64,000 bases of DNA from Candidatus Levyibacteriota bacterium. Its GTDB lineage: Bacteria; Patescibacteriota; Microgenomatia; Levybacterales; GWA1-39-11. A program made the position numbers and the translations under genes. This document shows positions 1 to 64,000 of the stretch, piece by piece; position 1 is the first letter of the stretch; every line of letters begins with the position of its first letter. The DNA is taken from assembly GCA_018062815.1 (NCBI GenBank), contig JAGORM010000001.1, positions 87,029 through 151,028 of the forward strand, in the 5' to 3' direction. The notes below the pieces were generated by a model. That model was not told the origin of the DNA, ran no database searches, and worked only from the letters and a program-made list of their open reading frames with translations.

Positions 1-1
1 G

Positions 2-565
2 AATTGGAGCAAAGGAGTTGATGGGCAAATGCCAGGTATTGCTGTTGTGTCTGCGATTATTATTGGGCTTTCTGCACTTCGGTTTCCAATATTAGATAGC
101 TCAAATATTATGACATCGCAGCTCGCTTTTATTGTTGCGGGTGCATCATTGGGTTTTCTTTTTTTTAACTTTTATCCTGCAAAGATATTTCCTGGGTATA
201 GTGCTACGATATTAGGTTTTTTGATTGGTATACTGTCTATCTTGTCAGGCGTGAAGCTTGCAACTGCAATATTAGTGATGGGTGTGCCAACAGTTGATGC
301 GCTGTTTACCGTGTTAAGACGTCTACTTTCTAAGCGTTCACCTTTTTGGCATGACAAGGGTCATCTTCACCATCTACTGCTGAAACTAGGATTTTCGCAA
401 AGGAGTATCGCAATTTTTTATTGGGTTATGTCCTGCCTTTTAGGTCTTATAGCGCTAAATCTTTCAAGTCGGGGTAAGTTATTTGCTATAATTTTGTTAT
501 TAGTATTAGTAGGAGGAATTATACTTACCCTAAAGTACTTAATTAAAAAGGAAAAAACTATATGA
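2..565 (+). CDS. Glycosyltransferase family 4 (WecA/MraY-like) polyprenyl-phosphate sugar-1-phosphate transferase, 5'-truncated at window edge
   Basis: Reading frame is open to the window start. Several predicted TM helices and conserved C-terminal cytoplasmic-loop motifs (VDALFTVLRR..., HDKGHLHH) typical of the WecA/MraY family. 4-nt overlap with the downstream UbiA-family gene. Confidence 0.6.
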   Translation, partial: NWSKGVDGQMPGIAVVSAIIIGLSALRFPILDSSNIMTSQLAFIVAGASLGFLFFNFYPAKIFPGYSATILGFLIGILSILSGVKLATAILVMGVPTVDALFTVLRRLLSKRSPFWHDKGHLHHLLLKLGFSQRSIAIFYWVMSCLLGLIALNLSSRGKLFAIILLLVLVGGIILTLKYLIKKEKTI

Positions 566-1506
566 AAGTAGAGTTGTTATATTATGCAGTAAAGCTTTTA
601 AGACCTAGACAGTGGATCAAAAATTTTGCACTTTTTGCAGCTCCTACTTTTGGAGGGCAATTATTTAACCTTGAAACACTATTTCAGATAATTTTAGGAT
701 TTATTGCTTTTTGTTTGCTTGCGTCCTCAACTTATGTTGTAAATGATTTGCTTGATGCCCAAAAAGATAGATTACATCCATTCAAGAAATACAGACCGAT
801 AGCGAGTAGGAAAATCTCAACACCCCTTGCAATTATTATGTTTTTTATCTTAATAATAATTTCGCTAATAATCGCCCTTGAAATTTCTCCTGTATTCTTT
901 TTGATATCGGTTTTGTATCTAATCCTGCAGCTATCATATTCAGTTCTATTTAAGAGTTTAGTTGTGTTTGATATACTATTTATTGCAGCAGGTTATATCT
1001 TGCGTGTTTTTGCAGGAGAAGTTATTTCAGGATATCATTTATCTGTTTGGTTATTGCTTACCACTGTTTCCTTATCGCTATTTTTAGCTGTTGGAAAAAG
1101 ACGTTCTGAGCTGACTCTGTTAAAAGGTGCGACTGGAGCGCATATAGCAGCTGTTAGACAAAGTCTATCTCATTACTCAGACAGACTACTTGATGCATAT
1201 TCCATGATGTTTGCAACGGTAACACTTGTTTTTTATTCACTTTTTACATTTCTTGAGTCAACACGCGGTCTGCATGTCCCAGAAGTGCTTTTGCCTGAAT
1301 TTTTACCTGATTATTTGCAAAGAAAATGGCTGATGATAACCATACTACCGGTTATTTACGGAGTAATGCGTTATATTCAGGATATTTATGAGAAAAGCGA
1401 AGGGGAAAGCCCCGAGCGAGTTCTATTATCAGATAAATCATTATTGTTCTCAGTGATTATATGGGGATTACTTGTTATATTTGTAATATATGTAATTGGA
1501 GGTTAA
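562..1506 (+). CDS. UbiA-family prenyltransferase, decaprenyl-phosphate phosphoribosyltransferase (DPPR synthase)-like
   Basis: N-terminal RPRQWIKNFALFA motif and NDLLDAQKDR (NDxxDxxxD) motif. Polytopic membrane protein of about 9 TM helices. Start overlaps the upstream GT4 gene (ATGA). Confidence 0.7.
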   Translation: MKVELLYYAVKLLRPRQWIKNFALFAAPTFGGQLFNLETLFQIILGFIAFCLLASSTYVVNDLLDAQKDRLHPFKKYRPIASRKISTPLAIIMFFILIIISLIIALEISPVFFLISVLYLILQLSYSVLFKSLVVFDILFIAAGYILRVFAGEVISGYHLSVWLLLTTVSLSLFLAVGKRRSELTLLKGATGAHIAAVRQSLSHYSDRLLDAYSMMFATVTLVFYSLFTFLESTRGLHVPEVLLPEFLPDYLQRKWLMITILPVIYGVMRYIQDIYEKSEGESPERVLLSDKSLLFSVIIWGLLVIFVIYVIGG

Positions 1507-2360
1507 GGTGTGGGCGAAGGTTCTTTTGTTGCAAAATCAGAACTTATATACCCTGTTGTTTGAGAGTTGGGAAGTTGTATTTTATACCATCCGTTTTCCT
1601 CTGAAATTAATGTAAGTATGTCTCCTGGGTTAACCCTTCCAATTTCTTCGGAATTAATATTGGCCGCTTGTCTTACCCTAAGAAAACCTGTAGGTGTGCT
1701 TATTATTTTAACTGTTTCGGGAGTTATTGCGGGAGTGGGAGTAGGGGTAGGTTCACTGCCTGGGAGTACCTCGTCTGAGGAAGGTATTGTTCCTAAAACT
1801 GTTTCAATAACTAGTTTGTATCCTTTTTGCGCTTTTATTCGAATTGTTTTTTTTGCATATCCTCCTTTTTGTATTTCTATTTCGTGGGCAGAATCTGATA
1901 CCCCCTTAATGGATAAGGGTGTTGTTCCCGAGTCAGTTCCATCCATGGATACAAGCGCTCCGCCTGGGATAGAAGAGATAAATAGCTCTGCATCTTGAGC
2001 ATAAATTTTAGACAAATAAAGTGTATAAGATGATGCATAAGATCCGGGCAGAAAGGTTCTATCTACTGCCGTGAGCACGTCTTTCCCTACCTTTATCTTT
2101 GTAGTATATGTGTTTGATGAATCTTGAGGCACTAATTGTAAGGTATAATCCCCTTCATCTACCCGTTCTTGCTCTTCACAAAGACAAAGGGGAGTGTTTC
2201 CTATCAATTTTCCGTTGAGTAAAACTTTAGCTGCGACATTACTCGTTACTTGGAGCGCACCTTTTCCGTGAGGCAAAAAGTTTAAGAAAACCTGAAAGAA
2301 GATAAAAAAGCCTATAAAGATAAGAATAATTGAGAGAATATTAATTATTTTTTGTTTCAT
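1503..2360 (-). CDS. Membrane-anchored PEGA-domain protein with C-terminal bacterial SH3-like domain
   Basis: N-terminal TM helix. Two PEGA-like segments (...IPGGALVSMDGTDSGTTPL...IEIQKGGY). TPTPTP linker. C-terminal GFLRVRQAANINSEEIGRVNPGDILTLISEENGWYKIQL resembles SH3b. Confidence 0.6.
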   Translation of the reverse strand: MKQKIINILSIILIFIGFFIFFQVFLNFLPHGKGALQVTSNVAAKVLLNGKLIGNTPLCLCEEQERVDEGDYTLQLVPQDSSNTYTTKIKVGKDVLTAVDRTFLPGSYASSYTLYLSKIYAQDAELFISSIPGGALVSMDGTDSGTTPLSIKGVSDSAHEIEIQKGGYAKKTIRIKAQKGYKLVIETVLGTIPSSDEVLPGSEPTPTPTPAITPETVKIISTPTGFLRVRQAANINSEEIGRVNPGDILTLISEENGWYKIQLPNSQTTGYISSDFATKEPSPTP

Positions 2361-2581
2361 TTTTTAATATATACCATATTATCAAAGGATACGAATTCAA
2401 ACAAGTAATTAATCAAGTGCAGTTGGGAAAAAAACATGCACTGGTATTGACAAATTGGCAGTCTATGTGATAGAGTGATAATAGATATAAGTTTAAGATA
2501 TCAGTGATAAATATTACTCATTGATAGTTTAAATTTTTAATAAAAAGAATAACACTTTTTGAAAGATTGGAGGTGAAAACT

Positions 2582-3016
2582 ATGGCAATAATTCGTTGGA
2601 ATCCTTGGAATATTGACAGATTTTTTGAAGACGATTTTGATTTACCTACCATCCCTGGAATTTCAAGATTAATGGGTCAAGGGTTAAATCTTTATGAAAC
2701 TGAGGAATCAATAATTTCAGAAGCAGCGCTTCCCGGCGTTTCAGAGGATAAGATTGATGTGACATTTGAGAACGGAGTAGTTCGTGTTACTGCGTCAATT
2801 GAAGATAAGAAAGAAGAAAAGGAAAAACGCAGGTATTTTATGAGTTCAATGACATCCTCATTTAATTATTCATTTAGAATCCCTGAAGGTGTTGTAGAGA
2901 CAAGCGAACCTGAGGCAGTCTTAGAAGATGGAGTGCTTAGATTAACGTTTAAAAAAGTTGTGAAGAAAGAACCTAAGAAAATAAAAGTATCTAAAAAGGT
3001 GAAAAGTATAAAGTAA
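2582..3016 (+). CDS. Small heat shock protein, Hsp20/alpha-crystallin family
   Basis: Alpha-crystallin domain pattern (WNPW..., ...VDVTFENGVVRVTA...LEDGVLRLTF). ATG at 2582 preceded by GGAGGTG at a 6-nt spacing; the track start at 2567 is a TTG. Confidence 0.85.
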   Translation: MAIIRWNPWNIDRFFEDDFDLPTIPGISRLMGQGLNLYETEESIISEAALPGVSEDKIDVTFENGVVRVTASIEDKKEEKEKRRYFMSSMTSSFNYSFRIPEGVVETSEPEAVLEDGVLRLTFKKVVKKEPKKIKVSKKVKSIK

Positions 3017-3039
3017 GATTTACTTAGGGGAAATTACAA

Positions 3040-3068
3040 AAGGCCTCTGGAGTTCTCTAGGGGCCTTT
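3040..3068. terminator. Bidirectional hairpin between convergent hsp20 and metG (AAGGCCTCTGG...CTAGGGGCCTT)
   Basis: Imperfect GC-rich inverted repeat flanked by A-run on the left and T-rich sequence on the right, located between two convergent stop codons. Confidence 0.4.
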
Positions 3069-4491
3069 ATGTTATCCTGGGGAATAAGGGTTCAGAAGAT
3101 TTAATTTTATCACTGCCGAATTGTTCAAGTATTTGATTTGCAGTATTTGGCAGAAACGGTTTAAGGTTAAAGCCTATATGCAGAATTTTTTGTATTAAGG
3201 TGTCTAAGGTTTTGGTAAGCTCCTCATCTTTTTGTTCCCAAGGTTTTTTTTCGTTTATGAATTTATCTGTACTTCCAATAATATCCCATATATATTCAAT
3301 CCCTAAATTTAATTCATAGGTATCAAGGAAATGTGTTATTTCTTTATCAAAAGATGAAGGGATAGTCCCGCCTTTTTTATTATTTTTTTCTGCTAATCTT
3401 GCTACTCTTGCCACTAGATTACCAAGACCATTTGCAAGATCTGAGTTATATACTTCTCTAAATCTATTTTCTGTAAAATCCCCATCAGAATAGGTAGGGA
3501 TTTGAGAGAGCATATAATATCTAAAAGGTTCTAGCCCATATTTCTCAGTCATCTCGAATGGGTCAATCACGTTTCCGAGAGTTTTTGACATTTTTTGTCC
3601 TCCCGATTGCACAAAACCATGAATAAGGATTGATTTTGGTATCTCAAGACCTGCTGATAACAACATGGCTGGCCAGTATACAGTATGAAATCTATTTATA
3701 TCCTTTCCGATTACGTGTAGATTAGCCGGCCACCATTTTTTAAATTCTTTTTCGTCAATCCCATACCCAATTCCGGTTATGTAGATTGCAAGCGCATCAA
3801 ACCAAACATACATTACCTGATCTGGATCGTTTGGAACAGGTACTCCTATATTTTGTGCTCTTTTTTTTGATCGGGAAATGCTAAAATCTTCAAGACCATT
3901 TTTTATAAATGATACTATCTCATTTTTTCTAACGCTAGGAATAATGCGAAGCGTGTCTGATTCAATAAGTTTCAAGAGTGTATTTTGATAATTTGTTAGT
4001 TTAAAAAAATAATTATCTTCTTTTATCTTTTCCGGGATAGTTTGATGATCTTGGCATTTTCCATTTATTAATTCTTTCTCTGTTTTAAAGCTTTCACATC
4101 CAATGCAATAAAGTCCGCTATAGGATTTTTTGTAGATGTCTCCTTTTTCCAGACACAAACTCCACAGTTTTGATACCCCAGGAAAATGATGATTTTTATT
4201 TGATCCTCTCTCAAATATATCCAGATGTATACCTAGCTTTTCATATGAGGTTTTAAAAATTAGCGAATTTTTGTCTAGAAAATCCTGTATTGGGATCCCC
4301 TCTTTTTCAGCCGCTTGAACATTTTTTAACCCGTTTTCATCAGCGCCTGATAAAAGAAGCGTATCAAAGCCTAATAGCTTGTGATAGTTTCTTATTGTAT
4401 CAGCCTGAAAATATTCAAGAGCGTGTCCAATATGAGGTTTTCCATTAACATATGGGATAGCGGTTGTGAGGTAAAACGTATTTTTATTCAT
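3067..4491 (-). CDS. metG: Methionyl-tRNA synthetase, minimal form without C-terminal tRNA-binding domain
   Basis: HIGH motif (PYVNGKPHIGHAL), KMSKS motif (KMSKTLGN), zinc knuckle CIGCESF; 474 aa. Confidence 0.93.
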   Translation of the reverse strand: MNKNTFYLTTAIPYVNGKPHIGHALEYFQADTIRNYHKLLGFDTLLLSGADENGLKNVQAAEKEGIPIQDFLDKNSLIFKTSYEKLGIHLDIFERGSNKNHHFPGVSKLWSLCLEKGDIYKKSYSGLYCIGCESFKTEKELINGKCQDHQTIPEKIKEDNYFFKLTNYQNTLLKLIESDTLRIIPSVRKNEIVSFIKNGLEDFSISRSKKRAQNIGVPVPNDPDQVMYVWFDALAIYITGIGYGIDEKEFKKWWPANLHVIGKDINRFHTVYWPAMLLSAGLEIPKSILIHGFVQSGGQKMSKTLGNVIDPFEMTEKYGLEPFRYYMLSQIPTYSDGDFTENRFREVYNSDLANGLGNLVARVARLAEKNNKKGGTIPSSFDKEITHFLDTYELNLGIEYIWDIIGSTDKFINEKKPWEQKDEELTKTLDTLIQKILHIGFNLKPFLPNTANQILEQFGSDKIKSSEPLFPRIT

Positions 4492-4512
4492 GGATAGAAT
4501 TGTATCATACGA

Positions 4513-4845
4513 TTACTGCTTCCGGAAGCCGAGCTCAACTAGCAGTACAATAATAATCAGTAAGCCTACATATAAGTAACTTGTAAAACCGAAAAGTCTC
4601 AGGAGTAACAGGGAGGAGAGAAAAGTGCCTAAGAGTATTCCTTGCCGTAAATTTATTAAAATAAATGATGACAGGCAGGCAAGTGTGGACAGGAGAAGAA
4701 TAAAAAAAAGAAAAATAGGGGAGAACATAAAAGCTCCAATAGAAAGACTCTCTTCTGGGCTGATAAAAAAGATATAAAAAAGTAGTCCAGTAAAAGATAT
4801 TCCTCCAAGAAGCAGTAATGGTAAAAGTCCTTTTCTTTTCCGCAT
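4513..4845 (-). CDS. Hypothetical small polytopic membrane protein
   Basis: 110-aa ORF with 3-4 hydrophobic helices, tightly packed between pyrF and metG on the same strand. Confidence 0.5.
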   Translation of the reverse strand: MRKRKGLLPLLLLGGISFTGLLFYIFFISPEESLSIGAFMFSPIFLFFILLLSTLACLSSFILINLRQGILLGTFLSSLLLLRLFGFTSYLYVGLLIIIVLLVELGFRKQ

Positions 4846-5664
4846 CTATCTAAAATCGTTTATTCTATTTTTTAATTTTATAGCTTCAGATCGTGCAGAA
4901 TCAGCAAAAAATTTATCTTTTCCTGAAAAAATTATTCCTCTTGCTGAATGGATAATGAGCCCTTTTTTGTTTTTTGTTAATCCTGCTTTTAGTGTATTTT
5001 CTAGATCTCCCCCCTGCGCTCCTATGCCCGGTACAAGAAAGGTCATTGATGGTGCAATTCCACGTAGCTCTGAAAGTTCTTTTGGGTATGTAGCTCCTAC
5101 AACCATTAAACAATTATTATTCCAATTCCAGTCTTTAACTATCATTCTTGCAAGATGTTTATATAGCGGTTCATTGTTTACTAAGAGATTTTGCATTTCT
5201 CCTCCTGATTTGTTTGAGGTTTTAACTAGGATAATATTCCCTTGATCTTTGCGTTCTAAAAACGGTCTAAGAGCTTCTTGCCCTAGATACGGGTGGAGTG
5301 TTATCGCGTTAGCGCCCAGATAATCAAAAGCAAATGTGGAGTAACCTTTATTAGTATTATCTATATCAGCTCGTTTAGCATCTAAAATAGTGGGAATTTC
5401 TGGATATTTTTTTTTAAGATATTCAAATGTTAATTTTAGATCTTCAATTCCCTCTGCTCCTCGGGCTTCATAAAATGCAGTATTTAACTTGTAGCTTGAT
5501 ATTAAATCGTAAGTGTTGTCAATAATTGCCTTATTAAAAGTATATTGTGGATGTTTTCGTGATAGTAAACTTTCTGGAATTTTTTCAAGATCTGAGTCTA
5601 ACCCAATGCATAGAAGAGAATTATTTTTTTCTATAGCATTATTGAGTTTCTCAAGAAATGTCAT
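4846..5664 (-). CDS. pyrF: Orotidine-5'-phosphate decarboxylase (type 2, long form)
   Basis: LCIGLDSD... N-terminus and overall OMP decarboxylase TIM-barrel pattern; 4-nt overlap with pyrE. Confidence 0.85.
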   Translation of the reverse strand: MTFLEKLNNAIEKNNSLLCIGLDSDLEKIPESLLSRKHPQYTFNKAIIDNTYDLISSYKLNTAFYEARGAEGIEDLKLTFEYLKKKYPEIPTILDAKRADIDNTNKGYSTFAFDYLGANAITLHPYLGQEALRPFLERKDQGNIILVKTSNKSGGEMQNLLVNNEPLYKHLARMIVKDWNWNNNCLMVVGATYPKELSELRGIAPSMTFLVPGIGAQGGDLENTLKAGLTKNKKGLIIHSARGIIFSGKDKFFADSARSEAIKLKNRINDFR

Positions 5665-6284
5665 TTTTGTTTTGAAGAGAGATATTTTTTGCCATGTCCC
5701 ACTCGGGTATTGATAGGTACCCCCTCTTTACATAGGGGACATTTTTCCTCTGTCCATGTTTCCACTGGTAATTCCCCAAGTGATATAAAAGGCGCGTTGA
5801 TTGTTTCACCATTTACTAATTTGGGACTTCTATTGACCATAACCAATACAGCAGTAACTCTTCCCCTAGCATTTCTTACAGCGTCAACTACTTTTTTTAC
5901 TGAACCTCCAGTAGTAGTTAAGTCTTCTATAATCAAAACATTCTTATCTTTAACTAGTGAATCATAATTTCTTGTAAATACTTGATTTTTGTTTTCATCT
6001 TTTTCAGTATAAATTCCTAAAATCTCTTTATTTTTAAGTGATGACAAATGATACGCGGTCCATGTAGACAGAATAATTCCGCCAAGTGCGGGTCCTACTA
6101 CAACGTCAACGTCAAGATCTTCGGCTTTTTTTGCAAGAAGCATTCCTACCTGGGACGCGTCTTCAGTATGCGGATATAAAGCATCTTTGTTTATATAGAT
6201 AGAGCCATGTAGTCCGGAAGTATATACAAAATGATCGTCAGTAATAATGGCTCCAACTTTTTTTAAAATATCTAAAACATCCAT
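5661..6284 (-). CDS. pyrE: Orotate phosphoribosyltransferase with short C-terminal CPLCK-containing extension
   Basis: PRPP-binding motif VLIIEDLTTTGGS; N-terminal OPRTase hood region. Confidence 0.88.
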   Translation of the reverse strand: MDVLDILKKVGAIITDDHFVYTSGLHGSIYINKDALYPHTEDASQVGMLLAKKAEDLDVDVVVGPALGGIILSTWTAYHLSSLKNKEILGIYTEKDENKNQVFTRNYDSLVKDKNVLIIEDLTTTGGSVKKVVDAVRNARGRVTAVLVMVNRSPKLVNGETINAPFISLGELPVETWTEEKCPLCKEGVPINTRVGHGKKYLSSKQK

Positions 6285-6293
6285 TTCTAAAAT

Positions 6294-6323
6294 ATTATAC
6301 CATGCACACCCTTTTTATTGGAA
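6294..6323 (-). promoter_or_regulatory. Sigma70-like promoter for the pyrE-pyrF-metG operon (TTCCAA-18-TGgTATAAT), probably leaderless
   Basis: On the minus strand, an extended -10 TGGTATAAT ends 9 nt before the pyrE ATG. No SD is present. Confidence 0.4.
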
Positions 6324-6353
6324 AAGTATTTACGGTATGTTAGAATCAAGTTA

Positions 6354-7442
6354 ATGAATTCAGGTGTTTTTTATGATCCTTTAAAAAGCTATGAGGATAA
6401 TTATGTTCAAGGTCCGTTTGTTGATTTTACCAATAAAAAAGAAATTCGTGATCCTCTTGCGCCTCCCCAATTTAATTATTTAGGTCAAAAAGTGAACCTT
6501 CCTTTCGGAATTCCTGCTGGCCCTTTGTTAAACAGTAACTATATTAAAGCCGCTTTCAATAATGGTTATGATATCGCAGTTTATAAGACAGTGAGGTCTG
6601 AATCATACCCATCCCACCCGTTTCCAAATGTATTGGGAGTGCATATTGAAGGAGATCTTACTCTTGAACGCGCTAAAGAACCAATTCTTGCAGACACTAA
6701 TTACACTAAGCCTATATCAATAACAAATTCTTTTGGTGTCCCATCAAAGGACCCTTCAGTTTGGCAGGAAGATGTACAAAAGGCAATGACATATGTCGGA
6801 GAAGGGCAGGTTTTGGTTTTAAGTTTTATGGGGACTGTAAAGAAGAACCAAACAGAGAAGGAATTTATATCGGATTTTGTTTTAGCTGCACAGCTTGCGC
6901 ATGAAACAGGAGCGTTAATATTGGAAGGAAATTTATCATGTCCTAATATAGGGAACGAAGGATTGGTTTGCTATAACCTAAACATAACAAGAAGAATAGT
7001 TAATGCAGTAAGAGAAAAAATTGGAAGCACACCCTTAATTTGGAAAGTTGGTTATTATGAATCTGACGTGCAGCTTTCTGAGCTTGCTAAAATCGCACAT
7101 GAAACAAACAGTTCGCTTTCCGTAATAAATACTATGCCGGGAATAATTATTGATAGTCACGGAAAGCAGGCATTGCCAGGTAGTCCCGCAAGGCTTAGGA
7201 GTGGTGTTTGTGGAGCATCAATAAAGTGGGCAGGAATAGATATGGTTAAACGTCTTCATAATATTCGTATGCTTAAAGGCTATAATTTTACAATTGATGG
7301 TGTCGGAGGCGTTATTTCACCTGAAGACTATTTTGATTATAAGGACGCAGGGGCAGATGGGGTGTTTTCAGCAACAGGTGCCATGTGGAATGTAAATCTC
7401 GCACATGAAATTAAACAGGAGGTGAAAAAAGGAACTAGATAA
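6354..7442 (+). CDS. pyrD: Dihydroorotate dehydrogenase family (class 1, Cys catalytic base) TIM-barrel oxidoreductase
   Basis: NLPFGIPAGPL...VYKTV substrate/FMN region and NLSCPN catalytic-Cys motif. The track start (6318) is a TTG overlapping the divergent -35, so ATG 6354 was chosen. Convergent 8-nt overlap with pyrC. Confidence 0.7.
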   Translation: MNSGVFYDPLKSYEDNYVQGPFVDFTNKKEIRDPLAPPQFNYLGQKVNLPFGIPAGPLLNSNYIKAAFNNGYDIAVYKTVRSESYPSHPFPNVLGVHIEGDLTLERAKEPILADTNYTKPISITNSFGVPSKDPSVWQEDVQKAMTYVGEGQVLVLSFMGTVKKNQTEKEFISDFVLAAQLAHETGALILEGNLSCPNIGNEGLVCYNLNITRRIVNAVREKIGSTPLIWKVGYYESDVQLSELAKIAHETNSSLSVINTMPGIIIDSHGKQALPGSPARLRSGVCGASIKWAGIDMVKRLHNIRMLKGYNFTIDGVGGVISPEDYFDYKDAGADGVFSATGAMWNVNLAHEIKQEVKKGTR

Positions 7443-8541
7443 ATATAAGGTCAGGTTTTATTACATGTCCAGATCCTAATTTCGCAAGAATCTCCCCATT
7501 TTCGTATACTGTTTCACCTCTTAATAGTACTCTCTTTACTCTTCCATGCATTAGACGGCCTGAAAATGGAGACCAGGCGGATTTTGTAAATAAATTTTTT
7601 TCCTCAAATAAATACTCCTCTTCCAAATCAACCTCAACAGATGAATCCTGATTAGGAAGATGAAATATTTTTTTAGGATTCTCATGACACAAGCGGATAA
7701 TATCTGTTATTTTTAGCATTTTTTGGTGCAGTGCAGTTAATAGAAGCGGAAGGGTAGATTCAAGTCCGGGGACACCGTAGGGAGAAGTGCTTATTGGATT
7801 TTCTTTTTCTTTTTTTGTGTGTGGAGCATGGTCTGATTCTATAACGTCAATTTCATGAAGTTTTTCCCACAAATAAGATACATCAGCTGTCGTTTTTAAA
7901 TATGGTTTCATTTTCCCATAGGACTGCAGTTTTTTTTCATCCTCTGAAGTTAAGAATAAGTGGTGTGGTGTAACCCCGCATGTAATTGGGAGACCTTGTT
8001 TTTTTGCATTTGAAATTTGTATTAGATCTGATCGCAGCGTTATATGACAAAAATGAGTTGGCTTTTTTGTTTTCCTAACATAGCTTATAACTTCATCAAT
8101 CGCGTTGTCTTCAGCGTGTACTAAAATTGGCCCATAATTTTTCGGCCACATTTTAAAGATTTTTTCAAGTGCAATGTTGTTAACTAAAAAATTTCCCGTA
8201 GTTTCATTCAGGTACAATTTGATTCCGAATACGTCTTTTTTAACCTTTTCAAACTCCATTATGTTGTTTCCCTGAGAACCAAAATAAAAACCTACATCGC
8301 ACAGAATATTTGTTTTTGCAAAATTAATTTTATCGTCGAGTAAGCGCTTTGTTGTTATGGGGACTATATTGTTTGGCATATCTAATATAGTTGTAAATCC
8401 GCCTGCAAGTGCTGCCTTTGTACCAGTTGTGAAGTCTTCCTTGTGTGTTTGTCCTGGGGATCTTAGATGAACGTGAATATCAATTAATCCTGGAAGTATC
8501 ATGCTACTCAAAAGTATATTCGCTCCAATGTTTAATCTCAA
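7435..8541 (-). CDS. pyrC: Dihydroorotase (short form)
   Basis: Metal-binding LPGLIDIHVHLR motif near the N-terminus, amidohydrolase fold signatures (DHAPH). 38-nt overlap with the carB 3' end. Confidence 0.85.
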   Translation of the reverse strand: MRLNIGANILLSSMILPGLIDIHVHLRSPGQTHKEDFTTGTKAALAGGFTTILDMPNNIVPITTKRLLDDKINFAKTNILCDVGFYFGSQGNNIMEFEKVKKDVFGIKLYLNETTGNFLVNNIALEKIFKMWPKNYGPILVHAEDNAIDEVISYVRKTKKPTHFCHITLRSDLIQISNAKKQGLPITCGVTPHHLFLTSEDEKKLQSYGKMKPYLKTTADVSYLWEKLHEIDVIESDHAPHTKKEKENPISTSPYGVPGLESTLPLLLTALHQKMLKITDIIRLCHENPKKIFHLPNQDSSVEVDLEEEYLFEEKNLFTKSAWSPFSGRLMHGRVKRVLLRGETVYENGEILAKLGSGHVIKPDLIFI

Positions 8542-11500
8542 GTTCTTGCTTAGGTTTTTCTACAAGTGCCTTAATGAATAAATCTGCCTTTTTTCTATTA
8601 GTTATTAGAGGAATATTATGATCAATTGCAGCTCTTCTCATTATATATCCATCGTCTACATCTTTCTTATTTTTAAAATCGACAATATTAATCGCTAGGT
8701 CAATTTTTCCTTTTGAGAAGTAGGATAATATGTTTGGGTTTTTTTTCTCATGAATTTTGTATAGACGTGTTGCGTTGATCTTATGAAATCGTAAAAATTT
8801 AGCTGTTTTCTCAGTTGCATAGATTGGTATTCCAATCTTTTTAAGCCGTATTGCGCTATCTAAAAATCTGATTTTATTATCATCAGATCCTAAAGATACA
8901 AAGATTCCTTTTTTGGGTGGGACACTTCCTACAGATAGTTCTGATTTTAGAAATGCTTCTTCAAGTGTTTTCCCGAAAGCAGCAGCCTCTCCAGTTGATG
9001 CCATTTCCACTTTTAATATTGGGTCTGCTCCTTCAAGTCGCGAGAAAGAAAACTGCGGGGATTTTACAAGGTAATGTGATGGATAGGGAATGTTTTTTGC
9101 AGTTCCTTTTTTAAATATTGCATCAACAATCTTTTCTGCGAAATTTATATGTGTTGCTTTAGAAATAAAAGGAAATGTTCTTGATGCTCTCAAATTTATC
9201 TCTATTACATAAACCTTTTTGTCTCTTGCTAAAAATTGAATATTAAAAGGACCTGTTATTGACAGTGCCTTAGATATCTTTTCTCCCATATCCTTAATCT
9301 GTTTTTCATATTGGATATACAGTTCATGGGGTGGATAAATAATTGTTGCGTCTCCCGAATGAACGCCGGCATTCTCCAGGTGTTGTGAAATTGCAGAAAT
9401 TAAAATATTTCCGTCTTGAGAAACACCGTCTAACTCAATTTCTCGTGCATGTTCAACAAATTTAGAAAGAGTAATAGGATGCTCGGGGCTTATAAGAGTT
9501 GCACGTTTAGTAAAAATTTTAAGATCGTCTTCTGTGTAGCAAACAGACATAGCATCACCAGACAGAACATAGGATGGTCTAATAAGAACTGGATAAGATA
9601 CTTTATTTGCAAATTTAATCGCGTCTTGTAACGTTTTCACTTCACCCCATTCGGGCTGAGGAATGGAAAGTGAGTCTAGGAGTTTAGAGAATTTATTTCT
9701 ATCTTCAGCTGTATCTATGTCTACGGGTTTTGTACCTAGAATTTTTATCTTAGAATTTTCTAGTTTTTTTACTAAATTATTAGGAGTCTGCCCGCCTACT
9801 GAGACGATAACACCAAGGGATTTTTCAAAATCGTAAATATCTGAAATCCTTTCATGAGTCAATTCTTCAAAATATAGCCTGTCTGACACATCATAGTCTG
9901 TTGAAACCGTTTCAGGATTGCAGTTTACAATAATTGAAGATTTATCGTGTTTTTTTAACGAAAGCGCAGTATTAACACATGTCCAGTCAAATTCAACGGA
10001 AGAACCGATTCTATACGGACCAGAACCTAAAACAATAACGCCCTGTTTTCCAAGTGGTAAAACATCATTGTGTGTTGCGTGATAAGAAGTATATAAATAG
10101 TTGGTTTGTGCAGGAAATTCTCCTGCAAGGGTATCAATTTGCAGAATAGCAGGCGTAATATTATAATTCTTTCGTTGCGTACTTACATAAAGTTCTGTTT
10201 TACCAATAAGTTTTCCAATTTGTTTGTCTGAGATCCCTAGTTTTTTATATTCTAACAAGGATTCCTCTGTTATGGTTTTTTTTCTTTTCAATTTTTCCTC
10301 TGCTGAAACAATTTTGTAAATTCCGGATAAAAACCAAGGATCAATTCCAGTTATATTATGAATTTTCTGAATTGTAACCTTTCTTTTCATTGCTTCAGCG
10401 ATTGCGTACATACGTTTTGGGGTTGGAGTTTTAAGATAGTATTCAAAATCTCTCTTTGTCTTTGGGAAATTATTTTCCGTTATTCCTTCTGACCCCACCC
10501 CAAGCATCCTAATTGCTTTTTGAAAAGCTTCCTCAAAGCTTCTTCCTATGCTCATAACCTCACCGACGGATTTCATTGAAGAGCCTATTTTTTCCTCGAC
10601 CCCTTTAAACTTCTCAAGATCCCATCTGGGAATTTTAACAACAATGTAGTCCAAAGCAGGTTCAAAACATGACTGCGTTACATGAGTTACTTGATTTTTA
10701 ATATCAGTTAAGGGGCTACCAAGTACCAGTTTTGCCGCGACGTATGCCAATGGGTATCCAGTTGCCTTTGAGGCAAGAGCTGAAGATCGTGACAATCTTG
10801 GGTTTAGTTCGATAACTTGATACTCCAATGGCGGACTATCTTCATGTTTCGTGTGTTCAGTAGTTCTGTTAGGATGGGGGTTAAGTGCAAATTGCACATT
10901 GCACTCACCAATAATATTTAAACTTCTCACAATTTTGATAGAGATATCTCTAAGAGATTGATATTCGTAGTTAGTAAGCGTTTGCGATGGTGCAACTACG
11001 ACTGATTCTCCGGTATGGATTCCGAGTGGATCCATATTTTCCATGTTACAAACAGTTATGCAATTGTCATATTTATCACGTACAACTTCGTATTCAATTT
11101 CTTTCCAGTGATGAAGGTACTGTTCTACTAGAATTTGAGGAGAAAAAGCTAGTGCTATATTTACTTTTTCTTCAAACTCTTCAAGCGTGTAGCATACCCC
11201 TGATTTTTGTCCTCCCAGGGCGAATCCTGCTCTTACCATAACCGGTAGTCCTAGTTCATGCATTATTTTATTTGCTTGTTGGTATGACGTTGCGGCCTTG
11301 CTTTTAGGGGTATTTACATAGATTGAGTGAAGATGTTTAGCAAATTTATCTCTATCTTCGGAGATAATAATGCTTTCAATAGATGTTCCCAATACAGAAA
11401 CCTTATATTTTTTAAAGACACCCGTTTTATAGAGGTTAATTCCGCAATTTAAAGCAGTCTGGCCTCCAAAAGACAGCGCAATAGCGTCTGGCTTTTCTTT

Positions 11501-11722
11501 TTTTATCACTTCTTCCACAAAATACTCATCTACTGGAAGAAAATACACAGTGTCAGCTAGAAATTCGGAAGTTTGAATGGTTGCGATATTAGGGTTTATG
11601 AGAACTGTTTTAATCCCTGTTTCTTTAAAGGCTTTTATAGCCTGGGATCCAGAGTAATCAAACTCACCTGCTTGGCCTATCTTTAGTGCGCCAGATCCTA
11701 GTATTAAAATTTTTTTATACAT
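8504..11722 (-). CDS. carB: Carbamoyl-phosphate synthase large subunit
   Basis: 1072 aa. Duplicated ATP-grasp modules (MYKKILILGSGALKIGQAGEFDYSG... and second half ...GVIVLGSGPYRIGSSVEFDW) and C-terminal MGS-like domain. Confidence 0.95.
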   Translation of the reverse strand: MYKKILILGSGALKIGQAGEFDYSGSQAIKAFKETGIKTVLINPNIATIQTSEFLADTVYFLPVDEYFVEEVIKKEKPDAIALSFGGQTALNCGINLYKTGVFKKYKVSVLGTSIESIIISEDRDKFAKHLHSIYVNTPKSKAATSYQQANKIMHELGLPVMVRAGFALGGQKSGVCYTLEEFEEKVNIALAFSPQILVEQYLHHWKEIEYEVVRDKYDNCITVCNMENMDPLGIHTGESVVVAPSQTLTNYEYQSLRDISIKIVRSLNIIGECNVQFALNPHPNRTTEHTKHEDSPPLEYQVIELNPRLSRSSALASKATGYPLAYVAAKLVLGSPLTDIKNQVTHVTQSCFEPALDYIVVKIPRWDLEKFKGVEEKIGSSMKSVGEVMSIGRSFEEAFQKAIRMLGVGSEGITENNFPKTKRDFEYYLKTPTPKRMYAIAEAMKRKVTIQKIHNITGIDPWFLSGIYKIVSAEEKLKRKKTITEESLLEYKKLGISDKQIGKLIGKTELYVSTQRKNYNITPAILQIDTLAGEFPAQTNYLYTSYHATHNDVLPLGKQGVIVLGSGPYRIGSSVEFDWTCVNTALSLKKHDKSSIIVNCNPETVSTDYDVSDRLYFEELTHERISDIYDFEKSLGVIVSVGGQTPNNLVKKLENSKIKILGTKPVDIDTAEDRNKFSKLLDSLSIPQPEWGEVKTLQDAIKFANKVSYPVLIRPSYVLSGDAMSVCYTEDDLKIFTKRATLISPEHPITLSKFVEHAREIELDGVSQDGNILISAISQHLENAGVHSGDATIIYPPHELYIQYEKQIKDMGEKISKALSITGPFNIQFLARDKKVYVIEINLRASRTFPFISKATHINFAEKIVDAIFKKGTAKNIPYPSHYLVKSPQFSFSRLEGADPILKVEMASTGEAAAFGKTLEEAFLKSELSVGSVPPKKGIFVSLGSDDNKIRFLDSAIRLKKIGIPIYATEKTAKFLRFHKINATRLYKIHEKKNPNILSYFSKGKIDLAINIVDFKNKKDVDDGYIMRRAAIDHNIPLITNRKKADLFIKALVEKPKQELEIKHWSEYTFE

Positions 11723-12764
11723 ATTTATAGCGTTTTACCTTATCTAAGAATAAATCAAAAAGCCATTCGGTATCTTGCGGTCCAGGGTATGATTCAGGAT
11801 GGAATTGAACAGACATAAAAGGAAGACTTTTATGAATGATGCCTTCATTGGTTCCATCGTTTGCGTTTATAAACCATGGTTTAAATTCATGAGGAATTTT
11901 TCCAACTGCAAATCCATGATTCTGGGTAGTTATATAACAACGTTTTGTACCTTCAAGAAGGCAAGGCTGGTTTTGTGATCGGTGTCCATATTTTAATTTA
12001 TATGTATCTCCTCCTGCAGCAAGTGCTAATATCTGATTTCCTAAGCAAATTCCAAAAGTAGGTATTTTTTTATTCAATGCGGTTTTAATAATTGAGATTG
12101 TTTTGTCAGCCATTTTCGGGTCTCCTGGTCCATTTGATATTACGATACCATCAGGTTTTATCTCTTTTTTGAAAATATCATAATCCCATGGAACCGTGAT
12201 TACCTGTACGCCTCTTTTTAGTAAGCTGCGTGAAATATTTCTTTTTGATCCACAATCAAATAACACAATCTTTTCTTTGCCTTTTCCTTGAGTGTATACG
12301 TTTTTTGTTGAACAAAGAGCTACTAAATTATCTACATTTGGGTCATACAACTCTACATCTTTCGTAAATACAATTTTTCCGAGCATTGTTCCGTTCATTC
12401 TTAATTTTTGTGTGATGTATCTTGTATCAGATATTTCAAGAGCTGGAATTCCTTCATCTTTCAGCCAGTCAGAAAGGCTTCTTACGCTTGTATTATGGGA
12501 GGGTGTATTAATGTAGTTGCACACAACAAGTCCAGAAATATGAATCTTTGAAGATTCAAAAAATTTCTTATCAGACACACCGTAATTGCCAATGAGTGGA
12601 TAGGTGAGTACTAAAATTTGTCCACTGTAAGAGGGGTCTGTAATGCTTTCTGGGTAACCCACCATTCCTGTTGCGAATACAACTTCACCAGAAACACCCT
12701 TATCCCTTCCGAAGGATTTACCTGAAAAAGTTGTACCATCTGATAAAATTAATTTTCCAATCAT
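11715..12764 (-). CDS. carA: Carbamoyl-phosphate synthase small subunit (glutamine amidotransferase)
   Basis: GATase catalytic GICLGNQILA and HxE (QFHPE) motifs. 8-nt overlap with carB. Confidence 0.93.
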   Translation of the reverse strand: MIGKLILSDGTTFSGKSFGRDKGVSGEVVFATGMVGYPESITDPSYSGQILVLTYPLIGNYGVSDKKFFESSKIHISGLVVCNYINTPSHNTSVRSLSDWLKDEGIPALEISDTRYITQKLRMNGTMLGKIVFTKDVELYDPNVDNLVALCSTKNVYTQGKGKEKIVLFDCGSKRNISRSLLKRGVQVITVPWDYDIFKKEIKPDGIVISNGPGDPKMADKTISIIKTALNKKIPTFGICLGNQILALAAGGDTYKLKYGHRSQNQPCLLEGTKRCYITTQNHGFAVGKIPHEFKPWFINANDGTNEGIIHKSLPFMSVQFHPESYPGPQDTEWLFDLFLDKVKRYKYV

Positions 12765-13768
12765 ATTTTTACTCCCATAATAAGCGCAAGTAATGCCATT
12801 CTAATATATACACCATTTCGCATTTGTTTATGTATGTATACTGCTCGGTGATCACTGTCTACCGCGGTATCTATTTCATTTACTCGTGGGAGTGGATGCA
12901 TGAATATTGTATTTTTACCGGCATACTTTTCAATTAACTGAGGAGTTAAAGTTAAAGTATTTTTAATTTTTTTATATTCACTTAGGCTTTTAAATCTTTC
13001 TTTTTGGACTCGTGTCCAATACCAGAAGTCAGCATTCTTTGGTATTTCTTTTTCAGTAGATATCTCAATTAGATTTATTCCAGAAGTGCTCAATTTAAGA
13101 AGTTCGTTGCGAGGAAGTTGTAATTTTTCAGGAGATAATAAATAGATTGTATTTCCTTTAAATAATGACAAACCTTTTATAAGTGATTTTACTGTTCTTC
13201 CATTTAATATATCCCCGGCACAGACTCCTGTTAGATTTGTTAATCTTCCTGTTTCTTCAAATATAGTATACATGTCCAAAAGTGTTTGTGTTGGATGCTC
13301 GTTAGTTCCATCTCCAGCGTTTATAATTGGTATTTCTGCAATCTCAGCCGCTTCTTTTGCGCTCCCGCTTGTTGGGTGTCTTAAAACAATTATATCGCTG
13401 TAGCTTTCAAGCGTAAGAATTGTATCTTTTAATGATTCTCCTTTGGTTACAGATGAGCTGGTTGTTGCATTTTGAATTGGGATGATACCTGCACCAAGTT
13501 GTTGGGCTGCAGAAGCGAAAGAAGAGAAGGTACGAGTTGATGGTTCATAGAACACGAGGGAGATAATTTTCCCAGAAAGCATACTTGATGGTTTTGCCAA
13601 TACGCGTAAAGGTTTTAGCTTTTTTGCAGTGTATAAAATTTCTTTTACGTCTTCAGTTGAGAGTTGATCAAGGGAGAGAATATCTTTCCCTTTTAAATTC
13701 TGGGATTTTTTTTTGATTATTTTTTTTGACATCAGGCAATCGAGCAGATATGAAAACAACTTTAACAA
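12761..13768 (-). CDS. pyrB: Aspartate carbamoyltransferase catalytic subunit
   Basis: STRT(F)SSF carbamoyl-phosphate motif and HPLPRVNEI. ATGA overlap with carA. Confidence 0.9.
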   Translation of the reverse strand: MLKLFSYLLDCLMSKKIIKKKSQNLKGKDILSLDQLSTEDVKEILYTAKKLKPLRVLAKPSSMLSGKIISLVFYEPSTRTFSSFASAAQQLGAGIIPIQNATTSSSVTKGESLKDTILTLESYSDIIVLRHPTSGSAKEAAEIAEIPIINAGDGTNEHPTQTLLDMYTIFEETGRLTNLTGVCAGDILNGRTVKSLIKGLSLFKGNTIYLLSPEKLQLPRNELLKLSTSGINLIEISTEKEIPKNADFWYWTRVQKERFKSLSEYKKIKNTLTLTPQLIEKYAGKNTIFMHPLPRVNEIDTAVDSDHRAVYIHKQMRNGVYIRMALLALIMGVKI

Positions 13769-13813
13769 AAATTTAGAACCTACGCAAGATTGAAATGAGA
13801 GGAAAAAAGGACT

Positions 13814-13849
13814 TGACAGACCTTAGCAGTCATGTTATATTATTGCTAA
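13814..13849 (+). promoter_or_regulatory. hrcA promoter (TTGACA-16-TATATT) with overlapping CIRCE-like inverted repeat TTAGCAGTC-N9-TATTGCTAA
   Basis: -35 at 13814-13819. The IR TTAGCA...TGCTAA (13823-13849) matches the outer arms of the CIRCE consensus TTAGCACTC-N9-GAGTGCTAA and overlaps the -10. Confidence 0.6.
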
Positions 13850-13906
13850 TCTGCATAAAATAATGCAGAAGAAGTTTTTGATCTTTGAATTTTAAGTTTT
13901 ATACAT

Positions 13907-14626
13907 ATGTATGATTTAACGCCACGGCAGGTTGATATCTTAAAGCTAATAGTAAAAGAGTATATTGATAATGCTGAAGCGGTAGGATCAGAAACTCTTG
14001 AAAAAAAACATGATGTAGGGATATCCCCTGCAACTATTAGAAATGAAATGGCAGCTATGGTGAAGTTGGGATACTTGTCAAAACCTCATACATCAGCAGG
14101 AAGAATTCCAACCACAAAAGCCTTAAAGCTTTATATAAATGAGCTGATGCGCGAAAAAGAACTATCTGTAGCTGATGAGGTTCAGGCAAAAGAGCATGTA
14201 TGGGACCTGCGCGCCCAAGAAGAAAAGTTTTTAAGGGGAGTAACCCGGGATCTTGCGCAAAAGACAAGAACGCTTGCGGTTACAACTACAGATGATGGAG
14301 ACATATATTATTCTGGGTACGCGAACATTCTTGAGATGCCTGAGTTCTATGATATTGATATAGCAAAAAATTTATTGTCAATTTTAGATAGCGCTGTGTG
14401 TTTCGACTTGATTACTAAAAGAATTGAAAATGAACTAGGAGTTTTTTTAGGAGATGAACTTGGAAGCGACATGTACAAGCCATATAGCTTTGTTTTTTCA
14501 AGGTTTCATACTAAAAATATAAACGGGTCAATTGGGGTAGTTGGTCCTGCAAGAATTAGGTATGAATTAGTAATACCCACAGTAAGATTTTTTGGCGGTC
14601 TAATTGGCGAAGTAGCTGAATGGTAA
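13907..14626 (+). CDS. hrcA: Heat-inducible transcription repressor HrcA (short form)
   Basis: N-terminal winged-helix (LTPRQVDILKLIVKEYIDNAEAVGSETL...SPATIRNEMAAMVKLGYLSKPHTSAGRIPT). Position upstream of grpE-dnaK. Confidence 0.85.
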   Translation: MYDLTPRQVDILKLIVKEYIDNAEAVGSETLEKKHDVGISPATIRNEMAAMVKLGYLSKPHTSAGRIPTTKALKLYINELMREKELSVADEVQAKEHVWDLRAQEEKFLRGVTRDLAQKTRTLAVTTTDDGDIYYSGYANILEMPEFYDIDIAKNLLSILDSAVCFDLITKRIENELGVFLGDELGSDMYKPYSFVFSRFHTKNINGSIGVVGPARIRYELVIPTVRFFGGLIGEVAEW

Positions 14627-15174
14627 TAAAAATGGATGATAAAACACAAAAACCAAAAGTAGAAGAAAATCTAGAGGAGATAGAAGAATTAGATGATGAA
14701 TTGGATGAAGAAGAAGAGGAGTTGGCATCAGATCACAGGGAATTAGACGAGTTGCGGGAGAAAAATAAAAGTCTTGAAGATCAATTGAAGCGAGCAGTTG
14801 CAGATTATAGAAATCTTGAAAATAGAGTTCGGGAAGAGCGCTTAGACTTTGTTAAGTACGCAAACAGATCGCTCATAGAGCAGTTGCTTCCGGCATTTGA
14901 CACGATGCTGCTTGCCGAAAAATATACAAAAGATGAGAATTTAAAAATTACTGCAAAACACATACTGGAAGTATTGAAGGTTGCAGGAATTGAAAAAGTT
15001 GAGACGGTTGGTAAAAAATATGACCCTATAAGTATGGAGGCGGTAGAAGTAGTAGAGGGGGAGAAGGAAAAGGTAATTGATGAGACACAGCCTGGGTTTA
15101 TGATATATGGAAAAATTATAAGACCGGCAAGGGTTAGAGTTGGAGGGAAAGAAGAGCCGAAAGAGCAAAAATAG
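14620..15174 (+). CDS. grpE: Nucleotide exchange factor GrpE
   Basis: Acidic N-terminus, long coiled coil, conserved RNLENRVREERLDFVKYANRSLIEQLLPAFD region. 7-nt overlap with hrcA. Confidence 0.9.
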   Translation: MVIKMDDKTQKPKVEENLEEIEELDDELDEEEEELASDHRELDELREKNKSLEDQLKRAVADYRNLENRVREERLDFVKYANRSLIEQLLPAFDTMLLAEKYTKDENLKITAKHILEVLKVAGIEKVETVGKKYDPISMEAVEVVEGEKEKVIDETQPGFMIYGKIIRPARVRVGGKEEPKEQK

Positions 15175-15241
15175 ATTACAATATTTTATGATTCTTGAAA
15201 TTTAATAGAGAATACATAATAATAAGGAGGAATAAAAAAAT

Positions 15242-17176
15242 ATGTCTAAAATAATAGGAATAGATTTAGGAACTACAAATTCATGCGTTGCAGTAATGGA
15301 AGGTGGCGCGCCAAAAGTAATATTTTCTGCAGAAGGAAGAAATGTGACACCATCTGTTGTAGATCCGGTAGACCGAGTAGTTGGTGATGTAGCAAAGAGG
15401 CAGATGGTTTTAAAACCGAAACGCATCATTTTTTCTATAAAACGTCTTATGGGTCGTCGCTTTAATGATCCGACAGTTCAACAGGACATAAAGCTCCTTC
15501 CTTATACTGTAAAAGCAGGAAAGGATGGTCTTGCGGTTGTGGAAGTTGATGGGAAGTCATATACACCTCAGGAGATTTCAGCAATGATTTTACAAAAGAT
15601 AAAGTCTGATGCTGAGTCGTATTTGGGAGATAAAATCACACAGGCAGTTATTACAGTTCCTGCGTATTTTGACGATGCGCAACGACAAGCAACAAAACAA
15701 GCGGGTGAGATTGCAGGGTTAGAAGTTCTACGTATTGTAAACGAGCCTACGGCTGCTGCGCTTGCCTACGGATTGGACAAAAAACACGCACATACAATTG
15801 CCGTATATGACATGGGCGGCGGTACGTTTGACGTATCCATATTAGAGTTAGGAGAAGGTGTTTACGAAGTAAAATCTACAAACGGAGATACACATTTGGG
15901 TGGAGATGACTTTGATCAAAAAATTATAGATTATATTGCGGATGAATTTAAGAAAGATAATAATATTGATCTAAGAAGTGACCCTCAGGCATTACAAAGA
16001 CTTAAAGAAGCAGCTGAGAAAGCAAAGATTGAATTGTCATCATCATCTGAAGCCGAAATTAATCAACCGTTCATAACTCAAGGGCCAAATGGACCACTTC
16101 ATCTAACAATGAAGTTAACTCGTGCGAAGCTTGAGAGTATAGTAGGAGATTTAATTACAAAGTCATTTAAGTCTGTTGAATCAGCACTTAAAGATGCAGG
16201 GCTAAAAGCATCTGATGTAAATGAGATTATTATGGTTGGGGGCATGACAAGAATGCCAAAGGTCGTAGAAGAGGTAACAAAATTCTTTGGAAAAGAACCT
16301 AATAAGAGTGTAAACCCGGATGAAGTAGTGGCGATTGGTGCAGCTGTTCAGGCAGGAGTATTGGGAGGAGACGTGAAAGATGTACTACTTTTAGATGTAA
16401 CTCCTTTAACTCTTGGAATTGAAACATTAGGCGGAGTTGCAACACCGCTTATTAATAGAAATTCAACAATTCCAACCAAAAAGTCTCAGGTATTTTCAAC
16501 TGCAGCCGACAATCAGACTCAGGTAGAGATTCATGTTGTTCAGGGCGAGCGTCCTATGGCTGTGGACAATAAATCTCTTGGAAGATTTGTTTTGGATGGA
16601 ATCCCGCCAGCACCTCGTGGTGTTCCTCAGGTTGAAGTTGCATTTGATATTGATGCTTCAGGAATTCTTTCGGTTTCAGCAAAAGATAACGCAACAGGGA
16701 AAACACAAAGCATTAAGATTACCGGAGGCACAGGTCTTTCAAAAGATGAAGTTGAAAGGATGACAAAAGAAGCGGAAATTCATGCTGAAGAAGATGAGAA
16801 GAAAAAGGAATTGATTGAAGTAAGAAATCGAGCAGATGGGCTTATCTTTACCGCAGAAAAATCATTAAAAGATCTGGGGGAAAAGGTTCCTGCCGACTTA
16901 AAATCGGCTGTAGAGGGAAAAATTTCTGCGCTGAAAGAAGCACTAAAAACTGAAGATAAAGCAGACATGGAAGCAAAGACGCAAGAACTGTCTGACCACT
17001 TGTCAAAAATAGGCGAGACTATGCAGAATCAGGCAGGACCGTCTGGTGAACAATCAGGTAACGGAGAGCCTGGGGCGGAACAGGAAGGTAAAGATGCATC
17101 ATCACAAACGGATCAAAGTGGATCAGAATCCTCTACAAATAAAGATGAAGCGGTAGAAGGAGAAGTAGTAAATTAA
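15242..17176 (+). CDS. dnaK: Molecular chaperone DnaK (Hsp70)
   Basis: [16 protein letters not shown], and full NBD+SBD architecture; 644 aa. Confidence 0.97.
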
Positions 17177-17234
17177 TCCCCATTTTCCTTTTGTAGATAA
17201 TTTTCCTGATTTTTAGAGTGTATTTGGGTAAGGC

Positions 17235-17924
17235 TTAATCTGAATGCGCTATTTTTTTTGGGATAACTATTTTCTTTATTGATTCAACCATTCCTTTGTG
17301 GGCAAGCTTATTAAATAAGCGACGGGCCTCTCTCTCTGATGCATGATAATCAAAGAAATTATTTGTTTTTTTTGTAACTCCAACCCCTAAATCACCTAAG
17401 ATAACTTTCGTATTTCCATTCGCGTCTAGGATAAAAAAATATGTGTCTTCGTATATATTAAAGCCAGCTCTATCTGCCTTTTGTGAGATTTCAATAAGTT
17501 GCGTTTTAACACTTTGTTTATTTTTTACAATCGCCTCAAAGTCTATTGTTTTATTGTGTATATCATTTGTTGAGAAAACACATTTTTTACCACCTTCAGT
17601 CAGGTCCGTTATTATTATTTTGTTAGATCCTTCGACTTGCCTAATGGTTAAAGGTACAGGTAGGTCAGCTTTTTTTAATTGCAGGTAGTGTTTTATGTAT
17701 TCGTCAGGAACATAAAATTCCCATGCCCGGGCATATTTTGTATCTCTTTCTGCAAATTCTCCTACCGTTCTTTCCCTTCCATTTTTTACAAGTATTAGTT
17801 CTCGGGTCACATATCTTGCTTCATTACCACTTCCGATATATCTACTGTTTTCCCCAAAAAATACTTCTGATTTACGACCTGTTAGGGGAGAAAATAATGT
17901 TTTTCTTTCCTTACCTTCTGGCAT
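17235..17924 (-). CDS. Hypothetical protein (no recognisable domain)
   Basis: 229-aa intact ORF convergent with dnaK and divergent from the pilin-like gene. No motif recognised. Confidence 0.5.
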   Translation of the reverse strand: MPEGKERKTLFSPLTGRKSEVFFGENSRYIGSGNEARYVTRELILVKNGRERTVGEFAERDTKYARAWEFYVPDEYIKHYLQLKKADLPVPLTIRQVEGSNKIIITDLTEGGKKCVFSTNDIHNKTIDFEAIVKNKQSVKTQLIEISQKADRAGFNIYEDTYFFILDANGNTKVILGDLGVGVTKKTNNFFDYHASEREARRLFNKLAHKGMVESIKKIVIPKKIAHSD

Positions 17925-17964
17925 GAGTACTATTGTAGCAATAATTGTGCTTCCTTTGTAGGAT

Positions 17965-18276
17965 ATGCTAGTATTAATATGTATGGAATGTGCAGCAAAT
18001 GAAATATTAACAGAGTTAGGTTGCCTACCAGATGATCCGATAGGTTTTGTCCAAAAGTTTTATGGATGGGGGCTGTCTCTTATAGGGGGTGTTGGGGTGC
18101 TATTTCTTATTTACGGAGGTTATCACATATTAACATCCGGTGGAAATCCAGAAAGATTACAAAAGGGTAAAGAATATATTTATTATGCAATTGCAGGGAT
18201 CGTCCTGGCAATTTTTGGATACGTATTTATAGAATTTATCGCAGGGTCAGTACTTAGAATTCCTGGATTTTCATAA
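17965..18276 (+). CDS. VirB2/TrbC-like (CPR-type T4SS-like) pilin candidate: two-helix hairpin protein
   Basis: 103 aa. Two hydrophobic helices (GWGLSLIGGVGVLFLIYGGYHIL and YYAIAGIVLAIFGYVFIEFIAG) separated by a TSGGNPERLQKGKE loop. Immediately followed (8 nt) by a polytopic VirB6-like membrane protein. No N-terminal signal peptide is seen; an in-frame upstream stop precludes extension. Confidence 0.4.
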   Translation: MLVLICMECAANEILTELGCLPDDPIGFVQKFYGWGLSLIGGVGVLFLIYGGYHILTSGGNPERLQKGKEYIYYAIAGIVLAIFGYVFIEFIAGSVLRIPGFS

Positions 18277-18284
18277 TTTTTACC

Positions 18285-20447
18285 ATGTTAAAACAACTGC
18301 CCATATTGTTTTTTTCAACGCTTCTTTTTTTGGTATTTTCCTTTCATGCTAGCTATGCTCAATCAACATCAGTTGTTAATCTCTCTGGTAATCCCTCAGG
18401 AGCTGTAAACGTTAGAATTGCGGATGACTCAGATCCGGTTCAAATTGATGACTCAATTACTCCAACGATCGGAGATTGGATACCTGATTCAACAGTAACT
18501 TTTGTGGGAAAAACTGCAAATAGAGCTGGAGATTTTCTTGATTGGACTATCAGAAATTATGATTGGACTTGTGTAAAAACTAATACCGGGTCATGTACGA
18601 GTTCAGGGAATCCGTTGGTAGGGTTTTGGGCATTGATTAGAAATATTGTTTACGCACTTCTTGTTATATTGGTTTTGGTTGCCGCGTTTGTAATGATAAT
18701 AACGCGTGGTAGAAACATAACAATTACCCGTTTTATCCCACGTTTTATATTTATTATTGTTTTAGTAACCTTATCATATGCTCTCGTACAATTTATTTAT
18801 CAAGTGACGGATATTATTCAGGGATTTTTTCTTAGAACTGATGGAAAGCTTATATCTACCAAAGACTTAATATTTATCGGATTTGATTATAAAAATTTTG
18901 AGGGAGCAAGACGATACGGTTCCCAGTATGATGAATCCGCTTTTATCACCCTTTTACTGGTACGGCTTACGGCGCTTACCTATTATGTTATGACTGGGGT
19001 GTTGTTGGTAAGAAAAATTATTTTATGGTTTTTTATTATCTTGTCTCCTGTTTTTCCGCTTTTGCTTTTTTTCAAGCCAATAAGAAATACGGGTAAGATA
19101 TGGGTGGGTGAGTTTTTCAGATGGTTATTATATGCGCCTCTGTTTGCAATTTTTTTACAAGGGTTAGTTGTATTATGGAAAAGTAAGGGAGGTATACCAT
19201 TAGCATTTGATTTTACAAACGTAGGGAATGTTATTTATCCGACAGCAGTAAACATTTTGATAGGTGGTCCTGGGCAAAAGATATTTTTTGATACTGAAAC
19301 AAGCTCCAACAGCGTTAATTTACAGGACACATTCGCGCTATATGTTGTAGCACTGTTAATGTTATGGGTTGTGATTATACTACCATTCTTGCTTCTTAAA
19401 ATTTTCTTAGATTACTTAGGTGGGTTATCCCTTCAAGATAATGTTACAATGAAAAGACTTCTGAATCGCGGATCTGAATTCTTACCTCTTAACCGTCCTC
19501 CTGCCCCTTCCCCATCTGCTCCACTCCCTCCGTCGCAGGGTGCAGGTAGGGCAATGCAAATACCATTTAATGCTGCTGCCTCCCGAAGCATATCTGAAAA
19601 TAGAACAATCAGTTCAGCACAGTCTAATCGTTCAATAACATCAATTCCTGTTAACGCACAGATATTGCAACTCGCAAACTTATCAGTGCCAAAAATGCGA
19701 GATATTGCCCGCTTTGAAACATCTATGGTAACCCATAATTCATCAAAGATGCAGGACGTTTCCAGACTTAAAACATCACTTACAAGAATTTCAAATCCGT
19801 CTACTATTACTGCCCCATTAGAGAGAGAAAGATATACACAAGTAAAACAACAATTAATGTCAGAAAAACAAAAAGGCAACGTTCTAGCTTCCTCAATTTT
19901 GACTGCAGCAAATACGACTGCCGCACCGTACCAAAAGGGAATGGTGTCATCTCAACAAGTGCATTTGCCACAGGCAAATAAAGTTCAACAAGTAAGTATA
20001 GAGGACTATGAAGAAGTAAGAAAAATGTGGCAAGATACGTATCAAAACTCAACTCCTCCAACTGATCTTTCGGGAAAGAAAGATTCAAGAGAGGAGTGGA
20101 TTAAAGGAGATATAGATAAAATTAATCAAGCTATAACACTTTTAAATTCAGTTGATCCTGTAAGAACCCAAGAGGGAATGGATATGGTTTCAAATATACT
20201 TCCGTTCTTAATGATTGGTGGATTCTCCAAGACTGAAGTTATAGCTTATCTCAAGGCTAAATTAGAGGCAGCCAAAGATGTTCTTTCAGCAAGTTCAAAG
20301 AAAAACGAAGAAGATGATACCATGATGGATCGTGAAGAAAAAACTGCAACCACACAGAAGCATATGAGTACCCATGCTGAGGCAGAAATCCCAACAGTAG
20401 ATGATGGTGCAAAAAAACTTGAAGATTTAAGAAAACAAGGATTATAG
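18285..20447 (+). CDS. VirB6/TrbL-like polytopic membrane protein with long hydrophilic C-terminal extension
   Basis: Signal peptide, roughly 90-aa exported domain, then about 6 TM helices. C-terminal half of about 350 aa begins with a Pro-rich segment (NRPPAPSPSAPLPPSQ) and is otherwise polar and S/T-, K/E- and Q-rich. Confidence 0.35.
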   Translation: MLKQLPILFFSTLLFLVFSFHASYAQSTSVVNLSGNPSGAVNVRIADDSDPVQIDDSITPTIGDWIPDSTVTFVGKTANRAGDFLDWTIRNYDWTCVKTNTGSCTSSGNPLVGFWALIRNIVYALLVILVLVAAFVMIITRGRNITITRFIPRFIFIIVLVTLSYALVQFIYQVTDIIQGFFLRTDGKLISTKDLIFIGFDYKNFEGARRYGSQYDESAFITLLLVRLTALTYYVMTGVLLVRKIILWFFIILSPVFPLLLFFKPIRNTGKIWVGEFFRWLLYAPLFAIFLQGLVVLWKSKGGIPLAFDFTNVGNVIYPTAVNILIGGPGQKIFFDTETSSNSVNLQDTFALYVVALLMLWVVIILPFLLLKIFLDYLGGLSLQDNVTMKRLLNRGSEFLPLNRPPAPSPSAPLPPSQGAGRAMQIPFNAAASRSISENRTISSAQSNRSITSIPVNAQILQLANLSVPKMRDIARFETSMVTHNSSKMQDVSRLKTSLTRISNPSTITAPLERERYTQVKQQLMSEKQKGNVLASSILTAANTTAAPYQKGMVSSQQVHLPQANKVQQVSIEDYEEVRKMWQDTYQNSTPPTDLSGKKDSREEWIKGDIDKINQAITLLNSVDPVRTQEGMDMVSNILPFLMIGGFSKTEVIAYLKAKLEAAKDVLSASSKKNEEDDTMMDREEKTATTQKHMSTHAEAEIPTVDDGAKKLEDLRKQGL

Positions 20448-20497
20448 AGTAGACTTGCAAAAAAAGAATAAAATCCACATAATATAATACACTGCCT

Positions 20498-23161
20498 ATG
20501 TTCGGAAATTTATTTAACACAGCAAAACAAGATGACCAGATAGTGACACACAATACAAGGGTTGATATTGATAACCCTATGCTAGGGGGAGCAAATATTT
20601 CCATTAACTCATCAGGTAATCCAAGTCAGATACAACCCTCCCCATCAATTTCCCAGAACCCTGTAGGGATGGACCCACAAAAAAGAGAAAACATGTTTGC
20701 TTTATCCCGCCTTGATCCACGATCACTTCAAGTTCTTCATCATGCTCAGGAGGAAACCAAGCGATTGTCTCAGGAGTTTATTAATCCGGAGCAACTACTT
20801 TTAGGACTTTTTTATGATGGGGATGTTTTTCGCATATTAGAACAATTTAATGTAGATGTTGCAAAATTAACCCATGAGATTCAAGCAAAAGAAAGGCCTG
20901 GTACTTTTTCGGGACAGCCCACTATGGGGCCAAGCGTTGTTAAGATATTTGATGAGGCATATTCAAACGCAAAAAAAAGAGGTGCTTCATTTGTCTCCCC
21001 TGAGGATATAATGGTTGCGCTTTTTTCTGAAACATCAACCTCTGAATTCTTAAAAACATTTGGTGTGCAGAGAGATAAATTAGAGGAAAAATTGTCTAAA
21101 TCTACAGGCTATGTTTCATCTTCAAGAAAAAGCGTGTTAGAAAAATACGGTATTGACCTGACTCAGGAAGCAAAGGACGGCAAGTTAGATCCTATTGCCG
21201 GCCGCGAGCGGGAAACAGAGCGTTTGATTCACATACTATTAAGAAGAACCAAGAATAATCCGATAATTATTGGCGAGGCGGGAGTGGGAAAGACAGCAAT
21301 CGTTGAGTCGCTTGCTCTTAAAATCGCAGAAGGGTCGGTTCCTCACGACCTTTTAAATAAGCGAATTATTCAACTGGAGCTTGCTTCACTGGTTGCAGGA
21401 GCTTCACATAGGGGTGAGTTTGAGGAAAGATTGCAGGACGTGATTAAGGAAACACAAGCATCAAATGGCCAAGTAATATTATTCATAGATGAAATTCATA
21501 CTCTTATCGGGACAGGGGACACGCAAGGAGCTATGGATGCTTCAAATATAATAAAACCATATTTAGCAAGAGGGCAGTTGCAACTTATCGGAACCACAAC
21601 TACTGCTGAGTACCGTAAATATTTTGAAAAAGATAAGGCCTTTGAAAGACGTTTCCAAGCTGTATTAGTTGACGAGCCGACTGAAGAAGTTGCCGAGCAG
21701 ATGCTTGAAGTATTAAAACCCAAATATGAAAAATTTCATTCAGTTGAGATTACTCCAGAGGCGATTAAGGCGGCTGTTCATCTTTCAAAAAAGTATATAG
21801 GAGAAAGATACTTACCCGATAAGGCTGTTGACTTATTAGATGAAGCGGCAGCAGAGGTAAAATTGCAGCATACAGAAGGAAAAAGACAGGACAATAAGGT
21901 CATAAAATCAGACATAGAAAAAGTCGTGTCCGCATGGACTGGAATTCCTATAACTCGTCTCACTGAGGATGAATCTCAAAAGTTAATTCACCTGGAGGAT
22001 ATCATTCACAAACGATTAATTGATCAAGAAGAGGCAGTAGCTGCAGTATCTGAGGCGGTAAGACGTGGGAGGATTGGTCTTGCAAGTGCAAACAGGCCAA
22101 TAGCATCATTTATCTTTTTGGGTCCAACTGGAGTTGGAAAAACAGAGTTGGCAAAAACTCTCGCGGAGATTTTATTTGGAAGGGATGATCTTATGATTAG
22201 GCTTGATATGTCAGAATATATGGAAAAGCATGAGGTTGCAAAACTTATTGGAGCTCCTCCAGGATACGTTGGGTACGAAGAAGGTGGACAGCTAACAGAA
22301 GCGGTACGTGCAAAACCGTATTCAATAGTGCTCTTAGATGAAATAGAAAAAGCTCATCCAGATGTATTTAATATTTTACTTCAGCTACTTGAAGATGGAA
22401 GACTTACTGACAACAAAGGGAATACGATATCTTTTAAGAATACTATTATTATCGCAACGTCAAATATAGGATCTTCACTTATTCAACAAACTCTTTTAAC
22501 TCAAAGCTCAAACGCAACGCAGGTGGTTTCTCCTGCTGAAGAAGCAAAAAGATTTTCATCTCTATCAAAAACCCTGATGGATGAGTTAAGAAAATTTTTT
22601 AAACCAGAGTTGTTAAATCGATTTGATGAAATAGTAATGTTTAAACCATTGCGTCAGCAAGATATGATGCAGATTGCAAAAATAGGCATATCTAAGACAC
22701 AAAAATTATTAGCGGAGCAAGAGATAAACCTAACTATAACGGAGAAAGCATTAGGTGTATTATCAAAAGAAGGATACGATCCTGTATACGGAGCGCGTCC
22801 GTTAAGAAGACTTATACAGTCAGCAATTGAAAATCCAATTGCGATACTACTTATTAATAAAACTTTTACCGTGCACGATACTGTTCAAATTGATTATGAT
22901 GATGCAAAGGCTCAGTTCACATTTACAAAGTTGACACAGCCAGTGGACAAACAGGAACAGCAGCCCATACCCGCGTCCTCAGCACAAGTTGCAACCCAAC
23001 AATCTAATATGGCAGCAGCTGGTTCGGTTGAAGCAGCAAATGGGAATGGAATTTTATCTGATATCGCAAAGGAACATTCGGCTGCTATCCCTCCTCCCGT
23101 ACAATCTGCGCCCCCAATGTCATCTGTTGACTCAAGTGGTACTATAATGCAACCTGCCTAA
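20498..23161 (+). CDS. ClpB-like Hsp100 AAA+ ATPase lacking the M-domain, with N-terminal extension and Q/A/P-rich C-terminal tail
   Basis: Two Clp_N repeats. D1 Walker A GEAGVGKTA and Walker B ILFIDEIH. D2 GPTGVGKTELAKTLAE, Walker B VLLDEIEKAH. ClpB-like D2 segment TSNIGSSLIQQ with no ClpP-binding IG[FL] loop. Only about 28 aa separate ...DLLDEAAAEVKLQ and VVSAWTGIP, where ClpB carries a roughly 120-aa coiled-coil M-domain. Confidence 0.8.
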   Translation: MFGNLFNTAKQDDQIVTHNTRVDIDNPMLGGANISINSSGNPSQIQPSPSISQNPVGMDPQKRENMFALSRLDPRSLQVLHHAQEETKRLSQEFINPEQLLLGLFYDGDVFRILEQFNVDVAKLTHEIQAKERPGTFSGQPTMGPSVVKIFDEAYSNAKKRGASFVSPEDIMVALFSETSTSEFLKTFGVQRDKLEEKLSKSTGYVSSSRKSVLEKYGIDLTQEAKDGKLDPIAGRERETERLIHILLRRTKNNPIIIGEAGVGKTAIVESLALKIAEGSVPHDLLNKRIIQLELASLVAGASHRGEFEERLQDVIKETQASNGQVILFIDEIHTLIGTGDTQGAMDASNIIKPYLARGQLQLIGTTTTAEYRKYFEKDKAFERRFQAVLVDEPTEEVAEQMLEVLKPKYEKFHSVEITPEAIKAAVHLSKKYIGERYLPDKAVDLLDEAAAEVKLQHTEGKRQDNKVIKSDIEKVVSAWTGIPITRLTEDESQKLIHLEDIIHKRLIDQEEAVAAVSEAVRRGRIGLASANRPIASFIFLGPTGVGKTELAKTLAEILFGRDDLMIRLDMSEYMEKHEVAKLIGAPPGYVGYEEGGQLTEAVRAKPYSIVLLDEIEKAHPDVFNILLQLLEDGRLTDNKGNTISFKNTIIIATSNIGSSLIQQTLLTQSSNATQVVSPAEEAKRFSSLSKTLMDELRKFFKPELLNRFDEIVMFKPLRQQDMMQIAKIGISKTQKLLAEQEINLTITEKALGVLSKEGYDPVYGARPLRRLIQSAIENPIAILLINKTFTVHDTVQIDYDDAKAQFTFTKLTQPVDKQEQQPIPASSAQVATQQSNMAAAGSVEAANGNGILSDIAKEHSAAIPPPVQSAPPMSSVDSSGTIMQPA

Positions 23162-23185
23162 TTTCTTCTTGGTATAATAAAATAT

Positions 23186-24940
23186 ATGCAAAGAATATTT
23201 CATGTGTTACGGCGTATTGATACCCGTTTTTTTCTCTTACCCTTTTTATTATTTGCATTTGGAGCAATCGGATATTTAGGTATCCAGGGGGTTTTTTTTC
23301 AAAAAGATAAAATATTTCCACAGGGTGTACGGTATATTCCGGATCAAATAATAGTCAAATATAAAATTGGACAATCTCCAGATGAGCTTCAGAATGCAGG
23401 GAAAACAGAAGATAGAAAGGTACTGTTGTCTGCACTATCAAATGTTGGAGTTTCTTCTCAAAAGAGGTTGTACGTGTCAGAAAATTCTTTGCTTGAAAAT
23501 TATTATGTATTAACTCTCAAGTCTGGTTTTACAGTCCCAGATGCATATAGCAATATTAAAAAGATACCTGAAATAGAAAGTGCTGCCCCTGATTATATAT
23601 TAAAAATACAGGAAGCCCCAAATGATCCATATTACCCATCTATGTGGAATCTTTCTAAAATTGAGGCAGAAATGGTGTGGAATAGAGTGCATGTAGATGG
23701 GAAGGTTATAGTTGCAGTTATAGATACAGGAGTTGACTATCAACACGAGGACTTACAAGACGTGGTAATAAAAGGTAAAAATTTTATTTCTAATGATAAT
23801 AATCCGATGGATGATCAGGGGCATGGGACTCATGTTGCAGGAATAGCTGCTGCAGTTACAGATAATGGTATAGGAATAAGTGGGGTCTCCTGGGGGGCTA
23901 AAATTTTGGCTATTAAGGCGTGTGATAAAAATGGAGACTGTAGTACGGCAAATGTTTCAAGAGCTATTCAGTATGCCGTAGACAACAATGCAAAAATTAT
24001 TAATGTCAGCATTGCAGGGAGCGGTTCATGTAACGGAACGTATACTGATGTATTAAGATATGCATTAAGAAAAGGTGCAATGGTTGTTGTTGCTGCTGGA
24101 AACGGAAATAATGGAGACGGAATAGGTGTGGATGTAGAATCTCAAATACCTGCATCATGTGAAGGCTCTATCGCAGTGGGTTCAATTACAGCAGAAGGTA
24201 AAAGATCAAATTTTTCTAATTTTGGTTCTAAGGTTGAGATTTCCGCTCCCGGCGGCGCTGGACCTTGTACAATTGAGAGTTGTATTATTTCTACTAGCAT
24301 TAACAACTCATACTCACTTCGTTCTGGGACTTCTATGGCCGCCCCTCAGGTAAGTGCTGTTGCTGCGCTCCTTTTGTCCAATGATAGAAATCTTTCTATG
24401 TCAAAAATTCGTTCCTGTATTCTAAATGGTGGGAACAGTCTTCAAACAGATAAAAATATCGGGCTTCTTTTGAATGCTCAAAATTCATTGAGTATATGTA
24501 CTAAAACTGAACCTACCCCCACCCCAAAAAATATTAATAATATGTCATCTATTGCAGGTACAGTGTTTATTGACACTAATAAAAATAACAAATTTGATTC
24601 AACAGAAAAAACATTATCATCTGTCCAGATCATTTTATCTGGCTTAACTAATGATAGTGTAATAAGTAATTCAAAAGGAAAATATTTATTTTTGAGATTA
24701 CCAAGTGGTCAACACACAATATCTGCGACATTAAACGGGAAAAGCGTAATTACACCTATTAATATTTCTGTTGTATCAAACAATGCTGCTCAGCTTAATA
24801 TACCTGTACCCTCCGAAAAGGTAATTATTAAGCCAACACCTTCTGTTAGTGAACAAAAAACCTCTTCTCAATGCTTTGTCGATCCAGACTGCTTGAAAAG
24901 CAAGAAGTCAGTTCAAATATGTTCTTTTCAATGCGAATGA
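23186..24940 (+). CDS. Membrane-anchored subtilisin-like serine protease (peptidase S8) with C-terminal Cna-B/SdrD-B-like domain and Cys-rich tail
   Basis: N-terminal TM helix. Catalytic triad motifs VAVIDTGVD, GHGTHVAG and GTSMAAP. TPTP linker, then GTVFIDTNKNNKFD...KGKYLF...GQHTISAT resembling B-type repeats. C-terminal CFVDPDC...CSFQC. Confidence 0.85.
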   Translation: MQRIFHVLRRIDTRFFLLPFLLFAFGAIGYLGIQGVFFQKDKIFPQGVRYIPDQIIVKYKIGQSPDELQNAGKTEDRKVLLSALSNVGVSSQKRLYVSENSLLENYYVLTLKSGFTVPDAYSNIKKIPEIESAAPDYILKIQEAPNDPYYPSMWNLSKIEAEMVWNRVHVDGKVIVAVIDTGVDYQHEDLQDVVIKGKNFISNDNNPMDDQGHGTHVAGIAAAVTDNGIGISGVSWGAKILAIKACDKNGDCSTANVSRAIQYAVDNNAKIINVSIAGSGSCNGTYTDVLRYALRKGAMVVVAAGNGNNGDGIGVDVESQIPASCEGSIAVGSITAEGKRSNFSNFGSKVEISAPGGAGPCTIESCIISTSINNSYSLRSGTSMAAPQVSAVAALLLSNDRNLSMSKIRSCILNGGNSLQTDKNIGLLLNAQNSLSICTKTEPTPTPKNINNMSSIAGTVFIDTNKNNKFDSTEKTLSSVQIILSGLTNDSVISNSKGKYLFLRLPSGQHTISATLNGKSVITPINISVVSNNAAQLNIPVPSEKVIIKPTPSVSEQKTSSQCFVDPDCLKSKKSVQICSFQCE

Positions 24941-24983
24941 AAGCTTAGAAAAATGGCCTCAGATCTGGTAGAATAGGTAACAC

Positions 24984-25838
24984 ATGAAGAAAGACTATTA
25001 CGAAATATTAGGAGTCTCAAAAAACGCTACTCCTGAAGAATTAAAAAGGGCATATAGAAAATTGGCCTTACAGTATCACCCAGATAAAAATAAAACCCAG
25101 GAAGGGGAAGAAAAGTTTAAGGAAATAAATCATGCATATGAAGTGCTTTCGGATTCTACTAAGCGTGCAACATATGACCAGGTAGGTCCATCCGGATTTG
25201 ATGGAAGTGCGGGATCACCTTTTGGTGGGCAGAGAGGAGGTCAGTACGGACCGTTCACATACTCATATGGTAACAGTGGGGAGGGGGCAAATTATGATTT
25301 TGGCGGTTTCTCCGACCCTTTTGAGATATTTGAGCAATTTTTTGGGGGTGGGTACGCAAAGCGTAAACCAAGATATAGTATAACAATAGATTTTTTAGAG
25401 GCTGTTCATGGTACTTCAAAAAAAGTGTCCATAGACGGAAAAACTCAAACAATTAAAATACCTGCAGGGGTAGATAATGGATCAAGAATTCAATTCCCAA
25501 ATTATGAAGTGATTGTAGGAGTAAGAGGGAGTAGTAAATTCCAGAGGGAAGGGAATGATATTGTAGCTGAAAGTGTAATTTCATTGCCTATCGCCATTCT
25601 TGGTGGCACTATTGAAATAGAAACAGTACATGGTCAAGTAACGCTTAAAATCCCTGCGGGAACTCAGCCTGATACCTTAATGAGAGTAAAGGGAAAAGGC
25701 GTTCCTCGCGTGAGAGGTGGGGGAAGCGGGGATCATTTTGTTCGAATTAAAATTCAAATCCCCACAAGAATAAATTCACGACAAAAGGAACTGCTTAATG
25801 AGTTTGACGCAGAAAGCCGCAAGAAGAAATGGTTTTAA
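24984..25838 (+). CDS. DnaJ-class J-domain chaperone (type II/CbpA-like, no zinc-finger domain)
   Basis: J domain with HPD ([32 protein letters not shown]), G/F-rich region, and C-terminal substrate-binding beta domains. No CxxCxGxG repeats. Confidence 0.85.
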
Positions 25839-25911
25839 TAAAAGACACACAAAACCATAATTGTCTTAAACTATTGCTTTCCCTCGTTGTAAACATCTAA
25901 TATGTATACAT

Positions 25912-26250
25912 ATGGGTATTCTGTCCTATCCCTTTCTAGTGGTTTTGTTTTGGTATAAAGAAGGTTTATTACGATTATTGCTTTACTTCCGTTCATTTGA
26001 TGACTACTGTATACGACTATTTTCTCTGCATGGATTATTTTCAAGCTACTTTAAGCCTTTAAAAAACGAATACAGAAAGAATCTTGTTTTATTCTCGGTA
26101 TTTTTTGGGATGGTAGTTAAAACGTTTCTAATTATTGTCTCACTTTCTATATTGTTTATAGTTTTACTATTTGAAGGATTATTAATTTTTATCTATGTTC
26201 TTTTTCCAGTCTTGCCTTTATTTATTATATTCCTATCTAAATACTTATAA
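25912..26250 (+). CDS. Hypothetical small polytopic membrane protein
   Basis: 112 aa, 3 predicted TM helices, 6 nt upstream of the membrane-anchored Clp-like ATPase. Confidence 0.45.
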   Translation: MGILSYPFLVVLFWYKEGLLRLLLYFRSFDDYCIRLFSLHGLFSSYFKPLKNEYRKNLVLFSVFFGMVVKTFLIIVSLSILFIVLLFEGLLIFIYVLFPVLPLFIIFLSKYL

Positions 26251-26256
26251 ATCCAA

Positions 26257-28626
26257 ATGAAAAATTTTGACATGTTTAATTTATACGTTTTTTATAATAA
26301 TGTGTTCGTAAAGGCATTTCGGTTTTTTGCACTTTTGTTTTTGACAATAGTCTTGTTTTATGTAAGAAATGACCTATTTCTTTTTAGAATAATTCTTAGT
26401 TTCTATGTGTTATATCTTGTAAATGAAATTTTTGTCCATTTTAAAATTAATAAATCAAGTCCGCTTAATACAGTAAGCATTGATAGCAATCTGCCTCAGT
26501 TGGCTATATTGTTTAACGTAAGATATTTGCTTAGCATAAAAAATAATAATTTCTTTATTGAAAAATTGATAAAACAGAAAGACGTTGCATTTTTTATTGC
26601 AAAAATTGATGGGTTTGATTCTTCCTCAGCTCAAGTTAATGTTATAGGTTTGTTAAATAGAGCACGTTCTTTAGCGCAAATCTGCAAAGGAACTTACATT
26701 ACGGCAGCTGATATATTTGCAGCCTATCTTCTTTTGACAGAAAGCGAAAGCCACCTTTTGGAGCAGAAAGAACTAACGGAAAACGATATATTAGAAATAC
26801 TTTTATGGTGTAGAGAAAAGTACAATCTAGATAAAGTAAATTTTATTAATATGCATTTTACAGGAGCAGGCGTTTTTGACTTTTTTATATATGGTTGGAA
26901 CACTCAATTAAAAGAATTCTCGTTTGATTTAACATACAGTTTAATCGGAAAAAATACATCTCCTATTGTAGGAAGGGAAAAAGAATTTTCTCAGATGGTG
27001 GGAATACTTTCAAAAAATTCTACAAACAACTTATTAATAATAGGCGAACCTGGAGTTGGAAAATCTTCACTGGTTTCGTTTTTGGCTCTGGAGGCATACA
27101 GAAATACAAGGTTTATTTTGCACAACACAGTTGTATATGAACTTCTTGTTGATAGATTGCTTGCGGGGGTGTCTGATGCAGGAGAACTGGAGACGCGTCT
27201 AGGGTTATTGCTTTCTGAAATAGAACATATTGGAAATGCTGTACTTTTTATTCAAAACATGGAAAATATTTTTGGGGCAGGCGGATTTGGTTTTGATATG
27301 TCAGGCATATTATTTTCTTATTTAAAAAATGGAAAGGTGCAAATAATAGGTACAACAACTCCATCTTTTTATAAATCAGTTATTGAAAAGAAGTCTAGTA
27401 TTATGAGCTTATTCGAGTTGTTAAGATTATATGAGCCTGATCGTGATGTTTCATTGCGGATGATTGCAGCCCATGTTGATAATATTGAACGGGAGTACAA
27501 TGTAAGCATATCATATAAGGCAATTCATGAGACATTAGAATTGGCTTTCTCATTTCTCCCAGAAACATTCCTTCCGGGTAAAGCAATACTTCTTCTTCAT
27601 GATGTTTCATCCAGGGTAAGACTTGCGGGAAGAAATCGGGTCGAGAAAGAGGACGTAATACAGTTTGTTCAAGAGAAGACAAACATTTTACTTGAGAGAC
27701 CAGATATAGATGAGAAAAAAGTTTTATTATCCCTTGAGCAAGAATTACATAAGAGAATAATAGGACAAGATGAGGCAGTAATTGCAATTTCAAAGGCAAT
27801 AAGAAGGCTAAGAAGTGGTTTTTCTCAGAATAAACGTCCTATTTCCACCTTTCTTTTTCTAGGTCCTACTGGAGTAGGGAAAACAGAAACTGCAAAGGCT
27901 TTATCACAAATTTACTTTGGGGATGAGGCAAATATGATAAGGCTTGATATGAGTGAATACCAAACGCAAAATGAGGTAGATAGATTATTAGGCGGTGTTC
28001 CCGGGGGAATTGAAATAGAAAATTCACTGCCTGAACAGGTTAGACTTCATCCCTTTTCGCTCATATTGTTAGATGAATTTGAGAAGGCACATCCACACAT
28101 ATTAGATATATTTCTGCAAATTTTTGAGGATGCTCGGCTTACTGATAATAGCGGAAGAACGGTTTCATTTAAAAATACCATAATTATTGCAACAAGCAAC
28201 GCTGGGTCAGAATCAATTCGTGAGATGATGCATGAGAAGAAAGATCCTGCTTCATTAAAGAATATTTTAGTAGAGGCTCTACTTAGAGATGGAGTGTTTA
28301 AGCCTGAACTACTAAATAGATTTGATGATGTGATTATTTTTACACCACTCTCTTCTATTGAGGCAGCTGAAATTGCGAAACTTATCCTTGCATTATCATT
28401 AAAGTCTCTTGAGGACGATCAAATTTACATTACATTTGACGATAAGGTTAAAAATAAAATAGTGCAAGAGTCGTTTGATGAAGAGGCGGGCGCTCGGAAT
28501 ATGAGAAGGTATGTGGGATCGACAATTGAAGATTATTTATCAAGGCTTATACTGGAAGATAAATTGAAAAAGGGAGCACATGCTACTTTGACAGTCGACG
28601 AGAACAACAATTTTGTATTACAATAA
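26257..28626 (+). CDS. Membrane-anchored Hsp100/Clp-like AAA+ ATPase paralog: N-terminal TM helices, degenerate D1 (Walker B DE replaced by QN), intact D2, no M-domain
   Basis: 2 N-terminal TM helices (FRFFALLFLTIVLFYV, LFRIILSFYVLYLV) and a degenerate Clp_N-like segment. D1 Walker A GEPGVGKSS but Walker B AVLFIQNMENIF (27253-27258 = CAA AAC). D2 GPTGVGKTETAKALSQ and ILLDEFEKAH, and TSNAGSE. No ClpP IGF loop. Confidence 0.75.
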   Translation: MKNFDMFNLYVFYNNVFVKAFRFFALLFLTIVLFYVRNDLFLFRIILSFYVLYLVNEIFVHFKINKSSPLNTVSIDSNLPQLAILFNVRYLLSIKNNNFFIEKLIKQKDVAFFIAKIDGFDSSSAQVNVIGLLNRARSLAQICKGTYITAADIFAAYLLLTESESHLLEQKELTENDILEILLWCREKYNLDKVNFINMHFTGAGVFDFFIYGWNTQLKEFSFDLTYSLIGKNTSPIVGREKEFSQMVGILSKNSTNNLLIIGEPGVGKSSLVSFLALEAYRNTRFILHNTVVYELLVDRLLAGVSDAGELETRLGLLLSEIEHIGNAVLFIQNMENIFGAGGFGFDMSGILFSYLKNGKVQIIGTTTPSFYKSVIEKKSSIMSLFELLRLYEPDRDVSLRMIAAHVDNIEREYNVSISYKAIHETLELAFSFLPETFLPGKAILLLHDVSSRVRLAGRNRVEKEDVIQFVQEKTNILLERPDIDEKKVLLSLEQELHKRIIGQDEAVIAISKAIRRLRSGFSQNKRPISTFLFLGPTGVGKTETAKALSQIYFGDEANMIRLDMSEYQTQNEVDRLLGGVPGGIEIENSLPEQVRLHPFSLILLDEFEKAHPHILDIFLQIFEDARLTDNSGRTVSFKNTIIIATSNAGSESIREMMHEKKDPASLKNILVEALLRDGVFKPELLNRFDDVIIFTPLSSIEAAEIAKLILALSLKSLEDDQIYITFDDKVKNKIVQESFDEEAGARNMRRYVGSTIEDYLSRLILEDKLKKGAHATLTVDENNNFVLQ

Positions 28627-28633
28627 TATTACT

Positions 28634-29635
28634 TTGAAAATATCAATCTTTGAAGTTGAAAAATGGGAGGAAGATTTTTTAAAAAAATCTCTTGGGAATT
28701 CTGATGAATTATCATTTTTTAATCATCCCTTAACTATCGCAGACTTAGGAGCAATAAAAGATGCTGAGGTAATAGTGGTTTTTATTTATTCTTCTGTAAC
28801 AAAAGAAATTATTGATGCCTTACCTAATTTAAAATTTATTGCAACAATGTCAACAGGCTTTGATCATATTGATCTTGCAGCCTGTAAGGAAAAGCATATA
28901 CTTGTAAGCAATGTTTCAGGATATGGTGAAATTACAGTCGCGGAACATACCTTTACCCTTCTCCTGGCGCTTTCTCATAGACTTATTGAATCTTACGAGC
29001 GGGTAAAAGAAGGATATTTTTCCCCGGAGGGCTTAACCGGATTTGATCTGTCAGGAAAAACATTAGGAGTTGTAGGGGTGGGAAGTATTGGGACTCATGT
29101 TATAGAAATAGCTCACGGATTCAATATGAATGTTTTAGGGTATAAACGAAATCCCGATCCTGAACTAGAAAAAAGATTTAATTTTAAAATTGTTGATCTT
29201 CCAACGCTTTACGCACAGTCTGATATTATTTCACTTCATGTTCCATATACAAAAGAAACGCACCATATGATAAATGAAGAAACACTTTCTCAGATGAAAG
29301 ACAATGTAGTTCTAATAAATACGGCAAGAGGACCATTAATTGATACAACTGCGGTTATAAAATACTTAGATAATGGTAAATTAAGGGGATTAGGTTTGGA
29401 CGTGTGCGAGAACGAGCCAATGTTAAGGGAAGAGAAGCAAATATTGTCAAAGGAATTTAACAAAGAGGATCTGTTATGCTTACTTGAGGAAAAGATGCTG
29501 TTAAATTATAAAAATGTAATAATAACCCCTCATAACGCGTTTAATAGTAAAGAGGCATTAGAATTAATATTGCAAACAACGGTTAATAACATTTCAGGGT
29601 TTATCAGTAACTCCCCGCAGAATATAGTTTCCTAG
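28634..29635 (+). CDS. D-isomer-specific 2-hydroxyacid dehydrogenase (NAD-binding; D-lactate/phosphoglycerate dehydrogenase family)
   Basis: NAD fold GVVGVGSIGTHV and catalytic-region GLDVCENEP. TTG start at 28634 gives the typical MKISIFEVE... N-terminus; the track ATG at 28613 overlaps the upstream stop. Confidence 0.8.
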   Translation: MKISIFEVEKWEEDFLKKSLGNSDELSFFNHPLTIADLGAIKDAEVIVVFIYSSVTKEIIDALPNLKFIATMSTGFDHIDLAACKEKHILVSNVSGYGEITVAEHTFTLLLALSHRLIESYERVKEGYFSPEGLTGFDLSGKTLGVVGVGSIGTHVIEIAHGFNMNVLGYKRNPDPELEKRFNFKIVDLPTLYAQSDIISLHVPYTKETHHMINEETLSQMKDNVVLINTARGPLIDTTAVIKYLDNGKLRGLGLDVCENEPMLREEKQILSKEFNKEDLLCLLEEKMLLNYKNVIITPHNAFNSKEALELILQTTVNNISGFISNSPQNIVS

Positions 29636-29638
29636 ACT

Positions 29639-31720
29639 CTATAACAAGAAAGATCTCAATAATTTCAGTCTTGTGTAGAATGGTAGTGTTTTTATAAAAA
29701 TAGTTTTCACTAAGACTTTGCGTTTAGTTGCTCTAATTACAATAAAAATAGATAAGAAGGTCACTATTACAAAATATACCCATGTATCTTTTCTGTAATT
29801 GTCGTTTTTATATATGTATGCCCCTGCAATTTTTATTTCTTTCTTTCCTTCTGTTTTGTTGCCGGTTTTTGTTGTCGCAGCAAGTACTTTTCCATTTTTT
29901 CCAGAAGAGACTATAAAATAACTCTCTGCTGATGCATCAATTACAGTATCTTCTCCTGTGGTCCCAGTTACATAAGAAAGCGCCGTATAATTTCCCGCAG
30001 GTGCATTTTCTGTAAGAACTAGTCCTGTTGTTAATCTTTTAGTTTTCTGAGCCTCAATGTCATCAAGATCAAATGAAGGTCCTCCCATAAACTCTCCATC
30101 CTTATAAAGCCCAATTAATAATTTTGCTCCGTATATCTTTCCGGTTCCGTTATTTTTTGCATCTACAAAGAACGTAACAGTGTCGCCAGGATTTACGAAT
30201 TCGCCTACATTATTCTTATTTGTAATAGTGAGCTTTCCTCCAGACTCCTTAGAATGAATTTCTTTCTGACTTATATCATTTGATTTTTGTTCCTGCGTAT
30301 TTTCTTCCTGTATGTTTTCAGAAATAAACTTATTTGCTCCTCCTATGTTTCCTGCCCAATTCCCAAAAACATTAATAAAAGCAAAGAAACCATTCGTATT
30401 GAAAAAATTTGAGTTGATAAAGTTAATCAGCGATACCCCAGAATATGCATTCCCCGTGTGTATTGTTCCATTTTCACTCTGAATAGTGTTTTTACCTGTG
30501 TCCGCTTGAGCTGAGACATTATTTTGTATTATTGCTGTATTGTCTGTTTTAAGCGTTGTATCACAGTTACATTCAGCGGTGCTGTTTGAAAAATTTAATG
30601 TCTCGCCCCCTTCTTGAGGTTCAAAATTATCCCACCCTAAAAAACTACCAGTCCAATTCCCAAGAACATTTATAAATAATTTCTGAAACATTGCGCCTAC
30701 CGCGTTTGTGTTTACTATGTCTAAAATGTTTACAATGCTGTGTGATGTACCGGTTTTTATTGTTGAAGAAGATGTAGCAGTATCTATTCTGTTTTCTCCG
30801 GTGTTTGCGTCAGCAGTAACATTGTTTTCCATTTTAATATCATTTTTCATGGTTGCGGATACGCCACAGGATGCACATTCAGATTCATTGTGAAACTCAG
30901 GAAGGATTATATTGCCTGAAAAATCACCAAATATATTAATAGTGACAATGTGAATAACAGAATCAACAACAGTAAAATTTGCTTTGTTCATGAGTGAGAC
31001 TACAGAATACGCATTCCCTGTTTTAATAAGAGCATTGTCTCCTTCAGCTATTTCGTTTCCTCCTGTAGATGCAGTTGCAAGTACATCATTTGCAAGATAG
31101 ACATAATTCTTTGCATCAGTTACGGAAACGTTAACAATTGGGCTTGTGTTTTTATCCTGAGAAATAATTGTGTACGCAAGATTAAATGGGGTAGATAAAT
31201 CTATATTTTCTGCATTATCTACAAAGATATTAATAGTTTGATTTATAACTTGGGAATTAATTGAGTTTGTGTTTACTGTATTGTCAATTGATATGATTGT
31301 GGTTGCTTCCCCTGTAGTAATAGAAGAGCTTGAATTCTGTTGAGAAGTAGGCGGAGAATTTGGGGACGACTCAACAAGGGGAGTAGTTGAAGTTGGAGGA
31401 GATGATGGTTCTTCAGGATCAGTAGGGGTTAACTCAGCCGAGGGAGTTGAGACATTCTCACCGGTACTAGAAGTGGCGGTGGTTGTGTCAGTTGTTGCAG
31501 CTGTATTTGTTTGTGTTGTGTTTTCAGTGTCTTCAGTCGGGGGAGTAGTAGGAGTGAGTATTGTGGGAGTTATTGTCGGATCAATTTGCTGTTCTGTAGT
31601 AGGCGTAGGGGTGTTAGTTGGTATCTCATCAAGAGCATAGACTGAAAACGGTGAGATAGAGCTTACTCCTATAACAAGAAATATAATAAAAAGTGAGAAA
31701 TATCTTTTAAATCCTGCCAT
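29639..31720 (-). CDS. Secreted repeat protein (TGNAYS-type repeat family) with T/P-rich linker and C-terminal TM anchor
   Basis: Signal peptide. TPTP/T-rich low-complexity region. At least 3 copies of a roughly 80-aa repeat (...NVSAQADTGKNTIQSENGTIHTGNAYSGVSLIN..., ...NVTADANTGENRID...IKTGTSHSIVNIL..., ...TGGNEIAEGDNALIKTGNAYSVVSLMN...). C-terminal hydrophobic helix followed by basic residues. Confidence 0.6.
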   Translation of the reverse strand: MAGFKRYFSLFIIFLVIGVSSISPFSVYALDEIPTNTPTPTTEQQIDPTITPTILTPTTPPTEDTENTTQTNTAATTDTTTATSSTGENVSTPSAELTPTDPEEPSSPPTSTTPLVESSPNSPPTSQQNSSSSITTGEATTIISIDNTVNTNSINSQVINQTINIFVDNAENIDLSTPFNLAYTIISQDKNTSPIVNVSVTDAKNYVYLANDVLATASTGGNEIAEGDNALIKTGNAYSVVSLMNKANFTVVDSVIHIVTINIFGDFSGNIILPEFHNESECASCGVSATMKNDIKMENNVTADANTGENRIDTATSSSTIKTGTSHSIVNILDIVNTNAVGAMFQKLFINVLGNWTGSFLGWDNFEPQEGGETLNFSNSTAECNCDTTLKTDNTAIIQNNVSAQADTGKNTIQSENGTIHTGNAYSGVSLINFINSNFFNTNGFFAFINVFGNWAGNIGGANKFISENIQEENTQEQKSNDISQKEIHSKESGGKLTITNKNNVGEFVNPGDTVTFFVDAKNNGTGKIYGAKLLIGLYKDGEFMGGPSFDLDDIEAQKTKRLTTGLVLTENAPAGNYTALSYVTGTTGEDTVIDASAESYFIVSSGKNGKVLAATTKTGNKTEGKKEIKIAGAYIYKNDNYRKDTWVYFVIVTFLSIFIVIRATKRKVLVKTIFIKTLPFYTRLKLLRSFLL

Positions 31721-31758
31721 AAATTTGTATGTAAAACGAGCAATTATTTAAATCCGAT

Positions 31759-31790
31759 CTTGAGGGGAAGAGTTACCTCCTCCCCTCAAG
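31759..31790. terminator. GC-rich hairpin CTTGAGGGGA-N12-TCCCCTCAAG between the two paralogous secreted-protein genes
   Basis: Perfect 10-bp inverted repeat with a 12-nt loop, 17 nt downstream of the stop of the 31807..32286 gene and 38 nt upstream of the start of the 29639..31720 gene. No clean U-run follows. Confidence 0.4.
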
Positions 31791-31806
31791 AAACTTACGA
31801 AAAAAA

Positions 31807-32286
31807 CTATTCAACAACGTTTGTGTTAACAACGTTATTTACTGCCACTCCTGTTGCAGAAGCTCCAGTGCCTGAAAGTTGCGCACCAAGAATCGCAAAG
31901 TTTGCGTTCTTCCCTGAGTTGGAAGTGCCTTTAACGTTTGTTACAACAAAAGCATGATTTGCTTGTGTTGTATTTCCGTTTGCTACTCCAACGTTCAGTT
32001 TAGGGCTAACACACCCACAACTTGTTGTGTTGTAGTTCACTTGTTGCGTGACGCCAACGCTTGTAGAGGATGCTCCGGTTGTTGATCTCTGAAGTCCTAC
32101 TGCTGCAGCGTTAAGGTTTTTTCCAGTGTTTGAGACTCCCTTAACGTTTGTTACAACAACAGCATTATTTGTCTGTGTTGTGTTTCCATTTAAAGCACCA
32201 ATATTTACTGCAGCAAATGTTGGGGTTGCAGCGCCAAGCATTACTGCTCCTGCTGCTGCTGATACTACTAATTTTTTAAAATTCAT
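31807..32286 (-). CDS. Small secreted protein with two tandem about-60-aa repeats of the same family as the 693-aa surface protein
   Basis: Start chosen at MNFKK (signal peptide ...ATPTFA) preceded by AAGGAGGTG. Tandem repeats NGNTTQTNNAVVVTNVKGVSNTGKN... and NGNTTQANHAFVVTNVKGTSNSGKN... separated by SCGCVSPK. Confidence 0.6.
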   Translation of the reverse strand: MNFKKLVVSAAAGAVMLGAATPTFAAVNIGALNGNTTQTNNAVVVTNVKGVSNTGKNLNAAAVGLQRSTTGASSTSVGVTQQVNYNTTSCGCVSPKLNVGVANGNTTQANHAFVVTNVKGTSNSGKNANFAILGAQLSGTGASATGVAVNNVVNTNVVE

Positions 32287-32322
32287 ATATTTATTCACCT
32301 CCTTTTTTCTAATATAACTAAA

Positions 32323-32363
32323 AAAAATCGGCTGTGTTCCCATGGGAAATAAAACCGATTTTT
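32323..32363 (-). promoter_or_regulatory. Nested palindromic element (AAAAATCGG...CCGATTTTT enclosing perfect palindrome TTCCCATGGGAA) in the leader of the repeat-protein gene
   Basis: Outer 9-bp IR at 32323-32331 and 32355-32363; inner 12-bp perfect palindrome at 32337-32348. On the minus-strand RNA the outer stem is followed by a U7 run, making it terminator/attenuator-like. It sits about 40 nt upstream of the start codon and downstream of a TTGTCT-15-TATTAT promoter-like sequence. Confidence 0.35.
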
Positions 32364-32505
32364 AATAAGTGTGGAAGGATAATATTCATGCTTTTAATAA
32401 GACAAAAAAAAGACACTTCCCCCGAATAAATCGGGATCAGTGCCTCCGTTAACGGCCAGCAATTTCTTTATTAAGGTAATTTATAAACCAATACTAAGTT
32501 AATTG

Positions 32506-32706
32506 TCAATGGTTTGTTTGTATTGTGTATACATCTTTCGTTGAAGCAATTATGGGTTTTTTAATATTTTTTTCTGTAATTTGTGTAACTAAAAAATCTT
32601 GTACACAAATCTCAACAGTTCCCCATCCGCGAATATTTTTCAAAGAAGAAACTAGTTCATTAATTAAGTCAGGAGTGATTTCTTTCGTAGAATATTTGTC
32701 TGCCAT
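32506..32706 (-). CDS. Hypothetical small soluble protein
   Basis: 67-aa ORF from MADKYSTKEITPDLINELVSSLKNIRGWGTVEI... Mixed hydrophilic composition in otherwise non-coding 430-bp gap. No homolog recognised. Confidence 0.3.
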   Translation of the reverse strand: MADKYSTKEITPDLINELVSSLKNIRGWGTVEICVQDFLVTQITEKNIKKPIIASTKDVYTIQTNH

Positions 32707-32777
32707 AGTGATATTTAAGGGCAGACATATCATATAAAAATATAGTCTTTTGTGTAGAGGTTGTCAACAGGTAAAAC

Positions 32778-33194
32778 TTATTTAAAAAAGGAGCTAAGCA
32801 TGTTTTCAATGTTTGATAGGATATACTCTAAACTTGTCTTTTTTTCTGATTTAATCTTTTTTAATTTATAAGTTGGCGCAGGTTTTTTTATAGTGTGATT
32901 TTTTATAATACTTGGAAGCGCAATTGTATTTTTAATTTGAGAAGATGTACTAGACGAATTTGTCTTAATTTCAACAGTTCCGTCATTATTACTGTTTACA
33001 ACATTTTTTTCGCCATTTGTCTCAATTGATATGTGCGTTTCAGATTTGCCTCCTGAAGTATTGGTTTCGACATAGACAGATGTGTTTGCATCCCCTGACG
33101 TAAACGATTCTGCGTATGTGTTTGAGAACGAAAATACAATAATTATAAGCGGAAGTAGAAACAGTATTTTTTTTATATTCATCTTAAGAAACAT
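32778..33194 (-). CDS. Small secreted S/T/N-rich protein
   Basis: Signal peptide (MNIKKILFLLPLIIIVFSFSNTYA) followed by polar low-complexity sequence; 138 aa. Confidence 0.5.
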   Translation of the reverse strand: MFLKMNIKKILFLLPLIIIVFSFSNTYAESFTSGDANTSVYVETNTSGGKSETHISIETNGEKNVVNSNNDGTVEIKTNSSSTSSQIKNTIALPSIIKNHTIKKPAPTYKLKKIKSEKKTSLEYILSNIENMLSSFFK

Positions 33195-33258
33195 TATGAA
33201 TAATTTTATACTTCATTTATTTATGTTTTGTCAAGAAAATTCCAGGCACTAATTTATA

Positions 33259-34299
33259 TTATTTAATATACATCCCATCTCCGAATGAAAAGAATCTAAA
33301 GCGTTTCATTTGTGCTATTTTGTATAATCTAAATAATTGTTGCCTTCCTGTAAAAGCTGCAACAAGCATAAGAAGGCTGGATTTTGGTACGTGAAAATTT
33401 GTGATAATTTGATCAGTAAATTTTAATTTTGTTTTTTCCGTAATAAAAAGATTTGTTTGTCCATTCAGCTTTTGAATGGACCCATGAGAGTCTGCAGCTG
33501 ATTCAAGTGCTCTAACCACTGTTGTGCCAATTGCTATTATCTTTCTTCCATCCTGTTTAGAATTATTAAGCAATTCGGCAGTTGCAGTATCAATTTCATA
33601 TAGTTCCTCATGTAATTTTTGTAACTTATAATGCGTTTCGTTTAGAGGGGCAAATGTTCCCAGATTTACATGTAAAGTTATAAAGCATATTAAGTGTCCT
33701 TGATCTTGTATTTTTTTCATGAGACTTTTTGTGAAATGAAGGGAGGCGGTGGGAGCGGCTACTGATCCCTCATTTTTTGCAAAAACGGTTTGATATTCTT
33801 TTCTTAATCTTTTTTCATTTGTGGTTGTATGTTTTATATACGGTGGTAGAGGCGTTATCCCGATTTCTTGAAATACTTGCAGATAATTATTGACAGAAAA
33901 AGATGGCTTTAGAAAATATTCTTTATCTTTTTTTAAAACCACTGTAAAAAAATATTTTCCCGCAGTAACAACTATTCCTTTTTCAAGTTTTTTGTTAGCC
34001 CAAAAAATTAATTCATCCCCCGCTTTTCTTATAAAAAGTAAATCTACCTTCCCCCCCGTAGGTTTTGTTGTGATTATACGGGCAGGTATGACTTTTGTGT
34101 TATTAAAAACTAAAACTGAACGTTGGGGTAGAAAATCACCTAAATTTTTAAATGTGTCTATTAAATTTTTTTTTGATTTCCTATCATAAATTAATAATTT
34201 TGCGCTGTCTCGCGGGTATGCTGGGTTTTGGGCAATAAATGATTCAGGTAATTCGTAGTCATATCGTAGCAGAAGTTTTTCAAAATCAGATTTTACCAT
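33259..34299 (-). CDS. queA: S-adenosylmethionine:tRNA ribosyltransferase-isomerase
   Basis: N-terminal YDYELPESFIAQNPAYPRDSAKLLIY pattern of QueA. 14-nt overlap with the upstream tgt. Confidence 0.85.
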   Translation of the reverse strand: MVKSDFEKLLLRYDYELPESFIAQNPAYPRDSAKLLIYDRKSKKNLIDTFKNLGDFLPQRSVLVFNNTKVIPARIITTKPTGGKVDLLFIRKAGDELIFWANKKLEKGIVVTAGKYFFTVVLKKDKEYFLKPSFSVNNYLQVFQEIGITPLPPYIKHTTTNEKRLRKEYQTVFAKNEGSVAAPTASLHFTKSLMKKIQDQGHLICFITLHVNLGTFAPLNETHYKLQKLHEELYEIDTATAELLNNSKQDGRKIIAIGTTVVRALESAADSHGSIQKLNGQTNLFITEKTKLKFTDQIITNFHVPKSSLLMLVAAFTGRQQLFRLYKIAQMKRFRFFSFGDGMYIK

Positions 34300-35422
34300 T
34301 TTTTATTTCCTCTCTGATTCTTATAATTTGTGATTGGAAAAAGTATAAGTTGTGATAGGAAAAAAGAGTGAGCGGAGTGATTTCGTAGGCTTTTAGCAGA
34401 TGAGCTAAGTAAGATCTTTTATATTGTTGGCAGACAAAACATGAACAGTTTTTATCCAGGGGTTCATTATCAGTTAACATATCGCTCTTCCTCATATTAA
34501 TCTTCCCGGTGGATGTAAATATTATTCCCCGTCTTGCGTAGTGAGTGGGTGCTATACAGTCAAACGTATCAATTCCCGCTTTTATAATAGGAATAAAATC
34601 ATCAGGATGTCCTATTCCAAGCAAATGTCTAGGTTTTTCATCAGGAATGTTTGGAATCACCCATGATAGCATTTCAGAAAGCGTATCTTTGTTATCTCCA
34701 AATTCTCCACCTATTGCTATTCCGTTAAAATCCATTTTTCCAATTGTAAGCGCACTGTTGGTGCGTAAATCCTTAAATTTACCACCCTGAACTATTCCAT
34801 ACATTGCCTGATTTGATTTTTTAATGTCCAGGCAAATTTTTGCCCATCTATGGGTTTTTTCCATAGATTTTTTAGTGTATTCATAATTTGCAATAGGACT
34901 TGTGCATTCATCAAATGCGTTTATGATGTCAGCCCCTAAATCTTCTTGAATCTTTACGGATTCATAAGGACCTAAAAATATTTTTTTTCCGTCTATTGGC
35001 GAGCGAAACTCAACTCCATCTTCAGTAATTTTGACTTTTTGTGGTTGTTGGCCTTCAGTAATTGAAAGTGAAGACTTTTTTTTTAAAATTTTACCCACAC
35101 CGTGATCCATTCCAAATCCTAGCGAGAAAACTTGAAAACCACCTGAATCAGTCATGATGGGACGATCCCAATTGGAAAATTTGTGTAATCCGCCTGCCTT
35201 TTTAATTATCTTTTCTCCCGGTTTAAGGTGTAGGTGGAATGTATTTTCTATTAGAACTTGAGTTTTGGTCTCTCTTACCTGATCCCATGTTAAGGCTTTC
35301 ATTGTAGCCTGAGTTGCGACACCAACTAATGTAGGGGTTTCAATTTCTCCATGTGGGGTTTTAAGAATACCAACCCGCGCACGGGATTTGGAGGATTTTT
35401 TTTGGATATCAAATGAAATCAT
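34286..35422 (-). CDS. tgt: Queuine tRNA-ribosyltransferase (tRNA-guanine transglycosylase)
   Basis: TIM-barrel TGT motifs and zinc subdomain CSCFVCQ...H. Confidence 0.9.
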   Translation of the reverse strand: MISFDIQKKSSKSRARVGILKTPHGEIETPTLVGVATQATMKALTWDQVRETKTQVLIENTFHLHLKPGEKIIKKAGGLHKFSNWDRPIMTDSGGFQVFSLGFGMDHGVGKILKKKSSLSITEGQQPQKVKITEDGVEFRSPIDGKKIFLGPYESVKIQEDLGADIINAFDECTSPIANYEYTKKSMEKTHRWAKICLDIKKSNQAMYGIVQGGKFKDLRTNSALTIGKMDFNGIAIGGEFGDNKDTLSEMLSWVIPNIPDEKPRHLLGIGHPDDFIPIIKAGIDTFDCIAPTHYARRGIIFTSTGKINMRKSDMLTDNEPLDKNCSCFVCQQYKRSYLAHLLKAYEITPLTLFSYHNLYFFQSQIIRIREEIKNGKI

Positions 35423-35495
35423 GCTGTATTATATCAAGTTTGAGGCTAAACTTCGAGCTTGTTGCGTTTTTACATAACGGGTGTTATAAGAAAAC

Positions 35496-36032
35496 ATGTC
35501 AACTTTCGAGAATGAACGACGAATTATAGCTAAACCATTTCCAATATCTGATAGAGCTTGGGAAATTGCAGCCTCTGAATTGTTAAGTGTGCGGGATGAT
35601 AAAATTGTTCAAAGTTTGGATCACGAAAGAGGAATTTTAAAAAAGCATTATCCCAATATACATTTTCTTATTACAAACCTTTCTGGTCGGATTTCGGAAA
35701 ATGTTAAAGTAGACACTGTTTATTATACGGCAGGATTGTTTGTTGGATTTAGAATGCATAGGGCGGAGGCAGAAATTAGAGGAGGAGTATTGCCTGAGGT
35801 ACCAACGGAATCACTTATTCAATTTCTTGCCCATGATATTAATCTTTCTAAAGACCTCGCATTAAATGAGCAGCAAAAAATCAGAAAATTGCAAGAAGAA
35901 TTATTTGATCGGTTTAAGTTACAGGAGCCACAGGCGTGGAGAGGTCTTCAAAGAAAACGATTTGCTTCAAATGAAATGAAAGATGGTATGTATTTTGGGA
36001 TTTCAAATATGAACGCCCTCATAAGAAAGTAA
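35496..36032 (+). CDS. Hypothetical protein
   Basis: 178-aa intact ORF, no recognisable motif. First gene of a low-conservation block downstream of tgt. Confidence 0.45.
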   Translation: MSTFENERRIIAKPFPISDRAWEIAASELLSVRDDKIVQSLDHERGILKKHYPNIHFLITNLSGRISENVKVDTVYYTAGLFVGFRMHRAEAEIRGGVLPEVPTESLIQFLAHDINLSKDLALNEQQKIRKLQEELFDRFKLQEPQAWRGLQRKRFASNEMKDGMYFGISNMNALIRK

Positions 36033-36046
36033 TCAAAATTATAACG

Positions 36047-36844
36047 TCAAAGTTCTAGCTTGTGTTGAGTTTTTGTTCTTTCTTCTTGTTCTTTTTTGTG
36101 GGTTGCCTCGCGTGCAAATTTACAATAATCACACCCGAAGGTGAAATCTGGAATAGTGTCTGATGTAAGTAATACTCTAATTTTTTGAAGTGTTGAGTAT
36201 ATCCATGAAGTGTCCCCGGTATATGAAATGATAGATAAATCAAATTCTAATCTTCCGTCAAATTTTGCACGATTCTTTCCGGCATTTGCAAATACAAAAT
36301 ATCCGGTATGTGATACTTTATACCCCGAGTTTCTAAATATCCACTGATAGATTTCCATTTGGCGTTTGTATGTGTCTTTGTATTCATCATGAAGGCTGAT
36401 AGTCCGATCTGTACTTGTTGCCTTGTAGTCAACTATGAGTAACTCTTCTTTTTTGTTTTGCCATATATCATCAATTGCTCCGACTACTATAAAATTAGTA
36501 TCACGTTCGTGATAACTTTTCCCCTTGAAATTTTCTTTCCATCTATCAATTTCAGGATGTTTAAATGGAACCGCATCTATTTTATATTTTTTCATAAGTT
36601 CATGTGTCTCCCCGCTCAAGCGAAGAAGGTCAAACTCTTTTTTTAAAAGTGCATCAACCGTATTATTTAGGGTAAATGTAGGCATACTGGGTCGTGTGAT
36701 ACCCGTTCTTCTGTCTAGGTAGAAACATCTGGGGCATTGCATGAATAAGTCAATTTTAGATCTTGAAATCTTGTATGGTTCTGTAGACTTTGGATCAAAA
36801 AGAGGACTAAACCTATACTTATAAGAGGAGAGGGTTTTATGCAT
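36047..36844 (-). CDS. PD-(D/E)XK nuclease, Cas4/RecB-like with four flanking cysteines (putative Fe-S/Zn site)
   Basis: Motif II D (GAIDDIW), motif III IVDYKAT, QMEIYQW (QxxxY), Cys pairs CPRC (N-terminal) and CDYC (C-terminal); 265 aa. Confidence 0.6.
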   Translation of the reverse strand: MHKTLSSYKYRFSPLFDPKSTEPYKISRSKIDLFMQCPRCFYLDRRTGITRPSMPTFTLNNTVDALLKKEFDLLRLSGETHELMKKYKIDAVPFKHPEIDRWKENFKGKSYHERDTNFIVVGAIDDIWQNKKEELLIVDYKATSTDRTISLHDEYKDTYKRQMEIYQWIFRNSGYKVSHTGYFVFANAGKNRAKFDGRLEFDLSIISYTGDTSWIYSTLQKIRVLLTSDTIPDFTFGCDYCKFAREATHKKEQEERTKTQHKLEL

Positions 36845-36897
36845 AAGAAACTATTATAAAGTCATCTGTTAAGAACATTCAAGCATATCAGAGTGAT

Positions 36898-37134
36898 TCA
36901 GATTTTTGGTTTTTCCCCGGTGAAGTAGCAGATAAATGACAGAATTACAGTGGTAATTAAAAGTTCGGGAAGAAACGCAATAAGTGTGCCCGAAATTGAG
37001 TGGGATGAGGCGTCGATTCTTAGAAAATCCCATACAAGGAAAACAACATATACAGTAACTATTCCCCACCCTTGCCATGTTGCAGGTCTCCAGCCTATTC
37101 CGTGCCGTAAGGAGGCAAACCATCGCTTTTTCAT
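36898..37134 (-). CDS. Hypothetical small membrane protein
   Basis: 78 aa with two hydrophobic helices. Overlaps an alternative-frame ORF; weak support. Confidence 0.3.
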   Translation of the reverse strand: MKKRWFASLRHGIGWRPATWQGWGIVTVYVVFLVWDFLRIDASSHSISGTLIAFLPELLITTVILSFICYFTGEKPKI

Positions 37135-37157
37135 ATCTGTTAAAATATTACCAGTAT

Positions 37158-37766
37158 ATGTCCCATTCTGTCAAAAAAGCGCTTGTCCATTTTAAGAAGA
37201 CAGATGCTGTGCTATATAAAACAGCTATAAAACTCGAAATTCCAGAGTTAGAGCCTCGTGGAGATCACTTTTACTCACTTGTGAGGGCAATCACAAATCA
37301 GCAATTATCAGGGAAAGCGGCAGATACAATTTATTCAAGAGTCTTAAAATTGCTTCCGGGTGAAAAACTAGATGCCTCTGAAATTATTAAGATTGATGAT
37401 GCTGACCTGCGAAGTGCAGGGTTATCTTGGGGGAAGGTTTCTTACCTGAAGGATTTGGCTTTTAGAACAGTTAATAATCAGATACCCTTTGATAGCTTTG
37501 AAAACCTTAATGAGGAAGAGATAATTTTGGAATTAACTAAGATAAAAGGGATTGGGAGATGGAGTGCTGAGATGTTTTTAATGTTTCATCTGTGTCGTCC
37601 GGATATATTTTCATATGGGGATTTGGGTCTAAGAAATGCTATTCAAAAGTTGTATGTTTTGGATAAGCATCCGACTGTTAAGGAGGCGGAGGAGTTATCA
37701 GTTAAGTGGAAGCCATATAGAACATATGCGAGTAGAATTTTATGGATGAGTTTAGACGGGGAATAG
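37158..37766 (+). CDS. HhH-GPD superfamily DNA glycosylase (DNA-3-methyladenine glycosylase II/AlkA-like)
   Basis: Helix-hairpin-helix LTKIKGIGRWSAEMFLMF followed by catalytic Asp in YGDLGL. ATG at 37158 chosen (MSHSVKK...). Confidence 0.8.
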   Translation: MSHSVKKALVHFKKTDAVLYKTAIKLEIPELEPRGDHFYSLVRAITNQQLSGKAADTIYSRVLKLLPGEKLDASEIIKIDDADLRSAGLSWGKVSYLKDLAFRTVNNQIPFDSFENLNEEEIILELTKIKGIGRWSAEMFLMFHLCRPDIFSYGDLGLRNAIQKLYVLDKHPTVKEAEELSVKWKPYRTYASRILWMSLDGE

Positions 37767-37787
37767 GAATAGATGTTTAGATATTGT

Positions 37788-38912
37788 TTAGTTATCACTG
37801 AGTTTCCCATCATCAAGCATTTCTACTCCCTTTATGTCTGGTAGCGCACTTCCCATAATCCCCTTGAGGTCTCCCTGCATTCCAAATGTGTTATCGACAA
37901 CCTGACGAATATTTTTTTCGTCTCTGGACCATTTATTTGCAAAATATCTCTTTTCTTTTTCTATCTCAGTTTGCATATTCGTAAATGCTTCTATTATTGC
38001 TTCAACTCGATGTTTGAATTCCGTACCTGAAAGATAAGTATATAATATGTCCATTTTTTCTTGTTTCCCCTCATTGGCTCGTTTAGCCATTGCAATTTGA
38101 ACCAATGATAGTCGCAAGGAATATGCAAGCCCCATTACAAATTCATGCTTTACAATCCATACACCTTTGTGGAATTTTGCACTTTCTACGTCAGCAGGGA
38201 CCGCTTCAGAGATAAGAACAGCATATTCTGCAGTAATAGACCTTTGATCTGATTTTAATTTATCTATCCAAGGCTCGCTCCATGCTTTTGTATTTTTTAG
38301 TTCCCAAAGAATCTTTCCGCAAATATTCCCATTTCTGTCGGTTACTTCCTGGATAATATCACCACCGCGTGTTCCTTTTGCAACTTCAGATATAGTGTCA
38401 TTAGGAAATTCATGCTTGAGTTTTTCTTCAAATTCTAATTCAAACGCTTCTCCTTGTGTTTGCTGAGAGCCTTGTTGAAGTTTACGTCTGGCGTCTTCTA
38501 GCTCTTTTAATGTATCTGATAATTGCTTATCTTTTTCTAAAATTTTAAGCCTCTGTTCTTCTTCTGCCTTTTTAGTTACTTCTACTCTAATTTTTTCAGT
38601 ATCGGATGCTAATTTCTTTTCCATTTCAAGTTCTCTTTCTTCGTCTTTTGTTTTAAGGTTACGTAGAGATTTGTTAAGCTCAAGCAAGCTTTCTTGGAGT
38701 TTCATGTTTTGATCGCGTAGTTCTGATTTTTCATTTTCTGAATCTTTCAGTATAAGTTCTTGTTCAGACTGAAGTTTTTTCCTTACTTTTTCTTCTGTTT
38801 CAGTTTTTGCTTTTTCTATATCCTTTTCAAAATCTTCCTGAAATTCGTGTTTTAGAGCTTCAGTTAATTCAATCTGATTTTTGCAGTGAGGGCAAAGGAA
38901 TGTATTTTGCAT
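37788..38912 (-). CDS. DUF2130-like protein: N-terminal CPHC zinc-ribbon-like motif, long coiled coil, C-terminal globular domain
   Basis: MQNTFLCPHCKNQIELTEA... followed by about 140 aa of heptad-rich E/K/L sequence and a conserved-looking C-terminal domain (GEAFELEFEEKLKHEFPNDTISEVAKGTRGGDIIQ...). Family assignment from memory. Confidence 0.5.
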   Translation of the reverse strand: MQNTFLCPHCKNQIELTEALKHEFQEDFEKDIEKAKTETEEKVRKKLQSEQELILKDSENEKSELRDQNMKLQESLLELNKSLRNLKTKDEERELEMEKKLASDTEKIRVEVTKKAEEEQRLKILEKDKQLSDTLKELEDARRKLQQGSQQTQGEAFELEFEEKLKHEFPNDTISEVAKGTRGGDIIQEVTDRNGNICGKILWELKNTKAWSEPWIDKLKSDQRSITAEYAVLISEAVPADVESAKFHKGVWIVKHEFVMGLAYSLRLSLVQIAMAKRANEGKQEKMDILYTYLSGTEFKHRVEAIIEAFTNMQTEIEKEKRYFANKWSRDEKNIRQVVDNTFGMQGDLKGIMGSALPDIKGVEMLDDGKLSDN

Positions 38913-38978
38913 GGTGGAGAGTTACTTTATCATACGACTACTATTGTTTCAATTGCTTATTTACTCAAAACAGCTAAT

Positions 38979-40433
38979 TTATTGAGAATCAACTAGTTTA
39001 TATCCCCTTGTTTTTACTGTTACTATTTCTTCCTTTGCATTTTGGGACTTGAGTTTGTTTCTCAATCTTGCGACTAATCTATCTATGGCCCAGTCAGATA
39101 CTCCGAGTGTTTCTGCTTCCGGCCAAACACATTCAATTATTTTTTCTCGCTCGCATACATCATTCATGTTCTGTTTTAGAAATGTAAGGAGGAGATGCTC
39201 CTTTTTGCTTAATTCCAATATCTGCCCCTCTTTTTTATTTGAATGAGTTTTTTCATGTAAAAAACGTTCAAACAACGGACTAAAGATAGTTGTATCAGGA
39301 GTAACTAAACCTGTTTTAAATAAATAAGCACCTTTAAGAGGTTCTTTTTGTTTAGTCCCCCGCGTGATGTCTTTTAAAACTTGTCTTTCTTCTTCACTAA
39401 GACTCTCCCACAGTTCTTCGGATTGTAAGGCTATCCTTTCATCCTGAAATAGAAAGTCAAAAAGAGACTCTTTTTTTACAATCTCTTTTTCTTCATGGAG
39501 TGCAATAAGTGCATAATGTAGATATTGATTATACCCATCAACCAGTCGTAAGAGTTCGGGTTCCAGGTCCATAGACCCTTTTAGCGGATACTGTTCTATA
39601 GTTTTTTCAAAAATAATTTTGATATCAGATGCAACAGCAGGTTTTACATAAAGTGTATCTGCAAATACAGTAAGCGCATGTTTTGTAAATACACTCGATG
39701 AATGTGCGTCTAATGGTCTTACGCTTGTAAATACAAATGAAAGTTTGTTTTGTGTCGCGTCTATAAGTCCTTGAAAATTTGCGAAAAAAGATTGGGTTGC
39801 TACATCAATCATCCTATCAAAACGGATAAAAAATATTGTTGGGTTAAATCCTGCTTCACATAGGTAAATTAGACTTTTTCTTACACCATCTATTGTGAGA
39901 AATAGATCTTGGGTCTGGATACTATCTAGAAAAAGTTGTGATATTTTCTTTTTGACCTCTGGATTAGAAACATTTTCTTCAACAAAGTCCGCAATTCTTT
40001 TAAATGTTAAAATCCAAAATGGAAATATCTCACGTTCTACTAAATTGTTTAAGTCTACTGGTATGAAAATGTGCGTTTCATCTCCTATGTACTTCTTTTT
40101 AATATCCTTGTGATTTAGGAAAAAGCGTAAAAAATTACTTATTCCAACACGCTTCATTCCTACGAGTACGACTGATCTCCTGTTTTGAAGGCATAGTCCA
40201 AGCTTCTCTGAGTCTGATGACCTAAATTCAATAGGATAAGAATTTTCAATAATGAAGGTTTTCATGATGGTATTGTACAGCTTTGGGGAAATCTTATCAA
40301 ACATATTTGCGTCAGGATTGTGTCTGAAAAATAGTTGCATATAGTCAAGCTGAAAAATAATGTGTACTGTAATATTCAAATATGGCAAACGTGGAAACAG
40401 GTAGTAGGAAAACATTGCAGGTCTATGAAGCAA
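38979..40433 (-). CDS. Deviant P-loop NTPase-like domain fused to C-terminal OmpR/PhoB-type winged-helix DNA-binding domain
   Basis: C-terminal LSKKEHLLLTFLKQNMNDVCEREKIIECVWPE...DWAIDRLVARLRNKL...IVTVKTRGYKLV matches the trans_reg_C pattern. N-terminal VVLVGMKRVGISNF (GxxxxGIS) and hhhhD (IFIPVDL) suggest a degenerate Walker A/B. True start uncertain (internal Met candidates). Confidence 0.55.
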   Translation of the reverse strand: MLHRPAMFSYYLFPRLPYLNITVHIIFQLDYMQLFFRHNPDANMFDKISPKLYNTIMKTFIIENSYPIEFRSSDSEKLGLCLQNRRSVVLVGMKRVGISNFLRFFLNHKDIKKKYIGDETHIFIPVDLNNLVEREIFPFWILTFKRIADFVEENVSNPEVKKKISQLFLDSIQTQDLFLTIDGVRKSLIYLCEAGFNPTIFFIRFDRMIDVATQSFFANFQGLIDATQNKLSFVFTSVRPLDAHSSSVFTKHALTVFADTLYVKPAVASDIKIIFEKTIEQYPLKGSMDLEPELLRLVDGYNQYLHYALIALHEEKEIVKKESLFDFLFQDERIALQSEELWESLSEEERQVLKDITRGTKQKEPLKGAYLFKTGLVTPDTTIFSPLFERFLHEKTHSNKKEGQILELSKKEHLLLTFLKQNMNDVCEREKIIECVWPEAETLGVSDWAIDRLVARLRNKLKSQNAKEEIVTVKTRGYKLVDSQ

Positions 40434-40544
40434 AGAAGCTTGTACCCAATGAAGATCACATAGTAATTAGGCTTGTCGGTCCTGAGTCAAAAAATTTTGG
40501 AGATCAACCTGTAGTTATATATAGTAGAAAGGAGGCGTATAAAT

Positions 40545-40709
40545 AATGGCAAGATTTATTGAAGGACGACCAATGAAGGGTAAAGTATCTGGTCAACCAA
40601 GTGGTTTTAGTGAAAGATCTAATATAACGCCAGATCATAGCTTGTGTAGGGCTATTCCAAGACCACAAGTGGTGGAGGATCAGAAGCCAAAGCCTTCTAA
40701 AACAAAATA
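40545..40709 (+). CDS. Unannotated 54-aa small ORF with strong Shine-Dalgarno (MARFIEGRPMKGKVSGQPSGFSERSNITPDHSLCRAIPRPQVVEDQKPKPSKTK)
   Basis: AAAGGAGG at 40527-40534, 10 nt upstream of ATG 40545. Below the 60-aa cutoff of the ORF track. Basic, Pro-rich, no TM helix. 3' end overlaps the convergent CAP gene by about 30 nt. Confidence 0.35.
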
Positions 40710-41297
40710 ATTTCCAGAGATTCCAACACACGCGAATTGAATATTTTTCTTCATATTTTCAGCATGCATTGGTGAATTAATCCATTGAGGCACGACTTCC
40801 ATAGGGGCAGAGTTAAAGGCTATATTTTCAATGACAATACTATAAGAGGTGTAGGGAAGTGTATGATTATTTATTCTGTTTGTAAATCCTTCATGGCTTA
40901 GATTTGTAGTAATCTCATCAGCACGAATTTGAGCAAATGAACATGTTTCAGAAGTGGAAGCTACCATTGAGTATCCATTTGCTTTTCTGAAATTATTTAC
41001 TTGTTCAAGTAAAGATTCAGAGACCGACTGTTGTTTAGGGAGTACTTCTGTGGGTGTTGCTGCAAGATTTTGTGCTGAAGTAATTTTTGGTGTGGAAGTG
41101 GGCATGTTTATAGTAGGTACTCGCGCGGGAGTAAGAGTTGGGGTAGGGGTAAGTGTTGGAACCTTTGCTTTCACATTCTCCGTAGTAGGAGCAGCCTCTA
41201 CTTGTTGCGAATTAAAATAAAATATAGTAATAAAGATGCCACTTAAAGATACTGTAAAAATAGCCAGAATTAGCAGAAAAATTCTTTCATTGCGCAT
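40680..41297 (-). CDS. Membrane-anchored CAP/SCP (YkwD-like) domain protein
   Basis: N-terminal TM helix, TPTPT linker, CAP motifs (VNNFRKANG, HEGFTNRI, SPMHAENM, ACVGISGNYFV). Confidence 0.7.
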   Translation of the reverse strand: MRNERIFLLILAIFTVSLSGIFITIFYFNSQQVEAAPTTENVKAKVPTLTPTPTLTPARVPTINMPTSTPKITSAQNLAATPTEVLPKQQSVSESLLEQVNNFRKANGYSMVASTSETCSFAQIRADEITTNLSHEGFTNRINNHTLPYTSYSIVIENIAFNSAPMEVVPQWINSPMHAENMKKNIQFACVGISGNYFVLEGFGF

Positions 41298-41398
41298 CAG
41301 ATGTACACTTTACGAAATCTGGAATTTAATTGTCAAATATTCTTTTAGCTTTAATACTTTGTGTTTATGCTTATAATTCAGCATTAGTTAACATCTAT

Positions 41399-41668
41399 TT
41401 ATTCTAATGTTCTTAAGAACTTAAGAATGAATTTCCCCCGTTGATTTAGGGAGTGTCTCTTGCTTGTTTTATAAGACTGTTTTTTTATAAGTCCTGAAGC
41501 GGTTAGTCTTCTTACGTGTTCGCTTGCGGTTTTGTAGTTGGTATTTGTCTTAATAGAAATTTCTTCCAATGAAATATAGGGATAAGCTTCTAAAATCTCT
41601 AGAATTTCAATTCTTGAGTGATTTGAGAAGCTTTTTATAATTGTTTCAATTGTGTTAGGGGTGAGCAT
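41399..41668 (-). CDS. ArsR/SmtB-family winged-helix transcriptional regulator
   Basis: FSNHSRIEILEIL...ISLEEIS...TASEHVRRLTASGLIKK pattern; 89 aa. Immediately downstream of the efflux genes on the same strand. Confidence 0.65.
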   Translation of the reverse strand: MLTPNTIETIIKSFSNHSRIEILEILEAYPYISLEEISIKTNTNYKTASEHVRRLTASGLIKKQSYKTSKRHSLNQRGKFILKFLRTLE

Positions 41669-41785
41669 ATTCTATTGTTCTCAAGAATAAGTAAATTAGT
41701 CAAGATGCAATTATTAATTTAAAATAAATAATTACAATCTTTTTATAATAATTGAATAATTTGCGCAGATGGGTGATAAAGGAAG

Positions 41786-44700
41786 CTAAGCTGTTTTTTC
41801 TTTATTAAACCATTGATAATATACGACAGGAATAAAAAATAGCATTATAGTTCCAGAAAAAACAAGACCTGCAATAATTGCACCCCCTAGACCCCTCCAC
41901 AATGGATCAGACAGGGTTATTGGGATAAGACCCATGATAGTGGCAAATGTTGTGAGCGTGATTGGTTCAAGTCTACTTCCGGTGGCATCAGCTATACTTT
42001 TAACAAAGGGCATATTGTGTTTTTCATTTGCGGTTATTTTATCAACAATAAGTATAGAATTCTTCACGACAATCCCAAACAAAGCTAAGACTCCGATGAG
42101 AGCCGGAAATGAAAGCGGAGTAGAGGAAACCGCAAAAAGAATAAAAACCCCTGAAATTGATAGAGGAATAACTAGCATGACAATTATGGCTTTTCTAAAA
42201 GATGAAAATTGAATAACCATTGTAGCTAAAATGAGTGTAAAGGAAAGCAACATAGCACTGAGAATTGAATTGATTGAGTTTTGGTTTTCTTCGTTTACTC
42301 CACCGGTTTTCCACGTATAGCCGGTTGGAAGATCAAGTGTTGTGTCAGCAAACTTCTCAAGTTTGGCATTTATCTCAGAGCTAGTCATTCCACCTCGTAC
42401 GCCCGCACTCACAGAGATAGTTCTTTCACCGTCTTCGCGTGTAATTTGAGTAGGATTTGGTTTGAGTTCAAGCATTCCCAGTGATGTAAGGGGAACATTT
42501 CCTTTTTGGGTTGGAATTGAAAGTTTATAGAGATCTTCTATTCGTTGTTCTCCTGTTCCAAGTCTTAGAGTAATATCAGTTTCTTCAGAAAAGTCTCCGG
42601 TTATTTTTGCACTATCAAGCTTTAAACCTGATGCGAATGTTCTAAGCCATCCGGCTATAGTTTCAGCTCCTATATTATTTGTGGCAAGAATTTCCTTTTG
42701 TGGTGTAAATACAATTTTTGAAGTACCTTCCTTTATAGATTTTTTTGGCTCTACAATTCCGTTTTGATTTTTTAGGAATGAAATTACCTTGTCAGCATGA
42801 CTATCAAGGACTGATAGATCTTCACCTAGAAGTTTTATTTGAATGTCTGCTCCCGCAGGAGGTCCACCACTCACTTCAGTTACAGTTACTACACCCTTTG
42901 AGTAGTCAGCAAGGTTTTGTCTTAGACTTTCTGCAAGTTGAATAGAGTCACGGTTTCGTTGGGCACGTTCAGGCAGTGTTATTGAGAACAAAACATTATT
43001 GATTCCAGCGCTCGTTGCGCCTCCCATATCTGAAAATCCTTGACCTATATCTGAGGTAATATAAAGGATATCAGGGGTGGTTCTTAATTTATTAAGAATT
43101 GAAATTGCTTCCTTTTCTGTAATCTGAATGTTGGTTCCGACAGGTAACTCAAGAGATACATATAGATTTTTTTGATCGCTCGGTGGGAAAAATTCGTTTT
43201 TTACAAATCCCAGAGGAAGTAAAAGATAGGAAAATACTGAAAAAATTACAACCATTATGATAACTTTACGCCTGTTACTTTTACTTGATAGAATACGCTC
43301 TAACACCCTCTCATATTGGTTACCTATCTTTTCAAAGCTTATTATCCCATTGTCTACATATGAAGGAATTCGTGTCAGAAAAGGGTTTTTATCAGTAGAT
43401 TTTTTTAAATATGTTTTTGTTTTAATGAAGAGCAAGCGCCATACAATTATTGTGATAAAGATCGTGATTATGAGTGAGAGGATGGAGAAGACGAAAAATA
43501 TGCCTTTAGGAGCAACAAAAAAGAAAAGAACGAGTAGTCCGGCAAGTAACAGTATTTGAAGCAATATAGATATTCTGCGAGGAATTTGAGGTTTAAGTAA
43601 AATTACCATGAATGGTAGCGTCATAAACATCGCAACAAAAAATGAAGCAATAAGAGTACTTGAAACTACAATAGGTATAGATTTTATAAATTCTCCAATA
43701 ATACCAGATGCGAGAAGGAGGGGGACAAAAGCCCAAACGGTTGTAAGTGTTGTAGTTAAAATTGCAACAATAAAATCTTTCCAAACAAGAATTCCTGTCT
43801 CTAGTGCTGTGAATTTTCCCGATCGATAATAGGAGCTCATTGCTGAGATAACAACAATTGCGTCGTCAACTAATAGACCTAATGACAGTAATAGTGAAAA
43901 CATTGATAAAAAATTTAAAGAGATTCCCGTGATGCGCATTACTGTAAAAGTAATAAGAAATGTGAGTGGAACAGCAAAGAATGAAACAATTGCTGGGCGA
44001 GCTCCTAAAAAGACAAAAAGTACAGCAAAAACTAGAACAATAGTTAGCGTAAAGTCACGAACAAGGTGGCTGAATTGTTCATCAATTTGTTCCCCCGTAT
44101 TCTGAATACTTCTAATATAAAATGTATTTTTGTAGGGCTCAATACTTGTTTCCACTAATTTTTCTGCGTCTAAAACAGCTTTATCAATATTTGAACCTGA
44201 TGTTTTGTATACATCAAAGACTATTGCTTTTGTTGCAGGTTGTGAGTGGGAGGCAAAATATGTAGTGGGAGAATTTGGTTTTGAACGTTCTGAAATAGAT
44301 GCAATTGATGAGAGGTGTACAATTTCTCCGTTTATGTTAAGAGTTAAATTTCTTACATCTTCAATCGTGGTTACAGAAGGATCAATCGCGAGACTGAACG
44401 AAGAATTTTCTGTTCTGATTGTGCCTGAAGGAAATGATGCAAGTGAGTTTTTGACGAGTTGGGAGAGTTGGAAAGGATTAAGCTGGTATGCATTTGCCGC
44501 ATTTACATCCATTACAATGCTTATTTCTTGTGTCTCTAGGCCGCCTGTTCTGACATGGTCGATTGAAGGTAGCTCTTCAAGTCTATCCTTAATGGTTTTA
44601 GATTGCCGTGCAATGCTTGCGTAGTCCCCGGTTCCGATAAGCGCGAATGTCCATACCGGTTGATTTTCAAAATCAATTTTTTGAATTTGTGGCTCTAGCG

Positions 44701-45115
44701 CGTCTTCCGGGAGAGTGACCGCATCAACGGCACTCTGTATATCTGTTTTTGCTTTTTCAGGATCCACAGAAGAATTAAATTCTACCTGAATAACAGAAGA
44801 GTTATCTTGAGAAGTTGAAGTAACCGTGGTGACCTTCTCAATTGATCTCACAGCGTTTTCAATAGGGATCGTAACTAGGGACTCTACATCTTCTGGTCCT
44901 GCTCCAGGAAGAACAGTTGCAACTATCACGAGCGGAATTTTCACCTCTGGATTAAGACGTCTGGGAAGACTTATGTATGATATTGTTCCAATACCAACAA
45001 CAAGTATAAGAATGAGTATAGATAGTCTTGGATTACCAAGATACTTTGCAAACCAACTTTGCTTTAATTTTGGGTCAAATTGTAATTTGTGAAGATAGGA
45101 TAGGGTTTTTTTCAT
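41786..45115 (-). CDS. RND superfamily efflux transporter (AcrB/HAE-like)
   Basis: 1109 aa, 12-TM architecture with two large extracytoplasmic loops. Proton-relay TM4 motif LGLLVDDAIVVIS. Confidence 0.9.
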   Translation of the reverse strand: MKKTLSYLHKLQFDPKLKQSWFAKYLGNPRLSILILILVVGIGTISYISLPRRLNPEVKIPLVIVATVLPGAGPEDVESLVTIPIENAVRSIEKVTTVTSTSQDNSSVIQVEFNSSVDPEKAKTDIQSAVDAVTLPEDALEPQIQKIDFENQPVWTFALIGTGDYASIARQSKTIKDRLEELPSIDHVRTGGLETQEISIVMDVNAANAYQLNPFQLSQLVKNSLASFPSGTIRTENSSFSLAIDPSVTTIEDVRNLTLNINGEIVHLSSIASISERSKPNSPTTYFASHSQPATKAIVFDVYKTSGSNIDKAVLDAEKLVETSIEPYKNTFYIRSIQNTGEQIDEQFSHLVRDFTLTIVLVFAVLFVFLGARPAIVSFFAVPLTFLITFTVMRITGISLNFLSMFSLLLSLGLLVDDAIVVISAMSSYYRSGKFTALETGILVWKDFIVAILTTTLTTVWAFVPLLLASGIIGEFIKSIPIVVSSTLIASFFVAMFMTLPFMVILLKPQIPRRISILLQILLLAGLLVLFFFVAPKGIFFVFSILSLIITIFITIIVWRLLFIKTKTYLKKSTDKNPFLTRIPSYVDNGIISFEKIGNQYERVLERILSSKSNRRKVIIMVVIFSVFSYLLLPLGFVKNEFFPPSDQKNLYVSLELPVGTNIQITEKEAISILNKLRTTPDILYITSDIGQGFSDMGGATSAGINNVLFSITLPERAQRNRDSIQLAESLRQNLADYSKGVVTVTEVSGGPPAGADIQIKLLGEDLSVLDSHADKVISFLKNQNGIVEPKKSIKEGTSKIVFTPQKEILATNNIGAETIAGWLRTFASGLKLDSAKITGDFSEETDITLRLGTGEQRIEDLYKLSIPTQKGNVPLTSLGMLELKPNPTQITREDGERTISVSAGVRGGMTSSEINAKLEKFADTTLDLPTGYTWKTGGVNEENQNSINSILSAMLLSFTLILATMVIQFSSFRKAIIVMLVIPLSISGVFILFAVSSTPLSFPALIGVLALFGIVVKNSILIVDKITANEKHNMPFVKSIADATGSRLEPITLTTFATIMGLIPITLSDPLWRGLGGAIIAGLVFSGTIMLFFIPVVYYQWFNKEKTA

Positions 45116-45127
45116 TGCACATATAAG

Positions 45128-46645
45128 TTACTTGTCTATTTCTATTTTTTCGCCTGAAACTACGTTTCTATTAAGGATTATTTTGTCTCCCTCTTGAATT
45201 CCTGATGATACTTCAACATAACTTCCATATACAGTTCCTAGTTTTATTGTTTTTGAGACTACTTTATTATTTTTTTCAACAAAAACATATGATGAATTTT
45301 GTGATTGAAAGACTGAATCGATCGGGATAAAAGGGACTGATGCTAGAGTGTCTGCATATCCAATAGGTGCTTCAACAGTAATATAGCTTTTATTTATTGC
45401 TTTTGAGATATATTCAGTGGGTAGTGTATAGAGAACGCTATAAAGCAAAGATTTTGTTGGCACTGTTGAGACATAGGAAGGACTAAGCATTATTTGCTTT
45501 TTACCAATATGGATTATGCTTGGAGTAGCTCTGGAAATATTTTGAGCTATTTCTTGCGGAACCATAAGGCTTAACGTGGCCTTAGGATTATCGTTGGAAA
45601 TTATCGCGATGACCGTTCCAGTGCTTACTGATTCACCTGGAGCTACCATAATTCTTTCAACAGTCCCCCCAAAAGGTGCTGCGGGTTGCATGAGCGCAGC
45701 AGTTACTAGAGCAATATTATACTGTATTCTGGATGTTTCCTTTGAAAGTAAAAGAGCTTTTTCTTGTAAATCAAGCTGTTTTAAAGAGATGTCTTTTTGT
45801 AGATTAGCAAGCTGTGTCGGAGGGTTATTAATGTTGGTTGTGTATTCAAGGTTTTTAAGGGTATTTCTCAGTTGATTTACTCCTGATTGTGCCTGTGCTT
45901 TTGCTTGTTGGTCTTGCAGTAATTGGTCTGGTGTTGCACCGCTTTGTTCAAGTGTTTCAAGCTGGTCTGACAATGTATTAAGTATTGTTTCGTTTTGGTC
46001 TAATAACCCTTTTGTGTTTGTCTTGGCGTCTTCAGAAATTTTTCTGAGCTCTTCAGTATTGTTATTTGTTTTTTCAGTAAGTTCTTTTTGCTTTCCAATA
46101 AGGTCCTTTTGTGCATTAAAGGTATCTTGTACATTTTTATACTGTGCGCCAGCTAATTGAGCCTGAAGGCTAGGGGCACTTCCTCCCTGATAGTTAGTTG
46201 AAAGAGATACAAGTGTTTGTCCAGTACTTACGTGTTGACCATCTGATACTTGAACCTCCTGAACAATTCCTGGCATTTGAGCAACAATTTCTACTACGCC
46301 TTCCTGTTCTACTTGTGCTTGAAGTGCAATTTTAGGGGACTCTCCAATTGAATAAATTTTTACTTTTTTAACTAATTCTTTTCTTTCCTCCGATTTTATC
46401 CCAAGTTTTGAGCTAATATTCCCTGAAATGATTATAAGTAATAGTAGACCAAGTGCGGTAAAGAAGCTAAGAAACGGATGTTTTTGTGTTAGGGTTAAAA
46501 CGTTCTTATATCCAGGTTTTGCCCTTTTCCTCACAGAAATAAACATGTGCTTCATTTTTTTTGAAAGAACGCCAAACAGGCTTAAGCGGTAGACCGGGGC
46601 AGATCTTTTTGCGTTTGGCATTTTTGCTGAATGCCTTTTTGCCAT
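45128..46645 (-). CDS. Membrane fusion/periplasmic adaptor protein (HlyD family) with long coiled coil
   Basis: Basic N-terminus plus single TM, biotin-lipoyl-like half-motifs (VVEIVAQMPGIVQEVQVSDGQHVSTGQTLVSL), about 150-aa coiled coil, C-terminal beta-barrel/MP domain. Confidence 0.8.
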   Translation of the reverse strand: MAKRHSAKMPNAKRSAPVYRLSLFGVLSKKMKHMFISVRKRAKPGYKNVLTLTQKHPFLSFFTALGLLLLIIISGNISSKLGIKSEERKELVKKVKIYSIGESPKIALQAQVEQEGVVEIVAQMPGIVQEVQVSDGQHVSTGQTLVSLSTNYQGGSAPSLQAQLAGAQYKNVQDTFNAQKDLIGKQKELTEKTNNNTEELRKISEDAKTNTKGLLDQNETILNTLSDQLETLEQSGATPDQLLQDQQAKAQAQSGVNQLRNTLKNLEYTTNINNPPTQLANLQKDISLKQLDLQEKALLLSKETSRIQYNIALVTAALMQPAAPFGGTVERIMVAPGESVSTGTVIAIISNDNPKATLSLMVPQEIAQNISRATPSIIHIGKKQIMLSPSYVSTVPTKSLLYSVLYTLPTEYISKAINKSYITVEAPIGYADTLASVPFIPIDSVFQSQNSSYVFVEKNNKVVSKTIKLGTVYGSYVEVSSGIQEGDKIILNRNVVSGEKIEIDK

Positions 46646-46665
46646 ATGGGAATGTTAGGAGATTG

Positions 46666-46694
46666 ATTTTAACAAAAATCAGATATTTGTGCAA
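46666..46694 (-). promoter_or_regulatory. Sigma70-like promoter TTGCAC-17-TAAAAT for the adaptor-RND gene pair
   Basis: Found on the minus strand in the 88-nt gap between the MacB-like permease stop and the adaptor start. Confidence 0.4.
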
Positions 46695-46733
46695 TACTAT
46701 ATGCTCCTGATGTTTACATGTTCTTGACAATAT

Positions 46734-47945
46734 CTATTCGTAGCGGAGCGCATCAATTGGAGATAACTTTGCAGCACGTCTTGCAGGATATAGTCCAAAA
46801 ACGATTCCGACCAGCGTTGATACTCCAACTGCAATAGCTATTGCAGGTAGACTTACAATGAATGGAATGTGAAAAGCTAAAGAGGAAAGAAACGCCCCTG
46901 AAATTCCTAAAATGATTCCAATCAAACCACCTATAAGAGTCATTACAATTGCCTCGACTAAAAATTGGGTTAATATATCCTTTTCTTTTGCTCCTATTGC
47001 CTTAAGAAGCCCTATTTCCTTTGTGCGTTCTGTTACTGATACGAGCATTATATTCATTACTCCTACTCCTCCTACAATAAGTGAAATTCCGGATATAGCG
47101 GCGATCATTAGCGCAAGTAAGCCTGTTATTGTTTGGACAGTATCTAGAATATCTTGTGCACTCGCTATTCTGAAATCATTTTCATCATTTTCATCTAAAC
47201 TGTGTCTATCGCGCAGGAGTTGTTCAACGTCATCTATTGTTTGATTTATACTGCCTTGATCATATACGCTTACATCAATTTCTTGAATTTGTTCCCGTCC
47301 CAAAAGATCTTTTGTAACAAAATCGATAGGAATAAAAAGCGAGTTATTAATAAATCCTCCTGCAAGCGCGCTTGAGGACTCCATTACGCCTACGACGCGG
47401 AACGATTTATTTTTTATTTTAATCACTTCGCCTACCGGAGATGTATCTTTGCCAAAAAATGTTTCAGCTGCTTCTATTCCTATAACTGCCACTCGCTCAG
47501 ATGATGACACTTCATCAGGGGTGATAAATTCACCATCAATTATATTCGGACGTAGTATATCTTGAGATTCAGAAGTACTTCCATAAACTAAAAGCTCTTT
47601 TTCCTCCCCATTTGCTGCTATTGGAACAGAAGCCATAGAGATTGGTACAACTTCTTTTACGTTTGTTAGGGAAGAGTCTTCCCTAATTGCTTCAACATCT
47701 TCCATGCTTAACGCATCTGATCCTGCGAAAGTGCTTACCTGACTTGATCCCGGATTGATTTGAAAATAGTCAGTTCCAAATGATGCAAGCTCGTTTGTAA
47801 TGAATGCAACTGCTCCTTGTCCAACAGAATAAATAAGTATAACCGCAGTAATTCCTATTATTATCCCTAACATTGTAAGTGAAGTTCTAAGCACATTTCT
47901 CCTTAGAGATTGGAGTGCTGACTTTACTATTTCCTTGTATTCCAT
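46734..47945 (-). CDS. ABC transporter permease, MacB/FtsX family
   Basis: N-terminal TM1, large extracytoplasmic domain, C-terminal 3-TM FtsX-like bundle (…LIGGLIGIILGI…); 403 aa. Confidence 0.85.
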   Translation of the reverse strand: MEYKEIVKSALQSLRRNVLRTSLTMLGIIIGITAVILIYSVGQGAVAFITNELASFGTDYFQINPGSSQVSTFAGSDALSMEDVEAIREDSSLTNVKEVVPISMASVPIAANGEEKELLVYGSTSESQDILRPNIIDGEFITPDEVSSSERVAVIGIEAAETFFGKDTSPVGEVIKIKNKSFRVVGVMESSSALAGGFINNSLFIPIDFVTKDLLGREQIQEIDVSVYDQGSINQTIDDVEQLLRDRHSLDENDENDFRIASAQDILDTVQTITGLLALMIAAISGISLIVGGVGVMNIMLVSVTERTKEIGLLKAIGAKEKDILTQFLVEAIVMTLIGGLIGIILGISGAFLSSLAFHIPFIVSLPAIAIAVGVSTLVGIVFGLYPARRAAKLSPIDALRYE

Positions 47946-47947
47946 AA

Positions 47948-48643
47948 TTACCTTTTTTTATCAGACATAATCTGTCCGTCTTTTAACCTAATAATACGTT
48001 TTGCATATTCTGCTATATCGTCTTCATGGGTAATTAATATTATGGTGTGTCCCCTTTTGTTTAAGCCTGCAAGAAAATCCATAATTTCATGTGCAGTTTT
48101 ACTGTCTAAATTTCCTGTAGGCTCATCAGCAAGGATAATAGAGGGATTCATGACTATTGCACGGGCAATTGCAACTCTTTGAATTTGACCTCCAGAGATT
48201 TGATTTGTGAGGTTTCCTGCTTTGTCTGCAATCTTGACGAGAGTTAAAGCATCAATTGCTCGTTTTGTGCGTTCTTTTTGATGTATGCCTGCGTACATCA
48301 TGGGACGTTCAACGTTTTTAAGAACTGTAGTTCTTGGGAGAAGGTTGAAGCTTTGAAAGACAAATCCGATTTCTCTATTCCTAATTTCTGCAAGCTGATC
48401 ATCTGTATAGCTTGATATGTTTTTTCCGTTTAAAGTATACCTGCCACTAGTTGGTGTATCTAGCGCGCCTAGGATATGCATGGTTGTTGATTTCCCAGAT
48501 CCTGAAGGTCCCATAATTGCTACAAATTCACCTTTGTTTATGGTGAGACTGATCCCATTCAACGCCTGATAATAGCTCCCATCTCCCAGGGGGTATTTTT
48601 TTGTAATTTTATCTAAGAAAATAAGTGGTGTATTTTGTGGCAT
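47948..48643 (-). CDS. ABC transporter ATP-binding protein (MacB/LolD type)
   Basis: Walker A GPSGSGKST, signature LSGGQIQRVAIARA, Walker B ILADEPTGNLD. Confidence 0.92.
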   Translation of the reverse strand: MPQNTPLIFLDKITKKYPLGDGSYYQALNGISLTINKGEFVAIMGPSGSGKSTTMHILGALDTPTSGRYTLNGKNISSYTDDQLAEIRNREIGFVFQSFNLLPRTTVLKNVERPMMYAGIHQKERTKRAIDALTLVKIADKAGNLTNQISGGQIQRVAIARAIVMNPSIILADEPTGNLDSKTAHEIMDFLAGLNKRGHTIILITHEDDIAEYAKRIIRLKDGQIMSDKKR

Positions 48644-48658
48644 GACATTCTTTTTTTC

Positions 48659-49909
48659 TTAAAATAACCCTTGTCTTTTGAGAGCTTCATTTGATAGGGA
48701 AACTATAACGGTATCTCCTTCATGAATACCGCTTAGAATTTCTGTTTTTGATTCTCCCCGAATCCCAATTTTTACGGGTTGGTATATGACGTCTTTTTTA
48801 TTTTTTCCCGGAACTCGTACAGCTCTCCCTCCTTTATACAGTTTGACAGCGCTGTTTGGCGCAGAAAGTACATTTGCTAATGTCTTTGAAGTAATCGTAA
48901 CATCTGCGTCCATGCCAGACCTTAAGTTATCGTCAGGATTTAAAATTTGTACATAAACGTTGTATTTAATAACACCTAGATTATTTGTTCCCACAGAGTC
49001 GACTCGGGAAACGACTCCTTTATAAATTTTTTTATTCGTTGCAGAGATGTTGATTTCTGCTTTCTGCCCTTCCTTTAGCTTTGAAATATCACTTTCTCCG
49101 ATCTGAACTACAACTTCAGGATTTATAAAGTTTGCAAGTGTAAGTACTGGTTGTGTTTGTTGTGTCGGAGAATGTGCAGAGACTGTTTTGCCCGGAGAGA
49201 CTGAAAGATTTGATACTGTGCCGTCTGCGGGAGATTTAACTGTTGCGTTTTGCGTTGCACTATAGGAAAGACTAGCACTTCCTAATGTTGCTTTTGCTTG
49301 ATTAACCACAGCTTGTTGATTCTTGTACTGTGCTTCGGCTGCAAGCCAATCATTTTGTGTTGTCGTAAATTCTGGCAGAACGCGTTCGGATGCCTTTGGG
49401 CTGCCGTCAGAATTTTGATATTTGGAATTTGTAGCAAGTTCATAGTAGGTGTCCCACGCTGCATCTTTTGCTGATTGAAGCGAATACATCGCTGCATTGG
49501 CTGTACCCAAAGCGCTTTGTGCCTGGAGAAGCGTTGCAAGCGCACTTGCTTTTTCTTGTTCTGAAGCACTACTTTTAACAGTAAACAGCGTATCGTTCTC
49601 AGTCACTTCTTCCCCATTTTTAACAAAAATATTTTCAACAGTACCGTTTGTCGGAGAATATACATCAACTCGTCCAGATACCTCTATCTGTCCTGCTTCT
49701 GTTACCTGCTCATTTATTGTGCTTCTTGTGATTTTTGCAGTAGTATAATCCGGTTTTTTGGTTATGTTTGAGATAATATTTGAGGCCGCAATTATACCTA
49801 TAATAATTGCAATAATTACAAACAGTTTCTTTTTAAAAGATAAGCGCGAAAACCAATTTTTAATTTTAGTATATGGTTTTTTTATTGTATTCATAGGAAA
49901 ACCTTGCAC
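48659..49909 (-). CDS. MacA-like periplasmic adaptor (HlyD family) for the ABC pump
   Basis: N-terminal TM anchor, lipoyl-like motif, coiled-coil hairpin, beta-barrel domain; 416 aa. Confidence 0.8.
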   Translation of the reverse strand: MQGFPMNTIKKPYTKIKNWFSRLSFKKKLFVIIAIIIGIIAASNIISNITKKPDYTTAKITRSTINEQVTEAGQIEVSGRVDVYSPTNGTVENIFVKNGEEVTENDTLFTVKSSASEQEKASALATLLQAQSALGTANAAMYSLQSAKDAAWDTYYELATNSKYQNSDGSPKASERVLPEFTTTQNDWLAAEAQYKNQQAVVNQAKATLGSASLSYSATQNATVKSPADGTVSNLSVSPGKTVSAHSPTQQTQPVLTLANFINPEVVVQIGESDISKLKEGQKAEINISATNKKIYKGVVSRVDSVGTNNLGVIKYNVYVQILNPDDNLRSGMDADVTITSKTLANVLSAPNSAVKLYKGGRAVRVPGKNKKDVIYQPVKIGIRGESKTEILSGIHEGDTVIVSLSNEALKRQGLF

Positions 49910-50004
49910 ATCTAGTGTATATGATTAGTTGCATAAATTCTAGCAAACAAAGTGAGTAAGTCAGTGACCTATATCAACTGAGCTTCAGTTTTTTTTGCTT
50001 GGGG

Positions 50005-50032
50005 TTGTCAAATAAGGGAAATGGTGTATAAT
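50005..50032 (+). promoter_or_regulatory. nusA promoter TTGTCA-16-TATAAT
   Basis: -35 at 50005-50010 and -10 at 50027-50032, immediately preceded by TG; 60 nt upstream of the nusA ATG. Confidence 0.55.
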
Positions 50033-50055
50033 AATAAGTACAAATAAGCAAAAGA

Positions 50056-50078
50056 GGTGGGAAGTTCCCACCTTTTTT
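50056..50078 (+). terminator. Intrinsic-terminator-like hairpin (GGTGGG-aagtt-CCCACC + T6) inside the nusA 5' leader
   Basis: 6-bp GC-rich stem at 50056-50061 and 50067-50072, followed by TTTTTT at 50073-50078. Lies between the predicted -10 and the nusA start codon (50092). Confidence 0.5.
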
Positions 50079-50091
50079 AAAATAAAAACAT

Positions 50092-51192
50092 ATGGCAGTA
50101 TTACAGAGATCAGAATTTGCATTAGCCTTAAATCAAATAGCCTCTGAAAGAGGAGTAGACGCATCTGTTATTTTAGAGACAATGCGTTCTGCAATACTTG
50201 CTGCGTATCGTAAGGATAATCCCTCAGAAGAAGAAGATACTGCATACACAATAGACCTAAATGATAATACAGGTGAAACACGTATTTTAAAGGACGGAAA
50301 AGACATAACTCCTCCGGGTTTTGGGAGAATTGCAGCTCAAACTGCAAAGCAGGTACTACTTCAAAAAATAAGAGAGCGTGAGAAGGACGCTATAATAGAT
50401 GAATATTCAAAGAGAATAGGTACTGTTGTGAATGGAATGATTCTTCGTTTTGCTGGGCCTAATATCATTGTGGATATTGGTAAGGCAGAGGCTATTTTGC
50501 CTGCTAACCAAAGAATTCCTAACGAACAATACTTCTTAAATAAAAAAATGCCTGTTTATATTATGGAAATTTCTGAGGAAAAGGGGAGGGAAGTGCTAGT
50601 TTCAAGAGCTCACAATGGTCTTATTGAAGGACTTTTAAAAAGGGAAGTTCCCGAGGTCTCAGCAGGAAGTGTTGTGATAGATAAGATAGTAAGAGAGCCT
50701 GGTTCTCGAGCAAAAATTGCTGTTTCATCAAAACAATCAGGAGTCGATCCTGTAGGATCCTGTGTCGGTCAGAAGGGAGTAAGAATACAATCAGTTATAG
50801 ATGCTTTAGATGGACTAGAAAAAATAGATGTCATTCAGGGCAGTTCTGATCCTGTGAAATTTATTGCAAATGCATTATCTCCGGCGAAAGAGCTTACGGT
50901 AGAAGTAAATGAGAAGGAAAAAATTGCATATGTTTCCGCACCAAAAGAGGAATTACCTCTTATAATTGGCCGTGATGGGCAAAATGTACGACTTGCATCA
51001 AAACTTGCAGGATATAACATAGAAGTGAAAGATATATCACCCATAGTAGATGAGGTAGTCATTAACGAGCCCGTATCAAGCGTGGAGACGCCTGCTGAAG
51101 AACTGTCTGATACAGCAGAAAAATTAGAACCAGAAGAAAATTCTCCAACCATTGCTACCTCACAGGAAGAAAAAACAGAAGAATCTGCATAG
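50092..51192 (+). CDS. nusA: Transcription termination/antitermination factor NusA (NTD+S1+KH1+KH2, acidic C-terminal tail)
   Basis: N-terminal ...ALNQIASERGVDASVILETMRSAILAAYRK, S1 and two KH (GxxG: GRDGQNVRLA) regions; 366 aa. Confidence 0.9.
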   Translation: MAVLQRSEFALALNQIASERGVDASVILETMRSAILAAYRKDNPSEEEDTAYTIDLNDNTGETRILKDGKDITPPGFGRIAAQTAKQVLLQKIREREKDAIIDEYSKRIGTVVNGMILRFAGPNIIVDIGKAEAILPANQRIPNEQYFLNKKMPVYIMEISEEKGREVLVSRAHNGLIEGLLKREVPEVSAGSVVIDKIVREPGSRAKIAVSSKQSGVDPVGSCVGQKGVRIQSVIDALDGLEKIDVIQGSSDPVKFIANALSPAKELTVEVNEKEKIAYVSAPKEELPLIIGRDGQNVRLASKLAGYNIEVKDISPIVDEVVINEPVSSVETPAEELSDTAEKLEPEENSPTIATSQEEKTEESA

Positions 51193-51299
51193 ACTGTATA
51201 TCTTCAATTTAAGTTTACAAAACTCATATAATTTATACATTGAAAATTCAATGAAAATTAAAGAATGTAAATTAAAAAATTTACAGAAAAAAACGCATT

Positions 51300-52781
51300 A
51301 TGGATACAAAAAAAATAAACTCAAACAATATATCCATCCATTTTCCACCCGTAGTTTCAGTACTGGGACATGTTGACCACGGAAAGACTTCACTTTTAGA
51401 TGCAATAAGAAAGTCAGATATAGCAGCCCGTGAAAAGGGAGGAATAACGCAGCGGATTGGAACTTCTGAAATAGAAATTGAGCACGAAGGCAAGAAGAGG
51501 GCGATAACCTTTATTGACACACCAGGTCATGAGGCATTTTTTACCATGCGCGCTCAAGGCGTGAACGCTTCTGATATTGCACTTCTTGTGGTGGCAGCGG
51601 ACGATGGTATAAAACCTCAGACAAAGGAGTCAATTGAGAAGGTTCTTGAGGCTAAAATCCCATTTATTGTGGTTATTACAAAAATTGATCTTGAAACAGC
51701 GCAGATAGAAAGAACAAAGCAAATGATACTAGGTGAAGGGATATTGTTAGAAGGACTAGGCGGTGAAACACCTTATATAGGAGTATCATCAAAAACTGGC
51801 GAGCATGTGAAGGATCTTCTAGACCTTATACTTCTCGTGTATGACCTTTCACGCACTGAAAAAAAACAAGATGTTCCATTTATGGGAGTTGTTATTGATT
51901 CAAAGTTGGACAAAAAAAGAGGAGCAGTTTCAACCGTAATTGTAAAACAAGGAACCCTGAATTCTTCTTCAAAGTTGTATTCAAATGGGAAGGAGTTTGG
52001 AAAAGTGAGAGCACTATTTGCTTCAGATGGGAAGCTGATCAGGGAGGCATTTCCTGGGCAGGGCGTGGAAATATTAGGGCTTACAACCGTTATTCAAACA
52101 GGTACATTATTATTTGATGTGCCACAGGTGGAAAAATTAGAGGGAGTTTCTTCAGTCTCAAAATCTCAGTTCTCCTCACAAGACTTAAGAAGTTTTTTTG
52201 ATGAGCAAGACAAAGAAACTATTTCTATTATTTTAAAAGCTGATACAACTGGTGAAATGGATGCTATAAAAAGTTCTTTACCTAAAGACGTTGCGACCGT
52301 TGCAGAAGGTCAAGGGGAGATTAATATTGCAGATATTTTGCTGGCAAAAGACTTAAAAGCCATAGTTATAGGATTTAATGTGGGAATTACGAAGGAGGCA
52401 AAAAGTTTGGCTGATTCTGAGGGGGTTTTCTATAAGGAATACGCAATTATATACAAATTACTAGATGAGTTAGTTGATTTGGCGCATGGATTAGGACAGG
52501 AGGAGGAAGTTAAAATTAGAGGCAAGGCTGAGATATTAGCTTCATTCCCCACGCAAGAAGGAAGAATTTTAGGGGTAAAGGTGGTAGAGGGGAGACTTGC
52601 CCTACAGGATCCTATTATTGTAACAAGAAAAGACATAGAGGTGGGTCGTGGTAAAATTGTTCTTTTAAAGCGAGGTAAAGTTGAGGTGAAAGAGGTTGCA
52701 AGAAGTCTTGAGTGCGGAGTAACTATAAGTCCTTTTGTTGACTTTGAAGTAGGAGATGTGTTATTATCCCATAGCAAATAA
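51300..52781 (+). CDS. infB: Translation initiation factor IF-2, minimal form (G domain + II + C1 + C2)
   Basis: G1 GHVDHGKTSLLD, G3 DTPGHEAF, NKID-like TKID; 493 aa, no N-terminal domains. Confidence 0.9.
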   Translation: MDTKKINSNNISIHFPPVVSVLGHVDHGKTSLLDAIRKSDIAAREKGGITQRIGTSEIEIEHEGKKRAITFIDTPGHEAFFTMRAQGVNASDIALLVVAADDGIKPQTKESIEKVLEAKIPFIVVITKIDLETAQIERTKQMILGEGILLEGLGGETPYIGVSSKTGEHVKDLLDLILLVYDLSRTEKKQDVPFMGVVIDSKLDKKRGAVSTVIVKQGTLNSSSKLYSNGKEFGKVRALFASDGKLIREAFPGQGVEILGLTTVIQTGTLLFDVPQVEKLEGVSSVSKSQFSSQDLRSFFDEQDKETISIILKADTTGEMDAIKSSLPKDVATVAEGQGEINIADILLAKDLKAIVIGFNVGITKEAKSLADSEGVFYKEYAIIYKLLDELVDLAHGLGQEEEVKIRGKAEILASFPTQEGRILGVKVVEGRLALQDPIIVTRKDIEVGRGKIVLLKRGKVEVKEVARSLECGVTISPFVDFEVGDVLLSHSK

Positions 52782-52823
52782 GGTTCTTCATAAACGAGCC
52801 TAAAAAAGGAGAAATAGGCAGGT

Positions 52824-53915
52824 ATGGATGATTTCAATAAAATAAAAAGTGAATTAGCACAACTCATTTCAGAGAACTCAGGTATTGGTATTATCGTATC
52901 CAGCAATCAGACGCTAGACGTACTTGCAGCTGGAATATCCCTACATCTAATTCTTCAAGATTCTGGAAAAAACTCTCAAATAGCTTCTCAGAAAAACCCC
53001 ACGGTAGAACACTCATTTTTAGTCGGAATAGATCAGCTAAAAAATAGCTTTTCTGGTTTGACTCGCACGCTTACAGTTTCTTTTCCCTATCATGATGGTG
53101 ATATAGAGAAAGTTTCATATAATATAGAGGGTGATAGGCTTAACGTGAACTTATTTGCGGAAGAACAAGGCATAGGTTTTACTGAGAAGGATATAAAATA
53201 CTTTAGACAAGGGTCATCACCAAATTTAGTAATTACAGTCGGTGTACTTCAGGCATCAGAATTGCAGGATTTAGTTGGACCGGAAACAAAAATTATCAAC
53301 ATTGATAACTCAGCAAATAATTCCATGTTTGGGCAAGTGAATATTGTTGATACGTCGTACTCCTCACTGTCTGAATTAGTAGGAAAAATAGCAAGTGAAT
53401 TACAATTCGTTATTGAATTTGACGTAGCTCAAAATTTGTTAGACGGCATAGCTTATGCAACAAATAATTTCATGTCTCCTAAAACATCCCCATTAGCTTT
53501 TGAAATGGCTGGGTTTTTAATGCAAAAAGGGGCAATCCGAAAGAATATGAAGGAAACGCTAACACATACAGATGAGTCCCTAGAAATGTTAGGTAAAAAA
53601 ACAGATAACATAATGAGGAAAGCTCCGAGAAATGAAGGCTTTAGTAAGTCAACACGCGCAATTTCTCAAGATAGACAGATTGATGAGATGCAGAATATGG
53701 CAAAGAAAGAATTTGGGAATGAAGAGGTTTCAAGTCAAATAAACGCTTCAAAGACGCAAACAGTGCCATCCTCAAGTTATCCGAGTGTTCCTCAGCCTGA
53801 GCCTTTTGCCCTGGATGATAATTCATCTGTGTTAGAAAATATACCATCAGAAGATGAAGCTCCCTCTGATTGGTTTACCCCAAAGGTTTTTAAGTCAACT
53901 AAAGGGAATAACTAA
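52824..53915 (+). CDS. NrnA-like DHH/DHHA1-fold protein with degenerate catalytic motifs (putative pseudo-phosphoesterase)
   Basis: N-terminal pattern ...SGIGIIVSSNQTLDVLAAGISLHLIL... parallels NrnA ...IVLTTHVNPDGDALGS.LAL..L. but lacks the DxD Asp residues. The DHH position reads GVL. No GGGH in the C-terminal half. Position between infB and rpsO. Confidence 0.35.
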   Translation: MDDFNKIKSELAQLISENSGIGIIVSSNQTLDVLAAGISLHLILQDSGKNSQIASQKNPTVEHSFLVGIDQLKNSFSGLTRTLTVSFPYHDGDIEKVSYNIEGDRLNVNLFAEEQGIGFTEKDIKYFRQGSSPNLVITVGVLQASELQDLVGPETKIINIDNSANNSMFGQVNIVDTSYSSLSELVGKIASELQFVIEFDVAQNLLDGIAYATNNFMSPKTSPLAFEMAGFLMQKGAIRKNMKETLTHTDESLEMLGKKTDNIMRKAPRNEGFSKSTRAISQDRQIDEMQNMAKKEFGNEEVSSQINASKTQTVPSSSYPSVPQPEPFALDDNSSVLENIPSEDEAPSDWFTPKVFKSTKGNN

Positions 53916-54103
53916 GCCCCACCATAATATCTATCCTAAAATTTCAGCAAGTTTAAAATGAAGAAAGGACATATAGTCAAAGCAGATAAAAGATAATTAT
54001 TGAATTGACAGTGATTATCTGGTATAATAACAATAATATATTCATTAAAGAAAGAAAATTCTAGGCAAATAACTCCTAAATTGGCCTCGAATAATTAAGA
54101 ACA

Positions 54104-54370
54104 ATGGCATTATCAACTGACGAAAAGAAAAAAATTATTGGTGACCACGCAGTGGTTGATGGAGATACTGGAAGTCCAGAGGTTCAAATTGCACTTCTTT
54201 CACACAAAATAGAGAAACTTGCGGAGCATTTAAAAATTCACCAAAAAGACTCTCATAGTAGACGGGGGCTTTTGAATATGCTTTCTAAAAGACGTAGACT
54301 ATTTAACTTTTTAACTAAAATGGATAAGAAGAGATCTGTGGGTATAGGTCAAAAATTTGGTCTTTCATAA
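54104..54370 (+). CDS. rpsO: 30S ribosomal protein S15
   Basis: ...GDTGSPEVQIALLSHKIEKLAEHLKIHQKDSHSRRGLLNMLSKRRRLFNFL matches the S15 signature. Confidence 0.95.
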   Translation: MALSTDEKKKIIGDHAVVDGDTGSPEVQIALLSHKIEKLAEHLKIHQKDSHSRRGLLNMLSKRRRLFNFLTKMDKKRSVGIGQKFGLS

Positions 54371-54420
54371 TTACCTCAATAGAGTAATAATATAAACCAC
54401 GAATAATTGACGACAAAAAA

Positions 54421-56766
54421 ATGAAAAAATTTAAAAAATCCTTTGATATAAACGGTAGAACTGTTACCTTAGAAACTGGACTTCTTGCGGAGCAGACGAC
54501 AGCGGCTGTTTTAGGACGTATGGGTGACACCATGGTTTTAACTACAGTTGTAATGGGTGCAAATGATACTACTTTGGATTATTTTCCCTTAAGCGTTGAA
54601 TATGTAGAGAGACTTTATGCAGGTGGACGTATAAAAGGAAGCCGTTGGGTAAAACGTGAAGGTCGTCCTTCTGATGATGCAATTCTTACCGCACGTCTTA
54701 TTGACCGTTCAATCCGCCCTTTATTTCCTAAGGAGTTAAAAAAAGATGTTCAGGTTGTAATAACAGTTTTATCAGTTGACGGTGAGCATGATCCTGATGT
54801 TCTCTCAGCAATTACCACTTCAGCAGCTCTTTCTGTTTCCAAGATTCCCTGGAACGGACCGATTGGTACATCCCGAGTAGGTTTGATTCGTCAAAATGGA
54901 AATGAGGAATTAGTTATAAATCCACACGTTACCGAATACCCATTTGCAGATATGGACTTGATTGTTTCTTCCCTTAATAACCGGTCTATTATGATAGAGG
55001 CTGGAGCAAAGCAGGTTGAAGAGAAATACTTTATTGATGGTATTAAGAAGGCAAAAGAGGCAAACGCTAAAATAATAGACTTTATAAATGAAATGGTTGT
55101 GGAGATAGGTGACAAGAAGGTAGAACTTTCAAAAGACGAAAAATTGGAAGAAGTAAAGCTACTTGTAGAAAAATCATATAAAGACAAAATGCATAAGCTT
55201 ATTGCAGACGGAGTTACTCGTGAAGTAGGAGGAGAATTAGGAAAAATCGCTGAAGAAATTTATGAAGCTGAAAAGGCAAAGGCTGATAAAAATGGGGAAG
55301 CAATGGAGCTTGATAAAAAAAAGATTGCAACGGGGGTAGATTATGTATTTAAAAAAACAGTTCGTGAGATGATAGTGCGCGAAGGAAAACGTCCAGATGG
55401 ACGCGGACTTAAAGAGATTAGAAAAATTTCAGCTGAAGTTGGTATTTTGCCAAGAACACATGGTTCAGCAGTTTTCACAAGAGGAGAAACTCAAGTCTTG
55501 TCTGTTGCAACATTAGGATCGTCATCTATGGAGCAACTACTTGAAGGTCCTGAAGGTGAAGAAAAGAAGCGTTATATGCATCATTACTCATTCCCACCCT
55601 ACTCTGTGGGGGAAACGGGACGTATGGGAAGTCCTAATAGACGTGAGATTGGACACGGGGCCCTTGCAGAACGTGCATTAGAGGCGGTTTTGCCTGAATC
55701 ACATGTATTTCCTTATGCTATTCGTGTTGTATCGGAGGTTATGAGCTCAAATGGCTCTACTTCTCAAGCTTCTGTGTGTGGTTCTACATTAGCGCTTATG
55801 GATGCAGGGGTGCCTTTGCTTGCTCCAGTTGGGGGAATTGCAATTGGATTAATGACGCTAGACGATAAGTCCATAGTTCTAACAGATATTATCGGTCTTG
55901 AGGATTTTGCAGGGGATATGGATTTTAAAGTTGCTGGAACTACAAAAGGAATTACTGCGATTCAAATGGATACAAAAATTGCTGGTCTTACAGATGAGGT
56001 AGTTGAGGAGACGCTTGAAGACGCTAAGAACGCAAGAACTTCTGTTCTTGAGTCAATGATGAGCGTAATGCCTGAAGCAAGAAAAGACGTATCTAAGTAT
56101 GCACCAAAAATTAAAACTATTAAAATTAATCCAGAAAAAATCGGAGAAGTTATAGGTTCAGGAGGAAAAACTATACGAAATATTTCAGCGTCAACTGGTG
56201 CGACAGTAGATGTTGAAGAAGATGGAACAGTGTCGGTTGCAGCAGTAGACGAAGAGGCAGTTGAAAAAGCGGCACATTGGATAGATCTTATAACAAGAGA
56301 ACTTACGCCGGGAGAAGTTTTTGATGGAACGGTAAAAAGAGTAGTTGGATTTGGTGCATTTGTGGAGATTGTTCCAGGGAAAGAAGGTCTTGTGCATGTT
56401 TCTGAAATGTCTTCTGAATATGTAGCAGATCCAAATGATGTGGTAAAGCTTGGGCAGGAAGTAAAAGTGAGAGTGAAAGAAGTTGATGATCACGGAAGAA
56501 TTAACCTTTCAATGCTTTTTGGAGAAGCTGCTGAAAAAGCTAAAGAAGCAGGTAAAAAAGATGATGGGCGAGGTGGAGATAGGGGTCCAAGAGATGACAA
56601 GCCTAGGTTTGAGAATCGTGAAAGACGTAGCTTTGGACATGGTGGAGCCGGAAGGCGTTCGGGTGGAAGCAGTAGAGGTCCACGCGCTGATTCATCTTCA
56701 CAAGGTGGAGGAATCAGAAATGAATTTGGTAGCACATACTCTGGTACGCGTCGTCCACGAAGATAA
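54421..56766 (+). CDS. pnp: Polynucleotide phosphorylase with RGG/arginine-rich C-terminal extension
   Basis: Two RNase PH domains, KH (GxxG) and S1 domains, then a roughly 90-aa tail (56503-56766) rich in R/G/D/S (…GRGGDRGPRDD…RRSFGHGGAGRRSGGSSRGPR…). Confidence 0.95.
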   Translation: MKKFKKSFDINGRTVTLETGLLAEQTTAAVLGRMGDTMVLTTVVMGANDTTLDYFPLSVEYVERLYAGGRIKGSRWVKREGRPSDDAILTARLIDRSIRPLFPKELKKDVQVVITVLSVDGEHDPDVLSAITTSAALSVSKIPWNGPIGTSRVGLIRQNGNEELVINPHVTEYPFADMDLIVSSLNNRSIMIEAGAKQVEEKYFIDGIKKAKEANAKIIDFINEMVVEIGDKKVELSKDEKLEEVKLLVEKSYKDKMHKLIADGVTREVGGELGKIAEEIYEAEKAKADKNGEAMELDKKKIATGVDYVFKKTVREMIVREGKRPDGRGLKEIRKISAEVGILPRTHGSAVFTRGETQVLSVATLGSSSMEQLLEGPEGEEKKRYMHHYSFPPYSVGETGRMGSPNRREIGHGALAERALEAVLPESHVFPYAIRVVSEVMSSNGSTSQASVCGSTLALMDAGVPLLAPVGGIAIGLMTLDDKSIVLTDIIGLEDFAGDMDFKVAGTTKGITAIQMDTKIAGLTDEVVEETLEDAKNARTSVLESMMSVMPEARKDVSKYAPKIKTIKINPEKIGEVIGSGGKTIRNISASTGATVDVEEDGTVSVAAVDEEAVEKAAHWIDLITRELTPGEVFDGTVKRVVGFGAFVEIVPGKEGLVHVSEMSSEYVADPNDVVKLGQEVKVRVKEVDDHGRINLSMLFGEAAEKAKEAGKKDDGRGGDRGPRDDKPRFENRERRSFGHGGAGRRSGGSSRGPRADSSSQGGGIRNEFGSTYSGTRRPRR

Positions 56767-56912
56767 AGTTTAATTATTATTAAAGTAGTCACTCAAGTAT
56801 ATTTGAAAATTATTCAGTCTATCTAAATATCCCAAGGTAAAAGCATAGGTTATCCACATCTAAGATTTTTGCGTTCCATGACAATACATTCTATTCTTGC
56901 TATACTAATTCT

Positions 56913-58079
56913 ATGAATGATAAAGGATATCCGCTTAATATGGGTGGATTAAATACAAACCCCTCAAGTGTCACTCTTCCAACACAAGATTCAATTCCGC
57001 CACAAAATAATTTAAACTCATCGGACAGCTTTCCTCAGATAACAAAACTTGAGCAATTGGTTTTAAAAGCTTCACTTCCCGTGGATTTACATGAAAAAGC
57101 TACGGGAATGATTCAGCGCTTAAAGCTTATTAGGCATGAATCAAGTTTTTTTATGGAGCTTGACCAGATAGGGCGATACATAGAATGGATAACTGCGCTT
57201 CCTTGGAATTCTGAAACAAAAGATATTTTAGATTTGAATCATGCAAGACAGGTTTTGGAAAAAAATCATTATGGTTTGCTTCAGGTGAAAGAACAGATAC
57301 TTCAATATTTATCTGTGATGATTATTAAATCGTCTCAGGGGGGGACAAAGGATCATTTTTCAAGAGCACCAATAATTTCTCTTGTGGGGCTTGCAGGTGT
57401 AGGAAAAACTACCATTGCGTACTCTATCGCGGAAGCACTTGGAAGGCGCATCGAGCGTATTCCATTTGGTGGTATGGGAGGTGCTGCTATCCTTAGGGGT
57501 CAATCTAGGTCTTCACCTGATGCTGAGCCTGGAGCGGTAATTAAGGCATTACGTCGTTCGGGAACAAATAATCCAGTCATTCTATTAGATGAGATAGATA
57601 GAGTATCGGAGGCTGCAAGAGGAGACATAATGGGTGTGTTAGTTGAATTATTAGATCCGGAGCAAAATAGAGCATTTACAGATCACTATATTGATTACCC
57701 TTTTAATCTTGGAAATGTTTTATTTGTCGCAACTAGTAACAACACCAAAGATATCTCTACAGCAGTTTTAGATAGATTAGAGGTTATTCAAATGCCTTCA
57801 TATGCGGACCTGGAAAAGATTACAATTGCAAAGAATTATTTACTTCCTAAAATTCTTGCAGAATCTGGATTTGTAGCAAATTCGGTATTAGTTTCGGATG
57901 CTGTTTGGGCAGAAATTGTACGACCTCTTGGGTATGATCCGGGAATTCGCTCACTTGCACGTGCGGTTCAGGATATGGTAAGAAAAGTTGCACTTTTTCA
58001 ATTAGATGGAAAATTACCAAAAGGGCAGCCGTTTAGTTTAACAGATCAGAATTTACGTCAATTTATACCCCAATGGTAG
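56913..58079 (+). CDS. Standalone Lon-like AAA+ ATPase module (no S16 protease domain, no full N-domain)
   Basis: Aligns by eye with the Lon segment from ...WNxxxK...HYGLxxVKxxILxYL through Walker A GLAGVGKT, Walker B ILLDEID, ...VLVELLDPEQNRAFTDHY..., ...LDRLEVIQMPSY..., sensor-2 GIRSLARAV. The ORF ends about 60 aa later, followed by a 118-nt gap and rnj. Confidence 0.7.
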   Translation: MNDKGYPLNMGGLNTNPSSVTLPTQDSIPPQNNLNSSDSFPQITKLEQLVLKASLPVDLHEKATGMIQRLKLIRHESSFFMELDQIGRYIEWITALPWNSETKDILDLNHARQVLEKNHYGLLQVKEQILQYLSVMIIKSSQGGTKDHFSRAPIISLVGLAGVGKTTIAYSIAEALGRRIERIPFGGMGGAAILRGQSRSSPDAEPGAVIKALRRSGTNNPVILLDEIDRVSEAARGDIMGVLVELLDPEQNRAFTDHYIDYPFNLGNVLFVATSNNTKDISTAVLDRLEVIQMPSYADLEKITIAKNYLLPKILAESGFVANSVLVSDAVWAEIVRPLGYDPGIRSLARAVQDMVRKVALFQLDGKLPKGQPFSLTDQNLRQFIPQW

Positions 58080-58197
58080 GGGGGGGAGGTATCCTTAGGT
58101 TTATTTCTGATGGGATTTTATGCTTGGATCAAGGTGTTTTATAATTCAACGTGAGTATGTGGTAATTTACTGGTAGAATATACTATTACAAATAAAA

Positions 58198-59856
58198 ATG
58201 AATGAAATAACATTTATATCAATAGGTGGAATTGGCGATGTCACAAAAAATATGTACGCATATATATATGGTGACGAAATTTTATTGGTCGACTGTGGAA
58301 TTGGGTTTGCGGATAGTAATCTTCCCGGGGTTGATCTTTTGATTCCGGATATTTCCTACATTAAAGAAGCCATTAAGAGCGGAAAAAAAATTGTAGGGCT
58401 TCTGCTTTCTCATGGACACGAGGATCATATTGGAGCTCTTCCCTTTATATTACCCCAACTTCCACAATTCCCCGTATATGGTTCAACGCTAACGGCAGCA
58501 CTTGCAAATGACAAGCTTTCAGAATTCGGGATTGATAGGAGAGTTACTGAAATACAATTTTCTGATCCGGCATTAAAACTTGGCGTTTTTTCGGCATCGT
58601 TTATAAGAATGACACATTCGATAATTGATGCATCTAATATCTTAATAGGTACACCTATTGGTAATTTTTATCACGGTTCAGATTTTAAATTTGATTTTAC
58701 TCCTGTTGATGGAAATTTGTCAGAAGTAAACAAGATAGCTTCAGCAGGAGACTCCGGTATTTTATGTCTTATGTCAGACTGTTTAGGTGCAGAAAAGCAT
58801 GGTCACTCTAGGTCTGAGCAGAAGATAAAGGATTCTTTTGAGCTTGCATTCAGGGAAACGAAAGGGAAAGTTTTTGTGACCACATATTCCTCAAATATAT
58901 CCCGACTCAATCAAGCCATTGAGGTAGCGATTTCTCAAGGAAGAAAGGTATGTTTTATGGGAAGATCACTGCTTAAGACTCGTGATGTAGGTAGATCTCT
59001 TAATTATATGAAGTTTCCAAAAAAATTTGAAATACGTCCTCATGAGGTTGCAAAGTATAAGCCTTCAGAAGTTATGATACTGGTAGCCGGTTCTCAAGCT
59101 CAGGAGAGTTCAGCGCTATCAAGGATTACAAATAATGACGACAGAGATTTAAGGATAGAAAAAGGGGATACAGTTATATTTTCAGCAGATCCAATTCCCG
59201 GCAACGAAGAAAATATTTATGCGTTGGTAGATAACCTTTCGCGGCGTGGAGCTCGTGTAATATATTCTGAAATAACAGACGAATTTCATGTATCGGGGCA
59301 TGGATCAGAAAACGATTTGAAGCTATTAATTTCCCTTACACATCCTCGGTATTTTGTTCCAATTGGTGGTACATTTCGACAAATGGCAGCTTACAGAGAA
59401 ATAGTAAAAGCTATGGGGTACCGTGATAATAGTGCGTTTTTAATTGATTCAGGGCAGGAGTTACATTTTTCAAAAGAAGGGGTTAGGTTAGGACGAAAAG
59501 TATCAAATGCAACCATTTTTGTGGATCAAATGACAGGTGAAGAAGTAGAAAACTATATAGTGATAGATAGGGTAAGAATTGCAAAGGAAGGAATAATTAT
59601 AATTATGGTTGAATTGGAGGGGTCAACCGGACAAATCATATCAAACCCTGAAATACTAACAAAGGGATTTGTGTATGAAAAAAAAGAAGAATTTGCTAAA
59701 ACCTTGGGAGACGCACTAGCTCATAGATTTGCAAACAAGAAAGATCCTGTTTCGTCAGTGGGATATTACAAAAAGGTTATTGAAAAAGCTGCTGAAGAGA
59801 TACTCTATAGAGAAGGGCGCTCACCCTTAGTTGTCCCCGTAATTATAGAGGTGTAA
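58198..59856 (+). CDS. rnj: Ribonuclease J (metallo-beta-lactamase/beta-CASP)
   Basis: HxHxDH motif LLLSHGHEDHIGALP, beta-CASP and C-terminal domain; 552 aa. Confidence 0.92.
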   Translation: MNEITFISIGGIGDVTKNMYAYIYGDEILLVDCGIGFADSNLPGVDLLIPDISYIKEAIKSGKKIVGLLLSHGHEDHIGALPFILPQLPQFPVYGSTLTAALANDKLSEFGIDRRVTEIQFSDPALKLGVFSASFIRMTHSIIDASNILIGTPIGNFYHGSDFKFDFTPVDGNLSEVNKIASAGDSGILCLMSDCLGAEKHGHSRSEQKIKDSFELAFRETKGKVFVTTYSSNISRLNQAIEVAISQGRKVCFMGRSLLKTRDVGRSLNYMKFPKKFEIRPHEVAKYKPSEVMILVAGSQAQESSALSRITNNDDRDLRIEKGDTVIFSADPIPGNEENIYALVDNLSRRGARVIYSEITDEFHVSGHGSENDLKLLISLTHPRYFVPIGGTFRQMAAYREIVKAMGYRDNSAFLIDSGQELHFSKEGVRLGRKVSNATIFVDQMTGEEVENYIVIDRVRIAKEGIIIIMVELEGSTGQIISNPEILTKGFVYEKKEEFAKTLGDALAHRFANKKDPVSSVGYYKKVIEKAAEEILYREGRSPLVVPVIIEV

Positions 59857-59979
59857 CAAGTATTCTCAGGTAAATAAAGTTGAAAAAAAGTCCTAAATAG
59901 GCTTATAGTATTGACATCGACATAGATTTTGTGTTACATTGAATATGTTATATAAGAAAGGGTATACTGTTTATTGCTT

Positions 59980-62130
59980 ATGGCAAGAAAGAGAAAATAT
60001 AGCAAAAGAAGAAGGGGAAGTAGGTCAAGAAAAGGTGGGCTTCGTGCTAGCACAGTTTATCTTCTATTTTCACTTTCATTAGTTGCTCTATCAGGCGTAT
60101 TATTTTTTTCTTTTATAGATAATTCAGGAACACTTGCGGATATTAATAGATACTTAGTTGGTTATTTTGGATTTTTTTCCCTCCTTATTCCCATAAATCT
60201 TTTACTTATTGCTGGAGTTTTTAGTAAAGTAAAAGCAATTTCAAGGCTAAACATCGCAGCTGGATTTTTTCTTTTTACAATATGTCTTCTGGCGCTTTTA
60301 CAAAGCGGACTTGTGGGGCAAGAATTATTTTTACAACTAGCAATGCTTTTAGGAAGCGCACTTGCATACCTAGTTTTTATAGTTGGAGTTCTTATTGGAA
60401 TTATTGTATTGTTTAATCTTTCAGTACCTCAGTTACTTCAAATAATTGTGGATGTGGCAAGTAGCGGGGCACGTGCTGTTTCAGAAAAAATAATTCCTTT
60501 ATTGAAAACAAGAAGAAACATAGACAATATGAAGGCAATCAAAATTCAAGGAATGAAGGACGTGCCACAACCAGTACCTCCTTCTCCTGCGACCGGAGTG
60601 AAGCAGCCCGTAGCCTTAAAAAAGGAAGGGGAAGCTGTTGATGAATTAGTTCTCAATAAGCCGTTGGAGTTAGGTATGTGGGAGTATCCTCCGTTATCAC
60701 TACTTTCTGATCATCACAGTAAGGCAGAGCGTGGAGATGTAAAAAAAATAGCCGCAACCATAGAAAGAACTCTTCAAAGCTTTGGAATTCAGTCAAAAAT
60801 TGTTGAAATAAACGTAGGTCCGTCAGTTACTCAATATGCAATTGAGATTGCTTCAGGAACTAAACTTTCAAAAATTACGGGTCTTGCAAACGATCTAGCG
60901 CTTGCAACGGAAGCACCTACTGGCCAAGTAAGAATAGAAGCACCAATTCCTGGTAGAAGTCTGGTTGGCATAGAGGTTCCGAATAGGTCATTAGAGCTTG
61001 TTGGTCTCAAGACTATACTTTCATCTCAGGTGATGCAGAAGGCCAAGTCAAAGCTCTCAGTTCCTTTAGGACTAGATGTATCAGGAAATCCAATCATCGC
61101 GGATATCGCAAAGATGCCGCATGTGCTTATAGCAGGAACCACTGGTTCGGGTAAGTCTGTACTCATTAATGCATGGGTTTCTTCGTTGTTGTTTAGGGCA
61201 AGTCCGTCGGAAGTAAAATTTATAATGATCGACCCTAAAAGAGTTGAGTTAACTGGATATAATAATATTCCGCATCTGTTGGTTCCCGTAGTTGTTGAAG
61301 CTGCTCAGTCTGTTTCTGCTTTAAAGTGGGCACTAAAGGAGATGGACAGGAGATATATAAAGTTTGCAGAAAGTGGAGTAAAAAATATCGATTCATATAA
61401 TGAGTTAGCAGGGTTTCAAGCATTGCCTTATATTGTAATATTCATAGATGAGTTAGCAGATCTTATGGCGCTTGCGCCAGTAGAGGTAGAAGATTCCATA
61501 GCAAGATTGGCACAGATGGCTAGAGCCACTGGGATTCATCTTATTTTATCTACGCAAAGACCATCAGTTGATGTACTTACCGGATTAATTAAAGCAAATG
61601 TCCCGTCGCGCATCTCATTTTCAGTATCCTCAATGATAGATTCAAAAGTAATTATTGATACTCCTGGAGCGGAAAAATTATTGGGTAGGGGAGACATGTT
61701 ATACATACCTCCGGATCAGGCAAAACCTACTCGTATTCAAGGAGCATTTCTTTCAGAACAGGATGTAAAACGACTTACAAACTTCATTAAATCCAGGGGT
61801 GTTCCAGTTGAGTACACGACAGAAGTTGTAGAACAGCAAGTAAATATAAAGGGTAGGGCAGGCATAGGTGGACAACAGAATGTTGAATCTGCAGGAGACG
61901 GGAAAGACGAATTCTTCGAGCAGGCAGTAAGAATTGTTTGTCAGTATGATCGTGCATCTTCATCTTTATTGCAAAGAAAACTTCAAGTTGGATTTAATAG
62001 AGCCGCACGCATTTTAGAGCAATTGGAAGAGGCTGGTGTAGTTGGACCAGGAGACGGTAGTAAGCCGCGAGAGGTGTTAGTTACAGACCCTGATACGTTT
62101 TTGGCAAATGCCTCAGGACCACAACAGTAA
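59980..62130 (+). CDS. ftsK: DNA translocase FtsK/SpoIIIE
   Basis: Basic N-terminus, 4-5 TM helices, motor domain Walker A GTTGSGKS, C-terminal gamma winged helix (LLQRKLQVGFNRAARILEQLEEAGVVGP). ATG 59980 chosen over the track's TTG 59974. Confidence 0.93.
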   Translation: MARKRKYSKRRRGSRSRKGGLRASTVYLLFSLSLVALSGVLFFSFIDNSGTLADINRYLVGYFGFFSLLIPINLLLIAGVFSKVKAISRLNIAAGFFLFTICLLALLQSGLVGQELFLQLAMLLGSALAYLVFIVGVLIGIIVLFNLSVPQLLQIIVDVASSGARAVSEKIIPLLKTRRNIDNMKAIKIQGMKDVPQPVPPSPATGVKQPVALKKEGEAVDELVLNKPLELGMWEYPPLSLLSDHHSKAERGDVKKIAATIERTLQSFGIQSKIVEINVGPSVTQYAIEIASGTKLSKITGLANDLALATEAPTGQVRIEAPIPGRSLVGIEVPNRSLELVGLKTILSSQVMQKAKSKLSVPLGLDVSGNPIIADIAKMPHVLIAGTTGSGKSVLINAWVSSLLFRASPSEVKFIMIDPKRVELTGYNNIPHLLVPVVVEAAQSVSALKWALKEMDRRYIKFAESGVKNIDSYNELAGFQALPYIVIFIDELADLMALAPVEVEDSIARLAQMARATGIHLILSTQRPSVDVLTGLIKANVPSRISFSVSSMIDSKVIIDTPGAEKLLGRGDMLYIPPDQAKPTRIQGAFLSEQDVKRLTNFIKSRGVPVEYTTEVVEQQVNIKGRAGIGGQQNVESAGDGKDEFFEQAVRIVCQYDRASSSLLQRKLQVGFNRAARILEQLEEAGVVGPGDGSKPREVLVTDPDTFLANASGPQQ

Positions 62131-62150
62131 TCTATTTTAGAACTTCTATT

Positions 62151-62777
62151 ATGAGAAATATTAGCGATATCTTAAAAGAAGAAAGAGAGAGGAAGGGCTT
62201 ATCAGTTGAGGATGTTGTAAGTGCTACAAAAATTAGGAAAAGCTTTATCAACGCAATTGAAAAAGGTGAATTTCAACAACTTCCTTCAGAAACATATGCG
62301 CTTGGCTTTGTAAAAAACTATGCCCATTTTCTAGGCTTGTCAGAAGGTAGAGCAGCTGCTCTATATAGACGTGAACACGAAACCAAATATATTGAGATTA
62401 TGCCAAAATTCAGAAAAGGGAGCGTAGCTTCTGGTAGAAGAATTATGCTAAGGTCACCAAAGGGCTATTTAATTACAGCCATAGCAGTGGTTGTTATCAC
62501 TTATATCGTATACCAATTCAGTTTTATTTTTTTGGGACCAAAACTAAACATAATAACTCCAAAAAATAATCAGAGTGTTGTAAATGTCATTTCTGTTACG
62601 GGTAAAACTGATCCATATGCTACTGTTCTAGTAAATAATGAAGAAGTATATGTAGACTTATCTGGAAGCTTCAAAAAAAATATATATGTATATTCAGGAG
62701 ATTACAAAATAACAGTTATAGCAAAAAACAGATTCGGTAAAGAAACAAAAAAAGAGATTCCAATACAAGTGAAGTAG
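62151..62777 (+). CDS. RodZ-like cytoskeleton protein (N-terminal XRE-type HTH, single TM, C-terminal beta domain)
   Basis: HTH LSVEDVVSATKIRKSFINAIEKGEF, TM helix ITAIAVVVITYIVYQFSFIFLG, C-terminal domain. Position after ftsK. Confidence 0.6.
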   Translation: MRNISDILKEERERKGLSVEDVVSATKIRKSFINAIEKGEFQQLPSETYALGFVKNYAHFLGLSEGRAAALYRREHETKYIEIMPKFRKGSVASGRRIMLRSPKGYLITAIAVVVITYIVYQFSFIFLGPKLNIITPKNNQSVVNVISVTGKTDPYATVLVNNEEVYVDLSGSFKKNIYVYSGDYKITVIAKNRFGKETKKEIPIQVK

Positions 62778-62894
62778 TGCTTATAAGGAATAATATCTAA
62801 GTTGATTATACGTGCCTTCCTAGGGAATTGTTTAGTTTGAGCTATTTTAGCGTATTGATTTTGTAATTTTCACATGATACTCTGAATCACTGCC

Positions 62895-63158
62895 ATGATT
62901 GATACTGTCCAACTAGTTTTATTATTTGTAATTGTCTTGCTTGCGGTCTTGTTTGTTATACTTGGGATTCAGGTTTTTCTTATTCTCCGAGAATTAAGGA
63001 CCACGCTTGTTAAGACAAATAAAATTTTAGATGATGTAGATTCACTTACGGAGAGCGTATCAGAGCCATTATCGTTTATCTCAGGACTTCTCTTTTCCTC
63101 AAAAACATTTGCTACAATTGCAAGCTTCATGAGACGCAGCAAGGAAAAACATGAATAA
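62895..63158 (+). CDS. Hypothetical small membrane protein
   Basis: 87 aa, one N-terminal TM helix, 8-nt overlap with the downstream YtxH-like gene. Confidence 0.4.
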   Translation: MIDTVQLVLLFVIVLLAVLFVILGIQVFLILRELRTTLVKTNKILDDVDSLTESVSEPLSFISGLLFSSKTFATIASFMRRSKEKHE

Positions 63159-63486
63159 TTTACATCACGAAAAAAAAGGCGGAAACTTTTTTAATGGGTT
63201 TTTTTGGGGAGCCGTCTTGGGTGGCGGGTTTGCCTATCTTTTATCTACAAAAAAAGGGAGAGACCTTTTAAAGGACCTCATATCTGATGGGGTTGATATG
63301 TTGGATGGACTAACACAAGAACCGGAGGCAGCAGAGGAGGAGCATTACGCAGAAGAGCAAGAACCATTTGTTGCAGAAGCAAAAGAAGATGTGGATACGT
63401 CAATAACAACAGAAAAGCCGCATGTAAAGACGGAGGCTTCTTCTCAGCCTGTTAAGAAAAGATTTTTTAAGACAACAAAAAAATGA
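63151..63486 (+). CDS. YtxH-like protein (general-stress type, N-terminal TM plus charged helical region)
   Basis: GFFWGAVLGGGFAYLLSTKKGRDLLKDL matches the YtxH-family N-terminal motif. Confidence 0.55.
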   Translation: MNNLHHEKKGGNFFNGFFWGAVLGGGFAYLLSTKKGRDLLKDLISDGVDMLDGLTQEPEAAEEEHYAEEQEPFVAEAKEDVDTSITTEKPHVKTEASSQPVKKRFFKTTKK

Positions 63487-63566
63487 CACCAATTTGTATA
63501 TTCGCCGACGATATACTATAATACTAATTCTTCTGTGAGAAACTGACAGGAGAATATATAAAAAAC

Positions 63567-64000
63567 ATGGCTAAAAACGTTGTTGTTATCGGAGGCGGAA
63601 CAGGTATCTTCTCAGTTCTTACAGGTCTTAAAAAATACGGATATAATTTATCTGCTATTGTTTCAATGGCAGATGATGGTGGATCAACAGGAATACTCCG
63701 AGAAGAATTTGGAACTCTTCCTCCAGGTGATATTCGTCGCGCATTGGTTGCTCTTTCTGCGACCGATAACAAGATAGTCTCAGAGCTTTTTAACTATAGA
63801 TTCTCGGGAAAAGGATCTCTTGGTGGGCATAGTCTTGGGAATCTTTTATTGACTGCACTGGAGAAGATAACAGGTTCGTTTGATCAAGCCGTAAAAGAAG
63901 CAGTAAAGATTTTAAATGTTGAGGGTGGAGTTATTCCCGTAACGCTCCTTTCAACCTCACTCGTAGCTGAACTTGCAGATGGAACTGTAATTAAAGGGGA
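63567..64000 (+). CDS. YvcK/CofD-like (gluconeogenesis factor family) protein, 3'-truncated at window edge
   Basis: MAKNVVVIGGGTGIFSVLTGLK...MADDGGSTGILREEFGTLPPGDIRRALVALS are signature motifs of the family. Reading frame runs off the window end. Confidence 0.8.
   Translation, partial: MAKNVVVIGGGTGIFSVLTGLKKYGYNLSAIVSMADDGGSTGILREEFGTLPPGDIRRALVALSATDNKIVSELFNYRFSGKGSLGGHSLGNLLLTALEKITGSFDQAVKEAVKILNVEGGVIPVTLLSTSLVAELADGTVIKG

Follow-up and report, generated by a model that had tools for sequence, protein, structure and literature searches.

We report that a 64,000-nucleotide stretch of Candidatus Levyibacteriota DNA (the window) encodes a membrane-anchored two-ring Clp/Hsp100 paralogue, here called TM-Clp, behind a gene for a small membrane protein, and that this gene pair is widespread among CPR bacteria, whose cells are ultra-small. 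Hsp100/Clp machines are textbook soluble unfoldases, and pore-loop tyrosines together with two active rings define how they work. The TM-Clp lineage is natural and conserved; it appears to be membrane-integral and driven by one ring, it lacks the canonical gripping residues, and it is nearly always paired with its tiny membrane protein. The original prediction held that membrane-tethered two-ring Hsp100 proteins are not a described class, and phrase searches of a literature made up mostly of journals readable without subscription indeed found no ClpB, ClpC or Hsp100 described as membrane-anchored. We propose, with about as much confidence as doubt, that TM-Clp is a subunit of a membrane-anchored ring ATPase which, as a two-component machine with the partner, would serve the quality control of membrane and envelope proteins. 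The features on which this proposal draws are listed in Table 1.

Table 1. Features of the TM-Clp gene, its partner gene and the associated chaperone genes, in window coordinates
Feature	Position	Strand	Basis
CIRCE-like operator (13823-13849), then hrcA, grpE, dnaK	13823..17176	+	Pattern search, Pfam
dnaJ (J-domain and DnaJ_C), directly upstream of the gene pair	24984..25838	+	Pfam
Small membrane partner, 112 aa	25912..26250	+	ORF list, 35-homologue alignment, hydropathy
Partner, conserved cytoplasmic motif FKPLKNEYR	26050-26076	+	
TM-Clp, membrane-anchored two-ring Clp/Hsp100 paralogue, 789 aa plus stop	26257..28626	+	ORF list, Pfam, AlphaFold, Foldseek
TM helix 1 (aa 16-35) with R22 (26320-26322)	26302..26361	+	Hydropathy, AF2
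TM helix 2 (aa 40-64) with E57 (26425-26427) and juxtamembrane motif NEIFVHFK	26374..26448	+	Hydropathy, AF2
Divergent, complete Clp_N-type N-domain (aa 80-189, eight helices)	26494..26823	+	Separate AF2 model, fold search
Aromatic/glycine-rich family-specific motif HFTGAGVFDFFIYGW (aa 200-214), N-domain to D1	26854..26898	+	Family alignment
D1 AAA+ module (aa 237-480), conserved predicted pseudo-ATPase	26965..27696	+	Alignment, motif mapping
D1 Walker A GEPGVGKSS	27043-27069	+	
D1 pore loop GVSDAGEL, non-aromatic	27166-27189	+	
D1 Walker B equivalent VLFIQN (QN = CAA AAC at 27253-27258, Q333-N334)	27241-27258	+	
D1 family signature ENIFGAGGF	27262-27288	+	
D1 sensor-1 GTTT	27349-27360	+	
D1 arginine finger lost (SL)	27406-27411	+	
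D2 AAA+ module (aa 481-789), catalytically complete motifs	27697..28623	+	Pfam, alignment
D2 Walker A GPTGVGKT	27862-27885	+	
D2 pore loop LGGVPGGIEIENS, non-aromatic	27988-28026	+	
D2 Walker B ILLDEFEK	28063-28086	+	
D2 sensor-1 TSN	28192-28200	+	
D2 arginine finger NRFD	28315-28326	+	
D2 sensor-2 GAR	28489-28497	+	

The body of TM-Clp is that of a class I Clp/Hsp100 protein in having tandem AAA+ modules with a Clp-type D2 and a D2-small subdomain. Pfam reports AAA_2 (5.5e-49), ClpB_D2-small (2.4e-15) and AAA_lid_9 (1.8e-07), residues 218-781 are 39% identical to the neighbouring Clp protein, and a Foldseek search with the AlphaFold (AF2) model (pLDDT 83.1) matched ClpC, ClpC1, ClpB and ClpA protomers, with a best E-value of 3e-51 for ClpC. 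The two N-terminal TM helices of the original prediction are recovered by both topology checks: Kyte-Doolittle hydropathy, taken over 19 residues, peaks at 2.29 (aa 16-34) and 1.83 (aa 42-60), and the AF2 model has helices at residues 16-35 and 40-64 with a pLDDT of about 90. All full-length relatives carry both hydrophobic helices. The loop between them on the outer side measures only about 4 residues. R22 and E57 are invariant in the core family. Of the 81 members of the wider clade, 65 have a basic residue at the R22 position, 76 an aromatic one at F59 and 63 the proline P69. Sequence and structure prediction together show an N-terminal two-helix hairpin by which the Clp_N domain and both AAA+ modules would be tethered to the membrane.

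The original prediction further held that these helices, with a degenerate Clp_N remnant, had replaced the Clp N-domain. The helices are present, as described above, but the replacement is ruled out by a separate AF2 model of residues 70-200 (pLDDT 91.2), in which an eight-helix domain is retained in full, and by a PDB fold search with that model, in which the top 50 matches are all Clp/Hsp100 N-domains. These fold matches reach a TM-score of up to 0.59, with individual E-values of 0.09-1; in addition, hhalign aligns the domain with the canonical Clp_N repeat 2 (E = 0.002), and a profile match to the ClpA N-domain is found (E = 0.013). Pfam Clp_N gives no match on TM-Clp, and the Clp_N double-repeat domain of class I proteins is seen at the level of fold only. 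Mean pairwise identity within the family is 30% for the N-domain versus 51% for the D1 large subdomain. The N-module alignment contains no conserved stretch of 7-10 columns, and the module is fused to the Clp body in every case. The HFTGAGVFDFFIYGW motif that leads from this domain into D1 has invariant G205, G213 and W214, with F201, G203, F207 and D208 at least 90% conserved, and lies in a region of low pLDDT (54-73).

In D1, an intact Walker A and the dipeptide QN at the Walker B position had both been claimed. The Walker A motif and the two codons were found as described, and alignment places the DE of the neighbouring Clp protein, which reads LFIDEI, opposite the QN of VLFIQN. Across the family (n = 66), the position is QN in 38 members, PN in 16, EN in 5 and otherwise in 7; none has DE. 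The arginine finger RRF has become SLF, with RR in 0/66 members, and the pore-loop tyrosine is gone as KYRGEF has become SDAGEL, a loop without any aromatic residue in 65 of the 66 relatives. The catalytically competent D1 of class I proteins, marked by hhhhDE and RRF, is lacking: TM-Clp has VLFIQN and SLF at these positions. The signature adjoining the Walker B position, ENIFGGGGF, is nearly invariant across the family, and the D1 small subdomain is modelled by AF2 as a plain four-helix lid (aa 396-475). Because the catalytic Glu and the arginine finger are both missing, sequence and structure prediction show a D1 that should be unable to hydrolyse ATP, though purifying selection acts on it. 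The window protein, in which Walker A and sensor 1 are intact, could plausibly bind ATP and not hydrolyse it; this does not appear to be a family-wide rule, as Walker A is damaged in 14/66 core members and in many members of the wider clade. That the QN reflects a sequencing error, a recent strain mutation or gene decay can be dismissed for all practical purposes, given that not one of the 66 relatives, which are 35-85% identical, has DE, the reading frame is intact, D1 is held at 51% identity, and an identical protein stands in an independent deposit from a Candidatus Levybacteria MAG.

TM-Clp also departs from each named two-ring Clp family. Alignment shows that the ClpP-docking xGF loop in D2 is absent, and its region shortened, in all family members; the [IVLMF]GF tripeptide needed in ClpA and ClpC is represented by LGF, VGF, FGF or MGF in the canonical ClpC references of the same alignment. 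Relative to the neighbouring Clp protein, which has no M-domain, no insertion is present that could be the M-domain needed in ClpB and ClpC. The NCBIfam scores fall below half of each cut-off: 444 bits versus 1232 for ClpB (TIGR03346), 425 versus 993 for ClpA (TIGR02639) and 387 versus 885 for ClpV/TssH (TIGR03345), and no T6SS genes were found in the window or the related loci. TM-Clp is not a component of a ClpP protease, as judged from its sequence: it cannot dock ClpP, and it has no M-domain. Because the docking loop is absent, the label "ATP-dependent Clp protease ATP-binding subunit" that these genes carry is probably functionally wrong. PADLOC matches of TM-Clp to DolB (3e-39) and PDC-M37B (4e-31) raise the idea of an anti-phage defence module akin to Dodola, with its ClpB-like ATPase DolB, or to another candidate system. 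We regard this as very improbable: the canonical neighbouring Clp protein matches DolB too (8.8e-28) and on these models scores no worse than TM-Clp, or better, so the matches reflect the generic AAA_2 domain, the small partner that would make up the second half of such a system has no PADLOC match, and the genes hold a stable, syntenic position beside housekeeping genes across species, unlike mobile defence islands.

The small membrane protein that had been noted upstream of TM-Clp proved to be its constant neighbour. It has an FW[YF] segment at the N-terminus and no sizeable extracytoplasmic part; towards the C-terminus, two TM helices are clearly seen (aa 57-80 and 84-108), which carry a conserved K70 and E88 in an alignment of 35 homologues. 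Searches of Pfam, NCBIfam and PADLOC gave no match to it; a large unannotated protein family is brought to light, with about 2,500 cluster representatives, no Pfam model and no name. In the window, the partner reading frame stops 6 nt before the TM-Clp ATG. The partner lies directly upstream in 28/28 core loci, usually with a 4-nt overlap, and likewise in L001, L002, L004, L005 and L040. Homologous small ORFs precede the outgroup TM-Clp genes (L006, L007, L008, L038, L041 and L042), the outgroups being Saccharimonadales-type, Uhrbacteria and Patescibacteria MAGs, and a distant homologue of the partner stands ahead of comparable membrane-anchored Clp proteins in Saccharimonadales, in Uhrbacteria and in other Patescibacteria. 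P0072 (L039), which has no partner, is the exception.

We defined the module by one or more N-terminal TM segments, Clp_N, a small two-TM partner gene immediately upstream, a D1 without arginine finger or pore Tyr, and an intact D2 without GYVG and without the ClpP loop. All of these features are found in the window protein, the 28 core loci and the outgroups except P0072. Genomes were scanned for family members with the D1 signature segment as the query pattern; a match in L037 (Nomurabacteria) was a false positive, as the pattern fell in a cysteine desulfurase and the Clp protein there is a canonical ClpB. A neighbour-joining tree separates 81 TM-bearing from 23 TM-less Clp proteins in a single split, which is read only as unrooted, midpoint rooting being uninformative. 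Locus L009 comes from a related species, at 81% nucleotide identity to the window.

The gene neighbourhood links the pair to chaperones in part of this range. A dnaJ gene stands directly upstream of the pair in 12/28 core loci, and also in L001, L002 and L004; L004 has the whole string hrcA-grpE-dnaK-dnaJ-partner-TM-Clp without interruption, and CIRCE lies at its hrcA promoter. The dnaJ-partner-TM-Clp string of the window is the displaced tail of a hrcA-grpE-dnaK heat-shock operon, and hrcA, grpE, dnaK, a second Clp gene and a gene for a secreted protease form the cluster around it. Canonical and genome-adapted CIRCE patterns, searched in the window, have matches ahead of just hrcA and an sHSP-like ORF, and none directly upstream of clp, dnaJ or the pair; direct HrcA/CIRCE control of the pair was rejected on these grounds. 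Terminator-like hairpins lie 3' of dnaK in both the window and L004. With no CIRCE at the pair and hairpins after dnaK, heat-shock co-regulation is only positional. Outside Levybacteria the pair is not beside dnaJ and is found near genes of cell wall and division, namely mraZ, rsmH, an FtsL-like gene and an MraY-type Glycos_transf_4 gene; therefore, the link to DnaK may be lineage-specific. A 2-hydroxyacid dehydrogenase gene follows the pair in 24/28 core loci. Since L004, L005 and every outgroup locus lack it, we rejected it as a functional partner and treat it as inherited synteny.

The secreted proteases in these clusters (S8 in the window and L001, M4/M28 in L002) would suit a motor for transport across the membrane, in which the ring sits beneath a conduit of 12 Clp TM helices and the partner helices and drives the export, insertion or extraction of specific proteins, in analogy to Bcs1 or to HSP101 of the Plasmodium PTEX translocon. 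The conserved charged and aromatic residues in the TM segments of hairpin and partner would fit as well, since they suggest a functional membrane assembly over a passive anchor, and the N-domain model resembles the PfHSP101 N-domain (4irf, 4iod), though it resembles other Clp N-domains equally. We nevertheless find such a motor improbable. The hairpin loop has only some four residues and the partner no part of any size on the outer side, the protease neighbours recur in no more than a few genomes, and export by threading would need the gripping pore loops that are missing here.

The claim that D2 is intact was upheld for every ATPase motif, and sequence and structure prediction show the full motif set of an active ATPase, with sites predicted to be shared between subunits. 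In the family, DE is found in 65/66 members, NRFD in 66/66, and GAR is conserved. The aromatic pore loops of class I proteins (KYR in D1 and GYVG in D2) are not found. GYVG occurs in 0/66 core members and is absent from nearly all of the wider clade, and 26 of the 28 members of the window's own subclade have no aromatic residue in the D2 loop at all. One Tyr or Phe is kept there by 27/38 deeper family members, and across the family the loop is variable, shortened or, in P0052, deleted outright. Because the canonical tyrosines are missing, substrates are probably gripped weakly or in an unconventional way, and processive threading cannot be taken for granted; indeed, their loss from both rings, as read from the alignments, argues against classical threading.

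For the quality-control machine proposed above, these data suggest the following arrangement. The ring, presumably hexameric, would sit with the partner at the inner face of the cytoplasmic membrane, where D1 could be an assembly ring, stabilised by nucleotide or purely structural, in the manner of NSF-D2 or Pex1/Pex6-D1, and D2 would be the sole motor. The partner may bind through its cytoplasmic FKPLKNEYR loop and its charged TM helices, and could be an adaptor or the site where clients enter. By hydrolysing ATP, D2 would then remodel or extract membrane-embedded or membrane-proximal proteins, a role that in Levybacteria may be linked to the DnaK/DnaJ system.

The same pore loops can be read in another way, in which the D2 ATP cycle is a Torsin-like, non-threading switch that toggles the conformation or the oligomeric state of the partner or a joint TM bundle and so regulates a membrane process, envelope synthesis or division for instance, instead of unfolding clients. 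A family that lacks GYVG throughout its core, and tolerates shortening or deletion of the D2 loop, would fit such a switch, as would a nearly obligatory partner and the placement of the pair beside mraZ-rsmH, FtsL-like and MraY-type genes in other CPR phyla. Torsins, too, are Clp-D2-like, membrane-associated, devoid of aromatic pore loops and dependent on transmembrane cofactors (PMC5425593). We still consider the switch rather unlikely, though worth keeping in view, because D2, unlike Torsin, has an arginine finger of its own together with all catalytic motifs, the two-ring body and a substrate-binding-type N-domain are retained, and the Tyr or Phe in the D2 loop of most deeper members suggests ancestral gripping. 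More speculatively, and in our estimate unlikely, the pair could be a CPR-wide membrane-embedded AAA+ machine that has abandoned threading altogether, in keeping with a pseudo-ATPase D1 and the missing tyrosines of both pores, with D2 hydrolysis acting through the joint TM bundle to insert, extract or gate envelope or division components. If true, bacteria would have, in principle, a counterpart of the Torsin-cofactor or Bcs1-type mechanisms, and the pair might be an envelope factor that is essential and specific to CPR.

The lineage has been kept across several phyla of genome-minimised CPR bacteria, where dispensable genes are few. Its existence raises the questions of whether a Clp ring can function without pore tyrosines, and of how the membrane and envelope proteomes are kept in order in organisms whose genomes are tiny.

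Among known systems, ClpC, ClpA and ClpB share with TM-Clp the fold, the domain order (Clp_N-type N-domain, D1, D2, D2-small), 35-39% identity, structural matches at TM-scores of 0.78-0.85 (target-normalised) and the canonical D2 ATPase motifs. TM-Clp differs from them in its TM hairpin, in a D1 without the Walker B Glu and arginine finger, in the lack of a canonical pore-loop Tyr in either ring, and in its nearly obligatory small membrane partner. Double rings of the NSF, Pex1/Pex6 and p97 type use an inert ring for assembly and the other ring as the motor. The division of labour between rings would be the same in TM-Clp; however, those proteins belong to another AAA clade, are not integral to the membrane, and keep aromatic pore loops in their active rings. 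Torsins are Clp-D2-related AAA+ proteins with N-terminal hydrophobic membrane association, no aromatic pore loops and the transmembrane partners LAP1 and LULL1 (PMC5425593). They are single-ring, eukaryotic proteins of the ER lumen without an arginine finger of their own, whereas TM-Clp has two rings, its own D2 arginine finger in all 66 family members, a cytoplasmic ATPase and a small partner without an AAA-like fold.

FtsH is a bacterial AAA+ ring with two N-terminal TM helices per subunit and membrane partner proteins, with roles in the heat-shock response and in the quality control of membrane proteins. It is like TM-Clp in the tether of two N-terminal TM helices and in having a membrane partner, but it has one classical-clade AAA module with an aromatic pore loop and a fused M41 protease; TM-Clp has two Clp-type modules, no protease domain (Pfam Peptidase_M41 finds no match on it) and no ClpP docking. 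The Thermus thermophilus operon dnaK-grpE-dnaJ-dafA-clpB also has the gene of a small protein and an Hsp100 gene after dnaJ. DafA is a soluble assembly factor for DnaK and DnaJ, and the ClpB of Thermus, which has an M-domain and pore tyrosines, is a soluble disaggregase of the canonical kind. The likeness to the window thus lies in the small gene and the Hsp100 gene behind dnaJ, and the difference in a soluble DafA and a canonical ClpB where the window has a membrane protein and a membrane-anchored Clp.

The gene for the membrane-anchored two-ring Clp/Hsp100 paralogue, TM-Clp, is an intact reading frame of 789 codons, and an identical protein (P0001, NCBI) is encoded by a Candidatus Levybacteria MAG. 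The public annotation of P0001 begins at V16, 15 codons downstream of the ATG at 26257, giving 774 aa. That ATG is the better start, because residues 1–15, just before TM helix 1, are conserved among homologues in a Y..F.N pattern. TM-Clp is 39% identical over aa 218–781 to the neighbouring Clp protein of the window. Pfam recognizes its second AAA+ module, D2 (AAA_2 at 5.5e-49, ClpB_D2-small, and AAA_lid_9), detects the first, D1, only weakly, and returns no Clp_N match, and its scores against the NCBIfam ClpB, ClpA, and ClpV families are less than half of the cut-offs. AlphaFold, given 61 family sequences, produced a confident model (pLDDT 83.1, pTM 0.68) that lays out helices at 16–35 and 40–64, an eight-helix domain at 80–189, D1, and D2. 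Foldseek aligns the body with protomers of ClpC, ClpC1, ClpB, and ClpA (best E-value 3e-51; TM-scores of 0.78–0.85, normalized to the target).

The original prediction of two N-terminal TM helices is borne out: the Kyte–Doolittle peaks (19-residue window) of 2.29 and 1.83 indicate membrane-spanning segments, and both helices are found in every full-length relative. The topology would be N-in, with an external turn of ∼4 residues, and C-in, since helix 2 is followed by lysines (HFKINK) and a cytoplasmic location is required for the ATPase. The further proposal that these helices replace the Clp N-domain does not hold. A separate model of aa 70–200 (pLDDT 91.2) has Clp/Hsp100 N-domains as all of its best 50 PDB matches, comprising those of ClpC, ClpC1, ClpA, ClpB, Hsp104, PfHSP101, ClpD, ClpT, and ClpV, with TM-scores up to 0.59 and weak individual E-values of 0.09–1. 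Profile comparisons point weakly the same way (hhalign E = 0.002; ClpA N-domain E = 0.013), and on these matches the N-domain is retained, in a highly diverged form.

The catalytic motifs read as predicted. The D1 Walker A is GEPGVGKSS, the D2 Walker B is ILLDEFEK, and CAA AAC at 27253–27258 encodes Q333-N334 within VLFIQN; in an alignment with the neighbouring Clp protein, this pair falls on the DE of LFIDEI. We found ∼70 full-length relatives at 35–85% identity, and those with names are Levybacteria. Were QN a sequencing error or strain mutation, orthologues should carry DE; among 66 full-length members none does, the pair being QN in 38, PN in 16, EN in 5, and other pairs in 7. None of the 66 has the RR pair of the D1 arginine finger either, 65 lack an aromatic residue in the D1 pore loop, and 52 keep K[ST] of the D1 Walker A. 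Mean pairwise identity is 51% in the D1 large subdomain, compared with 30% in the N-domain and 63% in the D2 large subdomain, and the D1 signature IQNIENIFGGGGFxFDxSG is near-invariant. Given this conservation, D1 is a pseudo-ATPase under selection and not a domain in decay. D2 is complete: Walker A, sensor 1, and sensor 2 (GAR) are kept, with the Walker B DE present in 65/66 and the arginine finger NRFD in 66/66. Because D2 active sites need a trans-acting arginine, the ring would be a hexamer, in which the assembly role may fall to D1 and the motor role to D2. Both the xGF ClpP-docking loop and the M-domain are absent from TM-Clp; the public record of P0001 is labelled "ATP-dependent Clp protease ATP-binding subunit" despite the missing loop.

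The D2 pore loop is three residues shorter than usual, variable, and at times deleted, and GYVG occurs in none of the family members. In the subclade to which TM-Clp of the window belongs (≥55% identity), 26/28 loops lack any aromatic residue, and one Tyr or Phe is kept in 27 of 38 deeper members. A classical unfoldase model is hardest to reconcile with the lack of pore tyrosines, which led us to consider a non-threading switch of the Torsin type, since Torsins are also Clp-D2-like and membrane-associated, have no aromatic pore loops, and need a TM cofactor (PMC5425593). We regard this reading as rather unlikely. The function may lie in remodelling membrane or envelope proteins or in extracting them, and a remodeller or quality-control role has, in our judgment, an even chance of being correct; a transport motor seems quite improbable, and we give little credence to TM-Clp being a defence system component or an artefact.

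The small ORF predicted upstream is real, its stop lying 6 nt ahead of the TM-Clp ATG. The 112-aa product has no match in Pfam, NCBIfam, or PADLOC. Among the 31 close homologues of it that could be detected, FW[YF] and two C-terminal TM helices bearing a conserved Lys and Glu are shared, and F[KR]PLKNEYR is invariant. Scanning species-representative genomes with the D1 signature yielded 28 genuine TM-Clp loci, with one false positive (L037) set aside. The partner gene is immediately 5′ of TM-Clp in 28/28, typically with a 4 nt overlap, and its product may act as an adaptor or entry device. Directly 5′ of the pair is dnaJ in 12/28, and within a few nucleotides 3′ is a 2-hydroxyacid dehydrogenase gene in 24/28 core loci, an adjacency that is probably inherited synteny, as it is absent from deeper and outgroup loci. 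Most of the MAG records with this cluster (L010–L035) are titled "uncultured Gammaproteobacteria bacterium", all of them from one bulk TPA assembly submission; the names look like placeholders or errors, since gene content and synteny match Levyibacteriota.

The pair sits in a stable housekeeping context. On a deep family branch (L004) the order is hrcA-grpE-dnaK-dnaJ-partner-TM-Clp-nusA, a contiguous dnaK operon whose hrcA promoter carries a CIRCE operator. In the window, hrcA-grpE-dnaK (13.9–17.2 kb) is followed by two unrelated genes (the 229- and 720-aa ORFs), which part it from a second Clp ATPase gene, a secreted S8 protease gene, dnaJ, the partner, and TM-Clp. CIRCE-like sites in the window occur only ahead of hrcA and of an sHSP-like ORF, and terminator-like hairpins follow dnaK in both the window and L004; only gene position thus points to co-regulation of the pair and the heat-shock operon. 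The second CIRCE-like inverted repeat, TTGGCAGTC-N9-GAGTGATAA, lies ∼85 nt upstream of the 149-aa ORF, and the HrcA regulon in the window appears to comprise hrcA-grpE-dnaK and this putative sHSP. A secreted protease gene also separates the canonical clp from dnaJ in two other loci, L001 (2214..4082), where its product is again an S8 subtilase that has a hydrophobic N-terminal segment and a fervidolysin-like prodomain, and L002 (1966..5085), where the product is an M4/M28 peptidase. A recurring "proteostasis island" is suggested, one that holds an extracytoplasmic protease too.

Coordinates of TM-Clp, its partner, and other features of the window
Feature	Position	Strand	Observation
CIRCE-like inverted repeat	2455..2481	+	
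149-aa ORF	2567..3016	+	alpha-crystallin-type small heat-shock protein look, by eye
229-aa ORF	17235..17924	-	no Pfam match
720-aa protein	18285..20447	+	weak TrbL/VirB6 match (2.9e-05), just below Pfam cut-off
"Canonical" Clp ATPase	20498..23161	+	887 aa; Clp_N, active D1 and D2, GYVG
S8 subtilase	23186..24940	+	N-terminal hydrophobic segment; fervidolysin-like prodomain
Partner	25912..26250	+	
TM-Clp	26257..28626	+	
D-isomer-specific 2-hydroxyacid dehydrogenase	28613..29635	+	TTG start at 28613 would overlap Clp stop by 14 nt
693-aa protein	29639..31720	-	no Pfam match; N-terminal signal-like segment, long T/P/S/N-rich region, C-terminal hydrophobic helix
178-aa protein	31807..32343	-	internal repeats (…VVTNVKG.SN.GKN…); adjoins 693-aa ORF
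Efflux gene block	41786..49909	-	AcrB-family RND transporter (1109 aa), two HlyD-type membrane-fusion proteins, MacB/FtsX-type permease

The "canonical" Clp ATPase is itself atypical. It has neither an M-domain nor an xGF ClpP-docking tripeptide, its D1 pore loop reads SHRGEF, not KYRGEF, and it carries Q/P/S-rich extensions of ∼70 aa (N-terminal) and ∼85 aa (C-terminal), so that it cleanly fits none of ClpA, ClpB, or ClpC. The 693- and 178-aa proteins are likely CPR surface proteins. The organism is of a kind generally thought to have no outer membrane, which makes an RND transporter with membrane-fusion partners notable; the efflux block also takes in an adjacent, unannotated 231-aa ORF, and L002 has a similar ACR_tran and fusion-protein pair near its TM-Clp module.

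A profile of the N-terminal module (aa 1–235) searched against 1.84 billion representative proteins gave 163 matches. The full-length ones all measure 780–910 aa, so that in every one of them the module is joined to a Clp body. Each of the 61 full-length representatives tabulated has N-terminal TM segments and keeps the D2 Walker motifs intact; the D1 arginine finger, the D1 pore-loop Tyr, and GYVG are each found in 0/61, the closest to GYVG being GYLP in P0286. Their D1 Walker B can be anything from DE to wholly degenerate, and many have lost the Ser/Thr of Walker A. A neighbour-joining tree separates 81 TM-bearing from 23 TM-less Clp proteins by a single split; named members of the wider clade include Candidatus Berkelbacteria and "Patescibacteria group", and R22, F59, and P69 of TM-Clp are conserved across it.

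Small ORFs directly 5′ of four outgroup Clp genes (P0077, P0078, P0091, and P0093; P0072 is an exception, with none) are collinear with the window partner, sharing [FY]P[FL]..WW[YF]..G, F.PMYGQ.D, and two TM helices, at HMM conditional E-values of ∼5e-7. P0077 (L008 472..3192) bears, N-terminal to its TM helices, an additional CxxC…CxxC segment that resembles a zinc ribbon (CSACGG…CELCGG) and is reminiscent of the zinc-binding N-termini of ClpE and ClpX. Searching with a profile built from the outgroup partners gave 2,515 cluster representatives of ∼120–130 aa each, annotated as hypothetical and without any Pfam domain; those with names are Saccharimonadales, Uhrbacteria, and Patescibacteria. 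In the two such loci examined, the downstream gene encodes a TM-bearing Clp whose D1 is dead (DN or HG) and whose D2 is live, and GYVG and the ClpP loop are missing from both. In non-Levybacteria loci (L007, L008, L041, and L042) a Glycos_transf_4 gene of the MraY/WecA type repeatedly follows the pair, and DUF192 is also present in two. In L042 the immediate upstream neighbours of the pair are mraZ, rsmH, and a gene for an FtsL-like coiled-coil protein with a single TM, the start of a division/cell-wall cluster.

We found no description of such a protein in literature searches aimed at membrane-anchored or membrane-bound ClpB, ClpC, and Hsp100 or in wider ones, the coverage of which is incomplete, so that this is absence of evidence only. 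By fold and D2 motifs TM-Clp belongs in the Clp/Hsp100 superfamily, yet it differs from ClpB in the M-domain and from ClpA and ClpC in the ClpP loop that define them, and it also fails the defining tests for ClpV, Torsin, FtsH, and DolB. This architecture is unusual for so heavily studied a family, and the gene pair is conserved across several CPR phyla. TM-Clp also poses the mechanistic question of a Clp ring working without pore tyrosines.

Follow-up and report, generated by a model that had tools for sequence, protein, structure and literature searches.

We identified, in the 64,000-nucleotide stretch of DNA analysed here (the window), a complete stand-alone gene for a Lon-type AAA+ ATPase (56913..58079, plus strand, as for all features of this gene given below). 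The gene is a working member of a monophyletic family without the protease domain and the N-domain of Lon, and not a truncated lon. This family is conserved over the Microgenomates, WWE3 and Dojkabacteria (Patescibacteria/CPR) and is under strong purifying selection. Judged from the alignments, its predicted ATP-hydrolysis machinery is strictly constrained and the canonical polypeptide-gripping residues are not. On a narrow balance of probability, we read the protein as a stand-alone Lon-derived ATPase that would hydrolyse ATP without threading polypeptides and would serve as a remodelling, chaperone-like or regulatory factor.

The open reading frame runs from an ATG to a TAG stop and encodes 388 amino acids. 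It is a LonA-type AAA+ module made up of a three-helix bundle, an alpha/beta domain and a lid, as seen in Pfam, NCBIfam, PDB, AF2 and Foldseek comparisons. The Pfam scan of the 388-aa protein placed AAA at residues 157-293 (E 8e-16) and Lon_lid, as a weak match, at residues 317-367, and it returned neither LON_substr_bdg nor Lon_C; apart from the weakness of the lid match, this is the domain content that an earlier sequence-only reading of the gene had anticipated. The lon equivalog model of NCBIfam, TIGR00763, was matched over profile positions 255-562 of 795, with 305 bits against a cutoff of 608. The closest PDB structures are LonA proteins, among them Meiothermus Lon (residues 234-562, E 5e-74), of which the ATPase part alone was aligned. 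The AF2 prediction, which is a monomer and had 77 family sequences as input, reached a mean pLDDT of 83. Submitted to Foldseek, this model returned as its top matches the AAA+ modules of LONP1 and of the Yersinia, Meiothermus, Thermus and E. coli Lons, with E values of 1e-24 to 1e-28 and TM values of 0.73-0.77.

The first 37 residues (56913..57023) form an N-terminal tail rich in N, S, P and Q that is predicted to be disordered (pLDDT <50); in family alignment A1 this segment is gapped and differs in length and sequence among relatives. It is followed by the three-helix bundle (helices 41-52, 57-72 and 79-95; 57033..57197), which LonA homology, the AF2 model and Foldseek identify as the homolog of the bundle N-terminal to the LonA AAA+ module. 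Bundle residues that are invariant in the family include P56, M66, R69, L70, F79, E82, D84, W92, P97 and W98. The AAA+ alpha/beta, or large, subdomain spans approximately residues 108-294 (57234..57794; Pfam, PDB, AF2 and Foldseek) and contains the HYGL motif at residues 119-122. The Lon-type lid, or small alpha subdomain, covers residues 299-388 (57807..58076; Pfam, PDB, AF2 and the alignment) up to the end of the protein, so that the frame does stop after the alpha-helical lid, as had been proposed. Its last residues are FIPQW, and a C-terminal aromatic is typical of the members whose genes lie between pnp and rnj. The N-domain of Lon mediates substrate recognition. The proposal that the N-terminus lacks this domain was borne out, with no Pfam match, a predicted disordered tail at residues 1-37 and a homology to Lon that begins, in the PDB alignment, at about Lon residue 234.

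The classical AAA+ residue set of the HCLR clade is complete, comprising Walker A, Walker B, the sensor-1 Asn, the trans arginine finger and the sensor-2 Arg. Walker A reads GLAGVGKTT (residues 159-167; 57387..57413) and Walker B VILLDEID (residues 222-229; 57576..57599), and LDPEQN occupies residues 247-252. The sensor-1 segment is TSNN (residues 274-277; 57732..57743), the LDRLEVI motif (residues 286-292; 57768..57788) carries the arginine finger R288, and sensor 2 is GIRSL (residues 344-348), inside the lid. G164, K165, T166, D226, E227, N276, D287, R288 and R346 were all invariant in the 24-sequence alignment A2. The ATPase motifs are kept over the 93 loci tabulated, with the exceptions of L070, a contig-truncated copy, and L085, a sensor-2 variant, and their family forms in this table include G[LIV]xGxGKT[TS] for Walker A and DR[LMIV]E for the arginine finger. 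The earlier description of the frame as reproducing Lon almost motif for motif thus stands for the six motifs that were named, all of which are present, but not for the two pore loops, neither of which is Lon-like.

In MtaLonA, Tyr397 of pore loop 1 and Trp431 of pore loop 2 contact the substrate and are needed for degradation (PMC8503904). The pore-loop-1 region of the window protein reads LRGQSRSSPDAEPG (residues 194-207; 57492..57533), with S201 at the position of Tyr397 and with conserved flanks (R195, G196, E205, P206 and G207); in the pore-loop-2 region, VSEAARGDIMG (residues 231-241; 57603..57635), A235 aligns with Trp431. The canonical pore loop 1, RGHRRTY[IV]GA[ML]PG, occurs in all 7 reference Lons. 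Its family counterpart is RGxS[RK]-xxx-[DE][AS]EPG, in which invariant flanks enclose a hypervariable three-residue centre (LFP, SSP, FSP, VHP, AFA, TSP, LHL and others). The column equivalent to Tyr397, residue 201, has an entropy of 3.36 bits, compared with 3.12 at the 90th percentile of the protein, and is aromatic in 30 of 88 distinct family sequences. Pore loop 2 is aromatic in 5 of the 7 reference Lons, with the form [DS][FVY]RGDP; the family form is xARADIMG, and the Trp431 position is usually Ala, Ser or Gly. The sequence-only reading had passed over this pore-loop divergence, together with the large monophyletic family and its two recurring genomic contexts.

We then searched for an S16 protease domain encoded apart from the ATPase. 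Downstream of the gene, the TAG stop is followed by 118 nt and then by rnj at 58198, and neither a six-frame motif scan of the window nor a profile search recovered S16 there or elsewhere in the window, in agreement with the earlier claim that no such domain follows. A tblastn search of the 64 kb window with an approximate E. coli Lon P-domain probe likewise found no S16 (best E 0.62). One further hit, at 4290..3805 on the minus strand (E 9.7), was considered as a possible RadA and rejected, as Pfam assigns it to a methionyl-tRNA synthetase open reading frame. The profile, an HMM built on 58 canonical Lon P-domains and run at E<=10, matched 112 of 272 proteins in a control, with no short family member among the matches. 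Applied to the window and to about 10 kb around each of 92 related loci (1.51 Mb in total, of which the loci flanks make up 1.45 Mb), it gave no match, so a nearby S16 gene that would make this a split Lon was not found within that range. Additionally, none of the examined loci contains a canonical Lon. No CPR source appears among 20 canonical or tandem Lon representatives, whose source names, where one was given, are Mesoplasma, Mycoplasmopsis, Victivallales and Clostridiales. Literature searched for a canonical Lon or a stand-alone S16 in Microgenomates yielded nothing pertinent, and one candidate, P0310, was rejected because it is phage-encoded.

The trimmed form is widespread. A search of 5.8 billion proteins yielded over 120 clusters, 347-477 aa in length and 60-90% identical, that have AAA and Lon_lid alone and come from Candidatus Levybacteria, Woesebacteria or Patescibacteria. 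With an exhaustive HMMER search of 50%-identity representatives, the short form could be followed to an identity of 38%, and one of the proteins so added is from Dojkabacteria. Among species-representative genomes, at least 80 were found to contain the gene; they are assigned to Levy-, Woese-, Ames-, Shapiro-, Davies-, Roizman- and Gottesmanbacteria (Microgenomates), WWE3 and Dojkabacteria, in a set where many MAG record titles are evidently wrong. In a simple neighbour-joining tree of 185 Lon AAA+ modules, built without support values, the short protease-less proteins all group together in one clade (27 tips) that contains neither canonical Lons nor tandem Lon-like proteins. A family HMM scored members at 347-475 bits and the other Lon modules inspected at no more than 279, among the 45 of 152 library proteins listed.

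Across loci at 38-90% identity the reading frame closes at a common position in the lid; the exceptions are some members, such as P0160 and P0168, that vary or extend slightly at the C-terminus, and a few copies cut off by contig ends. The same truncated form is present in relatives from at least 80 species genomes, as one clade with a common end point, and a full-length lon at this locus was not found in relatives, 66 of the 93 loci having the short gene in the same block. Because this trimmed form is conserved across a large CPR group, we regard the gene as functional and not as a broken lon. The preference of the sequence-only reading for a trimmed Lon-derived ATPase over a decaying lon is thus upheld within the loci searched, where neither a separately encoded S16 domain nor a full-length lon in relatives came to light.

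These data suggest a mechanism for the non-threading ATPase that we favour. All residues expected to serve ATP binding, and hydrolysis across the subunit interface, are kept, which makes a Lon-like hexameric ring that hydrolyses ATP the most likely assembly; the conserved trans arginine finger likewise points to oligomerisation into a ring of the Lon kind. With the pore-loop aromatics not conserved and Ser and Ala at their positions in the window protein, such a ring would probably not unfold substrates processively into a degradation chamber. This is the weakest step of the proposal. About one third of the family has an aromatic at the pore-loop-1 position, so threading may persist in some members. 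The relaxed threading residues, together with the lack of a fused peptidase or of one encoded nearby, make it probable that the window protein does not feed a degradation chamber. ATP turnover would drive remodelling, or a chaperone-like or regulatory action, on putative clients, and the variable disordered N-terminal tail is a possible interaction element.

A chaperone-like role would have a parallel in LONP1, for which the accessible text of one study (PMC8368198) describes an anti-aggregation activity that depends on the ATPase and is independent of the protease. However, according to the available part of a 2026 preprint, the chaperone-like activity of LONP1 is mediated by its N-domain, which is absent here and whose absence speaks against this role. 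The bases of the chaperone-like reading are ancestry and gene neighbourhood, and the latter may simply have been inherited.

In the window, the ATPase gene (X) is preceded by a DHH-family gene, rpsO and pnp and followed by rnj, whose product has the RNase J beta-CASP and C-terminal domains. This context, nusA-infB-(DHH-like)-rpsO-pnp-X-rnj-ftsK-rodZ-like, recurs in 66 of 93 loci, and the pnp-X-rnj placement spans lineages down to about 42% identity. In a further 14 loci (about 13 of them divergent) the gene is head-to-head with groES-groEL or lies 3-5 kb upstream of groESL, and the remaining 13 of the 93 are short contigs or other contexts. The Dojkabacteria copies lie 3-9 kb from groESL, and two loci of the 'other' class, L089 and L092, have groEL 8-9 kb upstream. 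The pnp/rnj type and the groESL type, considered as possible paralogues, occur together in only one MAG, CAZBWW01 (L042 and L079), which may be a chimeric bin. We take both contexts to be mainly a gene order passed down within sublineages. Proteostasis is mildly hinted at by the pairing with groESL, and RNA decay more weakly by the placement between pnp and rnj.

Upstream of the window gene, a promoter-like site (56878..56906; plus strand) matches the consensus with ATGACA, a 17 nt spacer and TATACT with a TG extension. The distance from its end to the ATG is 6 nt, which suggests a separate, possibly leaderless, transcript. No CIRCE-like operator was found upstream of the Lon-ATPase gene, and heat-shock operator hits in groESL-type loci were rejected because they fall inside coding sequence. 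CIRCE-like repeats do occur upstream of groES in locus L006 and, in the window, upstream of the open reading frame at 13907, which precedes dnaK. We also considered membership in an anti-phage defence system and rejected it, as the PADLOC defence models gave no significant match beyond a weak generic AAA+ hit (DolB, 28.6 bits) and the neighbours are core housekeeping genes.

A more specific version of the favoured reading is possible, though we hold it as doubtful. Here, Lon would have turned into a housekeeping AAA+ ATPase with a new job in Microgenomates, WWE3 and Dojkabacteria, neither threading nor degrading. In this job the ATPase might use ATP to organise RNA decay together with PNPase and RNase J, assist GroESL as a co-factor, or dock as a motor on a non-S16 peptidase, for which the conserved C-terminal aromatic tail is the candidate docking element.

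The gene order itself invites the view that the ATPase is an accessory of RNA decay, acting with PNPase and RNase J in, for example, the assembly or remodelling of a degradosome-like complex. The placement between pnp and rnj in 66 of the 93 loci is consistent with this, as are the upstream DHH-family gene, rpsO and pnp of the block and the tight spacing in part of the family, in which rnj starts at most 30 nt past the stop in 13 of 61 loci. Counting distances of up to 180 nt, 35 of these 61 loci are included. However, one or more unrelated genes separate the ATPase gene from rnj in 26 of the 61 loci, most commonly a family-4 uracil-DNA glycosylase-like gene, named from its motifs only, and for this reason we downgraded the linkage. 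Moreover, the whole block from nusA-infB-x-rpsO-pnp to rnj-ftsK-rodZ is conserved, as expected of inherited gene order, the ATPase gene has a promoter-like site of its own, other subgroups of the family sit elsewhere, beside groESL, and the pore-loop changes bring in acidic and not basic residues. We judge a role in RNA decay improbable.

To a similar degree, we find it unlikely that the protein is one half of a split Lon, in which the ATPase would work with a separately encoded S16 or other self-compartmentalised peptidase in the style of ClpX-ClpP or HslU-HslV, and would dock onto that peptidase through the C-terminal aromatic tail, ...P[QAST][WY]. ATPase and peptidase reside on separate subunits as a rule in the Clp and Hsl systems, the aromatic is conserved at the C-terminus of the pnp/rnj-type members, and the gene of the distant member L012 follows a pair of M16 peptidase genes and directly precedes an M23 peptidase gene. 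Nevertheless, the S16 search of the window and of about 10 kb around the 92 related loci was negative, the substrate-threading pore-loop residues are not conserved, and the M16 and M23 neighbours are confined to one lineage. Members of the groESL and Dojkabacteria types lack the C-terminal aromatic, and we read the PDB alignments as placing it at the lid-to-linker boundary of canonical Lon.

Still less probable is an accessory ring or mixed oligomer, in which the protein would stack on, or co-assemble with, another AAA+ machine such as a canonical Lon, should the cell have one, or a ClpB/ClpC-like protein. Natural fusions of two to three tandem Lon-type AAA+ modules with one S16 domain (P0121, P0122, P0126, P0139 and others) show that a Lon can accommodate additional ATPase tiers, and two ClpB/ClpC-like proteins are encoded in the window; yet the tandem modules lie outside the stand-alone clade in the tree, and canonical Lon is in none of the examined loci. 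Finally, a decaying lon, or an assembly or frameshift artefact that cuts off the protease domain, might be suggested by the truncated architecture alone but is refuted by the conservation data and retains almost no credence, given a stop position shared by related loci and more than 120 clusters at 38-90% identity, invariant catalytic residues, a monophyletic family and no S16 remnant downstream in any frame.

The non-threading Lon-derived ATPase that we favour has implications for both annotation and mechanism. We found no description of a protease-less Lon ATPase family in the literature, and none of the curated Pfam and NCBIfam models covers it. Domain-loss derivatives are common. This large, old and monophyletic clade breaks the textbook definition of Lon as an ATPase and a protease on one chain. 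Some annotation pipelines label its members 'AAA family ATPase' and others, including JGI, 'ATP-dependent Lon protease', and metabolic or proteostasis reconstructions of CPR may thereby wrongly credit these organisms with Lon proteolysis. If the housekeeping reading is true, the 'Lon protease' calls are mistaken and these lineages may have no Lon proteolysis at all. The family represents a natural separation-of-function variant, with an apparently active Lon motor from which the protease, the N-domain and the pore-loop aromatics are gone. It could reveal what the Lon ATPase ring does alone, a question relevant to the chaperone-like activity debated for Lon, and the protein, being small and soluble-looking, should suit biochemistry and cryo-EM.

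Among known systems, the family is closest in structure to LonA (MEROPS S16A: E. coli Lon, MtaLonA and LONP1). The three-helix bundle, the AAA+ alpha/beta domain and the Lon-type lid are common to both, at 33-43% identity over the AAA+ module and with PDB E values down to 5e-74, and the HYGL, LDPEQN and DRLE motifs and the Walker and sensor residues are shared. In contrast to LonA, the family has neither the N-terminal LON domain nor the S16 Ser-Lys protease domain, conserves neither the pore-loop-1 Tyr nor the pore-loop-2 aromatic, and has GL(V/A/Q)G in Walker A where LonA has GPPG. The accessible text of a 2022 review (PMC9569914) describes all Lons as having ATPase and protease domains on one chain. 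By the features of LonA, the family thus has the AAA+ module and lacks the S16 domain, the N-domain and the aromatic pore loops.

ClpX and HslU belong to the HCLR clade and are encoded as a single AAA+ module without a peptidase domain, and in this respect the family resembles them. However, ClpX and HslU have aromatic pore loops, docking elements (the IGF loop and the C-terminal tail) and a partner gene that is usually adjacent, whereas the family has degenerate pore loops, no universal docking element and no adjacent partner gene in the loci scanned. The tandem-AAA+ Lon-like proteins (P0121 from Candidatus Dependentiae, P0122, P0126 and P0139) also contain AAA+ and lid modules without a protease of their own, but these extra modules share a chain, as fusions, with a complete Lon ATPase-protease and fall outside the stand-alone clade. 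The chaperone-like activity of LONP1, as presented in the accessible text of PMC8368198, is a precedent for a Lon ATPase that works without proteolysis, although in a full-length Lon. LonC (MtaLonC), as the available parts of two papers describe it (PMC3391209, PMC13069640), has kept its protease and lost its ATPase activity, and it has been suggested to act as a chaperone. On that description, LonC and the present family are alike in being Lon-family offshoots minus one of the two catalytic activities, and the loss is reversed between them, with the family being without the protease and keeping the ATPase motifs.

A promoter-like extended -10 element (TGcTATACT; window 56878-56913) ends 6 nt 5' of the Lon-ATPase start codon (ATG), which has no visible Shine-Dalgarno sequence. 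Such an arrangement fits a putative leaderless mRNA.

The product of pnp (54421-56766; C-terminus at 56560-56766) has an Arg/Gly-rich C-terminal tail of ~90 aa beyond the S1 domain (...GGDRGPRDDKPRFENRERRSFGHGGAGRRSGGSSRGPR...TRRPRR), which is reminiscent of RGG-type RNA-binding tails. Further upstream, the slot between infB and rpsO is occupied by a 363-aa ORF (52824-53915), which is kept in most related loci and has no Pfam match in the window. Since its counterpart in the related locus L001 gives a weak DHH match, this ORF may encode an NrnA/RecJ-like phosphoesterase. On the other side, 20 related loci (L027, L029, L034, L039, L040, L046, L059, L063, L065, L067-L069, L072, L073, and others) have an additional gene of ~200 aa separating the Lon-ATPase gene from rnj. 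It carries GEAxG...FVGPAG motifs like those found in family-4 uracil-DNA glycosylases, a putative name taken from the motifs alone.

Within the Lon-ATPase family, some members found in the homologue searches carry long extensions, including P0140/P0272 (669/703 aa), P0132 (486 aa), and P0168 (548 aa), and these extensions had no match in Pfam. At the N-terminus they reach ~430 aa, whereas in P0168 the extra ~210 aa lie at the C-terminus and are not an S16 domain. Additionally, one MAG (assembly CAZBWW01) contains two family members, one at a groESL-type locus (L042) and one at a pnp/rnj-type locus with WWE3-like signatures (L079); the pair reflects either genuine paralogy or chimeric binning. 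We also found that many TPA MAG records with the Lon-ATPase gene bear titles such as 'uncultured Gammaproteobacteria', 'Pseudomonadales', and 'Candidatus Methanoperedens' (L013, L015, L016, L018, L019, L063, and others). These records carry the CPR-specific Lon-ATPase gene together with its synteny, and their titles look like placeholder or wrong taxonomy.

The homologue searches also returned Lon proteins with other architectures. Many large proteins contain two or three tandem modules of Lon-type AAA+ and lid followed by a single S16 domain (P0121, P0122, P0125, P0126, P0131, P0133, P0139, P0141, and others). In P0121, a 1113-aa protein from Candidatus Dependentiae, the AAA domains begin at about residues 126, 408, and 689, and Lon_C spans residues 904-1111. 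No description of such multi-tier Lon proteases was found in our literature search. Separately, P0310 (718 aa; L093, 10001-12157) is a full Lon ATPase-protease that lacks the N-domain. Its gene lies on a phage-like contig of 51 kb that also encodes a portal protein, a terminase, and a lysozyme, and it directly follows a MoxR-like AAA gene and a VWA gene.

Elsewhere in the window, two ClpB/ClpC-like double-AAA+ proteins of 887 and 789 aa (20498-23161 and 26257-28626), the second with a poorly matching first AAA module, flank a subtilase (S8) gene (23186-24940). A CIRCE-like inverted repeat, TTAGCAGTCATGTTATATTATTGCTAA (13823-13849), lies upstream of an ORF at 13907 that precedes dnaK (15242-17176). 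The Dojkabacteria locus L006 has a similar variant, TTAGCAGTC-N9-TACTGCTAA, ahead of groES (6298-6324), which suggests a putative CPR variant of the HrcA operator.
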